DNA from: Fistulifera solaris
Taxonomy: Eukaryota
Assembly: GCA_030295235.1 (NCBI GenBank)
Contig: AP026141.1
Location: 496,001-560,000, forward strand
DNA: 64,000 nucleotides
Reading direction: 5' to 3'
The position numbers and the translations under genes are program-made. Under the pieces are notes generated by a model. That model saw nothing but the letters and a program-made list of their open reading frames with translations. It had not been told where the DNA came from and ran no database searches. Positions within the stretch are counted from its first letter, which is position 1. The number at the start of each line of letters is the position of its first letter. Of this stretch, positions 1 to 64,000 are shown one piece after another.

Positions 1-59
1 GTCGACATTACAATGATCACCACCCAAGTCGTTGGTCCCAATATTAATCCAGATAACTT

Positions 60-503
60 TTGCCGTCGTCACCAGTTCACCCACTTTCATTCGGTACAAG
101 AGATGCGGAATGCGGTCCCCGGCTATCCCTAACGCCAGACCACGCAGCGTCCCTTCTTGAAAATAGTGCCGATACACCGGAGGAACTCCATCGAACTCGC
201 TATTTGGTCCACCCAAATCCGTTCCCAGCCAGTGTTCGGTCAAACTATCACCGAGCAAGAGAACGTCTAAGGCTTGTGAACTATTATAGCGTTGAGCCAT
301 GTCCACGTTGCGCTGGAACGCCTTGTTCCATTTTTTGTAATATCGATAATCGTCCTCCTGTGGTCGAGAAATGGTCGGATTCTGGCAAAGACACTTTCGT
401 TCTCGACCAATATCATCACACAAATCCATATTATCCAGTTTCTGGCGCAATTCTTGATAATACTGAAGACTGGGACAAGATCGAATCACTTCCGGGAGCG
501 TAG
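60..503 (+). CDS. Hypothetical protein fragment (may continue upstream of the window through a frameshift)
   Basis: 147-aa ORF with a CxxC...C cluster (CPRCAGTPC) but no recognisable family and a non-ATG start. Confidence 0.2.
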   Translation: MPSSPVHPLSFGTRDAECGPRLSLTPDHAASLLENSADTPEELHRTRYLVHPNPFPASVRSNYHRARERLRLVNYYSVEPCPRCAGTPCSIFCNIDNRPPVVEKWSDSGKDTFVLDQYHHTNPYYPVSGAILDNTEDWDKIESLPGA

Positions 504-1478
504 GACCGACATAGATTGGATCCACAAAGGTAATAGGTGCGGGAAACGCCGTCGGTGCTTGAGAACGCTCTTCTGATTTGTCCACAGAAGACTCTTCCGT
601 CGGCGAATCCTTCCGTTCCTCAAGAACTACATCTGATATGTTGTTATCTGGCAAATAGTAGATAATAATACCCGTGACGATGAAGAGAAAGAGGGAAAGG
701 AGCGTATAAATCAGCGTGCTTCTCGACGAACGATCGCCTTTCGGTCCGGTCGAAAGCGTTTCCTCATCTTCCCTTACTGGAAGACTTTCATAGGCTCCTT
801 TTGTCATATTCTTATCGACAAATAAGAAGTTGAGTATAGCATGTTACAAAAGATTGTCTCAATGATGAAACGGTCATTTTTCTGCTCTGCTTATTATCGT
901 TGCACTCGGCGGTGCAGAAAATGTTTTTGCGCGCGGCTTTTTTGTGTCCGCTCGCCAGGCCGATTTTGGCGACCTTGTACTCTCAAGCACCATACTACTA
1001 TTTCCGTGATCCAATGCATGCGTGATTCAATGAAGTCGCTAAAGATACTATGGAGAGTATTGCAATTAATACTTACTCCGGGTATCGGTTTATGAAGCGT
1101 AGCTTCATGACTGCAACTTGCGTTTCATTTTTGCGCAGCTAGGTCGAACGGTTTTACACCTCTACAAAGCAACGATGTCAAGTTAAACAGTGTTTGTCAC
1201 CTGAAATGTCGATGTCTGCGTTCGTTTCGAGCTCGACCATGCAATCCCTCATTTAGCTCCACGCATGTTCGATTTGTTTCCCTCCTGCTACTTTGACAGT
1301 GAAGATAGTGCTCATGATGTCGTAACCAAATCTATTTGTCGTAGCAGGTATCTTCACGATCTTCATACCTATCTTGTGCGAGACCCACCTAATTGGCGAT
1401 CTTACAGTGATATAATTGTGGCCAGCTGAAAGCACGCAAAACTGCGAGATCAGCCGCTAAACTTTCAGCAGTTCGATT

Positions 1479-2592
1479 TTAAGGTCCATCTGCCGTCTTC
1501 CAATCCAAAATTTCTACCTTCATCTCATCCAATATCCGCTTAACCCGTTGAACAATCGCCCGTCCCCATAGTTTGTAGCTTCAGCATTCGGATGTATAGC
1601 GTCTTGAAATAGCGTTATATTTCGATGCAAAACATCCTTGATTCCATAAAGAGTGCCGTGGCGTCAAAGAACTCCACGTGGGGAGTCGCTTCCGCATAGC
1701 AATGCAACAATTCATTCACCTGTCGGGCCAGCGTTTGCCGTCGCGTCACTGGCAAGATCGAATTAATGACCACACGGGTAGGTTGATACCTATGTGCTAA
1801 GATGGCTTGCACGACTTCCATGATCCCCGACAGGACCGCCTCGGGTGTACAATCTCTCTTTAGAATATCGAAAACTCCAACCGTGATCCAAACAACCGGT
1901 GCTACAACTACGTCGCCTTTCAATTCTCCGTTTCGTATTCGATACAACAGTTGACTGTAACCATCTTCACCCACTCCGAGCGGAACGCCCTTGACCGACG
2001 TGTCACCCCTGGCACCAAAGCGTTCCGTAAAGACGTCTTTGATGGGATGATAACCACCACGTCCATGTGAGTCCGGCATCGGAACGCGTGAGAAATACGT
2101 CCCTTGCCACCGCTCGGTCAATGAATCACCCACGAGCAGTACATCGAGGGCGTCCATGACATGTTCGAAGGGTTGCAGGAGAAACGAGTTTCGTTGTAGT
2201 GTACGATCCCACCATTCCTTCTTTTCATCATATTCACTTGGCACAGCCGGATCCGGACAAACACAATCGGTATTTTCCAAGCAACGATGTTCGCTATCTT
2301 TCATTCGTTTCAATAGTGTATGTCGAAGGAAATAGTCGGCATCCGACACGAGCTCCTTGCAATCCAATTCCAGGAAGGTTGAATCGACGGGATACAAATC
2401 GTTGATATTATCAACATCGTCTTGTATCTTCAGTCGAGAACCGACAATCAAGAGAATCAGTACGCTTCCAGCCAGCAAGAAGAGCAATAGTTTGATTTTT
2501 CGACTGCTTTTTCGTGTCACGGGCACCAACAGAGCCGACACTTCTTCATCCTCGCTTTCCGTATCGCTGCACTCAATTTCGAGTCTTTGCAT
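1479..2592 (-). CDS. SGNH/GDSL hydrolase (PAF-acetylhydrolase-like), type II membrane-anchored; two apparent 1-nt frameshifts near the 3' end
   Basis: N-terminal TM (LLFLLAGSVLILLIV), block I VLLVGDSLTERW, block II GEDGYSQLLYRIRNGEL. Shifting frame at ~1640 and ~1579 restores the C-terminus QDAIHPNAE(G)YKLWGRAIVQRVKRIL...DGP*, which carries DxxH and is collinear with the neighbouring paralog. Confidence 0.8.
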
Positions 2593-3124
2593 TCTATCCG
2601 ACAAAGATGCAAGGTAGTTCGTCTTATAGGAACAAGAAATAGAGAAAGAAAATACCAGATAAGAACTGTAGGAACAACAAACTTGAGGTGACCTTTTGTT
2701 ATTGTCTTCGTTCTTTTCGTTTGCAAAAAAAGTGCGCGAAGGCAAAAACGGTCATTCTCGAAGATCATCGTCATCTGACGGATGGACAGAAATTCCAGCC
2801 CGTCACGACTTATGTTTATTATAGGACTCTTCCTCTTTGCAATTGCGAATCTTCGACTATACCTGGTATAAGCAATTGATGCTAATGAATAAGATCGACC
2901 GTCTCTAATCGTGTGTTAGCTAAAAGGTTGCAACTAGCATTGTTGCCGAAAACTAAATATCTTGTTATACTAGTATAATCCGACGGGGATCGCCTCGAGC
3001 AAGAAACTAGCAAAGGGCACTATCGACCACGATCAACAAATAGCAAAGAAAGACTTATCTATTGTTGGGTCCGTTTCAGTTGACGTCAAAATTATACTAT
3101 GGAAAGTGCCGTTGAAGCGGGTTT

Positions 3125-4195
3125 CTATAAACCTTCTTCTTCTAAAATGTGCAAGACGCGATGAACAATCGCTTCTCCCCATACCTTGTAACCTTGTGCG
3201 TTCAAATTAACCGTATCGGCAAACAAATCCGGGTTCGGACGCGAAACATTCCCCTCCATGATACTCAGCAACGGGGTCGCATCAAAAAAGTCAACATTCG
3301 GGATTTGTTGCGCGTAGCAATGCAATCGTTCGTTGACTTGTGTGACTTGCTCATTCAACGGTACTAACGAATTGATGACAATCCGTGTCGGCTGATCGTG
3401 ACTTTTCCGAATCTCTTGCAGTTGTTGGATGACGGACAAAACGCCAGCCACTACACCATCGGAGGTGCAGTCGTAATACTGCACGTCATTGATACCGATG
3501 TTAATCCACAGAATGGGAACTTTGAAAGTTACTGGCAATTCTCCATTTTGTAGACGATACAACAGTTGACTGAAACCGTCTTGCGCAATCCCCAGAGCCA
3601 AGCCACTGACGACCCGTTCGTGATCGCTGGTGACGTTTGTAGCCTGAAAATACTGTTGATACAAGGCATGAATGTCACCCCAAGCCTTATGACCCGTCGC
3701 TTTAGAACGAAAATGAGAATTGTTGGTCCCCAGCCAGTGTTCGACTAACGAATCTCCCAACATGAGAACATCCCAGTGTTTTTGGTCCGCATCCTGAATC
3801 AACTTGAGGTTGCGCTGAAAGACACTATTCCATTCCGGATCCCATGGATTCCGTGTCGAAACTTTCGGAGACTCGCATTTGCAATGTCGACGATCTCTGT
3901 CGCCCGTGACACATCTACGAGGTTGATGATTCGCCATATTTCCCACCACGTGTTGAAAGTACTTGTCATCCGCACCGACGGCGTCACAGTCAATCGAAGT
4001 GAAGGTCGAAACGACCGGTGCTACAGGCTCTTCCAGTGCCTCGGAGGACGATTCGGGTCGTAATGTCATGGCCATGACAATGATCATGAGACTTAACAGG
4101 GCGGCGATGAGAAATAAGGAAGCCCGGCGAATGTGCGGGCGATGGAAGACAGCAAAGCTGTAATGGCCGTCGCGAGTGACGCTTTCGACATTCAT
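3125..4195 (-). CDS. SGNH/GDSL hydrolase (PAF-AH-like), tandem paralog; catalytic His appears replaced by Asn
   Basis: TM anchor, VLMLGDSLVEHW, GIAQDGFSQLLYRLQNGEL, INIGIND; block V reads DTVNLNAQGYKVWG. Confidence 0.85.
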   Translation of the reverse strand: MNVESVTRDGHYSFAVFHRPHIRRASLFLIAALLSLMIIVMAMTLRPESSSEALEEPVAPVVSTFTSIDCDAVGADDKYFQHVVGNMANHQPRRCVTGDRDRRHCKCESPKVSTRNPWDPEWNSVFQRNLKLIQDADQKHWDVLMLGDSLVEHWLGTNNSHFRSKATGHKAWGDIHALYQQYFQATNVTSDHERVVSGLALGIAQDGFSQLLYRLQNGELPVTFKVPILWINIGINDVQYYDCTSDGVVAGVLSVIQQLQEIRKSHDQPTRIVINSLVPLNEQVTQVNERLHCYAQQIPNVDFFDATPLLSIMEGNVSRPNPDLFADTVNLNAQGYKVWGEAIVHRVLHILEEEGL

Positions 4196-5009
4196 TTCTT
4201 ATGAATTGTAGATTGATGAGTATAACAAGTGTGTTCTTGAGAGATTGAAAGATAAACAGAATGGGAAACACTCAATCATTCGCCAAGCAACAAAAACGTG
4301 ATGAAAAAGTGCCGACGGTCATCTTGTTTCGTTCCGCAATTTTCGTGAGAATGACCGTTTCCGCACTCTAACTTCGGAGTGTACTCCGGATTGCGAGGCG
4401 TGAACGCCAGGCTTTGAGTCACGAGCCGATGTCGCATCGTGTACGCGCGCGGACGATCCGCATCTTTACGCGATGAGAATGAAGATTGAATGAAGACAAT
4501 GCGAAGCTTGTTATCGTCTCGATCCTGCCTACAATTTCAAGTAAACTCACCTTACGTGTACAGTATTAGAGATCCTCTGCGAGCCAAGAGCTGCGTGAAA
4601 GGTGAAAGTATTCGTACGGCGGAGTAATGCGATCCAGCTTCGGAAGAACTCCTCTGTCCGGCTTCTCTTCGTTCGGGGGCAATTTTTGTAAAAAGATGAA
4701 ACGTTCGAGTCAGTCCTGTCCTGGAAGCCGGAGTCTCGAAGAGTCGCGTCCCGTTACAAATTACGATCGTATGCCGAATTCGGGAAATAGAGTCTCCTGA
4801 ATGACCTCGCGGTCCTCGCAAACTTGATAAAATCACTACAAAAAAGATGAGGCAAACGGAACAAGTGATCCTTTCGATAACGTTGGTGTCCCTCACAAGA
4901 TGATGTGGCACCGAATCCGGTCAAACGAGAGGAATATAAAGCCGTGTCGACATTTGAACCGCGTTCATTCATTCTCTGCTCCTCAAAAGCAGATCAGGAG
5001 AGCTCATAA

Positions 5010-6468
<1,459 letters not shown>

Positions 6469-6786
6469 AATGCTGCTCGCAGGACGACTCATGCCGGCAC
6501 TATGATTAGTGCCTTTGTCTTAGAACTTAACAAAACAAGAATTAGAATGAACAACTGAAGTATGCTTGGCTCGTAGGCTAAGATCTTCCGATTTATTATT
6601 ATTATTATTTGTAGTTGATCGAGTCATGCCCGTGACTAACACTTGACACGTCACGCGATCGCGATAGACGTCTTTTATTTTCTTTTTCTGCTGCGTAAAC
6701 AGAACTCTCGTTGTTGTCATTATTACTACGTACTTTACAACAAAGCACTCATAGCCTTTTCATTCTTATTTCATTCTCATTGTATC

Positions 6787-8319
6787 ATGCCGACGGAAGA
6801 CCCGTTAGCTCAACATCGACGAACCGAAACGAATACCGACATTGCACGACTAATGTACGACACCGAAGACGCTGCGGATCAGGAGAATGATAGTCCTCAT
6901 TCAAATGACGACACGGCTCGTCGAACTGTCGTCATGGGAGCTGTCGCGAATCTTTGTAGTGCTACGTTGGGTGCGGGAATTTTATCACTCCCTTTTTCGA
7001 TGCAACAAGCCGGCTATCTCGGCGGTACGCTGTTATTGCTCATGTCGGCCTGGTCGACGCGGGCGAGTATTGATATTTTGACACATGCCGCGGATTCGTA
7101 TCATATTTATACGTACGAGGGAGTTGTCGAAAAGTGCTTGGGACGGGCGACACGAAATGTCGTCGAATGGAGTATTCTCGTCTTTTGTATCGGCTGTGCT
7201 GTCGCCTATTGTATTGCGGTGGGTGACATTTTAGAAATTAGTGGCTTACTGTTGCCTCTGCAGCACGGGGCACGAGAAGCTTCCATGGTACTGGTCTGGA
7301 TGCTAGCAATGATGCCGCTCAGCTTACTGCGAACCATGAAAAGTCTGCAGTTCTCTAGCACGATAGGTCTTGCCAGTATTTCCACGTTAGTATTCGCGGC
7401 CTTTGTGCACCTCGTCGAAGACAGAAACGATCCGCCCGACGCGATTCCCACAAATACAACCAATGTTACCGCATGGAATTCACTCTTTGTCGAAGCTTCT
7501 TACGATAGCTCAGTGCCGCGGCGGCTCTGGCCGGAACATGGTGTCATTTCGATCTTACAGGCGTGTCCGATCATCCTATTTGCCTTTTGCTGTCAAGTCA
7601 ATGTTTTGGCTATTTTCGAAGAGCTTCCTTCTCGTACCCTGCACAATGAAAATGCTGTAATTGACAAATTTGACCTCATGAGTCGTGTAACGAAATACGG
7701 TGTCGGCGTTTGTGCCGTACTTTACACCAGTTTGTCGTGGATCGTCATGGCTGATACCGATCACGTTCCCCCCAATGCCTTGCTGCTGTACGCGCCCCCG
7801 AAAGGGATTATGCAAGTCGCTACGGCAGGTATGGCGGCGGCGGTGATTACGGCATTTCCTCTTAATATATTCCCCGCGCGTGTTTCTATTCTGTCCATGC
7901 TGCAACGGAAGAAGCCACGCCGGGAACTGGTGCCGAATTCGACGTTGACGCAGGCATTGTTAGAGAATCATGAAGTCGAAGCCGCCGCGGATGTTGTTGA
8001 AGAAGAAGAAACTGCTTCTTCTCACGATCCAGCTATTGAAGACGAACGCCATGATTGGAAGCAACACCTATTTTGGTCTATTTTTGTTTCGGCCCTGTCC
8101 TTGGGTATGGCGCTACTCATTCCGGACATTTCGGTCGTCTTTTCGCTGTTGGGAGGCACGACCAGCAGTTTGTTGGGATTCTGCGTACCCGGGGCTTTGG
8201 GCATTCATATGAACCAGAACAGAACGTCTTTAGTTATTTCTTGGTTCCTTCTAGTCGGCGGGGGAATCCTTGGTTTTCTCACGACAGCTGTTACGATCTA
8301 TACAACATTTACCAAATAA
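6787..8319 (+). CDS. Amino acid transporter (Aa_trans, SLC38/AVT-like)
   Basis: NLCSATLGAGILSLPF, YEGVV, FAFCCQVN, AFPL and VFSLLGG motifs; many hydrophobic helices; ATG at 6787. Confidence 0.9.
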   Translation: MPTEDPLAQHRRTETNTDIARLMYDTEDAADQENDSPHSNDDTARRTVVMGAVANLCSATLGAGILSLPFSMQQAGYLGGTLLLLMSAWSTRASIDILTHAADSYHIYTYEGVVEKCLGRATRNVVEWSILVFCIGCAVAYCIAVGDILEISGLLLPLQHGAREASMVLVWMLAMMPLSLLRTMKSLQFSSTIGLASISTLVFAAFVHLVEDRNDPPDAIPTNTTNVTAWNSLFVEASYDSSVPRRLWPEHGVISILQACPIILFAFCCQVNVLAIFEELPSRTLHNENAVIDKFDLMSRVTKYGVGVCAVLYTSLSWIVMADTDHVPPNALLLYAPPKGIMQVATAGMAAAVITAFPLNIFPARVSILSMLQRKKPRRELVPNSTLTQALLENHEVEAAADVVEEEETASSHDPAIEDERHDWKQHLFWSIFVSALSLGMALLIPDISVVFSLLGGTTSSLLGFCVPGALGIHMNQNRTSLVISWFLLVGGGILGFLTTAVTIYTTFTK

Positions 8320-8600
8320 AGACGTACGGGTGAAGGCGGTACTAACTTGAAAGAACTGCTGCTTACATGCCTGCACATGGGCAGGTTCTGCTCACCCGCG
8401 GGGAGTCCTGCTTAGCAGAAGTTTTCCTTGATTTTAAAGTCTAGGATATTAATAGAACCCTTCCAAGGTTATCGACCTTTACCTACAAAACCATCATTCT
8501 TGTAAGTGGTTCATATGTAATATTTATAGCGAGTTACCTCCGTGCAGATAATATACAAGTGACAAAGCCTCCGATCTTCGAACAAATCTCCCAGTCATGT

Positions 8601-8966
8601 TTATCGATTCAAATGTTCCTTGTACGCACGAATCCTTTCGGCTGCCAGTTCATGATACCGAGCTCGCGTCGCCAAAGGGAGAGCATTCCATTCCTTCAGT
8701 CCACCGACTTGATGTTCTAGTCGAAACATCTTGTAACCCGACACGGAACTGCGACGATGTGCTTTGAAGTCAACTTCTTGTTGACTCGCTTCTCGTAGCA
8801 ACTGTGCGAAAATGAACTGCTGTCGCTTGAGCAGATCATGAATGCATTCGTGCGAATATGATGGCGGACGCTTGTTCGAGCTAGCCTTTGTCGAATCGCA
8901 ATGATGATTCATCAGATGACTCACATCATCTTGGTTGTGATGGTCTTTGTCGTTCATTTGGTGCAT
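8601..8966 (-). CDS. Small HMG-box-like protein
   Basis: The C-terminal RRSSVSGYKMFRLE...KEWNALPLATRARYHELAAERIRAYKE resembles a compact HMG box. Confidence 0.55.
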   Translation of the reverse strand: MHQMNDKDHHNQDDVSHLMNHHCDSTKASSNKRPPSYSHECIHDLLKRQQFIFAQLLREASQQEVDFKAHRRSSVSGYKMFRLEHQVGGLKEWNALPLATRARYHELAAERIRAYKEHLNR

Positions 8967-9626
8967 GATTTATGGCCTCGTGATCAAGTATCATGCGAAT
9001 GATTTTCTGTGCAGGATCCGTTGAGACGACGAAGCTGTATGAACTCCCTATTCAAAAAAAAAAAAAATGAAATAAAAACATGAACGAATGAAGCGAGAAA
9101 ATTACGAACGAGTGAGAGAAGCTGGATCGTTGGCCAACACGACAACAAGTTTTCATGTGAATTGTCTCCCTCGAAATCACTTTCACATTCCATGATAGTG
9201 AAAAGTAGACGATTGATGGCTCTTTTTCCTTTTTCTTGATCGCTGTCAATAATCGTTATGTCAGTACAATCTTAGTTTAGTCCAATTGATTCGTGATTTG
9301 AAAAGTAAACAGTAAGACATTTCTGGAATCAATGAGCAGTTAAGTGGAAAACAACATATACATCTTAGGCAATTGTCTTACTACGTACTTCAACACTCGA
9401 TAGTATTGGGGAAACAAAGAAGAACAATAAATGAAGCGTTGAGTCTTGGTTCTTTGAGCTTATGAAAGCCAATCAAATTGCGTTGATGGTCGCTCCGTCG
9501 ACAGCTTTTCTCTGAAGACGGACTCAAGCGGTATTGAATATTTTTCGCACGCAAACGCAAGAAACGCAGCATCGCGCATCGCGCCTTTGGTTGTGCGACA
9601 AGGGGGTATTTTTCCTTACCATTACC

Positions 9627-11345
9627 ATGCATTCCTTATCGCGTCGAATACGTGCCTTTTCTTACTATTATTATTTGTCGAAACGCTACCATGCTTCCGA
9701 AGTGAGACAAGAAGCCTTTTACGCATCATTGCGACGGGGCGATCTTTCCCCGTCACTTTTTCAATGGATGCAACACGAAAGCAAGGTGACATGGAATCGC
9801 TTCGCCGGTGAAAATGCTCCTTTCATTCCTGTAATTGCAAGTGAACTACCCGAGATCGGACCTGCAGGAAAATTCTACTATTATTGGCACGATGACTCCT
9901 ATTTTCGGCGGCCCGTTCTCAGCGGCGAGCCGCAACGTTTGTGCCCCGCCGATCCGAATCTTGTACATATGGCAATTTCTCCCGACGAAACACAATTGGC
10001 CCGAGTCTTTCGAAATGGATCCGTCTTAATCAACTCGAAAAAACAACACTGGAACGCACGTGCTGTCGAATTCGGGCCATCCAATTCGTTGTATTGGATT
10101 GCGCAGGACGGAACCGTTTGGAGATCGATTTCTAACGCGCCAGCAGAGTCTATCTATCACGGACCGTCACATCCCGCCATGTCGTTGCGTCGGTCCAAGG
10201 GCGGTTCCTCTATGCTGTTAGAAAACAAAAAAACAACATGGATTTGGGAACATAGGGAAGACGGCACCATTTCCGAGCAGATATATGATACTCTGCTCGT
10301 GGACGTTCACCGGGATGGTCAAATTGTTTCGCTACAATCAACATCAAATAATGACGCAGAATGGAGCATATACGAAATGGACCTGTTTGTCGATCATGTA
10401 GTGACCTATCAACGCTCCCGCCAGGAAGAGCGGTATCGATTTGTGATTCAATCCTCCGACGGCCAAATGTTTCTTTCAGATGAAACAATAATTGATCCAT
10501 TCAGCAAGCTCACACCTTCTGGAAATATGCATTATGATACGGATATTCTACGCTATTGTCTGGAAAAGCCGTATCAACCACGAGCGACGTACGAATTCAA
10601 CATGACGAGTCATCACTTGGAGACTTTGGCATGGAATTTCGCGCCGACCTTCCACAACATGACTGAGGAACGGATGTATGCTACCAGCCCTGATGGTACG
10701 AAAATCCCTATCACCGTCTTTTCTCGTGACAATTCAACCATACATCGCGTCTTGCTGGTCGGCTACGGCGCTTACGGAAAATCGGCCAAGTGGTCTTACG
10801 ATCCCCTGTTTCATTACCTTTTGAACCAAGGTGTGGTGGTAGCCTACGCGAATATTCGTAACGACAAAATCTCTGGTATCAAGGATTACATTGCTTGTGC
10901 GGAGTGCCTGCAGTCGTATGGGAATGTGACAGCTTACGGTGTCTCAGCGGGTGGTGTGGTGGTAGGGGCCTCGTTGCAACAAGCACCCCACGTGTTTCAC
11001 AGCGGTATTTTGGTAAATGCTTTTTTGGATGTGGAAGCCACGTTGCGAAATCCTGACTTGTATTTGACAAAAGAAGATTGGGAAGAATACGGCAACCCGG
11101 AACTGGATCCTTCGATTGCATCCTATTGTCCGGTGCGAAATGTTTCACCGGGTGGTCCTCCTGTACTCGTGTTGGCCACCTTGGACGATGAGCGCGTTCC
11201 CTACTGGAATGCCCGCATCTACACCCACAAACGGGGCACGGAAAGCACCCATTTGTACATGGAGCCGAGCGGGTGTCACACTTGGAATTGCGACCGTCAG
11301 CGAATGATGGCATTACAGGCCTCCTTTGTCTTGCATTCTCAGTAA
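9627..11345 (+). CDS. S9A serine peptidase (oligopeptidase B / prolyl oligopeptidase-like), divergent
   Basis: TSPDGTKIPIT, GYGAYG, nucleophile YGVSAGG, WEEYGNP, DDERVPYW (Asp) and PSGCH (His). The N-terminus is basic and Ser-rich, possibly a mitochondrial presequence. Confidence 0.85.
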   Translation: MHSLSRRIRAFSYYYYLSKRYHASEVRQEAFYASLRRGDLSPSLFQWMQHESKVTWNRFAGENAPFIPVIASELPEIGPAGKFYYYWHDDSYFRRPVLSGEPQRLCPADPNLVHMAISPDETQLARVFRNGSVLINSKKQHWNARAVEFGPSNSLYWIAQDGTVWRSISNAPAESIYHGPSHPAMSLRRSKGGSSMLLENKKTTWIWEHREDGTISEQIYDTLLVDVHRDGQIVSLQSTSNNDAEWSIYEMDLFVDHVVTYQRSRQEERYRFVIQSSDGQMFLSDETIIDPFSKLTPSGNMHYDTDILRYCLEKPYQPRATYEFNMTSHHLETLAWNFAPTFHNMTEERMYATSPDGTKIPITVFSRDNSTIHRVLLVGYGAYGKSAKWSYDPLFHYLLNQGVVVAYANIRNDKISGIKDYIACAECLQSYGNVTAYGVSAGGVVVGASLQQAPHVFHSGILVNAFLDVEATLRNPDLYLTKEDWEEYGNPELDPSIASYCPVRNVSPGGPPVLVLATLDDERVPYWNARIYTHKRGTESTHLYMEPSGCHTWNCDRQRMMALQASFVLHSQ

Positions 11346-11764
11346 AGCGATGACAAAGGATGTTTTTCCACATTATGACGATAAGGCAGAATGGTATGGC
11401 AAGAATTGGCTTTTGGCGTGGACAAAAAATGAGGTGGGGCAGGCGATCTGCATGTGCTGTTATGACGCACAATTCGGCAAGAATTGTACTCAGATCACTA
11501 CAGTGCCACGTACTCATAGAGCGAACGCCCTAAAATAAATCCCACCGGTATATCGTATTTAGAAGGGTTACTCCTAAGAATTCAAATACATAAGAGAGGA
11601 ACGGAAAGTTCCTCCTCCGCTGGCCGGCATCGAAAAATTGGGTGAGGACGCAACAAGTGAGCAAGAGGATGAGGAAGAGACGACGCTTGGATCTCGTCCG
11701 CTTCTCTTCGACACCACGAGAACTCAGATTTTACTTTCTCGCATTGTGAGCGGTCGCCTTCACG

Positions 11765-13021
11765 ATGACGGAATTTACGAGCCACAGAGGGCAGGCAAGC
11801 CCACGCTCGAACGACCTGGCACCTCCTCGAGTCTCTCCTCGCATTAGGAAGAATAAGCCCTCAAAGCAGAGTCCAAAAAGCTCGCTTGCGATTGTCGACG
11901 ATGCGCGTAGTCTTGTTGTGGACTCAAGTGCATCACATGACGTTGCAAGTACTGCTACTGAGTTGCCTTGGGTGCAGCGAACAACATCATCCGCCCCGGT
12001 GGATGTTGATGACTCCTCCTTCTCGGATTCGCCATCAATTCATACTCCTTCACTCCAAAAATCACCCACACAAGATGCATGGGAAGAAATTCAAGCGTCG
12101 TCGCTCAATATCAAGTCCCAAATGTTGCGCTCCGCGCAGACTGCAGCCGATAGGAAAGCAGCAGCTAGTGCGACGGAGAAGAAGCCTGAGCCCAAGTTTG
12201 GAAGAGTGATCGAAGCGTTCACATCCGGAGAAATTTGTTCAAGCGAGTGGCTTTCTCCTTGCGGACGGTCGAAAGATCGGCAAGACATTGATGTGACGAC
12301 ATCTGATATGACGACAACAAGTGATGATCCGTGCTTGCCGCCAACGCCAAGATCCGTAGTCAGTTTGCTGGAAAAGGAGAATTCAGCGGACTCGAAAAGT
12401 CAGTTGGAGGGAGATGAAACGACAGTAGAACCGCACACTTTGGCCACAAAGTCTGCCGAATCCTTCGAAGAGGCCCTGACATCTTGTGCATCCACGTGCT
12501 CCTCTTCTACAGGTCGTGCTTTGAACAGCTACACCAAGGACAACCAGTCTCTCGCCGAGACGGCGGCTACCACGAAAGAAGATAGATCGCAACATCCCTT
12601 TCGATCCATGATCTATCCGACGAATTTAGAGTCACGTTTCATGGCTGCCGTTCATGTACCTGAAAGCAGTCACAACGAGTTAAGCCCTACAGAAGAAGAA
12701 GCGGGCGTCGAGACGGTGTTCTCCAGTCCGTCCCCCGAGGAACCAATGACTACCCGATTAGTGGCCATTGGAAATTCACAAGAGCATCCACCCTTACTTG
12801 GTGCTGTGAGCTCTGAATCCTCTTCAGAATCAAAAGAAGATGAAACCGTTCTAAAGAATACGACTAAGAACAAAGAATCTTTTTTTACGACGAGTGCTCG
12901 GTGGTGGAAAGGGAAGTCCCTCCAAAAGCAACGACGATGCCTCAAAGAAACAATCCACGCTCGTCTCGTTTTAAAAAACAAACACGTAACGCTTGTGTGT
13001 ACGAAATCCTTTTGCCGTTGA
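11765..13021 (+). CDS. Hypothetical S/T/E-rich, probably disordered protein
   Basis: 418-aa ATG-started ORF of low complexity with no recognisable domain. Confidence 0.55.
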   Translation: MTEFTSHRGQASPRSNDLAPPRVSPRIRKNKPSKQSPKSSLAIVDDARSLVVDSSASHDVASTATELPWVQRTTSSAPVDVDDSSFSDSPSIHTPSLQKSPTQDAWEEIQASSLNIKSQMLRSAQTAADRKAAASATEKKPEPKFGRVIEAFTSGEICSSEWLSPCGRSKDRQDIDVTTSDMTTTSDDPCLPPTPRSVVSLLEKENSADSKSQLEGDETTVEPHTLATKSAESFEEALTSCASTCSSSTGRALNSYTKDNQSLAETAATTKEDRSQHPFRSMIYPTNLESRFMAAVHVPESSHNELSPTEEEAGVETVFSSPSPEEPMTTRLVAIGNSQEHPPLLGAVSSESSSESKEDETVLKNTTKNKESFFTTSARWWKGKSLQKQRRCLKETIHARLVLKNKHVTLVCTKSFCR

Positions 13022-13149
13022 CAGTCGTAGCGTTAATGATCTAATACATTATGATAACAGCACGAACGCTTCAGTACGCAATCTAATCTGAAAATGTAAA
13101 ACGCTAGTTAAAGTCTGTATGAAGTAGCCTGTTTGTCTCGTTCCGTTCT

Positions 13150-14006
13150 TTATGATTCCAGCAACCCCGGTATTTTAACCATGCCCTTTTCGGTCCATTC
13201 CAATGTCCGCCACATGCGTTCCAATTCTTCATCACTCCCTTGCACAACAATTTCATTTTCCGTTTCATCGGCATTGGCCACTAATTTGACCGAAATTTCG
13301 TCCACCCGATCTCCCGCACTCCAATAATACACCCCCGCATACGGACTCAATAACGCAATCGCGTACCAATTCAATCCAAAGGGCAATTCGACATCATTGA
13401 ATTGCACTTGCAAGACGAGCGCCAACGACAACAACCCGAGTGCCGTACAAAATACCAAAAAGGCGGCTTGTCCCAAACTCCGCTGCACAATTCCACGAAA
13501 GGTAATGGTTTCTCCGGCGTCAACGACTTCGTAGTTGTTCGAGGTCATGTCTGTCAGAAAAGCGAGCAAAGATGAGTCACGTTTTGTCCAAGCCATCCGA
13601 TCCAAGCCTACTGATACCTACACGCCATGATTTCTCCAGCTTGTTGTCGCAGGGATTTTCCTGCAGCCGCATTTTCTCCCGCCGTGACAAAGGTTTTTCG
13701 TTTGATTTTGGCCGACGTACTGCGTTTGACTTGCGACCAAACGCCGGGAAAACTCAAGACATAAAGTCCGAGGATGGTATAATACGATGCTTTACTGTAC
13801 GAAACACCTCCCACTTCCGGAGGTCCTTCGACTGCGGAAAGCAACAACGAAGAAAAATAATCGTTTTGTGTCACATCGACGAAAGGATCCATCGGCATCA
13901 TCATCGCTCGCGATAATCTAGGATAATTCGTTTGGGATGTCACGACAAACGCACGGCATTGAGTAGCGCATGAAAGGAGAAATGTAAATATCCAAGTGAT
14001 CTTCAT
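13150..14006 (-). CDS. CCB1: CCB1, cytochrome b6 heme ci assembly factor, plastid-targeted, 2 exons
   Basis: Signal peptide with CRA|FVV cleavage site; SYSKASYYTILGLYVLSFPGVWSQVKRS, EIMAY(splice)MTSNNY, FRGIVQRSLGQAAFLVFC, LSPYAGVYYW and EELERMWRTL..EKGMVK. Intron 13551-13621 (GT-AG). Confidence 0.9.
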
Positions 14007-14367
14007 GTTCGTTGATTGTAGTAGTGATAAAGATATAGTCTTTGATAATAGCAACAACAATAAAAGCCTCTTGTTTAGTTTGCCATCATCATGTTTTTAT
14101 TACTCCGCATTGCTCGTCGCAATCGCATCGTTTATTTTCGGCCGGACTGACGTACCAGTATGGTCGCGCTTGCGCACTATACGTGACTTGCTTATGGGAT
14201 TGCAACTACGGACGACGACAGACACTTGCCCGCAACACAAAAGATCTTTTTGTTATTTGTTCGCGTCGGCCGTTTTGCAACAGTGCATCTCATTTCGCAT
14301 CTTATTCGGAAGATTCATTCCTATTCATTCTTCTTTCCTTTCAAGAAGAACAATATTTCATACAAAC

Positions 14368-15480
14368 ATGCCATCCATTGTGGTTTTGACACCCGTCTTA
14401 CCCTTCAACGACCAGAACGAGATTGTCTTGTCGGAACAAGATCAACAGCGTGATGCCTTGGATGAATACAATCATTCACGTCAACGTCGTGCGTTGATTT
14501 TACAGGAATTGCGCACGCGTCCAAGGATCGACATCCAGCTCTGTACGCCGCCCGACGACAAGACCGACTGGGTGACGCGCATCTACAGCAAAGTCCATTC
14601 GACCGAATTGTTGCAATTCTTGCAGACGGCCCCGGCCCGTTGGGAAGCCTTGGGAAACGCCGGACAAGATCCCATTGCATCTCTGGGCGCTGGATTAATT
14701 CCCATTTGTATTCCTCTCGCACGAACGACGGCTTCGCAACGTCCGAGTCAACATGTCGTCGGACAAATGGGATATTATTGTACCGACAATTGCACGCCGT
14801 TGTTTGCCGGCATCGTCGAAGAATTCCAACGCGACGCTTACCTGGTGCAGCGTGCGTTGCAAGAGTCGGGTACAGTTGTCTTGTTGCCGACACATCCGGG
14901 TCACCATGCGGCGGCCGATTGTTTTGGAGGATACTGTTATACGAATCACGCGGCGGCGTTGGCGGTGCATTTGCCCCACGAGCGAGTTGCCATTCTTGAT
15001 GTCGATTACCATTGTGGCAATGGCACGGCCGCCATTTTTGATAATGACCCGAATGTACTCGTGGTCAGTTTGCATTGCGATCCGGACTACGATTATCCCT
15101 TCCATGCCGGATTTGCCGATGATGTCGGTACCGCTGGTACCACGTGTCATCTGCCGTTGCCACCGGGGACCGATTGGGCGCAATATCAACCGGCGTTGCA
15201 ACAAGGTTTACAACGCATTCGGGATTTTGGTGGCACGGTTTGCATTGTATCGTTGGGATTGGATACGTACGATCAAGATCCGTGTGCCTTGCGACGAGCG
15301 GGATTTCATTTGCGAGACGATGATTATATCGCCATGGGTCAGTGCATCGCACAAGGACTCGATGCGAATGTACAAGTCTTGTTTGTTCAGGAAGGTGGGT
15401 ATCGCATGGAGAAGGTACCCCAGGCGGCGGCCGATGTGATTTGTGGATTTGCGGAAGAACGCGAGAAATTGAGTGAATGA
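14368..15480 (+). CDS. Histone deacetylase-family amidohydrolase (acetylpolyamine amidohydrolase-like)
   Basis: PGHHA, GGYCYTN, Zn-binding DVDYHCGNGT, VSLH, SLGLDT and QEGGY motifs; intronless; ATG at 14368. Confidence 0.88.
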   Translation: MPSIVVLTPVLPFNDQNEIVLSEQDQQRDALDEYNHSRQRRALILQELRTRPRIDIQLCTPPDDKTDWVTRIYSKVHSTELLQFLQTAPARWEALGNAGQDPIASLGAGLIPICIPLARTTASQRPSQHVVGQMGYYCTDNCTPLFAGIVEEFQRDAYLVQRALQESGTVVLLPTHPGHHAAADCFGGYCYTNHAAALAVHLPHERVAILDVDYHCGNGTAAIFDNDPNVLVVSLHCDPDYDYPFHAGFADDVGTAGTTCHLPLPPGTDWAQYQPALQQGLQRIRDFGGTVCIVSLGLDTYDQDPCALRRAGFHLRDDDYIAMGQCIAQGLDANVQVLFVQEGGYRMEKVPQAAADVICGFAEEREKLSE

Positions 15481-15843
15481 AATAATTTGTTCAAGTATTC
15501 GATTTTTAAATACTTTGTATGGAGGTGTGAATTACCAAGTTTATTATTTGTAAACAGACTGTTTCTTGCGTCGTCTAGGTCTAGAAATTTCTATAGAAAT
15601 CATTATTCCCCTTCGTGTTCGCTTGGCTCGGGACTCTAAGTGGTTCGTGAACTGAGAAGCACGACTAAAACTCGTCCGCATCGCGATCGTCCGTCATCGC
15701 ATGCCGAAGCAGCGAAGCAACAAAAGCGAGCCAAAACACATTCGCCAAACTGTAAAAGCGGTCCTTATTACTACTCTCTCTCTTATTTTAAGTACACGTA
15801 TCGCTCCTTTTGAAGAAAGAGCAGCCACCCGCAAAAGCAAAGA

Positions 15844-16544
15844 ATGAAAGAACGACCCAAAATCTTGTGGAGTTGTATTGCACGCAACCATGTTGTTCTA
15901 GTAGAGACGGGTTCGGATGATCCAGCCGTCCGAGACACTGCACAAGGCCTGTTGGCTCGCAGAGCGACACCGGGATACGAATTCTATCATCAACGGCGTC
16001 GTTTACGGGGCTGTAAATTTCATATCTACGAACACACTCAACATGCGGACGTAGACGAGGAAGAAGATGAGTCGTCGCTACTGATTTGGGTCTTTGCGGC
16101 AGTATACGATGCTTCTGTTGTAACGCAAGTACAAGTACAAGCGTTTTTACAAAAAATAGTTCAACTGACGGAATTGCTAAGGCACGAAGATCCCGAGTGG
16201 CGGTCCGGATACAACTGTCAATCGACGTTTGCCCCGATTTTGCAACAACGCATGGAAGATATAACCCATCTAGCCAAAATTGTCGCACTCGAGCAACAAC
16301 TCGAAACGACGCGTGCTATCATGGAACGCAATATCGAATTAATATTGGATCGAGAGGAGCGATTGCTTCGAAGATTACACGAAAAGGCTTCGGAAGCGAA
16401 CGAAATGGCACAAATCTTTCGCAAACGCACACGCAAGGTGCGACGGATGCAATTGATGCAACAAGCGAAGCATGGGATAGTAGTAGGAACCGCCATTACA
16501 CTGGTGTTGCTATTGCGGTCGTACCCGTGGTGGTGGCATTGTAA
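15844..16544 (+). CDS. Longin-domain R-SNARE (VAMP7-like), frameshift at ~16500
   Basis: N-terminal longin-like region and SNARE motif IMERNIELILDREERL. Adding one base at ~16500 gives a C-terminal TM GTAIT-GVAIAVVPVVVAL*. Confidence 0.85.
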
Positions 16545-16899
16545 GAGTTCAATGAGCGCTGTCGGCAGTGAACTTTCATGCACCAAAGGTCAGACCGTAG
16601 CGCACACACCATCACTAGCTCATTTTTTCATTTCGAGAATCGAAGCCGAATAGTGATTTGAAGAATGAATGGGCTGTGTGCTTTGAAGTCAGGCTAGAGG
16701 CTAGAGACTCTGTTTCCCGGTGTCTCCTATTTAGCCGTTGCGACAACGGAACGGTACTTCGCAATTGTCAAACATTATTATTACTCCAGTATTATTTATT
16801 TCGTCCAGCATCATCGCATTCTTGTTATTCGCCACAATTACAGCTTACCAATCGATAATTGAAGTATCTGTATTGTTTCTTCTTATTGACCGAAGCCAC

Positions 16900-17352
16900 A
16901 TGATGATGAAGCTCGAACCACGCAATTCGCTCTTCGTTTACGGCACTCTCATGGCACCTCCCGTCATTCAAACTCTGCTGGGTCGGGTGCCCCCGCACGG
17001 CACGGCCCTCCTTCCCCATTATCGACGCCATCCGGTGCGAAATCAAGTCTATCCTGGAATGATTTTCGAGAAGGGTGCGATGACACAAGGCATTTTGTAT
17101 TACGGACTGACACCCAAGGAGATAGCACGACTCGATTGGTTTGAAGATGTCGAATATACGAGACGACCCGTCATTGTGACAATGGACGCAAAAGAGACGG
17201 CGACAGAAACGTATGTATGGACGAATCCTCTCTCCGAGTTGCAGTTGGATGCCGAATGGTCGATCGAAGACTTTTCTCAAACCCATTTGACCCGATTTTT
17301 AGAACAAACGGTTCAACCTTGTTGCATTCGACTGGAACGTGAAGGTTTGTAA
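16900..17352 (+). CDS. AIG2-like / gamma-glutamylcyclotransferase family protein
   Basis: LFVYGTLM, YPGM, LDWFEDVEYTR and TYVW motifs. Confidence 0.88.
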   Translation: MMMKLEPRNSLFVYGTLMAPPVIQTLLGRVPPHGTALLPHYRRHPVRNQVYPGMIFEKGAMTQGILYYGLTPKEIARLDWFEDVEYTRRPVIVTMDAKETATETYVWTNPLSELQLDAEWSIEDFSQTHLTRFLEQTVQPCCIRLEREGL

Positions 17353-17519
17353 CGACTCCGCTCCATAATCTACTTGGTCCACTACTTTAAATCTTCCCAT
17401 ATGTTCTGTTCTAATAGTTAATTTTTTATTATGATGTTAGTTCGCCTTTTCCATTTACGACTTTCGTCGTTCGGCAAGCGAATTTCTACTGTAATCCTTT
17501 TTCGCGTTTCACTTCTTAC

Positions 17520-17872
17520 CTATTTCACACGCTTCGCCAAACCTGCCGATAGAAGATCATCGACCGAGTCTTTCTTCACCGTCGGCACCTTTTACGTACG
17601 ACCGGGGCGACCGAGTTGGCTTGTTGCGCATTTTCTTGTTCTTGTTTCGCCTTTTTGGCCGCAATTTTAGCTTCTAAAGCGGCCGCATCACTGCTATTGC
17701 GTTGCAACGGATCTCCTCCCTGTAAGAGCCAATCCAAATAATGAGAATATAAACACTACAACGATAGAGAAAGTCACTCGCAACTTCGTACCCTGGCTTG
17801 CGATTTGGCTTTCGCCTGTTGCTTGGCTAAATTCTTGGCACGATCTCGTTCTCGCTGGTCACCTCGTGACAT
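17520..17872 (-). CDS. SERF/4F5-like small EDRK-rich protein, 2 exons
   Basis: MSRGDQRERDRAKNLAKQ, intron 17720-17791, then GGDPLQRNSSDAAALEAKIAAKKAK...DDLLSAGLAKRVK*. Confidence 0.85.
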
Positions 17873-18258
17873 TGTTTGCAAGCAAATGAAATAGAAAAGG
17901 TTGTAAGGAAGGCAAGAGAAAGACAAGGGAGAGGCGCAACGACTGGCGGTGCGATTGTTGCTGCAAACAGCGCCGTGTTTTTCTCGCGAATGACGCCTGC
18001 AAACGGACGCCAAGATGATGGCGAGATGATGCTGACGTTGCACTGTGCAAGAATGGACGTACCGACGTACCGGTACTTGGAAACAAGGTGAAAAACGTGT
18101 TCGGTTAAACCTGAACCATGCATGGTTGAACCTGTGAACTTGCACCTAACCTAAGTCGACAATGGAGGAGTCAATCTAGAGAGGTCTAATTTGCAAGAAA
18201 AGAACATAATCAACCACGAAACTATACATAGAACTGTTTCAAACAAAAAGGAGTGCAA

Positions 18259-19088
18259 CTACTTGTCTGCTTGAAGAGCCGCCACGACGGATGCGGAGTC
18301 GGTCACGGACCCAAAGATCCCTCCTTGTGCCGTAATCATGCGGAGCGCCGTTTCGTGAAAGTCATCAAAGAAGGAAGCACACGCATCCGACACGGCAATG
18401 CAGTGATAGCCACGATCGTTGGCTTCTCGGATGGTGGTATGGACACAGACTTCGGTCGTGACACCCATGACCAACAAGGTCATAATTTTTTGGGCTTGCA
18501 AGATGGCTTCCAAGTCTGTGGCATAGAAAGATCCTTTTCCTGGTAGAATAATAATGAAAACAAGATGTAATATAGCAGTGAGTACAGTAACCCTTGTCCA
18601 TCCATTTCCAACGAGTGACGACGCCTACCGGGTTTGTCCACGACCGGCTCACCGGCAATGGGATACAGTTCTTCAATAATATCATGACCTTCTTCACCAC
18701 GAATTAAAATTCGACCCATGGGACCCATTTCACCAATGGCCGGGGGTACGGCGCCGTGCTTGTCATGCTTCCAGGCGTGCACATCGGCCATGCTGGGACG
18801 GTGGCCCTAAACAAGAAGGAGGTGAGATAACAATCATCAAAGAGTCACACTCAAAACATCACGGATACGCACTTCACGGGTATGAATCACCAACATATTC
18901 CGAACCCGTGCCGCTTCCAGCACATTTCGACAGGGCTGAATGGCGCGCGTCAATTTCGAAACATCGTTCCCCAACTTTTCGCCAAAACCACCCGGCAACA
19001 AAAAGTCGCGTTGCATATCGATGATGAGGACCGCCGTACGCGACAAATCAATCGTTCCATCCCGTGGTTGCATTTGAATCGGAACCAT
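18259..19088 (-). CDS. trtA: Isochorismatase-family cysteine hydrolase, triuret hydrolase (TrtA)-type, 3 exons
   Basis: Exons 19088-18873, 18806-18629 and 18539-18259. Catalytic triad D (IIDMQ), K (DKPGKG), C (TTEVC). Discriminating positions follow the TrtA type: [10 protein letters not shown] (F, L, N), TTEVC (E), CASFF (aromatic), QGGIF (I). Confidence 0.85.
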
Positions 19089-19483
19089 GGTGTTTGTTCA
19101 ATATTCCTTTATTGGATGAAAAAAAACAAGAAAACACAACCGAAAAAGGACCGGAATGAGTTTGATGAAAGAACAAATAACAATAATAAAATGTTATTGT
19201 GATTTATTGTGCGAAGAAAAGATCCTCTTCTAAAAAACGTACGGATCCGTCTTTTATGGACTATAGAACTAAATGTAGTATCGTTGTTGTACTCTTTGTG
19301 TCTCTCTTCTTCTTCTCCTGCCGAGATCGGAAGATGGGCATTTCATTTTTTGTTCCATTTCATTGATTCTTCTTTTGTTGTCGCAAACGTCGAACGTCAC
19401 TCGTTGGATTCAACAGGCGCAAAAAGGAGTCCATTCATATAATATATAAAGATAATATTCGATCGACTTCAACAGAATCGAAG

Positions 19484-20416
19484 ATGTTGCATACTCATTC
19501 TTTATCTGCTTACTTCTTCTTCTTCTTCTTGTTATTGTGCTTCTACGGCACCGTCATCGCTCACGAGTATTTAATTGTCGGTGTCAGTGGGGGATTGCAA
19601 GATGGATTCCCCGAACGTTCGAAAATGGATTATCATCACGGTCAAGACGATGCCGTTCCGGCACTATTTCTTGGAAAAGGTCTGGTGCGCGGCTATAAAG
19701 CCTTTTTGGATGTCATGCAACCGGGATGGCGACAATATATTGAAGAACCCGGACAACCGCTCATCAACAGTAACGTGTTTCCGACGGGATGTTACGAACA
19801 TGCGAATGAATATTGGATTTATTTAATTGACGCTCGTCAAGTCATGGCCGTCTTGAACAATGAACCACGGTTTCTGAGTATCACACCCGACACGGGGATG
19901 GTCGATTTGCAGGCGGGCGAAACGACCCCAGTCGTGCGCGCTTTGTTCACCAATATTATTCAACAGCAAGGCAAATCCGATTTCGAAAGGGTCGCTATTC
20001 CACTCGTCACCGCCGTTTGGTTTCAAAAGGAATCGCATGTACCCAGTCCACCGATTCGTATACACGACGATGGCACGCAGATTACCAATTTCCCCGAATC
20101 GTTGGCCCTGTGGGCCAATGTGAGTGATGCCGATCGGACTGCTTTAGTACAAGAAGACTGTTCCGATCAAACGTGTTCCGCCGAAGCCCTCCAACGCGTC
20201 CAACGGTATTGGGATGGCATTCGTCGCGCCGTCCGTCACGCCGAGCAGTCGTTGGCGGAGTTGAAAGAAGTCGATTACGGTCCACCCTTTTCCTGTCAAA
20301 AGAAAGTACGCTTTGGTGTAGGAAATGACACGGCCCGGATCAATGATCCCTTTTCGAGCGAACAAATGACGGAACTATTACAATCGGTAGGATTCCATTT
20401 AGAACAAAACAGCTAG
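19484..20416 (+). CDS. Hypothetical secreted protein (310 aa) lying between trtA and biuH
   Basis: ATG-started intronless ORF with a hydrophobic signal-like N-terminus (FFFFFLLLCFYGTVIA|HEY) and globular-looking composition; no recognisable motif. Confidence 0.7.
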   Translation: MLHTHSLSAYFFFFFLLLCFYGTVIAHEYLIVGVSGGLQDGFPERSKMDYHHGQDDAVPALFLGKGLVRGYKAFLDVMQPGWRQYIEEPGQPLINSNVFPTGCYEHANEYWIYLIDARQVMAVLNNEPRFLSITPDTGMVDLQAGETTPVVRALFTNIIQQQGKSDFERVAIPLVTAVWFQKESHVPSPPIRIHDDGTQITNFPESLALWANVSDADRTALVQEDCSDQTCSAEALQRVQRYWDGIRRAVRHAEQSLAELKEVDYGPPFSCQKKVRFGVGNDTARINDPFSSEQMTELLQSVGFHLEQNS

Positions 20417-20436
20417 AAATTATTGAATATTTGTTT

Positions 20437-21398
20437 TTACGTTTCACTACTCGATAGACACCGAATGAGCGTTGCGGAATCCGTGACGGCACCAAAGACA
20501 CCTCCTTGTTTTTGAATCATGGAAATCGCCGCATCATGATTCAGAGGATCCGTGGCGGCACAACAATCTGAAACGAGTAAACATTCGTAGCCCATGTCGT
20601 TTCTAGAAACCCAGAAAGCATGTTGAGTCCAATTCCATCCAGATGCAACCCAGAACGATACTTTTCAACTTACGCATTGCGCATCGTCGTATGAACACAC
20701 ACATCGGTGGTGACACCCGCCAGAATGATATTGACAATGCCTTTGGAACGCAAAATCAAATCCAAATTCGTGCCTAAAGTTGTGATGTAAGACGAACCAT
20801 CTCCTCTACACTCCAACACACACAGCAGACGCACGCACCAACAAAGGAACCCTTGCCGGGTTTATCAATGACCATTTCGTTGGGTAAGGGAGCCAATTCG
20901 GGTATAATTTCCCATCCCGGTTCTCCTTTCACCAAAATGCGACCACAGGGTCCGGCCGAACCAATGCCGGCGCCAATCTGTTGACTTCGCCACAATTTAT
21001 TGGGCGGACAATCGGCCAAATCGGGGCGATGTCCTTCGCGGGTATGTAAAATGTGATATCCCAAGCCGCGCATACATTCCAATACATTTTGAATGGGTTC
21101 AATCGGTTTCCGTGTCAACGAAATCTATATCCAAAGTGAGTCAGTGCGAGAGTGTCTCATTTTTCTCCCTTGCGATATATTTTCCGTTACTTACATCGTA
21201 TCCCATCTTGTCAACGTATCCACCTTGAGAACAGAAATCGACCTAAAAGAGTGTCAACAATCGTTTCGACGAAGCAATCGATTCGTTCCTTTTTCTAGGA
21301 CGCACCTGCATATCAATCACAATAATACACGTATTTGACGGATGCAAGTTTCCATTGTACGGCCATAAATACGGTTGCGCGTCAATGTATTTTGTCAT
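20437..21398 (-). CDS. biuH: Biuret hydrolase (BiuH), isochorismatase family, 5 exons
   Basis: Exons 21398-21306, 21242-21195, 21124-20839, 20773-20674 and 20602-20437 splice to [16 protein letters not shown]...[31 protein letters not shown]...[29 protein letters not shown]...DKPGKGSF...[20 protein letters not shown]...CAATD...QGGVFG. BiuH-type residues Y, M, Y, D, T, V are all present. Confidence 0.92.
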
Positions 21399-22206
21399 CT
21401 TTCTGCGTTACTTGCTTTTTGCTCTAGCAAGAAATCGTTCTTTTTTCGCCGATGCAAACAATGAGTTATGTTTGCCGCAAAGAGGAGATCAAGGAACGAA
21501 TATTCATGATAATTTTTTCATCCGAGATCCAACGCAACGTGGAGAGGTACGGTACCGGTACCTGGTACTTATTGTACCGGTATCTTATTCGAGATTGATT
21601 ATTCGCGATGGCGCGAACAGGGAACCAGAATTTTGGAAGCCCACAAGCCCACAAGGGTGGCCAACGAAACTTCGCGCGAGGTTGAAGGAAGTTGATTCAT
21701 GTGAGTTCCTACTGTTTGTTCGAGAGTCAATGACGCATGACTTCATTCTTCCCGTAGTGACGTGCATGGTCGTACTTTATGGCAGCGTCATGAGACATGA
21801 GATCCTCCCATTTTCTGGATTACTTTTATGCCATTGGACAGTTTTGCTGTTTTTAGAATCAACCGAATTACATACTTTTACTGTAAGCTACTCCAAACTC
21901 CAAACTAGCTTACTAACGCGTTCGCAGTATACATGTCACACAGACGTCACTCGATCGTCGTTGTTCCGATGGACTTGGAGTACTTTTTGCAGGAAGACGT
22001 TTCACGTAGAAATTGACGTACAAAGTGAGTACACAACGATGCCGAGCACGTGGATCGGCTCGATCTTCTCATTTCTTCAACAGAACATTGGTGATGGTAT
22101 TGTTTTTCACCTGGCGATAGCGATCCTTCTTCGATTTGATCCTCTCGGATCGTTTCATTGTTTATTTTTTTGTTATAATATCGATCGGTTGCATTTCCTG
22201 CCAACT
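21399..22206. promoter_or_regulatory. Divergent (possibly bidirectional) intergenic region between biuH and the permease
   Basis: Head-to-head ATGs at 21398 (-) and 22207 (+). Contains clustered GGTAC/GTACC motifs at ~21546-21582. Confidence 0.45.
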
Positions 22207-24532
22207 ATGCCGGAACCGAAACTTCCACCCAACGAATCGACCTTTGCAGAGGATGTCAAGTCCATGTTTTCCATGACCCCCGCCGATTGGGGTTGTCTTT
22301 GTCAGCTCTTTTTGACAATCTTTCCACGCTGCTCGGTGCACTCTTTGCCATTCAAGGATTGGCCAATTTGGGAGATATCAGTGCCGATTTGAGTATGGTC
22401 AATTACTATATTTTCGGGAAGATTGTGCCCGGTGTCGGTGTCACGTTGCTCGCCGGAAACATTTACTATGCGTGGCAAGCGTCGCGTCTCACCAATCGGT
22501 GGGGACGACAATACACGGCACAGCCGTACGGATTGAATACGCCGGCGGCCTTTTCATTCGTCTTTAACATCATGTGTAAGTGCCTGATAAGACGCCGGGA
22601 GTGTAGGGTGTCGATCGTCAACACATTTATCTCTCTCTTCCAACCTATCTCTCTCAATCTCTCTCTTCCAATCAACACACACGCAGACCCTGTCTATTTC
22701 AGTTTGGTGTTTACGGAAGGCCCCGAAGTTGCCTTCAAGACGGCCTACGATGTCGCTTTGGCGGCCAACTTTATTACCGGTTTGATTTCCACCGTCTTGG
22801 CCTTTTTTGGTCCCTTGATTTTGCAGTACGTCCCGCCCGCCGCCCTTCTCGTGCCGATTGCCGGCATTGGCATTGCCTTTTTGGGCATGGAACAAGTCAC
22901 CAACAGTATTGCTGCCCCACTCGTCGGATATCCCGCCATTTTGTTTGCCTTTTTGGGCTGGTATTCGGGTGTCCGTTTGGGATACGGCAATTACCGTTGT
23001 CCGGAAGCACTCCAAGTCATCATGGTTGGTGTCATTATGGGTTGGTCCACGGGTCTCAACAAAAAATCCACCGTGGAAGATGCGATGGATCTCGTCAAGT
23101 GGTACGGCCCGGATTGGTCCGCCGATGACATGTTTGCGAATTTTGATCTCATTAAGGATTATTTGGGAATTGTCATTCCCATTGGGATTTCCGCCACCGC
23201 CACCACATTGATGTGTCTCGTATCGGCCAAGAATGCGGGGGATCCGGTACGTCCATCACCGTTGCTGTGTGTGTCACATTCGATCTTATGTTCTTACCCT
23301 TGTCTCCCACAGTTCCCCGTTCGTGAATCGATGATTGCGGATGGTATCGGAACCATGATTGCGTCCTTTTTCGGTTCTCCGTTCGGCACGGTCATTTGTA
23401 AGTCCAGAGTGTGGTTCAAGTGAAGAGATGATTGACTGAATTCAAAAATACTCACTGTTTTCTTTGCCACACAGACATTGGACATCCGGCTCACAAGCGC
23501 AGTGGTGCCAAGACCGGATACAGTATGGCTAACGGTCTCATTTACTTTATCTTGTCGTGGTTTGGAATTCTGGCTTTTATTCAGAGCATTGTCAATGTCG
23601 CAACCATTGGTCCGATTGTTTTGTTTGTCGGTACGTCGATTATGGGAGTCGGCAATGGGATTCGATCGATCGATCAATTTCTCACCCAATGATTTTTTTG
23701 CCTTTTTTAGGTCTCGCCATCAACGAGGAATGTTTGAACTTTATTCCGTCCCGTCATTATGCAGCCTACATGTAAGTACCGAATCCCTCTCTCGAGGATG
23801 TCTTTTGTTACGGCATCTGACAACAGTTTTTCATTCGACAGCGTTGGTTTGTTTCCCTCCATTTTTGATTGGGTCGTGAATGTGTCGAATCGCAGTCCTC
23901 TCGGTAATGACGCGGATGGAAATACCAATTTCCCCGGTGGCGATGGTTGGTTTGGTATCTTGGCTTGGAAACGCGGTGCCTTGTTGGTCTCCTTTGTGTG
24001 GGTTGCCATTTTGGTACGTGAAGTGCATGCTCTCTGTTACAATATTGTTCCTTTCTTTTTCTTATTCTTTTATTGCTTTTAGGTCAGTGTGATTGATCGT
24101 CAATGGAACAAGGCGACCTTTTGGAGTTTGTTGGCGGCCGGTTTCTCTCTCTTTGGTATCATTCACATGCCCGAAGCTGGTTTGGAGAAGTTGTCCGAAC
24201 CGTTTTGGGAACAGTGTCCCGCCGGCGGTTCCTGTTGGGAACATGGCGAACAGTGGATGTACTTTGTGGCCTATCTCATGTTTGCGGGCATTTTTGTGCT
24301 CATCGAATTGGCCCGTCGCTCCGGTCTCGATGAACAACTCTTGCCCGGTCTGGAAGATCCGACCTCGGACGAATTCAAGGACTGGTTCCGTGACGCCGAA
24401 AAGACGACGCACACGGTCACCAAGACGTGGCGGGATGAATTGGAAGAGAAACGTTTGGATCCGACGGTGCAGTCGAGTGAGAAAGTGATGGGATCGGACG
24501 ACGATGATTCGCCCGTCGAAGGAGACGCCTAA
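22207..24532 (+). CDS. NCS2/AzgA-like (xanthine/uracil-type) permease, 7 exons, one apparent poly-T frameshift at ~22310
   Basis: DW..LCQLF(F)DN, YTAQPYGLNTP, VPPAALL, FPVRESMIADGIGT, FGSPFGTVIYIGHPAHK..GAK.GYS and multiple TMs. GT-AG introns at 22576-22686, 23247-23312, 23398-23474, 23631-23710, 23772-23841 and 24014-24082 all keep the frame. Confidence 0.85.
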
Positions 24533-25378
24533 GTATGCGTCCTATTTTGTGTTTTTTGAAAAGAATTTTCAGCGAGAGATGTCTCTGTATCATTTTGATT
24601 GAACGATATTATAATTTGCAATAATATCTACTTTGTTTGTGTCTTTGATAGCAGCATTATAGTTTTTTCATCGAGGACCATGCACCGCATGCATGCATGC
24701 TGAGAGGCGTTAGTTGTTTCGTTAATAGCGTCTTATTGCTGGTACGACTTACATCCACAGTAACAGTGTCCAGTATACCACTCCTCCGTGAATTTTGGCA
24801 TACCTTGCGGCGACGACGATGAACGACCATAATAAAGGCGCGCATAGAACCATTAATACTCATCGCAAGAGATCATGAACGCAAGTTGTTGCTATTATGA
24901 TTACAGTATGCTGGAAATTAATGAGAAAGTCATGACAGCCATCATTGTGAGACAAGTAGCCGTCATTGGAAAGGATCGAAAGAATGAACTGGAAGCTGAT
25001 GTCCACAAAGTTCCGCCTCTTTTCTCTTTCTGCTCGAGTTTGTTTCGCTTTTTTCTTCTTGTCGACCTCTCTAGAAGATTATCAAGTGGTCGGTGCTGGT
25101 AATAATTGAAGAGGTGGTAGCTATTTCGCCACGATTTGCAACGAAGCAAACACCGCAACGAGTGTCGACGGATCGTTGATGCTGCGTGTTCGCGGAGCAC
25201 GCAAGCAAAATTAGGACACTACTCTTATTCTTTCTCAAGAGTAGATGTCACGGAGCGCGTGAAAATGGACGTGAGATAGGAATGACAAAATGCAGACGGC
25301 TGGATCGGAAGGATCACGATTAGCTCCTTTTTGGATGACTCCGGGCTACTCATCAGCAAAGATATTTTTTGCCGTTTC

Positions 25379-25595
25379 TCTCCTCATGCTGCATTCTCCT
25401 TTATCCGATGGTATCAACTCATCGTACGCATGGCTCTTTTTCCGTTGCTTCTTTGCATCCCGGCATTTCACAGCGGGGATCGGCAAAACAAGTTGAATAT
25501 CATCGGAAGATACCCGGCATCTTCACGTTGATGAGCACATGAGCAACGACAATTTTTTCTTTTCTCCTCATGCTGCAATCTCCTATATCCGATGG
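25379..25595. repeat. Imperfect 33-bp direct repeat pair
   Basis: TCTCCTCATGCTGCA(T/A)TCTCCT(T/A)TATCCGATGG at 25379-25411 and 25563-25595, with 2 mismatches. Confidence 0.75.
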
Positions 25596-26130
25596 CCTTT
25601 GATAATTTAAAGCACGGCTTTCTTTCTCCTCTTTCTCCACAACTCGACAATTCACCGGCGAGTTTCAGCAAAAACATGTGGAATTCATCGGAGGAGATCC
25701 GTTGGCGGCGCTTTCCTGCCACCGTGCGGGCCTCGCTCATTGTATCTTGCGCCGTTAATTCCTTTCGCCAAATAAGGGAGCACTCCATGAAAAGGCCACT
25801 TGCAACTTTTGAAAGGACGCATGATGCATAATCAATAATCAGTAAGGTTAAGAGTCGTCAGGCGTACGTGGCCTCTCAGAGACTATAGCAGATGATGTAC
25901 ATTCCGCACGACTGATTCCAGCCCCGCAGCCAAACGGCTTCATCCTGGTACTTTTTTTGTACGGGAGAGATGTGTGGGTCTGACTTCTCTTTAAGACCTC
26001 GTGAGCTCGAGAAATTTTTTCCTTTCGGCGTTGATGGGCTTTTGGGCTCATAAATCAGCGAGAAGTCCGCTGCGTTCGACTTGTCATTGCTGTTGCCGAG
26101 CTTTCTGCAAATCGATCATGTTTCCTTTCC

Positions 26131-29100
26131 ATGCCGAAGACACCGAAAAATGTCCATGTGAGGGTGCATGGCCGCCACCTCGAAGAGGAGGCAGAAGCTC
26201 CGAAAGAAACGTGGGAAATCGTCTTTGCTTCGATTGTCATCATTCTCATGTTTGTCGGTCTCGTACTCGAACGCATTGGGGCGGATCATGTCATGTTGAT
26301 CACCATGACTATGTTTATGGTTACTGAGATCATTACCGTAAAAGAAGGCCTCGCGGGCTTTTCGAACAGCGGTGTAATCACTGTAATGATTCTCTTTGTT
26401 GTTGCCGAAGGTATCTCGAAGACTGGTGCTCTCGATTGGTACATGTCCAAGTTGTTGGGTGCTCCGAAGAGCATTGCGAGCGCCCAACTTCGCATTCTGA
26501 TTCCCATTACCTTTGTGAGTGCGTTCCTGAACAACACTCCGATTGTGGTAGTGATGCTTCCTGTTGTCCTTCAGTGGGCCAAAAACAACCGGCTTCCCCG
26601 ACAGCAGCTGCTCATTCCCTTGTCTTTCGCTGCCATCTTCGGTGGTACGTGCACTTTGATCGGTACCTCGACGAACTTGGTGGTGTCCGGTTTGGTGGAA
26701 GAACGATACGGTGATACGGTCAAGATCGAGCTCTTTGATGTGGGTGAATTTGGTGTGCCTCTTGCCTTGATCGGTATTGCCTACGTGTTACTTTTCAGTC
26801 CCTGGCTTCTTCCGGGTGAGATCGAACAGGAGGAGGAAGCAATTCTTCTGGGTGCCCGAGTAACCCCGTGGTCTCCGGCTGCGGGACGAACGGTGCAACG
26901 AAGTGGATTACGCGAGACAGGCGGCATCTACTTGGTCAGTGTCCTTCGTGCGGAGACCGGAAACGTCCACCGTGCCGTATCGAGAGACTTTGTGTTGAAT
27001 GCCGGTGATACGCTTTACTTTACCGGACTCGTCGAATCGTTCGGTGACTTTTGCGAGGAACATGCTCTTGAAATCCTCACGAATGAAACAGAGAATGACA
27101 CCAGCGCCGTCTCCGCGGATGTGACAAACCTTCAAGTCGGAAGTACCAAGGAGTCGTTGTTGAATGTCGACGAAGGTGAACGCTTGCGAAACATTCACCG
27201 GTTGACAGATTTGATTCGTGGGGCGAAAGGATCTGATACGGATATGCTTGGTGCTCCGCCCAGCATTGTCGTGAGCATGGATGAAGAAGTCGTGGTTGTC
27301 GGTGTGAATACACCCGATCGTCCAGGATTGATGCTCGACATCTCCAAAACTTTGCTTAAACTTGGTCTTGAGCTGCATCACACGGAGGCAGCGGTCCACG
27401 GCACTCGTTCTTTGTCCATTTGGCGTACCGAAACCATTCAGTCCGAAGATCTTCCAGATTTAGAGAAGATCTGGAGTGTTTTGAACGCGTTACTATCTAC
27501 CGACGGTGGTGCTACTAAGCAGAGGGGTTTGCGAGTGCTTCGCGCCCAGATTCGAAAGGGTTCTCGCTTGGAGGGAAAGACGGCTTCTGAGGTTGACTTC
27601 CACAAGCTCTACAAGGCTGCCCTGGTGGTCGTCCCCAAGAGTCAATTGAAAGAAGGAGACGTCGTTGTGTTGCAAGCCAAGGAAGGTTCTCCTTTGCTTC
27701 TCGAGCCTCCCGCCGACTTCTACAAGCAGCTCGACGACAAGAACGTCTCGAAGTCGTTGTTGAAAAGCTTGGTATCGGGCCGTTCCAGTCGTACCGACAG
27801 TGAGGCCGCGTCGGCTTCCCATGAGAGTGACATTGAAGATGCCGCCGGCGTGGAAGGAGCTTGGAAAGATTTGCAGGTTGTAACGCCACGGGCTGAAGAG
27901 GGACTGGAGTTTTTGACGGCCATGGCCGTGGCTGAGAAGTCAGGCCTTGTTGGAAAGTCTGCCAACCAGCATGGCATCACGCGACTTCCCTCTGTTTATC
28001 TTGTCAGCATTGATCGCCCCACCCCTGCAGGAACCGGCCAGTTGACGATGCAAGGTGGCAAGTCTGGCTTGGACAAGGCTCTCTCTGACTTCGACAAAAG
28101 CGACCATCATGTTTCGTCGATCGCAATCACCCGAGACGACCCGCTTCAAGTTGGTGATATTCTTTGGTTCAGTGGAAGCGCATCGGCGGTTGGTGACTTG
28201 CGCAAGATCCCCGGATTGCGTTCTTTCGAGAGCGAGGAAGTCAGCAAGATCGAAGATACGGTTTTCGATCGTCGTTTGGTGCAGGCCGTTGTCGCTCGAA
28301 GTGGCGCGTTGGTGGGCCACACGGTCAAGGAAGCTCGTTTCCGCTCGCGCTACGGAGCTGCCGTCATTGCTGTTGACCGCGAAGGAAAGCGAATTCACGA
28401 CCATCCGGGTCAAATCAAGTTGCATGCTGGTGATGTGTTGCTCCTTGAAGCTGGTCCAACTTTCTTTTCCAAGTCTGCTGAGCATGATCGGTCGTTTGCC
28501 CTGTTGGCCGAGGTTGAAGATTCGGCTCCTCCTCGTCTAAGCTTGATAATTCCGGCCGTGTTGATTGTTGTGACCATGTTGGCAGTGTACACAGCAGAGC
28601 TCATCGATTTGGTTGTGGGTGGTCTTCTTGCTTCGTTCTTGATGGTGGCGATTGGATGCTTATCGGAACAAGAAGCACGCGACTCAATCCACTGGGATAT
28701 CTACGTGATCATCGGATCTGCTTTCGGCATCGGTTCTGGTATGTTGAATTCTGGTCTTGCTGATATCGTTGCAGACTTTCTTGTCGACGTTGGCAAAGCG
28801 ATCAGCCTTGGTGAAGCAGGATTGGTAGCCGCCATCATGTTGGCGGCATTTTTGATCAGTAGTATTTTGACGAATAACGCAGCAGCTGCTTTGCTGTTTC
28901 CCATTGCCATGAATGTTGCCGAAAGCGCCGGTATTGATCTGAAGCTGATGAGTTTCGCTCTCATGTTGAGCGCTTCTGACTACATGACGCCATACGGATA
29001 TCAAACCAACTTGTTGGTTTATGGACCCGGAGGATACACGTTTGGTGACTTTGTGCGCTTTGGTATTCCTTTGCAACTGTTGTTGTGGATTTGCGGTGCT

Positions 29101-29253
29101 TTGTTCTTGACGGTGTTTGACTGGTACATCAGCTGGATTGGAAGTGCGGTGGTACTTGCCGCTGTCATGGCTTTTCGACTATTGGGCGACGCTTCGACTT
29201 CTCGCTCCAATCAGAGTCGACGCAACAGCTTAAATCATCAGGTGTTCCAGTAG
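26131..29253 (+). CDS. SLC13-family Na+/sulfate cotransporter (SLT/SAC1-like) with TrkA-C domains and an ACT-like insert
   Basis: SAFLNNTPIV, GGTCTLIGTSTNLVV, repeated TrkA-C segments, LTNNAAAAL and TPYGYQTNLLVYGPGGY; intronless, 1040 aa. Confidence 0.92.
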   Translation: MPKTPKNVHVRVHGRHLEEEAEAPKETWEIVFASIVIILMFVGLVLERIGADHVMLITMTMFMVTEIITVKEGLAGFSNSGVITVMILFVVAEGISKTGALDWYMSKLLGAPKSIASAQLRILIPITFVSAFLNNTPIVVVMLPVVLQWAKNNRLPRQQLLIPLSFAAIFGGTCTLIGTSTNLVVSGLVEERYGDTVKIELFDVGEFGVPLALIGIAYVLLFSPWLLPGEIEQEEEAILLGARVTPWSPAAGRTVQRSGLRETGGIYLVSVLRAETGNVHRAVSRDFVLNAGDTLYFTGLVESFGDFCEEHALEILTNETENDTSAVSADVTNLQVGSTKESLLNVDEGERLRNIHRLTDLIRGAKGSDTDMLGAPPSIVVSMDEEVVVVGVNTPDRPGLMLDISKTLLKLGLELHHTEAAVHGTRSLSIWRTETIQSEDLPDLEKIWSVLNALLSTDGGATKQRGLRVLRAQIRKGSRLEGKTASEVDFHKLYKAALVVVPKSQLKEGDVVVLQAKEGSPLLLEPPADFYKQLDDKNVSKSLLKSLVSGRSSRTDSEAASASHESDIEDAAGVEGAWKDLQVVTPRAEEGLEFLTAMAVAEKSGLVGKSANQHGITRLPSVYLVSIDRPTPAGTGQLTMQGGKSGLDKALSDFDKSDHHVSSIAITRDDPLQVGDILWFSGSASAVGDLRKIPGLRSFESEEVSKIEDTVFDRRLVQAVVARSGALVGHTVKEARFRSRYGAAVIAVDREGKRIHDHPGQIKLHAGDVLLLEAGPTFFSKSAEHDRSFALLAEVEDSAPPRLSLIIPAVLIVVTMLAVYTAELIDLVVGGLLASFLMVAIGCLSEQEARDSIHWDIYVIIGSAFGIGSGMLNSGLADIVADFLVDVGKAISLGEAGLVAAIMLAAFLISSILTNNAAAALLFPIAMNVAESAGIDLKLMSFALMLSASDYMTPYGYQTNLLVYGPGGYTFGDFVRFGIPLQLLLWICGALFLTVFDWYISWIGSAVVLAAVMAFRLLGDASTSRSNQSRRNSLNHQVFQ

Positions 29254-29613
29254 GCAGGCTGAAGCATCTATAGTTTTGTAACGAGAACTAAGATTTGTGT
29301 CGTCGAATCTTGTCTTTTCCTTTAGCTTGGTAAGGAGGTTCTTTATGGTGAAAATAACTTGACTTGCTCTTTTTTTTGCGGGCTGTTGTGTCATTTCACT
29401 AGCTTGCTAGAGAATGCTTTCGCAGCGAAAGCTTTAACCTTAGTTGTTACTTTCGGTACAAATTTTAGAGGCGATGCGACGGTGCGACGATGACACTCTT
29501 GAAAAATCGGCCGCATTTTATCAATTCGCAACACAAGGAGGGAAAGGAAAACGCTATTTTATTTCTTACAAACGGGTTGTTTCATCATTAAAAGTCAAAG
29601 ACTTTCAAAAGGA

Positions 29614-30858
29614 ATGTGGCGAAACAATCTAGAAGAATCGTTCGCGCTCATTACGAATCATCCTTGGGCACAGCATCTCTCTGTCAGTCTATTGCTTGTG
29701 ATTTGCTTACATTACTATCATTCTTCGTCTTCTGTGCGAACAAGAAGACAGACAGATATTCCTGATGATCTTTTTTTGCGAGAAGAAGACGAGATACGGA
29801 AGAAACCGCGTCGTATCCCCGATAGTGAAGTAGTTCCGAAAGCAATCACTCGAAAGGTAGTTTCTCGCTTTCCCAATAATCAAGCCACAGCACCACAAAC
29901 GACGAGGACGATGGCGACTCAACAATCCTCATTGATCCCTGCCATCGATCCGCCGGCCTTTCGAACACCCTCCGTTCGCTTGTCCGCGTACTGGCACTGG
30001 CACGATACGGAAACCTCCCTCTTTCGTGTGTACGAAATCGCCCAACGAAATGGCAATACCTTTACGGCCATTCCACCGTTTACACCCAGCAGTCGCAGAG
30101 GAAACGTCCGGATTGCCTTGCGCGCCACGAACTTGTGCGCGACACCTGTGACAGTATACTGGATGGATTATCAAGGACGCGAAATGGGGAAGGGAGACAT
30201 CTTGCCTCGTGAAACGTGGCATCAAACGACGTGGATTGATCATCCGTGGGTGCTTCGACAACAATCAGGAGAACTCTTACTGTATTATGTCCCCTACCGT
30301 GTCATTCCGACGTGTGAGATGGTCCCGACCGTTGATCCGGATGACACTGTAGGCATACACCATTTTAGTATTGCTCCGCCTTTCGATACTTTGTATGCCT
30401 GCTTGATTCAAGACCCCGTTCTACCATTCCCCGCACAACAAGACTTGACCATGCCTGCCGCGGCTTTGCAGTGGGCTCTTATACATTGCACGCGGATGGG
30501 ATTTCGCGATTGGGAATTGTTGATGCAATGCGGCACCAAAATCATTCAACAACCCAACGAATCCAAATACCGATCCTTACGCCAAAGCAATCCACAGTTT
30601 GGGGCGCGATTGTGGAACACGACAGCACGAGGGGTTTTGTTGGCGGGTGGCTTTTATGAAAATGCCGGATACGTCCAATTTGGTGCTCATCATCCATTGG
30701 GTCGAGACGAAGTCCAAGAACTGTCCTTGTGGGTTTGGACGATTCAAAAGTGGATCGATCAACTCAGTGATAGTGTACTAGCACAGCCCATCGGGGCGGA
30801 TGGCTTTGGTCGAGCGGGGTATGGTCGTGCGGGACAAATGAACAGTCGTCAATTTTGA
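29614..30858 (+). CDS. Protein with a VHL beta-domain-like region and a C-terminal PUB-like domain
   Basis: NLCATPVTVYWMDYQGRE...QTTWIDHPWVLR (VHL-like) and KIIQQPNESKYRSLRQSNPQF...LLAGGF (PUB-like); hydrophobic N-terminal segment. Confidence 0.7.
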   Translation: MWRNNLEESFALITNHPWAQHLSVSLLLVICLHYYHSSSSVRTRRQTDIPDDLFLREEDEIRKKPRRIPDSEVVPKAITRKVVSRFPNNQATAPQTTRTMATQQSSLIPAIDPPAFRTPSVRLSAYWHWHDTETSLFRVYEIAQRNGNTFTAIPPFTPSSRRGNVRIALRATNLCATPVTVYWMDYQGREMGKGDILPRETWHQTTWIDHPWVLRQQSGELLLYYVPYRVIPTCEMVPTVDPDDTVGIHHFSIAPPFDTLYACLIQDPVLPFPAQQDLTMPAAALQWALIHCTRMGFRDWELLMQCGTKIIQQPNESKYRSLRQSNPQFGARLWNTTARGVLLAGGFYENAGYVQFGAHHPLGRDEVQELSLWVWTIQKWIDQLSDSVLAQPIGADGFGRAGYGRAGQMNSRQF

Positions 30859-31177
30859 AGGAAAGTATCTTTTCACATCATATAATCCATAATTTTGTTT
30901 CAACATGTTCTCCTTGAGAGTCTTTTTTCTATTCATTTCGCGCATCCATTACGAACAGTTCCATTTGCGATGTCATTGTGGACTAGACTCATGACATGTG
31001 CGATTTCTCCCTTACTTAAGTCCCCAATAGCCGTGACTCAAAGTTGCTCCGCGGCTCCGCGTATTTTTTGGAAAGAACTAACTTGCGACCGAACAAAAAA
31101 CGTCAGGTTCATTTTCCGTTTATTCATTCAATCTTCTTTCCTTGTTGCTGTCGATTTCCAACAAGGCTCTCGCAACA

Positions 31178-32236
31178 ATGATTTCACTCCTCTCAACAAT
31201 ACTGTCGTGGATATTGTGGCCCGCATTGATTTTGCTGGGAACAATGCTCTTGCTACTGGGCGTTTTGCCCTTTGCGTTGGCACTTTTTACGTCTTGCCGG
31301 CAAAACACTTACCACAATTACCGATCGGCATTGTATTCCGGTCGCGTGTGGCACACACGGTTCCAGCCCGTAGCACATTCGTTTACGTATCCCTTGTTTC
31401 TCTTTGGTTTGGACTTGGAGGAAGTCGAAGAATTGTTTTCGCACGTATTATGGCCTCTATCACTGATTATGAATTTTCGCCAAAAGGATCATTTGAAAAA
31501 TCAAGAAGGATTGTCTGCAACGTCAACAAAGAAAACCTTGAGTGAACGAATCTTGATACTCGTCGCGGAACGCACACAACAACGATTCAGGCCCACGAGA
31601 GAGACACATCGCATCCTGCTCTTTACCCATCTCGCGTATTATGGCTACTGCTTCAATCCGGTGTCCTTCTACTACATTCAAAACAAAACTTCCGGCAAGA
31701 CAGATGCCGTCGTGGGTGAAGTCTCCAATACACCATGGAATGAAATGCATTGTTATGTTTTGCACGAAGCGTCCGTCGATGATGTCGCGACGAGTGTGGT
31801 GTTGGGAACGAACACGTCGCAAATCAATTACGTTTTTCCAAAACAATTTCATGTTTCACCCTTTATGGAAATGTCCTACAAATACGATTGGACGTTTGCC
31901 GAGAAACTCGACACAACCGTGACCATCATCAACGAAATGCGGTCCCTCACCGACCATAATCAACTTTGTTTTCGAGCCAAGATGCAAGTCGAACGAAAAT
32001 CCCTGCATCCTTTGCAGCTAGCCTTGTATGTCACGACGTTTCCGATCTATTGTTTGATTATTCAACTCTGGATTCATTACGAAGCCTTCCGATTGTTCCT
32101 CAAAGGAGTTACCTTTCAACCTCATCCCGATGGAACCGAAACCTGGGCGTCACGAGCGATTGGGAACGCAATGCGTCCTTTGTTTGCGTTACAAGAATAT
32201 TACGATGCCTTTTCAAAGAAACCAAAAAAGGAATAA
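31178..32236 (+). CDS. DUF1365 family protein with N-terminal membrane anchor
   Basis: LYSGRVWHTRFQP..HSFTY, YGYCFNPVSFYY, EVSNTPWNE, KQFHVSPFM and IHYEAFRLFLKG..F.PHP. Confidence 0.88.
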   Translation: MISLLSTILSWILWPALILLGTMLLLLGVLPFALALFTSCRQNTYHNYRSALYSGRVWHTRFQPVAHSFTYPLFLFGLDLEEVEELFSHVLWPLSLIMNFRQKDHLKNQEGLSATSTKKTLSERILILVAERTQQRFRPTRETHRILLFTHLAYYGYCFNPVSFYYIQNKTSGKTDAVVGEVSNTPWNEMHCYVLHEASVDDVATSVVLGTNTSQINYVFPKQFHVSPFMEMSYKYDWTFAEKLDTTVTIINEMRSLTDHNQLCFRAKMQVERKSLHPLQLALYVTTFPIYCLIIQLWIHYEAFRLFLKGVTFQPHPDGTETWASRAIGNAMRPLFALQEYYDAFSKKPKKE

Positions 32237-32481
32237 AGTATAAGATTTTTTGTGATACTAAAGTTATGGTAGCACTTTTTCATAAAATAATAAAATTTTG
32301 CTTTACAATATAAAAATAATTTATCTATTCGAATAGAGCCTGTGGGGTCGTATCAAAGTGGAAATGATGTATGTAGGGCAAGGAGCGTGTAATCTATGGA
32401 AACAGCGGAGAATAGTCAAACAAGGCATCAAACAAAATCATCCTCGCGGCAGGTAGTAAACATCGCGACGACGAACCCGCA

Positions 32482-32679
32482 CTATTCCGACACCGAGAAA
32501 ACGTAAGACGACCAGGAAGACCAACCGCTATTCGACTGACTTGTTGTTGCCGGAGAATGTGCCAAAGTGACCGGAGGAGGCGCTTTCGGTGGGTGCTGCT
32601 GTTGTTGTGCCTGTTGTTGCCTCTTGTGCGCTCGTACGAGATCGTTACGATCGCGAATTAAGCCAATATTGCCGTACAT
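32482..32679 (-). CDS. Possible small Q/P-rich peptide
   Basis: 65-aa ORF starting CACCATG, encoding MYGNIGLIRDRNDLVRAH followed by a Q/P/S-rich tail; no family recognised. Confidence 0.3.
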   Translation of the reverse strand: MYGNIGLIRDRNDLVRAHKRQQQAQQQQHPPKAPPPVTLAHSPATTSQSNSGWSSWSSYVFSVSE

Positions 32680-33288
32680 GGTGATAAACTGCTAGTAAGG
32701 AGATTGTTGAAAGAATAACACAGACAATAATATCATAAAACAATCGATTCGTTGATGTATTTGTGTCGTAACAAGATTATTGTGACGAGCTCTTCGTCGT
32801 CGGCTGTTTGGATGTTTGGATCGGTTCGCTCGAATAAACTGACTGTAGCGCAGAGTGTACATCGGATTCTCTTGTCCGTGTCTCACAAACTTCCTTCCCG
32901 ATCGCGGCATTGGGGTGACTGGACATTCCGGGACTGAATGGCAGCCCGTGAAAATGCCACGAAACAGGACGTCTACATTCTTGCAGACAGTCTCTTCGGT
33001 GACATCCTGCTTCGGATGACGCTCGACTTACGAATGAAAATGCACCTCCTTATTTTGCGAACCATCGCAATCCAAACACGAACCGGCCCATAGCGGTGCA
33101 GGCGGCTATACAATTGCTAAGGTTTATAAATAGACTAGAGAGATGGAAAATGCAAGGACAAAATGATACTTGAGTATAGCATGAAAAATGATGACAAAAG
33201 AATGAAGTGAATACTAGCAATGTAACTTTAAAGATCTATAGTATTGTATATTTTACTGTATGAATCTATGGGAAACAATCTCTCCTCT

Positions 33289-34013
33289 CTAAGAGAAGAA
33301 GCCAATGTTGAGACGGGCCGTAGCTCTCGCCGGGTCGTCCTGTACACTCTCGGGGAGAATCGTCGTAGTCGCATGATTGGAAAAGAAATCAATGTTATCG
33401 CGCACCGACTCTTGCTTGCTTTGAAAGGCGTGCTTGTCTTGGAGCGCAAAGAAATCAATGTTGTCGCGAGCCCGCAAGCGGGCTTGAGTCATTGTGTCTG
33501 TTGTATCGTTAGGAACCGTCGTCGAAAAGAAGTCAATGTTGTCACGAGCTCGTTGGCGAGCGTTTGCGGGTGTCAAGTGATCGGGAATCCTGGTTCCTAC
33601 CGCATGACTGGAGAAGAAATCAATCTGATCGTGCAGATGAGGGACAGCACTTCGTTTCATTTCGGGCACGTTTCCCACTAAATCCTTATTGAACGAATAA
33701 CCAATGTGCTCACGGGCCCGCTGTCGTGCGTCATCGTGATGGTGAGTCCGCTGTTTGATGTACAAACGAAAGCTTTCCTCATCTTCGAAAATCAGTTGAT
33801 AGCCGTGTCCTTCTTTGCCGGGCATTTCAAGATCTTCGTAATTTCCCAAAAAGGCATCCGAAGGAGGAGGAAAGACGGTAGCGGCGTCTTTTTCGGCCAT
33901 TTCAAGATTCCCTTGCCCAAAGCAAGATTCGTTCGAGGAGGCTGTCGGGAAGGAGTGGAAAAGGCCTGACTTGTTGCCACGAAGGCAAAGAGGATGGGTA
34001 ATCGGAATGTCAT
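33289..34013 (-). CDS. Putative plastid-targeted repeat protein (RDNIDFFS repeats), frameshift at ~33915
   Basis: Presequence MTFRLPILFAFVATSQA|FSTPSR in ORF 33792..34013 joins ORF 33289..33900 after a 1-nt indel. About 6 copies of (ARxR)ARD(N/Q)IDFFS. Confidence 0.7.
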
Positions 34014-34504
34014 AATGGAGAGTTGGGATTCTATCTTACTGTTGCGTTTTATGAGAAGTCGTTGTTTTTATGGAAGAAAGGGGTCTAGATGATGATGATG
34101 ATTCGATATTCGTTCAATCATTCCGTGAGACGACGATCGGTGTCAAAAGAACAGCGACTTCATCTCGTTTTTGCATTTTCGTGAAAGTGTCAATGATGGA
34201 ATAAATCGAGTGTCGCAATGTGATGCGAACGGGTTCGGTTCTATTTCGGACCACAGACAGACGATCCCTCCGACGTGCACGACACGATTGGTTGGTGAGT
34301 GCAGAGTGTGACGTCTTTGATTTTTGAATGGCGACGATGATGAGAAAAAACGTTTTTGTGATGGAACCCTTTGGATCATTCCTATTCATTCATTCTCCTC
34401 TCTTTCATTTCTACCACCACAAGTATATTTATTACCACCTTTGTGTGTGCAACTCACAAGGAGAGCTTCAGCATTCGCTTTTTATTATTGCAACAACGGC
34501 AAGG

Positions 34505-36138
34505 ATGATACTACTTTCGAGAACACTCCTCCGAACGCCTGGGACGATCGCTGGAACGACTTTACTCTTCCCACAAAGAGCCTTGGCAACTTCCGCAACC
34601 AAGAAACCCCGCGTCGTCATTCTTGGATCGGGTTGGGCCGGAAATACATTGGCACGTCGACTCGACAAGCAAAAATACGATGTTCGGTTGATTAGTCCAG
34701 CGAATCATTTCTTGTTCACGTCCTTACTCCCTTCGACAGCCGTCGGGACGTTGGAATTCCGGGCCATTCAGGAGCCGGTTCGTACCATTGCCGGTCTCGG
34801 AGAATATTATCAAGCAAAAGCGTTGAGTTTGGGAGTCACCGAGGAAGGCAAAACCGTGGTGCACTGTGCCGATCTCTTCAAAGGACACGAATTCCCCGTC
34901 CGGTACGATTACTTGGTGGTAGCCGCCGGCAATAAGACCAATACGTTTCAAACACCCGGAATTGCAGAACGCGAAGGGAAGGAAGTTTTCTTTTTAAAGC
35001 ACCTGTATCATGCAAGACAAATTCGCAATCGAGTTTTGGAATGTTTCGAACGCGCCTCGAATCCCAACATTACCGATTTTGAACGCGATCGATTGCTGTC
35101 GTTTGTGATTGTTGGTGGGGGACCCACGAGTTGTGAATTTACGACGGAATTGTACGATTTTCTACAACAAGATGTCGTGCAGTGGTATCCCGATTTGATG
35201 CCGCACGTTCGAGTGACTTTGGTGGAAGCCGGACCAGGGTTGCTGGGTTCCTTTCATCAATCTTTGGCGGATTATTATCTAAAGAAATTGAAAGAAAAGA
35301 AAAATTGATGTGCGTTTGTCCATGGCGGTCATTGGAGTGGAACTCCGACCGTACGCCAAAGCGAATTCGACCAGTGACGAAAGTCCCAACAGCGATGTCA
35401 CGAACGACCCCAATCATCCCCACCGGTCATCGGCCTTGGGACAATATACTGTCGCGCAATTTGCCGATGGGACAGAATTACCCTTCGGCACGATGGTTTG
35501 GTCGGCCGGATTGGCACCGGTCCGATTCGTGAAAGATGCGGGCTTTCAATTGCAACGTGGACGGATCGTCGTGGATGAATACTTGCGTGTCCCGGACCAC
35601 GAAAATGTCTTTGCGTTGGGGGATTGTGCCGCCCTGGTAAGTGGTCCTTTACCACCCACGGCATCGGTCGCAGAGCAGCAAGCGTATTATTTGGGCGATT
35701 GTTTCAACAAGTATTACTACGAAGCGGCCACTCGAAAAGAACCGTTGCCACTCCCCGGTCCTGTCGCACCCGCTCTCATGCCGTGGAAGTTACTCGAATT
35801 TCTCAATCCCATTTTGTGCAAATCGCAGCCCGAATTTACGTACAAGAATCGTGGAATGATGGCAGGCATGGGTACGTTCAATGAGATGCTATTTTTTGTC
35901 ATGAAACTCTTGGATATAAATGCTGACGTGTTGCGTGGTTATAGGCTTTGGCGGTGGTGTCACCGATTTGACCAACACCGACTTACCGTCCCCCAAGACG
36001 ACCATGTCCGGTACAGCGGCGTTTGTGACATGGAGAACAACTTACCTGACGAAACAATTGAGTTGGAAAAATATGATGCTGATTCCCATGTACTGGTTCA
36101 AAGCCATGGTTTTTGGAAGGGACATTAGTCGCTTTTAA
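34505..36138 (+). CDS. Type II (alternative) NAD(P)H dehydrogenase, probably mitochondrial; poly-A frameshift at ~35303; intron 35872-35944
   Basis: [75 protein letters not shown] and FGRDISRF. Confidence 0.92.
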
Positions 36139-36315
36139 ACAAATGTAACTGTATCGGATTGGCAAGAATAGGCGACCGAAAGCTATGTACAACAAGCCAA
36201 AATGGATCATAGTTCGGAGTGTCGGAGCATTGATCGTCGACCACGGCCTATGAGAATGTCGTCGTAAATATTCCATCATTAACATAGCACATATAGCATT
36301 CCCTTCCTAATCACA

Positions 36316-37200
36316 TCAAAGCGCGTTTTTCCCGGTAATGGCTATCGACATTTTATCCAATAAAGTCAACGAAATGATACTGTAGGGAGCCAATTTGATA
36401 AAGGCGGGCGTAAATCCTTTCCATAATACCCAAAATCCATCGGCCTGGATGGATTTTACGAAACAATCCCACACACTCTTATATCCAGAAGCAGTATGAT
36501 TCTGATATCGACTCTTCAGCACATCGAATGGTGTCGACACCAAAGTGGCGACAAACGAGGATATGGTGGTGGCTAAAAACAAGACGGGGTATCCCTGAAG
36601 CCATTGTCCTCGTTCTCCAAAGTACTCGGACGCCGACAATTGTTCCTTTACTTCGGAGGTAATGCCCAACGAACACGCCGACACGAGTGTCGCACGGACT
36701 ACCGTCGGTGTCGCGCCGCGCCACAGTTGCCACACACCTTCTTCGTGTACCAGACGCCGCCAACAATCCCACAGGGAAGTATATTTGTGAGGATGCGCCG
36801 ACATGCGCACCAACGCCACTTCGGCCGGGGTTCCCACCCAAGCACCGATACTTCCCGCCATCGATCCAAGGAGCAATTTGTGGTGCAACGACACGGCACC
36901 TGGGTGTTGTTGGTCCAGTAAATAAGAATAAATTCCCATGCGACATGATCCGTACAATACTTGTCGAAGATAGGCCGCCGAAATACCGGCATACAGCCCC
37001 TTCCAGAGTCCGGCTTGTGTGTAAACCGAACGCGCAGTATGCCATACACTGCGATGATTCTGAAGTTGCATGTGGATGCGAATGACATCGAGGGGGTGAC
37101 ATACATTGACGGCACCGATACCGGCCACCGCACTCAGTATCATGCGCGTCGGTAAAGAAACAACGGCACGACTGTGGCCCCGGTCATCGTTCATGTTCAT
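36316..37200 (-). CDS. Mitochondrial carrier (2-oxoglutarate/malate or dicarboxylate carrier-like)
   Basis: Three Px(D/E)xx(K/R)-type signatures (HPLDVIR, TPAEVALVRM, TPFDVLKSR) plus YLRQVLYGSCRMG and GATPTVVRA. Confidence 0.9.
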   Translation of the reverse strand: MNMNDDRGHSRAVVSLPTRMILSAVAGIGAVNVCHPLDVIRIHMQLQNHRSVWHTARSVYTQAGLWKGLYAGISAAYLRQVLYGSCRMGIYSYLLDQQHPGAVSLHHKLLLGSMAGSIGAWVGTPAEVALVRMSAHPHKYTSLWDCWRRLVHEEGVWQLWRGATPTVVRATLVSACSLGITSEVKEQLSASEYFGERGQWLQGYPVLFLATTISSFVATLVSTPFDVLKSRYQNHTASGYKSVWDCFVKSIQADGFWVLWKGFTPAFIKLAPYSIISLTLLDKMSIAITGKNAL

Positions 37201-37483
37201 GACTCATGACTTATTATCGACAACGACAACGACACTTCATCTCTTAATCTCTCCTTATATCATCGGGAGTTTCCGAATATCTTCCGCGCCGCTTTATCGT
37301 TGTTGTCGAACAGCAATTTCAGAAAGAAAAAATGGTACTCCGGGTAGGTAGTAGTCAAAGAACCATCGCGTCTGATCGGTATTTACGCCCGAACGTTTCC
37401 ACGGCTAATTACAGCTACCGTACCATGTTTTTTGTGTTCACTTCACTATTGTACCAGTAGTGTGTAACGACTAAAAATTACGG

Positions 37484-38206
37484 AGTCCAAAGTCCAAAGT
37501 ATCCCAAAGCCCAAAGCCTTCACCTCGAGGCTCGAGGCTCGAGGCTCGAATGCTCGAAGCTCGAAGTGATACCAGGTACTGTAAGACTAAGAGGCTCCCC
37601 GCTTCCAACTTCCAACGACCAACGCATAAGACTTCGGGCTTAGAGGGTCATTGGGCCTATTTTCCACTATTTTGAGCTTACTTCATCTTCATCATCAGTC
37701 ATCAGATATCAGATCGCCAATTCAACTTTCAAGTCTTGAGTATCGAGTATCGAGACTTGTGACTGCATAGAGAACACAGAGCACAGAGATTGAGGATGAA
37801 GGCAATAGGCAAATAGAAAATAGGTACCGTATAGTACACCGCATTCCGCATACCGTATCCTGCATCCTGCATCCTGCATCTTGCATCTTGCAGAGCTCAG
37901 AGCGAATAAAGTTTCCGGTGACAATTGTATGTAGCGTGTAGCGAGTAGCGACTTACGGAGTATAACGTATGACGTTTGACTACTTTGTAATGACTACAAA
38001 TCATAACTCATAACGCAAAACCCAAACGCCAAAAAAAATGTTCCTGAACTTTTTCCTTTTTCTCCTTGACGCTTGACGATTGACGATCGACGATGACCGT
38101 TTTTGAGAAATCTTAAATCTTTTATTAAATATCATATGGAGTGAGGAGTGAGTACAAGTAGTGTTTCATCGCACTAAAACATCTTCAAGTGTCAAGTGTC
38201 AAGTGT
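37484..38206. repeat. Cluster of many different short tandem repeats of period 7
   Basis: Examples: (AGTCCAA)2 at 37484, (CTCGAGG)3+ at 37524, (CTTCCAA)2 at 37602, (GAGTATC)2 at 37738, TGCATCY array at ~37860, GTAGCGW x3 at 37931, (TCATAAC)2 at 38001, TGACGAT-like x4 at 38067, (AAATCTT)2 at 38108, (CAAGTGT)3 at 38186. Confidence 0.8.
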
Positions 38207-38376
38207 CCTGTGAACGAGTTTGCATGCCAGATGCCATCAACAAACAAAAAAACAAAAAACGAAGCCAACCGGGCAATAATTTCGAACAATATCAGGTAGC
38301 CTTCATTGGCATTATTTATTGTCGTGTGGTTAGCTTTCTCACTTTCGAATCGGCGTGAAGTGTTTCATCATCCACC

Positions 38377-41062
38377 ATGAAGCTCTTTGGCGTCTCATCC
38401 ATTCTCGCATCCTTTGCTCTTCAGTTGACTTGGCTGGAGGTAGCCAACGCGAACGTTTGCATGATGCTCTATCAAATGGCCGGTGCGTATCTTTTCGACT
38501 CCTCTTGTGTCATCGGATCCGACTTCTGTCACTCACTCACCTTCCTTCTTAGACAACGATCTCGAGTTCTTCATTCGGCAGGACAACAACGAATTGATTA
38601 ACTCGGCTGCTGTTCGCGAGCCTACCTTGACGACCTGGGTGTACTTTGACAGTCGCAACTACGGCACCGCCGAAGATATTACTTTACCCTTGGAGGAAGT
38701 GTTTGCTCCTGATGGAACTCCTCTTGCAGCGAAGCTCGAAGGCAGCCTCTTAATGACCTGGGATCATGCGAGAGAACAGATGGTCGTCAATGCATCTTCT
38801 CCTGTAGAGTTGAACAGCGACCATCCTCAAATTCTGTACAACTTTTTGGCGCACGCATTAGTAGACTGCGTCGCTCGTGGCTCTACCGAGTACATGCTAA
38901 TTTTGTCGTCGCATGGTAGTGGAATGTTCGGGTTTGGAGGTGACGAAGATGTGGCGCGGCGTCGTCGTTTGTTGCAGGCGAATCGACATATTGTCAACGC
39001 GGTGCAGACAGCCCTCGGTGCTGTAGAGGGTGCCCCCGCAAAATTGGACGTTCTAGGATTCGATGCTGGCTTGATGCAAGCGGTCGATGCTCTCGACGAG
39101 TACCATAATATTACAAAGTACTACATGGCCAGCGAAGCTGTGGAGCCTGGACACGGTATGACTCTGATTGATGTGTTTGATTCTATCATCTTACATCCCT
39201 CTCACTCATCGACTATGTCTTCTCGCCAAAGGCTGGGCTTACAATTTTTGGAGCCTGCTGCAACTGCTTTAGAATACGCTACTAATTTCCACGACAATTT
39301 TCTGCAGCAAACACAGGGTTCGGATGTCCACATGACTCCCAAGACATTGGCCATCGTAGATGCTGACCTGTTTATTCCGTTTCTCAATGCGTGGGATGCA
39401 TTGTTTTCGCAGCTCAGCATTGAAATTGCGAGCGACAAGAACGTACACACAATTATGCAACGTTCTCGCCTGAACACTTTGGCTTTTATGGGTGCCATCG
39501 ATACAGCCGATACCAACACACCGTCGGCAATGGACATAGGAAACTTTTTCGAAACATTCCGCGCCCTGTGTTTGATTGATCCGAACAGCGAAGTCGAAAC
39601 ATTGATGGCTGCTGCTGAGACTGCTTATAATGCCATGTTCATTTCGAGAGGAAACGGTCCGGGAACACCACCAGCCACCGGTATGCACATCCTGTGGCCG
39701 CAGCGACAACTCTACGATCAATATGACCTGTCCGTGATTATTGAAAATAATAGCCTTGCTGCAACCGGCGACGCTCCCAACTGGATAAATTTCCTAACGA
39801 CTTTCTATCAAGCCGCCGCTCCTGATGCCGTCAGTGAAAACTCGGTTTGTCTCCAATCGATCGTCTCAGTTCTTGAGGCCAACGCAGATGGTCGCCTGCT
39901 TTTGAACCCCGCCGTCGTAGGAACTGACAGTGGAGTTGTTGCATCCAGTGCATTGGCGATTAGAACCGATAGAATCTATGTGAATTATGGTATCGATCTC
40001 ACGTTCCTCTTGGAAGGCCGACTTCGTCATCTGAAAGAAACAATTCCCTTCATGGCTAGCGCCAATCGCACTGCAATCAGCCACCCGCTCAAGCCCAACT
40101 GGGAGAACGCTCAGAGACGTTTGCAAACGGAAACCGGTGATTATTTTATTTTGTTCGGTGGTAATGTGCGTGGAGCATTCGAAGGACCCGAGTTTGTCGC
40201 TACCTGGGACAAGAAGTTTTTTATTCTTGGAAACAGTGACTCGAGGGAGCTAGTTTATGCTACGGATAGCAAAGGTGGACACAAAAGCATTCCAGTCATG
40301 TATTTTGCAAGGAATACCCCAATCACCGCTGCAGATATTCCACTGGGCAGTACAATTGAGCGTGCAATGTTTTTGGGTGGCATCTTTGGCTTCCTCACCG
40401 TCTCTCCCTCAGATGCCATATTTAATGTCATCAGCAGCTACGTTCTCTACACCTTCGATCCGGTAACAAGGGCGTTCCGCGAAACCCCCACTTGGGCTGG
40501 CGGTCAAATTACACCCGTACTATTTTCGAAACTTGTTGTTGGTGACAAGGTAGTTACTCAACTGGTGGGTGGCTTTCGCAGCACAATCTTCCCGTGGGGC
40601 GGAGACAGTGATTTTGGAGTTCTCGTTGCTGATGCGGTCCAATTCATCAGTAGAATCGACGCATTAGATTCGGTTGTGGTTGAAATGAGGGCGTATGATG
40701 ACGATGTCCGGGGCGCTGTTGACTTCTTTTCAGCATCGCTAACTTCCAGTGAGCTTGGAGGATCGGCTGGTGGACCTTCCACTGCAGAAGCACCGTCTGC
40801 AGGACCTCCAATTGCGAGTCCTCCTACTGCCGATGCTCCCGCTGCAGGCCCTCCCACCGATGCCTTTCCCATTGGAGAGGTTCCTGCTGCTGAACCCGCT
40901 AGTGCTAGTCCTCCTACTGCCGACGATGCAGGCCCTCTCACGGATGCACCTCCCACCGGAGATGCTCCTGTTGCTGAACCCACCAGTGGCAGTTCCGAAA
41001 GTCCTGTCATGTCGTGGACGGCTTCAGTCTTTATCCCCGCTGTGATAGTCGTGTTGTTGTAA
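38377..41062 (+). CDS. Clostripain (peptidase C11)-like secreted, probably GPI-anchored protein; catalytic Cys read as Gly
   Basis: Signal peptide; intron 38483-38552 gives YQMADNDLE; LILSSHGSG; LDVLGFDAGLM; ASEAVEPGHGWAY after intron 39156-39231 plus a poly-T indel; P/A-rich repeats at ~40770-41000; hydrophobic C-terminus. Confidence 0.8.
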
Positions 41063-41636
41063 CTGCAAAAAGAAACGAAAGAAGACGCAGCACGCAGACA
41101 GAGAAGCAGAGACCCATAAGGTCATAAACAAAAGTCCACAACTACCAGCAAGTATTTTTACAGCAAGGTTGATTGTTATTAGGTCACTGCTGGTCTGCAT
41201 TCTTGTCTCTTCCATCGTCGCGACGGCTAGACTATAAGACGGACCTTCCTCATCATACGGGTTTGACGACCATTTCCTTTTGATGATACAGAAGCCAAAA
41301 CAGGTGACTTGAAATGAAGTTATTTGAATAGTAACAAGCGAATGGTTTCAATTATACAAGCGAAGCACCGTCTACTGTATAATAGCAGCAAAAGGAAAAT
41401 CAAATAATCGTTCGATGCGTGTCGTTACCCGTATAGAAACAATCGTAGAAATATAAGTCTACTGGTTGCGCATACGAAGCAATCGTGAACGATGGACGAA
41501 ATTCAGTCACGGGCTATTTTCATTACTCCGTATTTGTTTTTCATACGTCCTTCATATTAAAAACAAACTGCAACAACAACAACAAGAAGAAACGCAATAG
41601 GAAAAGCTGAAATCCAATCACTAATATATAGCAAAC

Positions 41637-43080
41637 ATGCCCCGCTCGAATACGGCACGATCCGTGTACATGGCCCGTGTACGACGAGCCTTTTTGTTGC
41701 GCGTTCATCCCGATCGGTTTCGTTCTCCGACCATACGATCGCAACAAGCTCGATTGGTGCAAGCCTTGTCGAATCGAATGAGTCAATCGGATTTTACGGC
41801 ATGGCAGCAGCAACAAGAGAGTGTTACTCCTGCATTCGATGACAACACGAAGTATCCCTTTGTTTTAGAAAAGCGCGATGGCTCTTATTTTCGAACTGAA
41901 TTACAAATGAATGCCTCTGTGGATGTCATTCTTTCTACAATATTGCACGGTTTGAAGCAAGTGGGTGCGTCGCTTCCGGAACCTCCGAAAGGGCATTTCA
42001 AGCGGACTCGTACGAGATCCTCAACACTCGGCGAAACAGCGGAGTCACAAAGTTACAACAATCATCCGACTTCTGTTCATCCAAAAGGACGCAGTTTATC
42101 CGATTTTTTGTCCCATTTGCAACCCGATGAAATCCAAGGACGTCGCAACAGTCGCATCGATGCTCAAGCGGCCGCTTTAGCAGTACGACGACTGTATCGA
42201 TTTCAAGCCGTCGATGCGACTTCCTTGGGATGGTCGTCGGCGTGGGTCGCAACGTTGTTTCGACGATTGATCGATTTGCATCAATCGCAACAATTCAAAG
42301 TCAATTCCTTTTATCCCATTCGTTTGGTATTTTCGAATGCGGCGGCCAAAGTATCCATCCTACAACGTCCGGATCATGCCTTGGATGTGTATGGTGGTGT
42401 GTTACGATTGAGTCCAGCCGGTACGTCGGTACAATGGCTCGAAACACTCAACAGTGTGACTTCCGGTCGCATCGAGGAAATTCAGTATCATCAATCCCAA
42501 ATGTTGGCTTACTCCAAGACGATTCACAGTGTTGTGGGTATCAAAGTCAAGAAGGGTCACTCGTGTAGCAATTTTGAGTATTTTTCCTTTCTGGAACGCT
42601 TGTCACATCATTTATTGCCGTCGGAGACGGATGTGTCTCTATCAACGACACTACAAGTATCAACATCGTTTCCTCTTTCCAAGACACCGCTTGTCATGAT
42701 GATTGAATCGTCGGCCATGTGTCGTCGACCGATCGTGACAGCGGAAGGCCAACTCCGACTCGGTGCGGCCATGAATGTTACGATTACGGGCCTTGACGGA
42801 ACTCACTTCAATAGCGAGACAACGGCGGGACGAACATGAATTACTACACGAACAACAACAGGAATGGATTCAACAAGCGCAATATCAATTCGGATTGCAG
42901 AATATTTATGCGACCGGAACGGTTTCTTCTACAGATTTTAATGCAAGTTTGGAACGATTGGTAGTCGATGGTCACGTTGGGCAACATTTGGGAGGTCATT
43001 CGTTGGGCATCACCGGTTCGGATCGTTTTTGTCATTTGGCGGATGACGGATCGTTAGTGATTCCTCACAATTGGGTGTGA
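41637..43080 (+). CDS. TCAIM-like protein (DUF4460 J-like domain plus DUF4461), frameshift at ~42785
   Basis: N-terminal RAFLLRVHPDRF and C-terminal DGSLVIPHNW (in ORF 42775..43080). Confidence 0.65.
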
Positions 43081-43487
43081 ATCTACTAGTATACTCCGCA
43101 TGTATTATAATCGTTCTTGTTGCTGATGTCATCCAGATTCTTCGTTCGGTTGTGCGAGCAAAGAAAAGATGTTCTCGTGAAAAGTAGTTGATCCTAGATC
43201 CTAGTCATAACCGGGAATGAGTTGAAATAACTTTGAGTCACGAAGTCATTTATGACCGCTTTGTTATCTGATGCGTTTTTTTTTCTTTTGAAACAACAAA
43301 AGCGATACAATAGCAAGAAGACAGAGGCAAGCCTGTTTCATTGAACCTGCATTGCTCTTTCTATTCATCTGTAGCTATGATGAAAGCCAGAACGATCTGA
43401 ATTCGACCACTGACATTGATACACAAGCAATAACAAGAAACACTCTCATTCTTTGCTCAGCGAAAATAGTCGTTATTCTGTCTTACG

Positions 43488-44970
43488 ATGCCAGTAATAA
43501 CGACGAGCTCTACGAGGACGGTGACTCGTCGCAACAATGAAGGCATTACAAAATTATCCAGAATACATGGAGGAAGAATGATGAAAGGAATTTTGGGAGG
43601 TTTTCTACTTTGCTTTCTGGCTTGGAATTACTACATGGGGGTTCGATTCATTCGTCCGCCCATTCTACAGGCCCGCAACGCTTTACGAAAATATCCACCG
43701 CATCGTTATTATCATCTCAATAGTTTGCCGAGAAGTCAACAACCGTCTTTTTTGACAACAGAGACGGAATACATATATGGGGAATGGCCCATCGTATTGC
43801 CACTTCGTGCCCCGAATGCCAGCCAGCGACAAAGGAATGAACACGGTCCCTTCAAAGTGGCGGTCGATCAATCCTCGTGGTTATCTCATGAAAATGATGC
43901 ACTGCCGTTTGCAGATGGCACCAATCCCAGTATCATTTCGGTGGATCGATTGAAGGGCTGGGACGCTCTACCCAGTCTGTTGCAACAGTTTCCGCAGACA
44001 CGCTTCTTGGCGACGGCGTGCATGACCAACAGTCAATGTGCATGGAAGGATTCTCCGACCGAGATACAGCAGTATCAGATATCGACTCAAACTCAGCCGG
44101 ATACCATCCGCACTGTATTATTGTTACTGGACGAATCCTTTCGAACATTGACCCAAGCCACCATCTATTTAGAGCGAGATTCTTCTTGGGGACGGAAATT
44201 GCGACAACCGAGTTCTTCCTTGTTCGTGCCGGCGCTCGATGATGCCCGATTGTTTCGCCACAATCAGCAATTGTTTGTCAGTTACCGAGAAGGACCGGGA
44301 TTTGGGTACGAGACGCAAGTCTTGAATCCGATTCATTTGAAATTTACTGCTTCCCAAGAATGGTCCGCGCACATTCGTGCCTCCGAGACCAGTTCCTTTT
44401 GCTGTGGACGGAATATGGCATTGATGCGCGGTGAAAGTGAGGAACAGTTGCGGGCATTGACGTGGGTCGATCCGGTGACCATCATTGACATTGATACGAC
44501 TCCGGGTGCCACCAACAAGAAGCGTCGAAAGTTAGCCGAGCACAAGTCACACATTCACGGCACCAATGGGTTCATGGTGGAAATTCCATCTTCGTCGGAG
44601 GGGGGAGGAGGAAGTAACATTCTTGGGAGTCGCACATTTTCATCGTCCCAACGATCGGAAAGAAAATCCATACGCACGGTTCGGACATCACTACACACAC
44701 GCCTTTTACACGGTACGGAACGATCAACTCGTGGGATTGTCACCTGAATTTGTATTACCCTCCAAATACGATGCGGACGACGGCGAAGTGATTCAATTTC
44801 TGTCGGGGTTGGAATACGATGCCTTGCGCAATGAAGTGGTGATTGCGTACGGAATCAATGATTGCGAAGCGGCTATAGAAGTGGTGAATCTGCAAGTCAT
44901 ATTGCAATTCTTGCGAACCGTGTCCGATGGCCAGCAAGTCGTCGATTTTATGATGCCGTTAAAATCATAA
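43488..44970 (+). CDS. Type II membrane protein of unknown function, possibly a beta-propeller carbohydrate-active enzyme; poly-G frameshift at ~44600
   Basis: Single N-terminal TM; motifs GTNPSI, LDDARLF, GRNM, IHGT, FLGVAHFH, LSPEF, IQFLSGL and IAYGINDC. Confidence 0.6.
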
Positions 44971-45316
44971 TGACGAAGATGCCGCATTCTTGCTGAGTTT
45001 ATCAATAAAAAAGATATAATCTTTGGTTCTTTTCTTGTTGATGTTGTGGGCTCGTTAGATAGTTGGTTTAGGCCTAATCCACCTGTATGTGAATGAACTA
45101 CCGGTACCAGGTATCTAATTAAAATTTATCGTGCGACCTTAGTATCGTCCGTCCGTCATGCGAAGAGCCGTCTGTCACTCGTCCGTTCCTGACGCGATCC
45201 AAAACGACGACCAACGATGAAAAAAAACGTCGGAAAGATCTTCACCATGAGATGCATCGAACGCGAAAGCCCAAAAGCGAAACGTTCCTTGCCAACGACA
45301 CAAACGGATAGCGAAA

Positions 45317-47077
45317 ATGAAGGACGACACAGATAGCAGTGATCCGGCGGAAAAGGCGAAGAAAAAGAAAGACAAGAAGGAAAAGAAGAAGAAAGAAAAG
45401 AAAGCGAAAAAAGACAAGAAGAAAGAACACAAGAGAAAAAATCATTCATCAGAAAATGAAACACCTCTCAAACGACAGCGTTGTGAACCTGAAAGCTCGT
45501 GTACGGAAAAGAGGTGTCGACAAGGACTCATACACAACAAGAAGAAACGACAGCAGACCCACTGGCGCAATACAATCGCAACAATCCGCGTCCCCTCGCC
45601 GAGTCGTCTTCGTTGTTAAAGCCCGAAGACAAAGACACCGATCGATGTGTGACTCTATTGCTGTTTTATCAATACGTTGAACCCGTCTGGAACGAAGAAC
45701 AATACCAAGAAGCGTTGCGGACCGCTGAAACATTGGCGACTTCTCACAAACTGTCGGGTCGGATGCGGGTCGCCCGCGAAGGCTTCAATTGCACGCTCAC
45801 TTCTAAAAATAGAACCGACATGTACAACTTTTGTCAGGCGTTGCGCGATTGGAATGACGTCTTTTATAAGACCGAATTCAAATTCACGCACGACTTGCCT
45901 TCGGCACAAGCCTTTCCACAACTCAAAGTCATCCCTGTCGTGGAATTGGTGCATTACGGTTTGGAAGGACGCAAGGCTCCGCCCATTGCGCAATATTCCG
46001 GTGTACATTTAGAGCCGACGCACTATCATCAAAAATTGGCGGAACCCAATACGGTCGTCATTGATGTTCGGAATCATTACGAAGCGGTGATTGGACATTT
46101 TCAGCCACCGGCTGCAACCGAAAGTGGTGAGGCACCCAAGTACATTGATCCGAAAATGCGAAAAAGTACTGAATTCCCCGCCTGGTTGGATAATCCGGAG
46201 ACCCAGAAAGAGTTGAAGGGGAAACAAGTTCTCATGTTTTGTACAGGAGGAATTCGTTGCGAAAGGGCCTCGGCTTTGCTCAAGTACAAAATGGCCACGG
46301 ATCCAGTAGTCAAAGGTAAGTCGGGTGATGGATATGGTTTGTTCGAAGTGACTTGAAACAACTCACAATCCCTTAGATCTCGGTATCAAGGGCGTCTACC
46401 AGTTGCAGGGTGGCATTGACAAATACTTCAAAGAATTCCCCGACGGCGGGTACTGGAAAGGAAAAAATTACGTTTTCGACAAACGCTTTTCTCACGCTCC
46501 CCTTTTGAAGGAGGAACATGTACCCGAGGCCAAGCCCGACGCTCCCATTTCGTCGTGCGAATCGTGTGGCAAGCCATGGGACAAGTTTCGTGGAAAGCAA
46601 AGGTGTTATACGTGTGGAGTACCGAGTTTGGTGTGTCGAGATTGTTTAGAGAGCAAAACAAAACCACGGTGTGATTTGTGTGTAGCGCAGAACATCACGT
46701 CGAAGCGGGAATGGAGAGAGAAGGAACAGCGAGAAATTGATGAATACGAAAAGCGATCAAAAGCCAGAGGTGTCTTGCTGGCTGCGTCGCACACGGAAAA
46801 TCCAAATAACGTAACGAGACTCTTTTTGAAGAATATGTGTCGAAAGAACATGACAGATGCTATTTTATTGGATTTTCTGCCGGGAATCACACATCTAGTT
46901 TGGAAAAATCGAGCTGGAGAATTTACAGGCCAAGGTTGGGTCGAGATGGAATCGCCCGAAGCAGCTGCTGCTGCTGTTGCCAGAACGGGTGAAGTAGTTT
47001 TAGGCCGAGCGTTGCACATAAAATTTGATCCTCCAGATGGCAAGGATGTTTGGCCTCCTCCGCATAGCAAAGTCTAA
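45317..47077 (+). CDS. Rhodanese-domain protein of the TrhO/YceA/TSTD2 type with K-rich N-terminus and C-terminal RRM; frameshift at ~45510; intron 46316-46376
   Basis: LLFYQYV, GRMRVAREGFNCT, VIDVRNHYE, MFCTGGIRCERAS, VYQLQGGI, WKGKNYVFDKR, a Cys cluster, and RRM-like RLFLKNM...GQGWVEM. Confidence 0.88.
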
Positions 47078-47141
47078 TCTACGTAAGAGACGGAATGACT
47101 ACTGATGATAAGATGCTAGCATCCAGCACTAGTTTCCGCTA

Positions 47142-50100
47142 TCAAACAAGATTGCCTTGTGAATCCGACTGTGTACTGCTGGTGGTGTCGATGCTACTTG
47201 TATCGTAGGAGAGAAGACGGGTAGCAGGAGCTCCAATCCACACACTGTCGGACTCGATAACCTCTCCCGTCATGGCGAGACCCTTCTCAAGAATCATGGA
47301 ATTATCTTCCATGCAGACACCTTGTTGAATTCGTGACCTCGAACGAAGTGTAACATTATTGCCCATTACGATCTTCGATAGCTCGAAGTTTCCTCGAGTA
47401 TTCAAGTGACAAACAATCGAGGCACAGTCGATAACGCAGCGGTCTCCCATCTCAACAAGATCCGGCTCGGGCATGTAAGGATCGCCGCCTGCAGGGTACA
47501 AACAACAATCGCGGCCTGCTTTCAGTCCGAGAGCCCGGAAGAAAAAGGTCATCAACGGCGAACCCGAAAATAGATCCATGATGTTCATCCGCCCATTGTG
47601 TCGCACAGTCGATATGATTTGATACAACTCCCAGCGTTGGCCGTAGCTGCAAGTATCGTAGTTATAGCGCCCTTCCTCTCTTTGCCCCATGAGCCCCCAC
47701 TTTGACGACACCTCAACGGCAAACCATATCAGGACACTGAAAAAATGAGTGAACACAAAAGCGATCAAAACTACCAGATACATCGAGGACGAGGAAATTT
47801 CAGCTCCTGAGTAATCACGTTCGATCAAGCTCCATCCGAAGAAGTAGCCAGCCGCCAACTGAGTTGCCACCAGTATGGGCCTGTGTAGAAGGTCATGACA
47901 GTGAGTCTAAAGCTTATTGGCAAAGAGAAGTGTAACTCTCGAACGAAATGATACTTACATGGTGTGGAGAGCGGCATTCGCAACACGGGTTACGATTGTG
48001 AACAAAATTATCATCCAGGTCGGCCAAACGCAGTAAGGGGCTTCGTTGTTGTAGACCGCTCTCCCAAATGGGCGCAATGTTGTCTCATCTCCATGAAACT
48101 GTAATGTACTCGGTTTCACGTCACATGAGTTGACCACATGACTTGACGCTTCTAGTCCTTTTTCGAGAAGGACAGGTTCGCCACATCGTGAGCCGAACCA
48201 TACACTCTGTTCCGGTAAATATCGCCCAGCCGGACAAACAGAGTTTGACCCAAGTACTGCATTTTTTCCTATAATGCCGCCGGGTAGAACAACCGTGTTG
48301 TCAGAAACATTCGCTCCGGCGCAAAGGACTATTTTCTCGCACGAGTCTGTTGTTGTACTTAGAAGACAAGATCGTGATCCAAACACAACGTCATCCCCTA
48401 TTTCAAGTAGATCGAACTCCCCCGTGAAAATCGGCTGATGACCAGGCCAGAAGACACGTTTCCCTATCTTTGCCCCGAGTAAGCGGTAAAGGATGCTAAC
48501 TAATTCGTAGTGTCGTCCCAAAATTTCAGTGCAGTCCTGCATACTCTCTCGTGTGAAAATGTTCGCCGCAAGATGATGACGAACCACTTCCCATTCAGAG
48601 GTAGGATCTCGTGGACCTGGCCTGAATTTTCCAATGATGAATCTTTTGACCAAAATGGCGCATATCATGTAGACAAGAGGGGCGACAATAGCGCGAACGA
48701 CTCGAATTCCGATGAAAAAGGTATTCTTCTAACATCACAGAGCCATTCCATCAAATCATTCATCGTATCGAAGGGCTCATCGTGATGCCAAGGCATGGTA
48801 ATCATCCAGTACAAGATGGCGAAAGCCGGGATATGCGAAATGGTGGTGACAAAGAATTTGATGGGCCATATTAGAAAGATTTGAGAAGTCAAATAAGGTT
48901 CAGGAAGAGCCTCTCGGTTGTATCGCAGGTTGTCAGAATCAGGCGAAGCGCTTATTTCATAGCTCGAAGTAGCTGGACCTAGATGTCTCCCGTCTGGTAC
49001 CTCTGTATTAGGGGCTACAACGGATCTTATGCCGACGCTGGCTTGGTTTCCGACCCGCACAGGACCGAGTATCACGCAACCATTATCGACGCCGAAAGCC
49101 CGAACAGTCGAGTATTCGATGGCCGCTTCGTCTCCGATTGTTACTAAGTCGTATTCAGCTACATCGGCAGCAGAACTGATTCTCGCGTTCTTTCCGATCT
49201 TTGCTCCGAGAGCACGGTAGTAAAAGTTGAGCATCGCCGCATTAGATCCCCAAATACCGCGGCCGATCATCTTTCTGAAGATTTCTACTATCCACCAACG
49301 AAGATAATATGATCCCCAGATACCATATCTGCCCGCCTTGTACCTGCCGATGATTGACCACTTGATTAGAACAAAGATCCATGGTGTAACTGTCACCCAG
49401 AAGAAATGAAAGAACACTAGAGTAAAGATGATCTTGTACAAATTGCGTTCACCGGGTACAAATAGAAGTATCCAGAGGAGACAACGAAAGAAGAGGAAAA
49501 ATCTTGTCAAGTACCAAACGGGGTACAGTACCGTGATCGGAAGTAGTTGAAATGATGCAGAGAAGAAAGTGTTGCTTGGTTCTATACGGCTTGGATCGAA
49601 GGAAGCACGTGAAAGATTGAGGTCCTTTGAAAACTGCGAAGAAGCAGCAATAGACGCAGGGTCTGTTGTTGACCGTGACTGCGGGTTTGTTATTGCCTCT
49701 CCCCGGCGTTCACGGATTACGTCCGAAATAGTAAGGCAGGTCGGATGATGGAAGACTTCGGCTCCGCCGAAAGGAATGTCGTACATTTTTCGGATTCGAC
49801 TTGCCAGCTGCGACGCCAGCATTGAACTCCCCCCTGTATTGAAAAAAATTGGAGTCTGGTGCAGGCAAGCAGTCTAAGTCAAGCAACATCTGAAATAGTT
49901 CTTGTAACTCTGAGACCAATGAATCAGTCGGGCCATGCCCCGAGTTGGATTCTTCTTGCAAGATGGAAACAATTGCATCAGATGGCTGTGGGGGATTTAG
50001 CTCTGCGGATGCAACGGGTTCATTCAGTTTACACACATGGCTCGGTACGGCATAGCCATCGATCAGGTCCTGCGCAACACGGACAACTGTCGGTGGGTCC

Positions 50101-52058
50101 AGATTGTATACATGTGCTACCAATGCTCCGTATTTTGTCGGGTGTGGAACAACAACAAGATCCTGATGTTCGCCCTTTAGCAGCGCATCTCGAAGTGTCT
50201 GTTGCACGTCTTGCGCATTGACTGAAACTTGTGCACAGGGTATCGCGACAAGAACAGATGTGCCTAATGGTGGACAGGTGGCCTTAAAGGTTCGCTCGAT
50301 AGGAAGCATTGAATCGTGCAGCTCGGGCAGACTTAATCGCTGTCCTAGTTTGACCCGGAGAATCTTGTTTGTATGCGATTTTGGAAGGGTGTCCATGTAG
50401 ACTACACACTGCGGCCACTTGGGCGCCGCAAGACGACCATCTCCCAAGTATTTGTGTAGAGCGGGAAGATCCAAACGGGGTTTGTTTGGGTATGGTACCA
50501 TTACCAGTCCAACAACCTCTTGTAACAGGGAATGCTTTGCCGAGAATGCGACACAAGCGGCCACTAACGGGTGCCCATTAATAGCTTCTTCGACTTCTAT
50601 GGGACTAATGATTTCGCCGCCGCGATTGATGACTTCTTTCGCCCGTCCTGTGATGTAAAGGTATCCGTCAGCATCCATATATCCTAAGTCTCCGGTATTG
50701 AACCAACCCCCTGGAAGGAAGGATACAATTTTCTCCGAAGGACACGATTGCAAAGCCCCGTATCCGCGAAAGAGTGGTTCGGACCGCACACAAATTGGGC
50801 CTTCTTTTCCAGCTGCAAGAGGCCTTTGAGTCTTTAAATCCAAAATAGCAAGCTCAGGACCTACAGCTACTCCACTAGTTCCTGGTTTTTCGAGTTGGTA
50901 ATCCGCTGGAGGTGATGTAATCGGCATACATTCTGTCATGCCGTACGACGGCAACACATTTGCACCGAACGCATTCCTGAGCTGTCGCGCCAGTGATGGC
51001 AATAGTCCACCAGCCGCATTGGCGATCATTCGAAGCTTCTTAGGCGACACGGCTCCATCAACAAGATAGCCCTCTGTTACTCCGGTTTGTAAGATTAGCT
51101 GATGCATAGTCGGAGCAGCATAGTACCACGTAAAAGACGGCGCGCCATCCTGGAGAAGTATCTGCCAAAAAAGACCAGGATCGAAGGAAGGACAGCAAAT
51201 CACGCATCCACCTGAAAAGATGGGAGAAAACACTTGTCGAATAATGCCGCCCACGTGGAATAAAGGCATCAGGTTGCAGTTCGTATCGTGCGGCGTCAAC
51301 TTCCATGAGAGCGAGATGCAAGTCGTTGCAACAACAACATCCGCCAGTAGATGGGGAACAAGCTTTTTAGAACCCGTAGTTCCTGACGTAAAGAGAATTA
51401 GTACTTCATCATTGTGCTGATTCGCTTGAAATCGTTTGTCCGAATCGTAATCGTACTCTCTTGCTTGTAGACCAAACTTATCTTTGCATCGATGTGGCGG
51501 CCCTGATAATCGACATGATGGCGCCTCCAGTCGGAACAAACCTGCCCACTTGGTATCTGGAAATAATCCTATAAATGGAATTTTTAGCTTTTCTGAAAGC
51601 TTTTGCGAAAGATCACTTTCTCGCAATCCTATTATGAGATCAGCCCCAGAAGTGAACAGATCGGCTTCAAGCTCTTGTTCGGCACCAAAGGCATTCAGCG
51701 GCACGCAGCTCGCCCAGGTCGACGTCACAAGAATCGCGAGTGCTAGTTCTGGTCCGTTCGGCAAAACGACAGCGATTCGATGACCTCGACCTACACCAAG
51801 ACTTTTGAAGACATTTCCACTTGTTGTGATGCATTCATTGATTTGGTCAGTTGTAATCGGTTTTCGCCCATCAGTCGAGGCGAGCGCAGGCTTGTGCACT
51901 CCGAGCGGCAGCGCTGATAGTAAGTCGGGAAAATGAGGAAGTATTTCCTGAGCAACTTGTCGGCCCGATATGCTTCCATTAGGTTGCAACAAGTGCTGTG
52001 ACTTCTGAATCAGTGGGGCGACAGTCAACTCGGCGTCTTTTGTATCGAAAGATTTCAT
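47142..52058 (-). CDS. NRPS-like enzyme with Pls (poly-lysine synthetase)-type architecture: adenylation - thiolation - 3x (TM + beta-helix-like) terminal domain
   Basis: A domain: FTSGTTGSKK, SYGMTEC, FNTGDLG, GRAKEVINRGG, PKSHTNK. T domain: DSNFFNTGGSSMLA after correcting a homopolymer at ~49845. Three repeats of KW..IG...G.Y / R.LG.K.G / DL..IGD. Second indel at ~48717; intron 47881-47958. Confidence 0.88.
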
Positions 52059-52675
52059 TCTGATTTGATGTAAGTTGCTTCTCACTTTGAGATCTCTCTG
52101 TTGTGTATGTGTGGGTACAAGATGAAGATTTCGTTGTTTCAAGAAGACAAAAACAAAAAGTGTGCGCAAGGCGTTGTTTTGCATGAACGCGTGAAAGGTG
52201 GATCGACGGGCTCCGCCTTCTGGGAATATTTCCGTTGCGAGCAAATCACCTATGTATTTTGTGTACAATTGTTACTACCTTAAATTTTATTTAGCAGCGA
52301 ACCGAAACTTTACATGACGTAGCTCTAAGTATTTTTTGGTACGCAATACAAAACGGAAAAGTTGTCAACGTGGTTTCTGATTTCTGACCAAAGTGTACTG
52401 AAACCATGCTTTCCATTATGTCTTACCGCTTACCGCAATTGTGACATAAACGGAATAACTTCCACGGTGGATGGACAGACCAATAGCTAAGTCTCTAGTA
52501 CTGTAGATCAGGACTAGGTAGGCAGGGAGCAGAAAGATGAAAGGGTAAGGGCAAGCAAGAGTTGCTGACTATCGAAAGCAGTCTAGGTCTATAAGAAGAG
52601 GGAACCCGCATAACCTTACAACCAAAATGATTATCACAAGAATACTTGTAGCTAAACATTCTATCATTAGACTGT

Positions 52676-53954
52676 TTATAAGTTCTTCTGCTTCAAAATC
52701 GTAATTCGGTTCATCAATAAATCAAAATCAATATGCGGTTCATAATGATGTATTGCTGCATCCACGCGATGCCTGTCTTCGGCATTTAGCTTTGCTGTAT
52801 AACCATACATGAGCTCGAGAGACTCATCAGTTTGAAAGGGTGTTATCAGAACGGGAGGAGCATTCGGCATGGTGGTGACAAAATCGGTGAGCTGATCCGA
52901 TAGTGGATAATCTGCACATCCCGTCATGAGAAGCGATGCTTGCCATCGCGGCGAGTGCTCATAATTTTGCTGTGCTTCCATGAGGAATCCTAGCAAGATA
53001 TCATTGCGAGAAGCGTGACATACAAACAGTGTCCGGCGCTGATGTCCATCGTCTATCACGGCTCGCTGATGTCGTAGCTCTTGCAAGAAGGACTCCAACG
53101 AATCAGCAACTAACTGAAGGTCTCTCCGCACACGATAATGACGAAGAGAATGCTCTCGACCTGTTAACAAATTGCCTTTCAAGAGCACTTCCAATTCCGA
53201 CAAAGCGGGGCATCCGAGAAACTGTTTGTCGGGAACAGCCCCCAGAACCGGTATATCGGGCCACTTTCGCTGCATGGCTAGCTTAAAATAGTGCATCGTT
53301 TGATCAAATTTGTCCGGCTGTACTTGATTGACAATGACCCCGGCCACAGGGACATTGTGCACTTCACAGAGCGTTAAATTCAGAGTCAACTCGTCAATAC
53401 TGCGCCCCAAACCGCCGTTGACGACCAATACCATGGGAGATCCCAGCCACGCTGCAATGTCGGCGTTACTCGCATCGACAATACTACCGACCGCGCAGTT
53501 TCCCGTTCCTTCACAAAGAATCAGTTCCGATCGCGAGGCAATATCGTTGTAGGCCTCTTTCAGTTTTTTCCTTTTGCACATCGAGCGTGATTTTGTTGTC
53601 GAGATAGTCCCTTGTATAGCCCGGAGGTATAATCACCGGACTTACACTTCTCCATGGCACATGGTCCATCTGAAAATGCTCCTTAAAAAGCACGGCGTCC
53701 TTGTCGACGGCCACATCGATGCCATGTTCATGAATCACCGTACTCTTTTCGCCAATGGGTTTGATGAATCCCACTTTATTGAATTTCTTTTGCAATCCGG
53801 ACATGAGAGCCAAGCTAACGGTAGTCTTTCCAGCGTGTTGTCGAGTGGCAGCGACATAAAAGGAGGGTACAACATCATCGACATTATTACTCGATAATGG
53901 CCGATGTTGAGTTCGCTTCTTCAGCAATAATGAGAGCCTCGAAGAATATCTCAT
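52676..53954 (-). CDS. BioD-like P-loop (AAA_26) plus DRTGG-like protein, resembling the N-terminal region of phosphate acetyltransferase; frameshift at ~53566
   Basis: YVAATRQHAGKTT, GFIKPIG, ILCEGTG..VGS, GGLGRSIDEL and GVIVN; basic presequence; no Pta catalytic domain. Confidence 0.8.
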
Positions 53955-54242
53955 TCCAAAAAGCAGCCTTATTCTCGAATGTGGTGAGGAAACACGAAAG
54001 AAGGTATTTTGTTGTGGATGTGAAATGCCAATGGCTGACACGACGCAAATTCGTTTTTGTTTTGCGAGAAAGAGAGGCGACGAGAAAGTGCAAAAAGTGC
54101 CGAAAGGAACGGTCCGATTGCAGTCACGTACGGTCGTGAATGAACCTCATCGGCAAAAAAAAAGACGACGAGAGAGACTGCCTTATTTTACAAGAATAAA
54201 TATTATGATTACAATACATTTACAGAACTACTTTCAATCCGT

Positions 54243-55555
54243 TTAGTGCAAGGCATCACGAACTTGGTAAAGCACCTTCAAAACATCAAAAACGGAAATG
54301 CGCTTCATAAAGTCCTGCTCCCAACACGCTTTCATCAAGTGAATAAGCGCATCTTCTACCGTCGAGCGATTGTAAAAGAGGGGTCAATGTACGGTCGTTT
54401 CATGCCTTTTCCAATCAGTTCGTACAATCGCTCATCTTTTCCATCGTACTCGTAGTGCGGCCACATTCCCGTCAACAACATGTAATAATTGTTCCCCAAG
54501 GAATACGTATCTGACGCCTCGTTGCCGTCTTCGCAACGTAGATCTTCCGGTGCACGATAGGATCCGTCATAACAGCGCTCTGTTAAGCAATAGTCATTGC
54601 CATCCCACGTGAAGATGTGACCCTTGTTGAAATCGTTAAGCTTGATGTCCTTTCCGGAACGAAACCATTGAGGTGAATGAAAATCTCCGTGCATCATGGC
54701 ACCACCCACATATCCTTGCAGTTCGGCTAACGCTTCCGAGAATTGTATTGCCATGTCGAGCTTTTGATCCAAGGTAAGACTATTCTGACAGACCGTTTTG
54801 TCGAAGCTTTCATCGTCGGGGTCTTTGGAATCACCACCCAGTAAATCCGAAAGCACAGTATCTTCCAAACTCTCCGTCATGACCGAGCTTCCACAGTATC
54901 CATAAATATTTGCAATCCGGTTCGATGCTGTCAATGCCTCCATAATGTTAGCATCGGTGAGAGTCAACGTGAACGTTTTCGCATCAAATCGACGTCGAGG
55001 ATTGGAAAGAATGGTCGTTTTGCAAACAACATTCTCCTTGTGTAATAGCCACGCGCTGCGGTACGTTCCTCTTCCCAAGTATTCGAGTCCCCCCTGATAC
55101 AGCTCGATGTCCATGGCAATCTCATGAAATGCGTGACAGGTTGAATGCATCGCCCGAGCCCAATTGGTCCTTCGACAGGAAACATCCACGTCTTGATCCG
55201 GATCATAGTAGTCGTCCATATCTTCGTCGTCGATGGACTTTAAAAACTTTCTCCGCCATTTCGAATAGTCATCAGTTTCACGTATAGGGACTTCCGTGTG
55301 ATTGCCGGAAACATAAAAGACAGTCTGGTAGCTCTCTCTGGAACGCATCGTTGTCTCATATTGGCGAAACGTCAAGCCTCTTGGTTGACTCCATAACATC
55401 AAAGTTATTTGTAGTATCGTGGCAATGACGGTGAGAATAACCACACAGATCCGCAAAGAACGAATCGCCGGAACGCTTGGGTTCGACGCAACAGGAAAAC
55501 GATGGATTAACCTTCTTGGTGGTGCGATCCATTGCCTTTTTTGCAAAAGTGACAT
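54243..55555 (-). CDS. Secretory-pathway (type II membrane) atypical protein kinase, PKDCC/VLK-like; frameshift at ~54375
   Basis: TM anchor, LGRGTYR, VVCK, MHGDFHSPQW, KLNDFN, YRAPE and SDTYSLG; C-terminus recovered by comparison with the paralog. Confidence 0.85.
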
Positions 55556-56013
55556 TTTGGTTGATGAATGCAGCGGACGACTGAATATCAGAGTTTTCTG
55601 CAACAGATTTTACCTTCGATCACAAGTCTTGCGAGCGCATTCATTTATTTTATTTATTATCAAAAGACCTCCAGATGATAGATGATGGCTTTGCATGATA
55701 ATGAAACAACTTATAACACGAGAAAAACGGTTTTCTTGTCGTGCGAAAGACGAGACAAAAGGCGAGCGGCACGTGGTTTTACGTTAGAATAGTTATCGGA
55801 ATGACACGTGCCACGTACCGCCCCCATCATTTTGCGGACCCACATTGTACTTTAGTATAATATTCAAAGTACTGAGTACATCAACTAACATGACGTAGTA
55901 CAGTCCTGTGTGACGTATTGTTTGCCCAGCTAGGGATCAAGGGGAAATCACGTTGGGAACTTAGTCCTTGGCCCAGCTGTTCACTTCAGCTCAGACCCAT
56001 TGCTCTCAACAAC

Positions 56014-57333
56014 TTAACTCTGCGATAGACCACCTTGATCGCGAACACGGTAAAGTTCCTTTAAAACATCGAAAACGGAAATGCGCTTCATAAAGTCCTG
56101 CTCCCAACACGCTTTCATCAGAAGAATCAGCGTATCTTCTACCGTCGAGCGATTGTAAAAAGAGGGGTCAATGTACGGTCGTTTCAAACCTTTTCCAACC
56201 ATTTTGTAGAGATCTTTTCGTTCGCCTTGGTACTCATAATGCGGCCACATTCCGGTCAACAACATGTAAAAGTTGTTGCCCAAGGAGTATGTATCTGACG
56301 CCTCGTTGCCGTCTTCGCAACGTAAGTCTTCCGGTGCGCGATAAGATCCATCATAGCAACGTTCTGTTAAGCAATAGTCATTACCATCCCACGTGAAGAT
56401 ATGTCCCTTGTTAAAGTCGTTGAGTTTCATGTCCTTTCCGGAACGAAACCATTGAGGTGAATGAAAATCTCCGTGCATCATGGCACCGCCGACATATCCT
56501 TGCAGTTCGGCTAACGCTTCCGAGAACTGTATCGCCATGTCCAGTTTTTCATCCAAAGTAAGACTATTTTGACAAACCGTTTTGTCAAAGCTCTCATCGT
56601 CGGGGTCTTTGGAATCACCACCCAGTAAATCCGAAAGGACAGTGTCTTCTAAACTCTCCGTCATGACAGACGAACCACAGTACCCATAAATATCGGTTAT
56701 TCGATTTGATGCTGTCAATGCCTCCATGATATTGGCATCGGTGAGGATCTGAGTGAACCGTTTCGCATCAAATTGTAATTCCGGGTCCGCTAAAATAGAC
56801 GTTTTGTAAACTACATTCGCCGGTCGGAACCACCACGCATCGCGATACGTTCCAGTTCCCAAGTGCTCGATTTGTTGTTCAAACAAGGCTTCGTGGAAAG
56901 CAATTTCATGAAAGACGTGACACGTCGAATGCACCGTCCGAGCCCAGTTGGTGCGGCGACAACGGACGCGAACATCTTCGTCCGGATCATACTCTTCCTC
57001 CAGATCGGGATCATCGATCGATTTCATAAAGGCTTTGCGCCATGTGGCATAGTCATCACGAATGAGGATCTCGGTGAAATTATTGCCCGGTTCGTAGAAA
57101 ACAATGTTGTATCGTTCGTTCGTCCTTTTGGAAGAAGAGCGCCGCATCCACTGATACATCTGATGATCACGATGCGTCAAATCTCTCTGTTGAGTTGATT
57201 TTGTAAATCTTTGATGCAGTAGTATTGTTGATAGGATACAGAACGAAAAAATGACACCCAGTCGCAACGAGGCGGTTGAGGTTGAGACAAGATAATTCGA
57301 TGTCGGCCTAACTCGTTTTCGCACTACTGGCAT
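56014..57333 (-). CDS. Secretory-pathway atypical protein kinase, tandem paralog
   Basis: Same motifs (LGTGTYR, VVYK, HGDFHSPQW, NDFN, YRAPE); intact 439-aa ORF. Confidence 0.88.
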   Translation of the reverse strand: MPVVRKRVRPTSNYLVSTSTASLRLGVIFSFCILSTILLHQRFTKSTQQRDLTHRDHQMYQWMRRSSSKRTNERYNIVFYEPGNNFTEILIRDDYATWRKAFMKSIDDPDLEEEYDPDEDVRVRCRRTNWARTVHSTCHVFHEIAFHEALFEQQIEHLGTGTYRDAWWFRPANVVYKTSILADPELQFDAKRFTQILTDANIMEALTASNRITDIYGYCGSSVMTESLEDTVLSDLLGGDSKDPDDESFDKTVCQNSLTLDEKLDMAIQFSEALAELQGYVGGAMMHGDFHSPQWFRSGKDMKLNDFNKGHIFTWDGNDYCLTERCYDGSYRAPEDLRCEDGNEASDTYSLGNNFYMLLTGMWPHYEYQGERKDLYKMVGKGLKRPYIDPSFYNRSTVEDTLILLMKACWEQDFMKRISVFDVLKELYRVRDQGGLSQS

Positions 57334-57620
57334 GATTGTTGATTGAATATTATTCAGCGGTATCTATTGTTCTCGTTGCTCAGAATTTAAAAAGGTAGAT
57401 GGTAACAACGTAAAAATAATTACTTTCAAATGGAACGTTACGCCGTATATTACGCGCGAGATAATAAAAGCAACGACATGCTTATTGAGCGCCGACTGTA
57501 CGCTGTACGAGTTCTAGGCCGTACTTGTCACTTTTCATCATCTTTTAACTAAAATTGACGCAAATAGAGGGAACTCTTATAGCAGTAGCAGAGTGATTAG
57601 CGATTATTGTTTTTTGTTGA

Positions 57621-60600
57621 CTAAAGTATGAGTGGCTTTCGTTTCGATTGTTGCTTACTGTCTTCGCTGTATTTCCACCGACCGACGGCTTTCAAGACCT
57701 CTTCTAGAATCAAGATAGGAGCTGCCCAGCTGAGAACTGTCACCCAATTATCCAAAGAAAGAGGTACCAACCCGAAGCTCTCCCCGATCTTGGGAAAGCC
57801 AAGACTGGAACTGTATACGACAAACAGATGCAAGAGAGAAGGAACCGCGACACCGGCCAGCAACCACGGGTTACTTTGTGGTCCAACGCGAAAGAGCGAC
57901 TGGTCTACCGAAACCGCGGAGAGTGCTTTGAACATCTCCATGGTCACCAACGTTGTAAGCGATAACGTTTGTGGTAACATGCGTCCCGAACCCTGGAAGA
58001 GTTCCGTACACGTGGTGGCGCCCTGCGGACTCCAAAATTGTCCACATTGGCTCCAGGACGACAGTTCACTAAGACTGATCCCCTGAGCGAGATAATGCTG
58101 AGCAAATACTGCAATGGTCGCCAATCCGACATACATTCCGGTAATACAGTAGCGCAAAAACAACCATTTCGTCATGATGGGTTCATCGCTCGGACGAGGT
58201 GCGGCGTCCATCAAACCGGGCGCCGGTGGATTGAAGCCTAACGCGGTAGCGGGTGGACCATCGGTGACCAGGTTGACCCACAAGAGATGCATCGCCGTCA
58301 AAGGTTCCGGGAAACCAGCTAGAGTGGCAAAGAAAATGGCGCAGATTTCTCCAATGTTGCAGCTAATGAGAAAACAAATGAATGATTGCATATTGGCGTA
58401 AATACGACGTCCCTCTTCGATTGCTGTAACGATGGTAGAAAAGTTGTCATCGGCTAGAATCATGTCGGCTGCTTCTTTTGCAACTCTGAAGGTAATGATG
58501 ATTATTAGGCGATGAACGGACTTCAAGGTTACAACATCAAGAATAACTACTTACTCGGTTCCAGTTATGCCCATGGCTAATCCGATGGAAGCTTGCTGAA
58601 GAGCAGGAGCATCTGATACAATCAAAGGTTATGTCGATGAGCGAGACTTTCAGTCGAATGCGCAAAGATAGCAACGATAACACTTACCGTTTACACCTTT
58701 TATAAAGGAAACAATAGATATACGGGAACAGTGTGAGCAACAACGCAAGAGACGCATCATCCATGGTATATAGCATATCACCTACCGTCGCCTGTCATTG
58801 CTGTGATTTCACTCAGAGAAGACTGTAAATTACATAGTTAGACCCCAAACTCAATCGTCACGTCTTTCAGTTTCATGCACTTACTTGCAACATCTGAACA
58901 AGTTTCTGCTTGTCAGCCGGCTCTGCACGACAAAACACAATATTATCTTCGCTAAGAATTTTTAGCTGTTCATTTTTCGGTTTGAGAAAGAATTCACGGC
59001 CTTCAAACGCTTTAATGGGACTGCCATCATCTTCGGAAGGAAAGATATTCACATCACGCGCAATTGCCACTGCCGTATCACGCGCATCGCCGGTAATCAT
59101 GAGCACTCTGATCCCTGCGGCTGTGCACTGTCGAATACTTTCGGCGACTTCTGGTCTTGCGGGGTCTTTAATGCCGACAAAGCCGACCAAAGTTAAACCG
59201 CTCTCAATATGTTTGTAAGTTTCTGGCTTTGAAAGCAATGGATGTTTCGTTATATCGGCACCTGAGTCGTCGTTCAAATCGGATTGGAAGTTTTTTAAAC
59301 TATTTTCGAGCTGGTTCGTATCTTTCACCGCCAATGCAAGACACCGTAGTGGTCTTGCCGCCATGTCGGATAGTTTGATTTCAATAGCTCGGCGCATTTC
59401 ACCCGTCAGCTTGACGACTGTGCCGTCACGAAGCTTAACATTTGTGCACCGTTCTAGAAGCAGATTGGGAGCTCCTTTCACGTACAATCGGTTTCCGCTC
59501 AGTAGCCCCGAACGATAGTTACACAAAACGGACATGGACTTGCGGTCACGGCTAAACTCGAGTGTAGCAACACGCGGATACGATGATCTCCAGGCATCAA
59601 CATTCGCACTGGCAAGAATGCTAGGCGCAACATCGATATGAAGACCTTTGCGGTCCACCTTTCTTCCGTCACCATCTTCTAAATAATGTGACATGCCTCC
59701 TAGTTTCTCCGCCAAAACACAAAGCGCAGCTTCCGTCGGTTCCCCAACACGCTCAAATGGCTTGACATTGTCTTTATCTTTCTTTTCTTCTACCACTGCA
59801 TCATTTCCAATAATTTTGGCATCATTGCAGAGGGCACAAACTGCTGCTACATCTGCCACCGCTCCTTGCGGCTTGTTCATGACTTCTCGATCGCATTCAA
59901 TACCATCGACCATGCCGATGGGGGAGTACGAAACTCCTTGTATCATATGTTCGACGAGGAAATCACCACCTTTTTTCTTATCTGGCAATTGCTCCATCAG
60001 CACCAAACTGACGGCCGTCATCTCGTTCGTGGTGAGTGTCCCCGTCTTGTCGGTACAAATGACCGATGTACAACCCAATGTTTCCACCGCCGGCAATTTG
60101 CGAACAATGACATTGCGTTTCGCCATCCGTCGTGTCCCTAAACTGAGACACAAAGTAATCACGGCGGGAAGCCCTTCCGGAATGGCCGCGACACCCAAAG
60201 CCACCGATACTTTGGCATAATACAAAGCACCTTCCCACGTGGAGGAGAAGGTTGGATCATTCATTTTGGGAATCGACACGACCCACACTGCCAAACAAAT
60301 GATCGCAATGACGACCGTCAACGTCTGACCAAAATCATCCAATTTGATGGCCAATGGTGTTTTGGGTGCTACGGCTTCCGTAACACCTTGTTGAATTTTT
60401 CCAAATTGCGTGTAGACACCCGTTTGCACGACGACCGCTTGTCCCGATCCTCGTGTTACGACGGTCCCCGCATACAACATACCCTTTTGATCCTGTACAG
60501 GACGATTGGCTTCCGTCAATAATCCCTGATCGGCCGGATATTTGTTGACCGTCATGGATTCTCCCGTCAAACTCCCTTCATCGACGGCCAAGACGGCCGA

Positions 60601-61378
60601 TTGCAGCGAAATTAATCGGGCATCGGCCGGGATTTTGTCACCGACCCGGACTTGAATGACATCGCCCGGTACCAATTCGGCCGCGGGAATAACTGTCAAT
60701 GTCTGATCGCGTAGTACGGTCGCCAACCGGGCTTGCAATTGCTGCAGGGCCGCCAACGAATCGGCCGCTGATTGACTTTGCCAAACACCGACGGCCGCAT
60801 TCAGCACCAAGATGGCCAAAATGACCGCCGGTTCCACAAAGGATTTCCATACCGCTTCTTCTATATCGATAGAACTTTGACGAACTTCCATCCACGAAAA
60901 GAGGGCCGACAAGACGGCCACGCCCAACAAGATTTGGACCAATCGATCCGAGAATTGTTCCAAAATTACTGCGGAAAACCGGCAAAATCAGTAAACAAAC
61001 TTGAGTAGCCACCATTCTTTCACGGAACTTACATTCCCATATCGAAAGCGGAGCCGCTTGTTGCAATTCATTGACACCGTATTGTTCCAAGCGGGCTTTA
61101 GCTTCGGCGGTCGTCAAACCTGTGGTCGATGATTGTAAAATCTTCCACAATTCCGCCAAGGGCGTACTTCCTGCATCCAATGTCGTGGCATTGTATTCTT
61201 GTACGACCGGCGTAGCAACTTGTAGTTGTGTGGAAAGTTGATTATTCTTTCGAAAGCGCACACCGCCACCCCGAATCGAAACGAGACGCGGCAAGGCCAA
61301 GGCCGTCGATATATCGGATAATACAACCAAAAAGATTGCGAGATGCGCTGCGATGCCTCTCATTTTCGTGTAAGACAT
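57621..61378 (-). CDS. P2A-type (SERCA/ECA-like) Ca2+-ATPase with N-terminal signal peptide, 6 exons
   Basis: LTGES, VAAIPEGLP, phosphorylation site CTDKTGTLT, KGAP, ITGD, spliced TGDGVNDAPAL, SCNIGE and WVNLVTDG. Exons 61378-61033, 60968-58885, 58822-58786, 58696-58688, 58612-58555 and 58485-57621. Confidence 0.93.
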
Positions 61379-61479
61379 ATTAACAGAAGGTATAATAGAG
61401 GCTCTTGGAGAAATGAAATGAAAGAAGTATAGATAGCGATAGGAAAGGATACGAAGGTGTTGATGTTTTTGTGGATGCT

Positions 61480-62295
61480 TTTTTTTCTTGCGATGGACGA
61501 TTTTTTTAGGTTGGCGTTTGTTTCTGGGTACACTTTATCTGATACAGGAAAATGAGCGGCTTACTCTATGACATTCGATCCAACGATAGTTTAATTAAAC
61601 AGCAATCCAGCAAAATGTCAACTCATCGCTAACAACTTGTATGATAGCTTGTCAAGATTGATTTGGGCAGCATTGATTGTAGCGTATGGGAGCTGATTCG
61701 TTTCGGTAAATGAGATTGAAGCATTCCGGGACTGGAAGTTGAATTGAGTCATTTTTTTCTTGCGATGGACGATTTTTTTAGGTTGGCGTTTGTTTCTGGG
61801 TACACTTTATCTGATACAGGAAAATGAGCGGCTTACTCTATGACATTCGATCCAACGATAGTTTAATTAAACAGCAATCCAGCAAAATGTCAACTCATCG
61901 CTAACAACTTGTATGATAGCTTGTCAAGATTGATTTGGGCAGCATTGATTGTAGCGTATGGGAGCTGATTCGTTTCGGTAAATGAGATTGAAGCATTCCG
62001 GGACTGGAAGTTGAATTGAGTCATTTTTTTCTTGCGATGGACGATTTTTTTAGGTTGGCGTTTGTTTCTGGGTACACTTTATCTGATACAGGAAAATGAG
62101 CGGCTTACTCTATGACATTCGATCCAACGATAGTTTAATTAAACAGCAATCCAGCAAAATGTCAACTCATCGCTAACAACTTGTATGATAGCTTGTCAAG
62201 ATTGATTTGGGCAGCATTGATTGTAGCGTATGGGAGCTGATTCGTTTCGGTAAATGAGATTGAAGCATTCCGGGACTGGAAGTTGAATTGAGTCA
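61480..62295. repeat. Tandem repeat of three apparently identical 272-bp units
   Basis: CGATGGACGA recurs at 61491, 61763 and 62035; each unit ends GAATTGAGTCA; no long ORF. Confidence 0.95.
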
Positions 62296-62585
62296 CAGCG
62301 CTAGAAAATATACTGGCGTACCCGTATTTTTTCTAGCACAGCGAGTCTATTAGGGAAATAGAGAGGAAAGGGCTAGTGATGTAAACTAAATCTAAAGCAA
62401 TGAAGCAGAGAAAATTGCTTGTGTTGGATTGTCGAAAATGAATGGCAAATGAACTCTGTAACGTTGACCTGTTCGACGTCAACAGTAATGAAGAAGGAAA
62501 GTGGAGTCAAAAATGAAAATCTATAGTTTTCTAACCGTCATGGACTAAGTCATTCGATCATGCAATGTCATGAATCATCTCACTT

Positions 62586-63247
62586 TTACAGTGTAAGTTC
62601 CTTCGGGACCTTTAAATTCCACTGTCTTGGGTTTCTTTTTCTTGGCCGGCGGAGCAGCTTTCTTTTGCCCCAAAACGAAAACAAGCCCTTCTTTCCATTC
62701 TCATCGACATTATCGTGTTGCGTTCGTTCCCGACTCATACGCACACGTCGGGCTTCGTTCACGGCGCGCGACAAGTCTCTTTGGTAAAGCCGGCATTCAA
62801 CAAAATGTATTCACGCACATCCCCACTCAGCATGCCGCGGGATGTCGTTCCGCGATGCTTGGTTTCAAACTCATCGACTGCTACTGCGAGTTCTTTGTGA
62901 GATTGCCAGGCAATGGTCACGGGTGGACCCAACAGAGGACACGGATTGTCCCCCAATTCGTACGTGTGGCAGTACACGTGGACCGTCGACCATTGTACGG
63001 TGATTGTGCTTTTGTTGATGGAGGCGTATTGACATTTTAACGATTCTTCTTGACTTGTTCGTTTGAGACAGCCTCGAAAGGATGCAGAAGAACATAAAGA
63101 ACTGGATCGAGAGGAATCCCAGGATTCTGGAACAGTAGTAATGGATTCATCGGAGAAACTTTCTTGTTTGTGTCGTACGTAGACGGTCGCTTTCTGCGGA
63201 GCGAAATCTGTGCTCGCAGATAATTCGTTAATCGTGGAAGTTGTCAT
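62586..63247 (-). CDS. Diatom-type hypothetical protein with LGDNP...GPP motif; frameshift at ~62775
   Basis: GCLKR...VQWSTVHVYCHTYELGDNPCPLLGPPVTIAW...VDEFE...VREYILLNAGF, continuing in ORF 62586..62774 (RAVNEARRVRMSRERT). Confidence 0.7.
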
Positions 63248-64000
63248 GTTGCAGCTGAAAGATCAAATAATATGGATGCAGTGATAAAATAATAAATGGG
63301 TGTGAAAGTGCAGAATAAAGAAATATTGTGTGAGCCGCAATAATCACGACGACATGGATGAGAATTTTTGAAGTGTCTTGAAAAAGTCGACGTGGTGGAT
63401 CGGAGCAGTTTGCATTTGTATACGCTTTTATGTACCGAAGGATCCAAAATCCAAACTACCCGAACCATGTGCCACGTAATTGATTGTGTAGCTCAAACAG
63501 TACTAGTTGGTCGTGGCGTTCCTCCACGTATGTTCTTTCCGTAATAGGAGGAAAGTGACGTCAGATTTTCTTGTTGCAAAGAGTACAAGAGAAACAGAAG
63601 CAAGGAAATCACAGGACATCCAACATTCAAAACGCCATTTGATTGGCTGATATCTGGAATCAGGCGTCAACTACGACGTAGTTTCTGGATATCATTGCTT
63701 CACTTGCCGCGAAGGGCGAAGGCGCGATGCGAGAAAGTCAATAGTAAGTAATAAGCCACAAGCCACAAGCTAACAAACCGGCGAAAATCATTCATTTCAA
63801 TCAGCACGATGGTGATGAAAAGAGAAAATCAGGCTTTGCTTTCTGCTAACCGAAAAATGGGAGACGACGTACTTGGTAGACGCGAAATAAATCTCGAACT
63901 GAGTCTTGGTGTGTTAGCTATTACGGGGACTAGCAATCACTAGCGAACACTATTAAAATGCTGCTAAGCAACAACTTTCATGGATGTTGCGTTTTCTTTA

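What the first reader, a model, noticed from the sequence alone, without database searches (positions are those of the whole stretch)
22207..24532. Candidate biuret/triuret importer sharing a divergent upstream region with biuH
The permease has motifs of the bacterial-type NCS2/AzgA-like subfamily (PYGLNTP, YIGHPAHK..GA), whose substrates are poorly defined. It starts about 810 bp from the biuH start, on the opposite strand. Context suggests a ureide substrate (inference), which would assign a function to this transporter group.
Basis: inference. Interest (0 to 1): 0.7.

Follow-up and report, generated by a model that had tools for sequence, protein, structure and literature searches.

The report
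Algal triuret-scavenging gene cluster and permease
In this diatom-like alga an uncharacterised membrane carrier sits in a four-gene cluster with the two enzymes that strip nitrogen from triuret and biuret (urea-like breakdown products of uric acid), an arrangement that recurs in other algae, so the carrier most likely feeds that pathway, although its substrate has not been measured.

Summary
The seven-exon permease gene (22207-24532, +) lies 808 bp from a true biuH. Beyond biuH lie an unannotated secreted protein with a GGCT/allophanate-hydrolase-C-terminal-like fold (19484-20416) and a trtA (18259-19088); the finding names neither. As assembled, the permease has a one-base frameshift in a T run, most likely an assembly error. 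It has the UraA/NCS2 fold but fails all four AzgA motifs, and the genome encodes separate AzgA and NAT purine carriers. Linkage is conserved: 7 of 13 dereplicated eukaryote-clade metagenome loci with at least 1 kb upstream carry such a hydrolase, and 4 carry the extra gene. In 401 Pseudomonadota genomes, 10 of 42 with the permease have it beside a TrtA-type hydrolase; others flank xanthine or oxalurate genes or nothing. The algal clade does not group with the bacterial TrtA-linked clade. Best reading: a carrier delivering triuret (perhaps biuret) to cytosolic TrtA/BiuH, ending in urea and urease (about 55%). No uptake or expression data exist here. This scan noted bacterial trtA-permease-biuH operons before; no algal cluster was found in its notes or the papers searched.

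The parts
22207..24532 (+). Permease gene, 7 exons (22207-22575, 22687-23246, 23313-23397, 23475-23630, 23711-23771, 23827-24013, 24083-24532), about 622 aa; UraA/NCS2-fold family with a YIGHP motif in TM10
   Evidence: Six GT-AG introns give an open frame from 22311 to the stop; 53-82% identity of exon 2 to algal homologues; model of homologue P0004 (73% identical) matches UraA, SVCT1, SLC26, AZG1 and UapA
22309..22313 (+). Five-T run that is one base short of the frame used by homologues (frameshift as assembled; probable assembly error)
   Evidence: Metagenome contigs X2 and X3 carry the extra T; run X1 shows 7 other one-letter indels against the assembly, all in A/T runs; homoeolog C39 has the same short run plus two more T-run shifts. 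X1 does not bridge this site.
21399..22206 (.). 808-bp divergent intergenic region (candidate bidirectional promoter; untested)
   Evidence: Blocks conserved between the two homoeologs; no 9-mer shared by all four divergent regions compared
20437..21398 (-). biuH, biuret hydrolase, 5 exons (21306-21398, 21195-21242, 20839-21124, 20674-20773, 20437-20602), 230 aa
   Evidence: Intact spliced frame; exon 3 best PDB hit is Rhizobium BiuH 6azo, E 1.5e-44, against TrtA 1e-24; 69% identical to a protein over the NCBIfam BiuH cut-off; BiuH-type Y, Y, D and V at the discriminating positions (alignment; PMC7948467)
19484..20416 (+). orfX: single-exon 310-aa protein with an N-terminal signal-like segment and a GGCT-like fold closest to c4763 and the allophanate hydrolase C-terminal domain; conserved member of the cluster
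   Evidence: 227 homologues, none of the 120 listed with a Pfam domain; AF2 pLDDT 92.8; VIA Z 12.1 to 5c5z and 11.9 to 4iss residues 481-614, rmsd 2.1-2.2 A; hydrophobic N-terminus in 77 of 91 scorable homologues; beside the permease in 4 of 7 loci groups with at least 4 kb upstream
18259..19088 (-). trtA, triuret hydrolase, 3 exons (18873-19088, 18629-18806, 18259-18539), 224 aa; not named in the finding
   Evidence: Intact spliced frame; last exon best PDB hit is TrtA 6xix, E 7.8e-31, against BiuH 1e-25; D24, F29, F35, N41, E72, K129, K132, E160, C162, Q202 and I205 equivalents present, Y187 is F and A134 is S (numbering of PMC7948467)

Best explanation
The permease is the membrane carrier of a conserved algal four-gene nitrogen-salvage cluster (trtA, orfX, biuH, permease). 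It brings a linear poly-ureide, most likely triuret and perhaps also biuret, into the cytosol. TrtA releases ammonia to give carboxybiuret, which loses CO2 to give biuret. BiuH releases ammonia to give allophanate, which loses CO2 to give urea, and the genome's urease frees the last two nitrogens. Shown here: gene structures, enzyme-type signatures, fold class, conserved linkage, presence of urease. Established in print: the TrtA and BiuH reactions and the spontaneous decarboxylations. Inferred: the carrier's substrate, its direction and membrane, co-regulation from the divergent region, and any role of orfX (a GGCT-fold protein that seems to lie on the outer or luminal side).
For: trtA and biuH are intact and of the right types. 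The order is kept in the homoeolog. Of 36 dereplicated groups from 62 metagenome loci, 13 have at least 1 kb upstream; 7 of those 13 hold an isochorismatase-like hydrolase (5 with clear BiuH or TrtA signatures, 1 partial, 1 of a third type). Of 7 groups with at least 4 kb upstream, 5 hold one and 4 hold orfX. This includes contigs whose permease is only 30-37% identical, one with a 473-aa BiuH-TrtA fusion. In 401 Pseudomonadota genomes, 10 of 42 with the permease have it within 3 kb of a TrtA-type hydrolase. A c4763-type AH_C domain shares one reading frame with TrtA next to the permease in G369 and stands alone in the G004 cluster. The AzgA purine-binding Glu of TM10 is replaced (YIES to YIGH), and the genome has separate AzgA and NAT genes. 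Urease is present. Chemistry: PMC7948467, PMC6219798.
Against: No transport or expression data; the only same-organism run gave unspliced contigs. The eukaryote clade is not nested in the bacterial TrtA-linked clade: an AU test rejects holding them together, p 0.0017, though that group was drawn after seeing the tree. The bacterial TrtA-linked carriers keep acidic residues in TM8 that the diatom protein lacks. Most bacterial relatives have no such neighbour: 1 of 80 loci of one clade has any isochorismatase hit, and 32 of 42 Pseudomonadota genomes have none adjacent; one clade lies between xdhABC and guaD. 6 of 13 eukaryote groups with at least 1 kb upstream show no hydrolase, 2 of them with over 4 kb. 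The gene is frameshifted in both homoeologs as assembled, and no run of the same organism bridges the site.
Confidence: 0.55

Rival explanations
1. The carrier serves the same cluster but moves an upstream purine-oxidation product (urate, oxalurate, allantoin or an N-carboxy ureide) that is converted to triuret or biuret elsewhere.
For: Bacterial sister clades flank xdhABC-guaD or fdrA-DUF1116-carbamate kinase. A cytosine-deaminase-like gene and a third hydrolase lie in the L135 cluster. Uricase was not found in the genome with PF01014. Triuret is proposed to arise by urate oxidation (PMC7948467).
Against: The genome has a NAT-type gene with the canonical signature. No oxidising enzyme is conserved in the cluster. 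In bacteria the gene is directly beside trtA in 10 of 10 hydrolase-adjacent cases.
Confidence: 0.18
2. It is an internal-membrane (vacuolar) carrier that releases triuret or biuret formed from stored uric-acid crystals, not an importer from the water; orfX works in the same lumen.
For: orfX has a signal-like N-terminus in 77 of 91 homologues while TrtA and BiuH have none. Some diatoms hold uric-acid crystals (10.1101/2022.01.11.475817). Triuret crystals were reported in amoebae (as cited in PMC7948467).
Against: No localisation data. A signal peptide fits the cell surface equally well. Bacterial relatives must be plasma-membrane carriers, in G001 beside a Tsx-like porin gene.
Confidence: 0.15
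3. It is an ordinary purine-base importer, and its place beside biuH reflects loose clustering of nitrogen genes.
For: Best PDB sequence hit is AZG1, E 8e-4; database names say xanthine/uracil or AGZA permease; one bacterial clade lies in a xanthine operon.
Against: 0 of 4 AzgA motifs; the TM10 Glu is replaced and TM8 has no acidic residue in its core; separate AzgA and NAT genes exist; linkage to BiuH/TrtA recurs on several branches of the eukaryote clade.
Confidence: 0.07
4. In this organism the gene is a real pseudogene, because both homoeologs carry the frameshift.
For: The same five-T run is in C38 and C39, and C39 has two more shifts; X1 does not bridge the site.
Against: All shifts are one base short in T runs; X1 shows 7 other homopolymer indels in 6.4 kb. 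X2 and X3 carry the extra T, with six downstream substitutions that are synonymous in the proper frame (read by hand). The homoeologs keep 98% amino-acid identity over residues 37-186 of exon 2 at about 87% nucleotide identity.
Confidence: 0.05

Closest known systems
Bacterial triuret/biuret pathway (TrtA, TrtB, BiuH, AtzF) of Herbaspirillum sp. BH-1 and Rhizobium leguminosarum (PMC7948467; PMC12625717)
   Same: TrtA and BiuH paralogues of the right types, clustered with a transporter gene.
   Different: Eukaryotic and spliced. The transporter is a single NCS2-fold permease, not the BMP/Nup ABC cassette named in both papers. No TrtB (AtzH/HpxZ-like) or AtzF gene in the cluster; urease elsewhere in the genome; an extra secreted GGCT-fold gene.
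AzgA-like purine transporters (AzgA, PhZ, AtAZG1/2) of the NAT/NCS2 family
   Same: Same fold class; TM9-TM12 align in register with AzgA.
   Different: None of the four defining motifs; TM10 ES replaced by GH; no TM8 aspartates; Pfam PF00860 below its cut-off; the genome has its own AzgA gene.
Uncharacterised bacterial permeases annotated 'regulator', 'xanthine permease' or 'xanthine/uracil/vitamin C permease' (GHP-motif family)
   Same: About 25-35% identity, shared PxG...T and YIGHP motifs; one clade sits beside TrtA.
   Different: The algal proteins form a separate clade (SH-aLRT 100) that the data do not join to the TrtA-linked clade; TM8 residues differ. No member with a measured substrate was found in the papers searched.
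Allophanate hydrolase C-terminal domain (PF21986) and E. coli c4763, for orfX
   Same: GGCT-like fold, Z about 12, rmsd 2.1-2.2 A over 126-130 residues; bacterial stand-alone forms occur in trtA-permease clusters.
   Different: No significant sequence or profile match (hhalign E 0.055; no Pfam hit); about 90 extra C-terminal residues, conserved cysteines, signal-like N-terminus; generic GGCT proteins score only about 2 Z lower.

Membership tests
AzgA-like subfamily (COG2252 type) | Motifs 1-4 as written in PMC11527162 | tested here: not met
   0 of 4 in the window protein; 0 of 30 algal homologues for each motif
AzgA-like subfamily (COG2252 type) | Substrate-binding Glu in TM10 (E394) and Asp in TM8 (D339, D342) | tested here: not met
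   YIES aligns to YIGH, and the aligned TM8 has no acidic residue in its core; residue roles from PMC11527162
AzgA-like subfamily (COG2252 type) | Asn in TM3 (N131) | tested here: inconclusive
   GLN of PYGLNTP resembles the motif by eye, but the local alignment failed (score 18)
NAT/NCS2-SLC26-SLC4 fold (7+7 inverted repeat) | UraA-type fold with short beta strands before TM3 and TM10 | tested here: met
   Model of homologue P0004, not of the window protein: pLDDT 72, strands at 124-126 and 352-354; 70 Foldseek matches at E<=0.001, the listed ones all of this fold class
NAT/NCS2 (Pfam PF00860) | Score over the gathering cut-off | tested here: not met
   16.3 bits for exon 3 and 16.8 bits for 1 of 4 full-length homologues against a cut-off of 27; some collection records do carry a precomputed PF00860 hit
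Triuret or biuret transporter | Measured uptake of triuret or biuret | not testable with these tools
   No such transporter was found characterised in the papers searched
TrtA (neighbour 18259-19088) | Asp-Lys-Cys triad with F35, N41, E160, Q202, I205 | tested here: met
   All present; Y187 is F and A134 is S (A134S is harmless in PMC7948467)
BiuH (neighbour 20437-21398) | Triad with Tyr at the F35 and N41 positions, Asp at E160, Val at I205 | tested here: met
   Pairwise alignment; PDB ranking
TrtB carboxybiuret decarboxylase (for orfX) | AtzH/HpxZ-like protein of about 126 aligned positions | tested here: not met
   TrtB is treed with AtzH and HpxZ, an NTF2-superfamily fold; orfX is a confident GGCT-like fold
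AH_C, PF21986 (for orfX) | Sequence or profile match | tested here: inconclusive
   Structural match Z 11.9 but no Pfam hit in 109 members and hhalign E 0.055 against a 9-row alignment

The most novel reading that the evidence does not exclude
Diatoms and other microalgae share an old, clustered pathway that recovers nitrogen from oxidised purines. A secreted or vacuolar GGCT-fold protein (orfX, a new enzyme family related to the allophanate hydrolase C-terminal domain) processes an N-carboxy ureide or urate-oxidation product on the far side of the membrane. This permease is the first dedicated triuret carrier, and TrtA, BiuH and urease finish the job. Triuret would then be a natural currency of algal nitrogen storage or of dissolved organic nitrogen, not only a fertiliser impurity.
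Probability: 0.2. Interest if true: 0.85.

Novelty: new variant of a known kind. Interest (0 to 1): 0.6.

Why it matters
The natural source and role of triuret are open questions (PMC7948467), and no triuret or biuret transporter was found characterised in the papers searched. A cluster kept across distant algal lineages points to a natural supply of these compounds in water or inside algal cells. It gives a direct test: grow the alga on triuret, knock out or express the permease, and assay orfX. It would give a substrate to part of a large unannotated carrier family (2,283 representatives at 50% identity) and a context to a protein family without Pfam annotation. Conserved metabolic gene clusters are uncommon in algae.

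Tried and rejected
Expression: no RNA holder listed; run X1 is guessed RNA but its contigs run through introns, so it says nothing on transcription. An intron or upstream exon to explain the break at 22309: the nearby GT..AG spans only about 14 nt and homologues need QLFFDN in one frame. orfX as TrtB: rejected on fold. Atlas search for orfX: best score 0.78, no family; PDB sequence searches empty or chance. NCBIfam: no family for three permease homologues or orfX. Direct descent from bacterial trtA-permease operons: rejected by the AU test. Conserved neighbours in the 80 bacterial loci nearest P0199: none shared by more than 9 loci. Shared promoter words in four divergent regions: only A/T-rich 8-mers; the sigma-70 scan does not apply to a eukaryote. 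A link of c4763 to this permease in E. coli: not shown. hhalign of the algal profile to one bacterial AzgA: not significant. Allophanate hydrolase in the genome: best 94.5 bits against a cut-off of 511 in an exon-wise search, so not found but not excluded. Algal 'XUV' permease literature: the Pelagomonas gene is K23887 and was not shown to be this family. HDAC-like, GGACT and SLC13-like neighbours of the window: not found beside the permease in the 62 metagenome loci.

Full report
What the window is. The genes are spliced with GT-AG introns. The window is G000:C38:496001-560000 in a 51.7-Mb assembly of 62 contigs, and a second copy of the region lies on C39 at about 70-87% nucleotide identity, which reads as a homoeologous subgenome. 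The nearest named homologues of the permease and of orfX are from pennate diatoms. So this is a diatom-like eukaryote, and 'bacterial-type' describes only the family.

The permease gene. Seven exons run from ATG 22207 to stop 24532; six GT-AG introns give an open frame from 22311 to the end, about 622 aa in all. PYGLNTP and YIGHPAHK..GA are present. The first 34 codons are in another frame: the five-T run at 22309-22313 is one base short of the QLFFDN motif that is at least 90% conserved in 30 homologues. The homoeolog has the same short run and two more one-base shifts in T runs. Run X1, whose contigs are mostly 99% or more alike, differs from the assembly by one letter at 7 other places in 6.4 kb, all in A/T runs, but its contig ends at 22308 and does not bridge the site. 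Metagenome runs X2 (depth 10) and X3 (depth 3.5) each have one contig with the extra T. An assembly error is the likely cause; it is not proved for this strain.

The neighbours. biuH (20437-21398, minus; 5 exons, 230 aa) starts 808 bp from the permease and ranks Rhizobium BiuH first in the PDB. A second paralogue at 18259-19088 (3 exons, 224 aa, 105 identities in 233 columns to BiuH) ranks TrtA first and has the TrtA residues F35, N41, E160 and I205 of PMC7948467, with Y187 as F. The finding does not name it. Between them lies orfX (19484-20416, plus), found only here and on C39.

What kind of carrier. A model of homologue P0004 (73% identical) matches UraA, SVCT1, SLC26, AZG1 and UapA. The best PDB sequence hit is AZG1 at E 8e-4. 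None of the four AzgA motifs of PMC11527162 is met, in the window or in 30 homologues. The purine-binding Glu of TM10 is replaced (YIES to YIGH), and the aligned TM8 has no acidic residue in its core. The genome has a separate AzgA gene (C36/C37) and a separate NAT gene (C30/C31). So it works like an NCS2-fold carrier but is not an AzgA member, and its binding site differs.

Linkage in eukaryotes. A metagenome scan gave 62 loci, 36 groups after dereplication. 13 groups have at least 1 kb upstream of the permease; 7 of these hold an isochorismatase-like hydrolase (5 with BiuH or TrtA signatures, 1 partial, 1 of a third type) and 6 do not. Of 7 groups with at least 4 kb upstream, 5 hold a hydrolase and 4 hold orfX; in L150 both lie downstream. 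L108 repeats the window's order orfX(+), biuH(-), permease(+). L105 has trtA(-), orfX, permease, with no separate biuH in 8 kb upstream or 10 kb downstream. L135, whose permease is 30% identical, has orfX, a deaminase-like gene, a third hydrolase and a 473-aa BiuH-TrtA fusion. These contigs carry no taxon names; their eukaryotic origin is inferred from the tree. As indirect support, five permease/orfX pairs share source and longest-contig length, among them two Seminavis robusta records (compared by eye).

Linkage in bacteria. Of 401 Pseudomonadota genomes, 42 have the permease family and 34 a BiuH/TrtA-like hydrolase. In 10 of the 42 the two lie within 3 kb, and the adjacent hydrolase is the TrtA type in all 10. 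Of 23 genomes with a BiuH-type hit (137 bits or more), 4 have the permease and 1 has it beside BiuH. Other contexts: xdhABC-permease-guaD, fdrA-DUF1116-permease-carbamate kinase, and a large clade with no conserved neighbour, where 1 of 80 loci had any isochorismatase hit. In a tree of 108 sequences (quick IQ-TREE, SH-aLRT only, unrooted) the eukaryotic sequences form one side of a branch (100), and the bacterial context labels are strongly clustered. Holding the eukaryote clade together with the core TrtA-linked clade is rejected (p 0.0017; group drawn after seeing the tree). The link to TrtA/BiuH is therefore either old in the family or arose twice. Either way it does not rest on simple orthology, and the family as a whole cannot be given one substrate.

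orfX. It has 227 homologues and no Pfam family. Its model is confident (pLDDT 92.8) and has a GGCT-like fold, nearest to c4763 (Z 12.1) and to the C-terminal domain of allophanate hydrolase (Z 11.9, rmsd 2.2 A, 130 residues); generic GGCT proteins follow at Z 10.3 and 9.9. The profile match to AH_C is not significant. It is not TrtB. A c4763-type domain shares a 355-aa frame with TrtA beside the permease in G369 and stands alone in the G004 trtA-permease-biuH cluster, so this fold accompanies the pathway in both domains of life. A decarboxylase role for carboxybiuret or allophanate is a natural guess. But 77 of 91 scorable homologues have a hydrophobic N-terminus, which would put the protein outside the cytosol, so its role stays open.

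How it most likely works. The permease carries triuret, perhaps also biuret, into the cytosol. TrtA gives ammonia and carboxybiuret (PMC7948467). Carboxybiuret and allophanate lose CO2 on their own to give biuret and urea (PMC6219798). BiuH gives ammonia and allophanate. Urease, present on C9/C10, ends the route; allophanate hydrolase was not found over its cut-off. The substrate, the membrane and co-regulation are inferred. I put this at 55%, an upstream purine product at 18%, a vacuolar release role at 15%, a plain purine importer at 7% and a true pseudogene at 5%.

What is known. PMC7948467 (parts 1-4 of 6 read, plus term searches of text and supplement) says trtA occurs in some fungi and phytoplankton, names only an ABC cassette, and never uses the word permease. 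PMC12625717 (passages and part 3 of supplement 1) names BMP/Nup ABC and CodB. I saw passages only of PMC11527162, PMC6219798, PMC7826186, PMC12054182 and 10.1101/2022.01.11.475817; the preprint's supplements were not available. Ten searches listed no paper on this permease family with trtA/biuH or on an algal cluster. Aukema 2020 is not held and Robinson 2018 (recalled) was not seen; either may mention it. This scan's notes describe bacterial trtA-permease-biuH operons several times and nothing on look-alike DNA or algae.

Verdict. A real and conserved feature: known enzymes, an uncharacterised carrier and an unannotated partner in a eukaryotic cluster. It is a new variant of a known pathway with a directly testable substrate. 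Interest 0.6.

Noticed in passing
L005 about 3480-3575 (C39 biuH); window 21018-21027: The homoeologous biuH has an extra intron at REGHRP/D that the window's copy lacks; an X1 contig shows 87 extra letters there. Intron gain or loss between subgenomes.
   Followed up: partly
window 18200-24600: The assembly differs from short-read contigs by single letters in A/T runs about once per kb; other split ORFs in this window may be artefacts of the same kind.
   Followed up: partly
window 16903-17352 (+): A canonical GGACT/AIG2-like gene (PF06094) lies 0.9 kb from trtA, a second GGCT-fold gene near the cluster; not found beside the permease in the 62 metagenome loci.
   Followed up: partly
window 13996-15480 (+): Histone-deacetylase-domain amidohydrolase (PF00850); not conserved beside the permease in metagenome loci.
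   Followed up: partly
window 26131-29253 (+): 1040-aa SLC13/CitMHS-type transporter with TrkA_C and ACT-like domains.
   Followed up: no
L135:4540-9006: Cluster with a cytosine-deaminase-like gene (PRK07583, 357 bits, under cut-off), a third isochorismatase-like hydrolase and a BiuH-TrtA fusion next to the permease.
   Followed up: partly
L150:12260-14266: An orfX-like domain and a third-type hydrolase lie in one open frame downstream of the permease; fusion or two abutting genes not resolved.
   Followed up: partly
L108:11064-11990 (-): A second orfX paralogue (45% identical) lies just downstream of the permease.
   Followed up: no
L105:2540-3112 (+): A cytidine/TadA-type deaminase gene lies about 1.3 kb beyond trtA.
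   Followed up: no
L184:86-4148 (G369): Ammonium-transporter-like gene (recognised by eye), permease, and an AH_C-TrtA fusion in a row.
   Followed up: partly
L199 (G004): The cluster has both this permease beside trtA and a BMP-ABC cassette beside biuH, which hints at different substrates for the two uptake systems.
   Followed up: no
P0261: A 939-aa transcript-derived protein joins RCC1 repeats to a permease of this family; may be a chimeric assembly.
   Followed up: no
window about 21615-21775 and 21955-22085: Non-coding blocks well conserved between the homoeologs inside the divergent region; candidate regulatory elements.
   Followed up: partly
window 47142-52271 (-): Several long adjacent ORFs that look like one large AMP-binding/carrier/repeat gene split over frames (family guess recalled, not tested).
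   Followed up: no
G000: Uricase (PF01014) was not found with this query; exon-wise search, so absence is not shown.
   Followed up: no

Follow-up and report, generated by a model that had tools for sequence, protein, structure and literature searches.

The minus-strand gene at positions 47142..52058 of the window, the 64,000-nt stretch of Fistulifera solaris DNA analysed here, encodes a single-module protein composed of an ANL adenylation (A) domain, a carrier domain and a Pls-type membrane C-terminal domain. The combination of a Pls-like build with an A domain for non-amino carboxylic acids points to an acidic polyester, such as polymalate, as the probable product. We propose, with a probability of about 0.55, that the protein is a membrane-embedded synthetase which links a hydroxy-dicarboxylic acid into a polyester. 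Malate is the likeliest acid, as a best guess from pocket reasoning only. To our knowledge, Pls-type enzymes are the only machines that assemble homopolymers at the membrane from monomers held on a carrier, and the well-studied ones all make cationic poly-amino acids in bacteria. In the diatom protein the same machine is joined to a domain that would activate a carboxylic acid.

Removal of one intron and correction of two homopolymer errors yields a single gene for a protein of 1,612 aa, with the ATG at 52058 and the stop at 47142-47144, as determined from open reading frames and their translations. These limits agree with those given in a preliminary description of the locus, made from the letters of the window, which had also named two indels for polishing. 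Both are present in the window, and both are homopolymer assembly errors according to contigs of X1 and X2, independent contig runs from two studies in which both sequence variants are covered. The first (49842..49848, minus strand) is a T7 run with one T too many, which should be T6 and shifts the frame within the carrier-domain motif DSNFF|NTGGSS. A letter is omitted at 49842/49845 by all spanning contigs (22.2/22.2 depth in X1, 34.5/34.5 in X2), and the NCBI-derived protein P0001 reads PDSNFFNTGGSS across this site. The second (48715..48719, minus strand) is a T5 run one T short of the expected T6 (RRIPF|F|IGIRVV). All spanning contigs add a letter behind 48714 (27/27 depth in X1, 57.9/57.9 in X2), and P0001 reads RRIPFFIGIRVV there. 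When the window pieces are joined and compared with P0001 from its residue 43 onwards, a single position among 1,366 differs, X versus F, at the second break. Introns at the two frameshift sites were also considered and ruled out, because the first break sits within the contiguous carrier motif, while at the second the sole GT...AG stretch is only 33 nt long.

That the frameshifts are real in the organism, and the gene a decayed pseudogene, is a reading for which the two breaks in the window sequence speak; the preliminary description had likewise foreseen that reads might confirm them. The breaks are missing, however, from every spanning contig in both runs, both studies and both sequence variants, P0001 is identical and its frame stays open at both sites, each error falls in a homopolymer run, and all pocket and catalytic residues are intact. 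Decay is highly improbable on these grounds, and the diatom gene is intact.

A third break, unnoticed in the preliminary description, is an in-frame TAA at 47955-47957 that terminates prokaryote-style gene calls. It lies inside a 78-nt intron (47881..47958, minus strand; GTAAGT...ACAG, phase 2, split codon AT|G). The predicted spliced junction, HTM|PILVATQ, aligns without gaps to P0003 and to the Seminavis protein P0021, and adjoining genes carry the same kind of intron. With splicing as predicted from the sequence, this is a nuclear, intron-containing eukaryotic (diatom) gene and not a bacterial one.

The domain order claimed initially, an A domain, a carrier domain with FFNTGGSS, and three units of two transmembrane helices followed by a beta-helix, was recovered in full on the minus strand. 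The A domain (50349..51893, residues ~56-570) matches Pfam AMP-binding (7.5e-48) and AMP-binding_C. Next comes a conserved alpha/beta insert of ~140 aa (49914..50336), for which a Pfam search gave no match to a known family. The insert is kept in fungal and bacterial relatives, and in the model of the homologue P0238 it is built of strands and helices (residues ~90-215, pLDDT ~63-93). The carrier, or thiolation, domain (49673..49895, residues ~722-795) matches Pfam PP-binding, and its phosphopantetheine serine, Ser745 in GGSS (49823-49825), is invariant in all 37 aligned family members.

The membrane part was delimited by combining hydropathy, TIGR02353 matches, found in all three downstream pieces, and the AF2 model of P0238 (pLDDT 86, pTM 0.80), which comprises six long helices and three beta-helices. 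Helix pair 1 (49349..49552, residues ~839-903) has hydropathy peaks at 849-867 and 873-903, corresponding to long helices 344-371 and 378-407 of the model (offset +495). The first left-handed beta-helix, C1 (48878..49345), matches TIGR02353 profile positions 15-192 (7.7e-36) and, more weakly, O-acetyltransferase models, and has beta-helix strands in the P0238 model. Pair 2 (48633..48874, residues ~1056-1142) peaks at 1068-1086 and 1124-1142, with model helices 561-592 and 614-647, and precedes C2 (48039..48632; TIGR02353 9.6e-15, Hexapep and Hexapep_2), the second left-handed beta-helix. The intron interrupts pair 3 (47721..48026, residues ~1347-1431), in which the hydropathy peak at 1392-1420 represents the second helix only. 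Its first helix stays below the hydropathy threshold of 1.5 and is placed on the basis of model helix 852-886. Five of six helices at threshold in the hydropathy scan count against the proposed synthetase, although all six long helices are present in the P0238 model. The third beta-helix, C3 (47145..47720), matches TIGR02353 profile positions 514-695 (9.5e-21) and contains the motif C-H1525-L-N1527-T-R-G, whose H, N and G are found in 37 of 37 sequences. His1525 (47406-47408) is a candidate for the catalytic base. All these features lie on the minus strand.

Pls/PosA enzymes (TIGR02353), namely epsilon-poly-L-lysine synthetase and delta-poly-L-ornithine synthetase, make isopeptide-linked cationic homopolymers. 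With the Pls-type layout as defined in the available part of PMC10522769, the diatom protein shares the A-T order followed by three membrane-helix pairs, each with one of the tandem left-handed beta-helix domains C1-C3, and the lack of both a classical C domain and a TE domain. It differs from these enzymes in its CoA-ligase type of A domain without the alpha-amino Asp and in the conserved ~140-aa insert that separates this domain from a carrier in which the Ser is present. With this extra domain between A and T, the protein is ~250-300 aa longer (bacterial Pls/PosA-type clusters are only ~1,324-1,406 aa), and its family is mostly eukaryotic. TIGR02353 scores are 123.7, 54 and 73.8 bits for the window pieces and 196 (P0003), 199 (P0373) and 223.9 bits (P0238) for full-length relatives. 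These values are under the curated cut-off of 423.1, and the protein falls outside Pls/PosA in the strict sense.

The motifs PLFHVGG and WYYAAPTMHQ, on which the initially suggested resemblance to oxalyl-/acyl-CoA ligases of the AAE3/PCS60 type was based, are both present in the A domain. Its top solved relatives are oxalyl-CoA synthetases, together with malonyl-CoA synthetases; the oxalyl-CoA synthetases among the PDB matches are 6qjz (3.5e-66, the best), AtAAE3 (5ie0, 6e-59) and yeast Pcs60 (8aff, 5.8e-49), and the best NCBIfam match is the FadD7 CoA ligase (8.5e-65). The absence of the Asp for the alpha-amino group was likewise confirmed: the window protein has F-H-V-G-G where five aligned amino-acid-type A domains have F-D. 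In PosA, Asp217 binds the alpha-amino group, according to the available part of PMC10522769. Altogether, this is a domain of the carboxylic-acid-adenylating type, as judged from alignments. A canonical cationic poly-amino-acid synthetase (for polylysine, polyornithine or similar) whose A domain has diverged would account for the overall Pls/PosA layout and the TIGR02353 matches. It would have to do so without Asp at the alpha-amino position, with an A domain matching CoA-ligase models and structures best, and with no acidic residue at the examined pocket columns that resembles Glu221 of PosA as described in the same partial source, which makes such an enzyme scarcely credible.

The pocket residues are H268-V269-G270-G271, R274, A348-A349, G373-M374, P379 and K565, and the pocket hardly varies among family members. 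PLFHV.G, WY.A.PT.HQ and the catalytic Lys are common to the diatom protein and the oxalyl-CoA synthetases AAE3, LsOCS and Pcs60. The latter are stand-alone, soluble, CoA-using enzymes of ~520 aa, in contrast to the 1,612-aa window protein with its fused carrier and membrane domains. In the part of PMC8905533 available, Ser289 and His319 of AtAAE3 are described as conserved only in oxalyl-CoA synthetases. They align with Ala349 and Pro379 of the window protein; among 54 family rows, His occurs in the His319 column in none and Ser in the Ser289 column in one. A third pocket histidine, His216, is replaced by Gly throughout the family, and Arg274, near-invariant in the family, aligns with Ala in the oxalate enzymes. 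As both oxalate-specific residues are replaced, the A domain does not appear to belong to an oxalate enzyme, and Gly270, Ala348 and Gly373 lining the pocket wall suggest a larger pocket. Activation of oxalate in the manner of AAE3/Pcs60, either to oxalylate an acceptor or for detoxification at the membrane, would fit the best solved relatives and the database names of some fungal members, 'Oxalate--CoA ligase' or 'peroxisomal-coenzyme A synthetase'. These names are automatic transfers, and with all three residues exchanged throughout the family (Ser to Ala, His to Pro, His to Gly) we consider an oxalate enzyme improbable.

According to the polyester proposal, the cytosolic A domain would adenylate a small hydroxy-dicarboxylic acid, at best guess L-malate, whose far carboxylate would be held by the conserved Arg274, a role suggested by its alignment position. 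The A domain would then load the acid as a thioester onto Ser745 of the carrier. With the beta-helix domains packed as a pseudo-trimer, the sole retained His (H1525 in C3) could activate a free monomer or chain end at its hydroxyl, which would attack the thioester, and the resulting polyanionic polyester may exit through or along the six-helix bundle. The logic would be that of polylysine synthesis, with ester bonds instead. A similar mechanism has already been proposed for the polymalate (PMA) synthetase of Aureobasidium, as far as the accessible text describes it.

The PMA synthetase of Aureobasidium melanogenum (Wang et al. 2020, QHD40385.1) is known to us via citing papers. In the accessible parts of PMC11286673, PMC9210645 and PMC11905612 it is described as an A-like, a T and a C-like domain with six membrane regions, without thioesterase, encoded by a gene of 5,049 bp (~1,682 aa) and using a non-amino hydroxy acid as substrate. 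Parts of PMC11286673 and PMC11905612 report it as required for a homopolymer. The window protein has the same layout and size class, the match being to this partial verbal description only, while its host is a diatom. An Aureobasidium pullulans member of the family, P0373 (1,690 aa), is 33% identical to it, collinear over 1,424 columns, and carries the same pocket residues. With P0373 standing in for QHD40385.1, we infer that the Aureobasidium PMA synthetase probably belongs to the same family as the window protein. Counting against this link, the PMA synthetase name is on none of the matches in homology searches and the Atlas. For A. pullulans NRRL 62031, the available text places the polymalate gene in the antiSMASH 'NRPS-like' region 6.1 and reports a separate 'NAPAA' region 18.1. 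The P0373-type gene of this strain could be in either region, which also counts against the link.

As a rule, enzymes with a left-handed beta-helix are acyltransferases that carry out a single transfer. The acid loaded by A and T might likewise be passed on once, to an acceptor of another kind, for example a membrane lipid, secreted glycan, polyamine or protein, with no homopolymer made. The nearest folds agree with such an acyl transferase: in fold comparisons, the beta-helix domains of the P0238 model match maltose and galactoside O-acetyltransferases (3ect, TMt 0.52; 4isx, TMt 0.51), and serine acetyltransferase is also among the nearest. Among NCBIfam models, those for polysaccharide O-acetyltransferases (WcaF, EpsC, HpsU) come closest, and TIGR02353 scores of 196-224 bits are far under the equivalog cut-off. 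Neither sequence nor fold searches turned up a solved structure for the membrane domain. Against a single transfer, the entire three-fold arrangement of transmembrane helices and beta-helices is collinear with the polymerising Pls/PosA enzymes, and the likely fungal relative is, in the partial sources cited above, reported as necessary for a homopolymer. Genes for making an acceptor are absent beside the diatom gene; its neighbours code for a clostripain-like peptidase, a rhodanese/UPF0176 protein, a BioD-like protein, kinases and a P-type ATPase, and biosynthetic partners were not found among them. We regard the single-transfer enzyme as rather unlikely, and retain polyester synthesis as the preferred reading.

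Searches for relatives returned diatom proteins of 47-87% identity, including some derived from MMETSP transcriptomes, and several diatoms have two or more copies. Eukaryotic members outside diatoms come from fungi, Mesostigma, Artemidia and an MMETSP protist, and bacterial ones from Kitasatospora and a Planctomycetota MAG. Other representatives, 30-35% identical in the A domain, lack the Pls-like end; these A-T-C-A-T NRPSs were left out. The FastTree tree has long branches and was used solely to choose clades for naming. Judged by homology, diatoms, fungi, a streptophyte alga, a diplonemid and two bacteria share a large, almost unstudied family. Conservation of the pocket from bacteria through fungi to diatoms suggests one common, simple metabolite as the substrate, and a polymer that may be widespread and unmeasured. 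So far, a slime mould and a few fungi are the only sources of polymalate-like polymers known to us. Only as a tentative extension would we suggest that a polyanionic polyester resembling polymalate is made at a membrane by diatoms and most lineages with the family.

Most Pezizomycotina carry the family, which counts against the polymalate reading given how few producers are named: in the accessible parts of the literature, Penicillium cyclopium, Physarum polycephalum and Aureobasidium only. Among the literature matches listed, polymalate or polymalic acid was not reported in diatoms, and literature searches for poly-L-lysine synthetase in diatoms, for TIGR02353, and for polymalic acid together with polylysine synthetase gave no matches. 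If the Aureobasidium link is true, the interest of the diatom gene lies in host range and not in mechanism. For diatoms, the proposal offers a concrete gene and a concrete product, acid-hydrolysable polymer-bound malate. About its role we can only speculate: such a polymer might have escaped notice as the acidic counterpart of long-chain polyamines when silica is formed, or might be a carbon polymer that the cells exude in sizeable quantity. PtNRPS1, a diatom NRPS-like enzyme in print, has the unrelated layout A-T-R1-R2.

Four long open frames succeed one another on the minus strand between positions 47142 and 52271, and the coding product, counted from the ATG at 52058, comprises 1,612 aa. 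The motifs PLFHVGG, WYYAAPTMHQ, and FFNTGGSS, named in the preliminary description, were all found in translations of the window. Of the two frame changes, the first falls within a T7 run (49842-49848) inside the carrier motif DSNFF/NTGGSS, and the second within a T5 run (48715-48719). The region was compared with contigs of public runs; the gene is present in two runs, from two studies (a wetland metagenome and "organism A"), while contigs of two more runs of the second study do not span the sites. Every spanning contig from both gene-holding runs has one letter fewer at 49842/49845 and one letter more behind 48714, and these corrections are present in both of two sequence variants. The near-identical NCBI protein P0001 remains open across both sites and equals the joined window pieces except for a single residue at the second break. 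The two indels noted previously are thus present in the window, but as assembly errors.

The third break is an in-frame TAA without a frame change, located at the start of a canonical 78-nt intron (GTAAGT...ACAG, 47881-47958, minus strand) which divides a codon as AT/G. The preliminary description had missed this break, and the intron is a correction to it. Splicing is predicted from sequence and homology: the joined junction HTM/PILVATQ aligns without gaps to the full-length relative P0003 (68% identical) and to a Seminavis protein, while P0001 and P0002 (87% identical) both end at the intron TAA, in the manner of prokaryote-style gene calls. A short GTAAGT intron of like kind occurs in the genes adjoining the synthetase gene. 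Because contigs and P0001 are open at both frame changes and the third break is intronic, the gene is intact; pseudogene status, which the broken frames might suggest, is unlikely. As a separate observation, both gene-holding runs (X1 and X2) contain two versions of the gene at similar depth across 47000-52400, one identical to the window and the other differing in ~8% of bases (e.g. 49/586 letters). The second version may be P0002; divergent alleles, homeologues, and a co-occurring sister strain are all candidate explanations for the pair.

For the A-domain piece, the best 120 relatives are proteins of 1,300-1,960 aa, and all those with an organism name are from diatoms (Mayamaea, Seminavis, Nitzschia, Cylindrotheca, Pseudo-nitzschia, Epithemia, and Stephanodiscus), and the host assignment was corrected to a diatom accordingly. 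Several of them are transcriptome-derived, indicating that the family is transcribed in diatoms. Neighbouring genes within the window are ordinary eukaryotic ones and display no biosynthetic theme. In a rhodanese/UPF0176 gene (45493-47077, plus strand) and a BioD-like gene (52676-54146, minus strand), the reading frame is broken by a short GTAAGT...AG intron (46316-46376 and ~53560-53645, respectively) rather than by frameshifts. They are accompanied by two protein-kinase genes (54356-57363) and a P-type cation ATPase (57621-61534, minus strand) in three open frames, presumably exons.

The A domain (residues ~56-570) is recognized in the first frame by Pfam AMP-binding (7.5e-48) and AMP-binding_C, and the second frame begins with PP-binding, the carrier serine being Ser745. 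Frames 2, 3, and 4 each match NCBIfam TIGR02353, "Pls/PosA family" (7.7e-36, 9.6e-15, and 9.5e-21), together with hexapeptide and O-acetyltransferase families. The C-terminal part consists of three units, each of two membrane helices and a left-handed beta-helix, and a hydropathy scan detected five of the six helices; the A domain, carrier, and three repeats described at the outset were thus recovered with Pfam, TIGR02353, and hydropathy. Between the A and carrier domains lies an alpha/beta insert of ~140 aa (49914-50336, residues ~575-715), which has no match to any known family and is kept in diatom, fungal, and bacterial members, whereas Pls/PosA, as described, lack it. An AlphaFold2 model of the homologue P0238, a sequence covering the C-terminal A subdomain and everything after it, was built on a 37-sequence alignment. 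It has a mean pLDDT of 86 and a pTM of 0.80, shows six long helices and three beta-helices, and agrees with the PosA model as described in the available part of PMC10522769. Fold search with this model gave single-domain matches only (maltose, galactoside, and serine O-acetyltransferases, GlmU, A-PCP didomains, and the Pcs60 C-terminal subdomain), and for the membrane domain as a whole, neither sequence nor fold searches found a solved structure.

The closest solved relatives of the A domain are oxalyl-CoA synthetases (6qjz, 3.5e-66; AtAAE3 5ie0, 6e-59; Pcs60 8aff, 5.8e-49), followed by malonyl-CoA synthetases. In the accessible text of PMC8905533, the AtAAE3 pocket comprises Val215-His216, Cys288-Ser289, Ala313-Met314, His319, and Lys500, with Ser289 and His319 specific to oxalyl-CoA synthetases. 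The aligned window residues are Val269-Gly270, Ala348-Ala349, Gly373-Met374, Pro379, and Lys565; hence both oxalate contacts are lost and the pocket wall is built of smaller residues. The proposed likeness to AAE3/PCS60 ligases therefore holds for overall relationship but not for the oxalate-specific positions; judged by these residues, the A domain is not an oxalate enzyme, and oxalate activation is unlikely despite the close relatives. Amino-acid polymerisation, the activity that the Pls-like layout would recall, is also unlikely: FHVGG aligns to the FD of amino-acid-type A domains, so that the Asp binding the alpha-amino group is absent, as proposed previously. Nearly all family members have Arg274, a position occupied by Ala in oxalate enzymes. 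By comparison with 4-coumarate-CoA ligase structures, this residue would line the acyl pocket at its distal end, which provides a lead. Pocket columns are almost alike in all 54 rows examined, the Aureobasidium protein included, which argues for one common substrate. Separately, three NRPSs of A-T-C-A-T order (P0252, P0268, and P0240) carry an oxalyl-CoA-synthetase pocket in the first A domain (PLFHIHG, SSS, TEAAHQ), with the oxalate-contacting His and Ser both retained, and their products may begin with an oxalyl unit.

The window protein is a Pls variant. It shares the layout of Pls/PosA but departs from them in two defining features: its A domain is of another type, and full-length relatives score 196-224 bits with TIGR02353, below the cut-off of 423.1. 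It therefore does not count as a strict Pls/PosA member. The published enzyme of best fit, matched by description only, is the Aureobasidium melanogenum polymalate (PMA) synthetase QHD40385.1. According to the available parts of PMC11286673, PMC9210645, and PMC11905612, it is encoded by a 5,049-bp gene, consists of an A-like, a T, and a C-like domain with six membrane regions, lacks a thioesterase, and is proposed to load malate on the carrier and form ester bonds. Its size, as reported there, fits the window family better than the bacterial Pls/PosA clusters (~1,324-1,406 aa), and the Aureobasidium pullulans member P0373 (1,690 aa) is collinear with the window protein and 33% identical. No match in our database searches is named as polymalate synthetase, and A. 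pullulans NRRL 62031 has its polymalate gene in an "NRPS-like" region but possesses a distinct "NAPAA" region too; the link is for these reasons one that we infer, with a probability of roughly three in four. The window protein is probably a new member of this little-studied polymalate-synthetase kind.

The analysis establishes which domains are present and how they are arranged, the carrier Ser, the altered pocket, and the invariant C-H-L-N-T-R-G motif with H1525, present only in the third beta-helix domain. The substrate would be a small hydroxy-dicarboxylic acid, with L-malate as the best guess, whose far carboxylate Arg274 may hold. The three beta-helices would assemble into a pseudo-trimer in which only one site is active; there His1525 could activate the acceptor hydroxyl, and the enzyme would release its product, a polyester, at the membrane. 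The main alternative, compatible with the same A and carrier domains, is that the acid is transferred only once, to a different kind of acceptor. Apart from the corrections of host, intron, and indels, the preliminary observation is confirmed and its interpretation supported overall.

Of the best 150 matches in a family search through 1.84 billion representatives (151 sequences once an additional cluster member is counted), 58 have the Pls-like C-terminal part. Members with organism names come from a chytrid, Trametes, Ophiocordyceps, Zopfia, Hortaea, Mesostigma viride, the diplonemid Artemidia motanka, and an MMETSP protist. Searches seeded with fungal sequences show that most Pezizomycotina, and also chytrids, carry the family, under automatic names such as "acetyl-CoA synthetase-like", "Oxalate--CoA ligase", and "putative NRPS-like protein biosynthetic cluster". 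Our literature searches found no publication on the family in diatoms. A FastTree of 49 rows, whose long branches make deeper statements unsafe, groups diatom proteins in one well-supported clade and fungal proteins in another. Scanning one genome per prokaryotic species disclosed full-length relatives in two, Kitasatospora sp. and a Planctomycetota MAG, both sharing the signature motifs of the family. In the MAG sequence (L002), the member at 2444-7210 is followed by a co-oriented secretin-type gene (7393-9981) that contains four Secretin_N stretches and could serve as an outer-membrane polymer exit.
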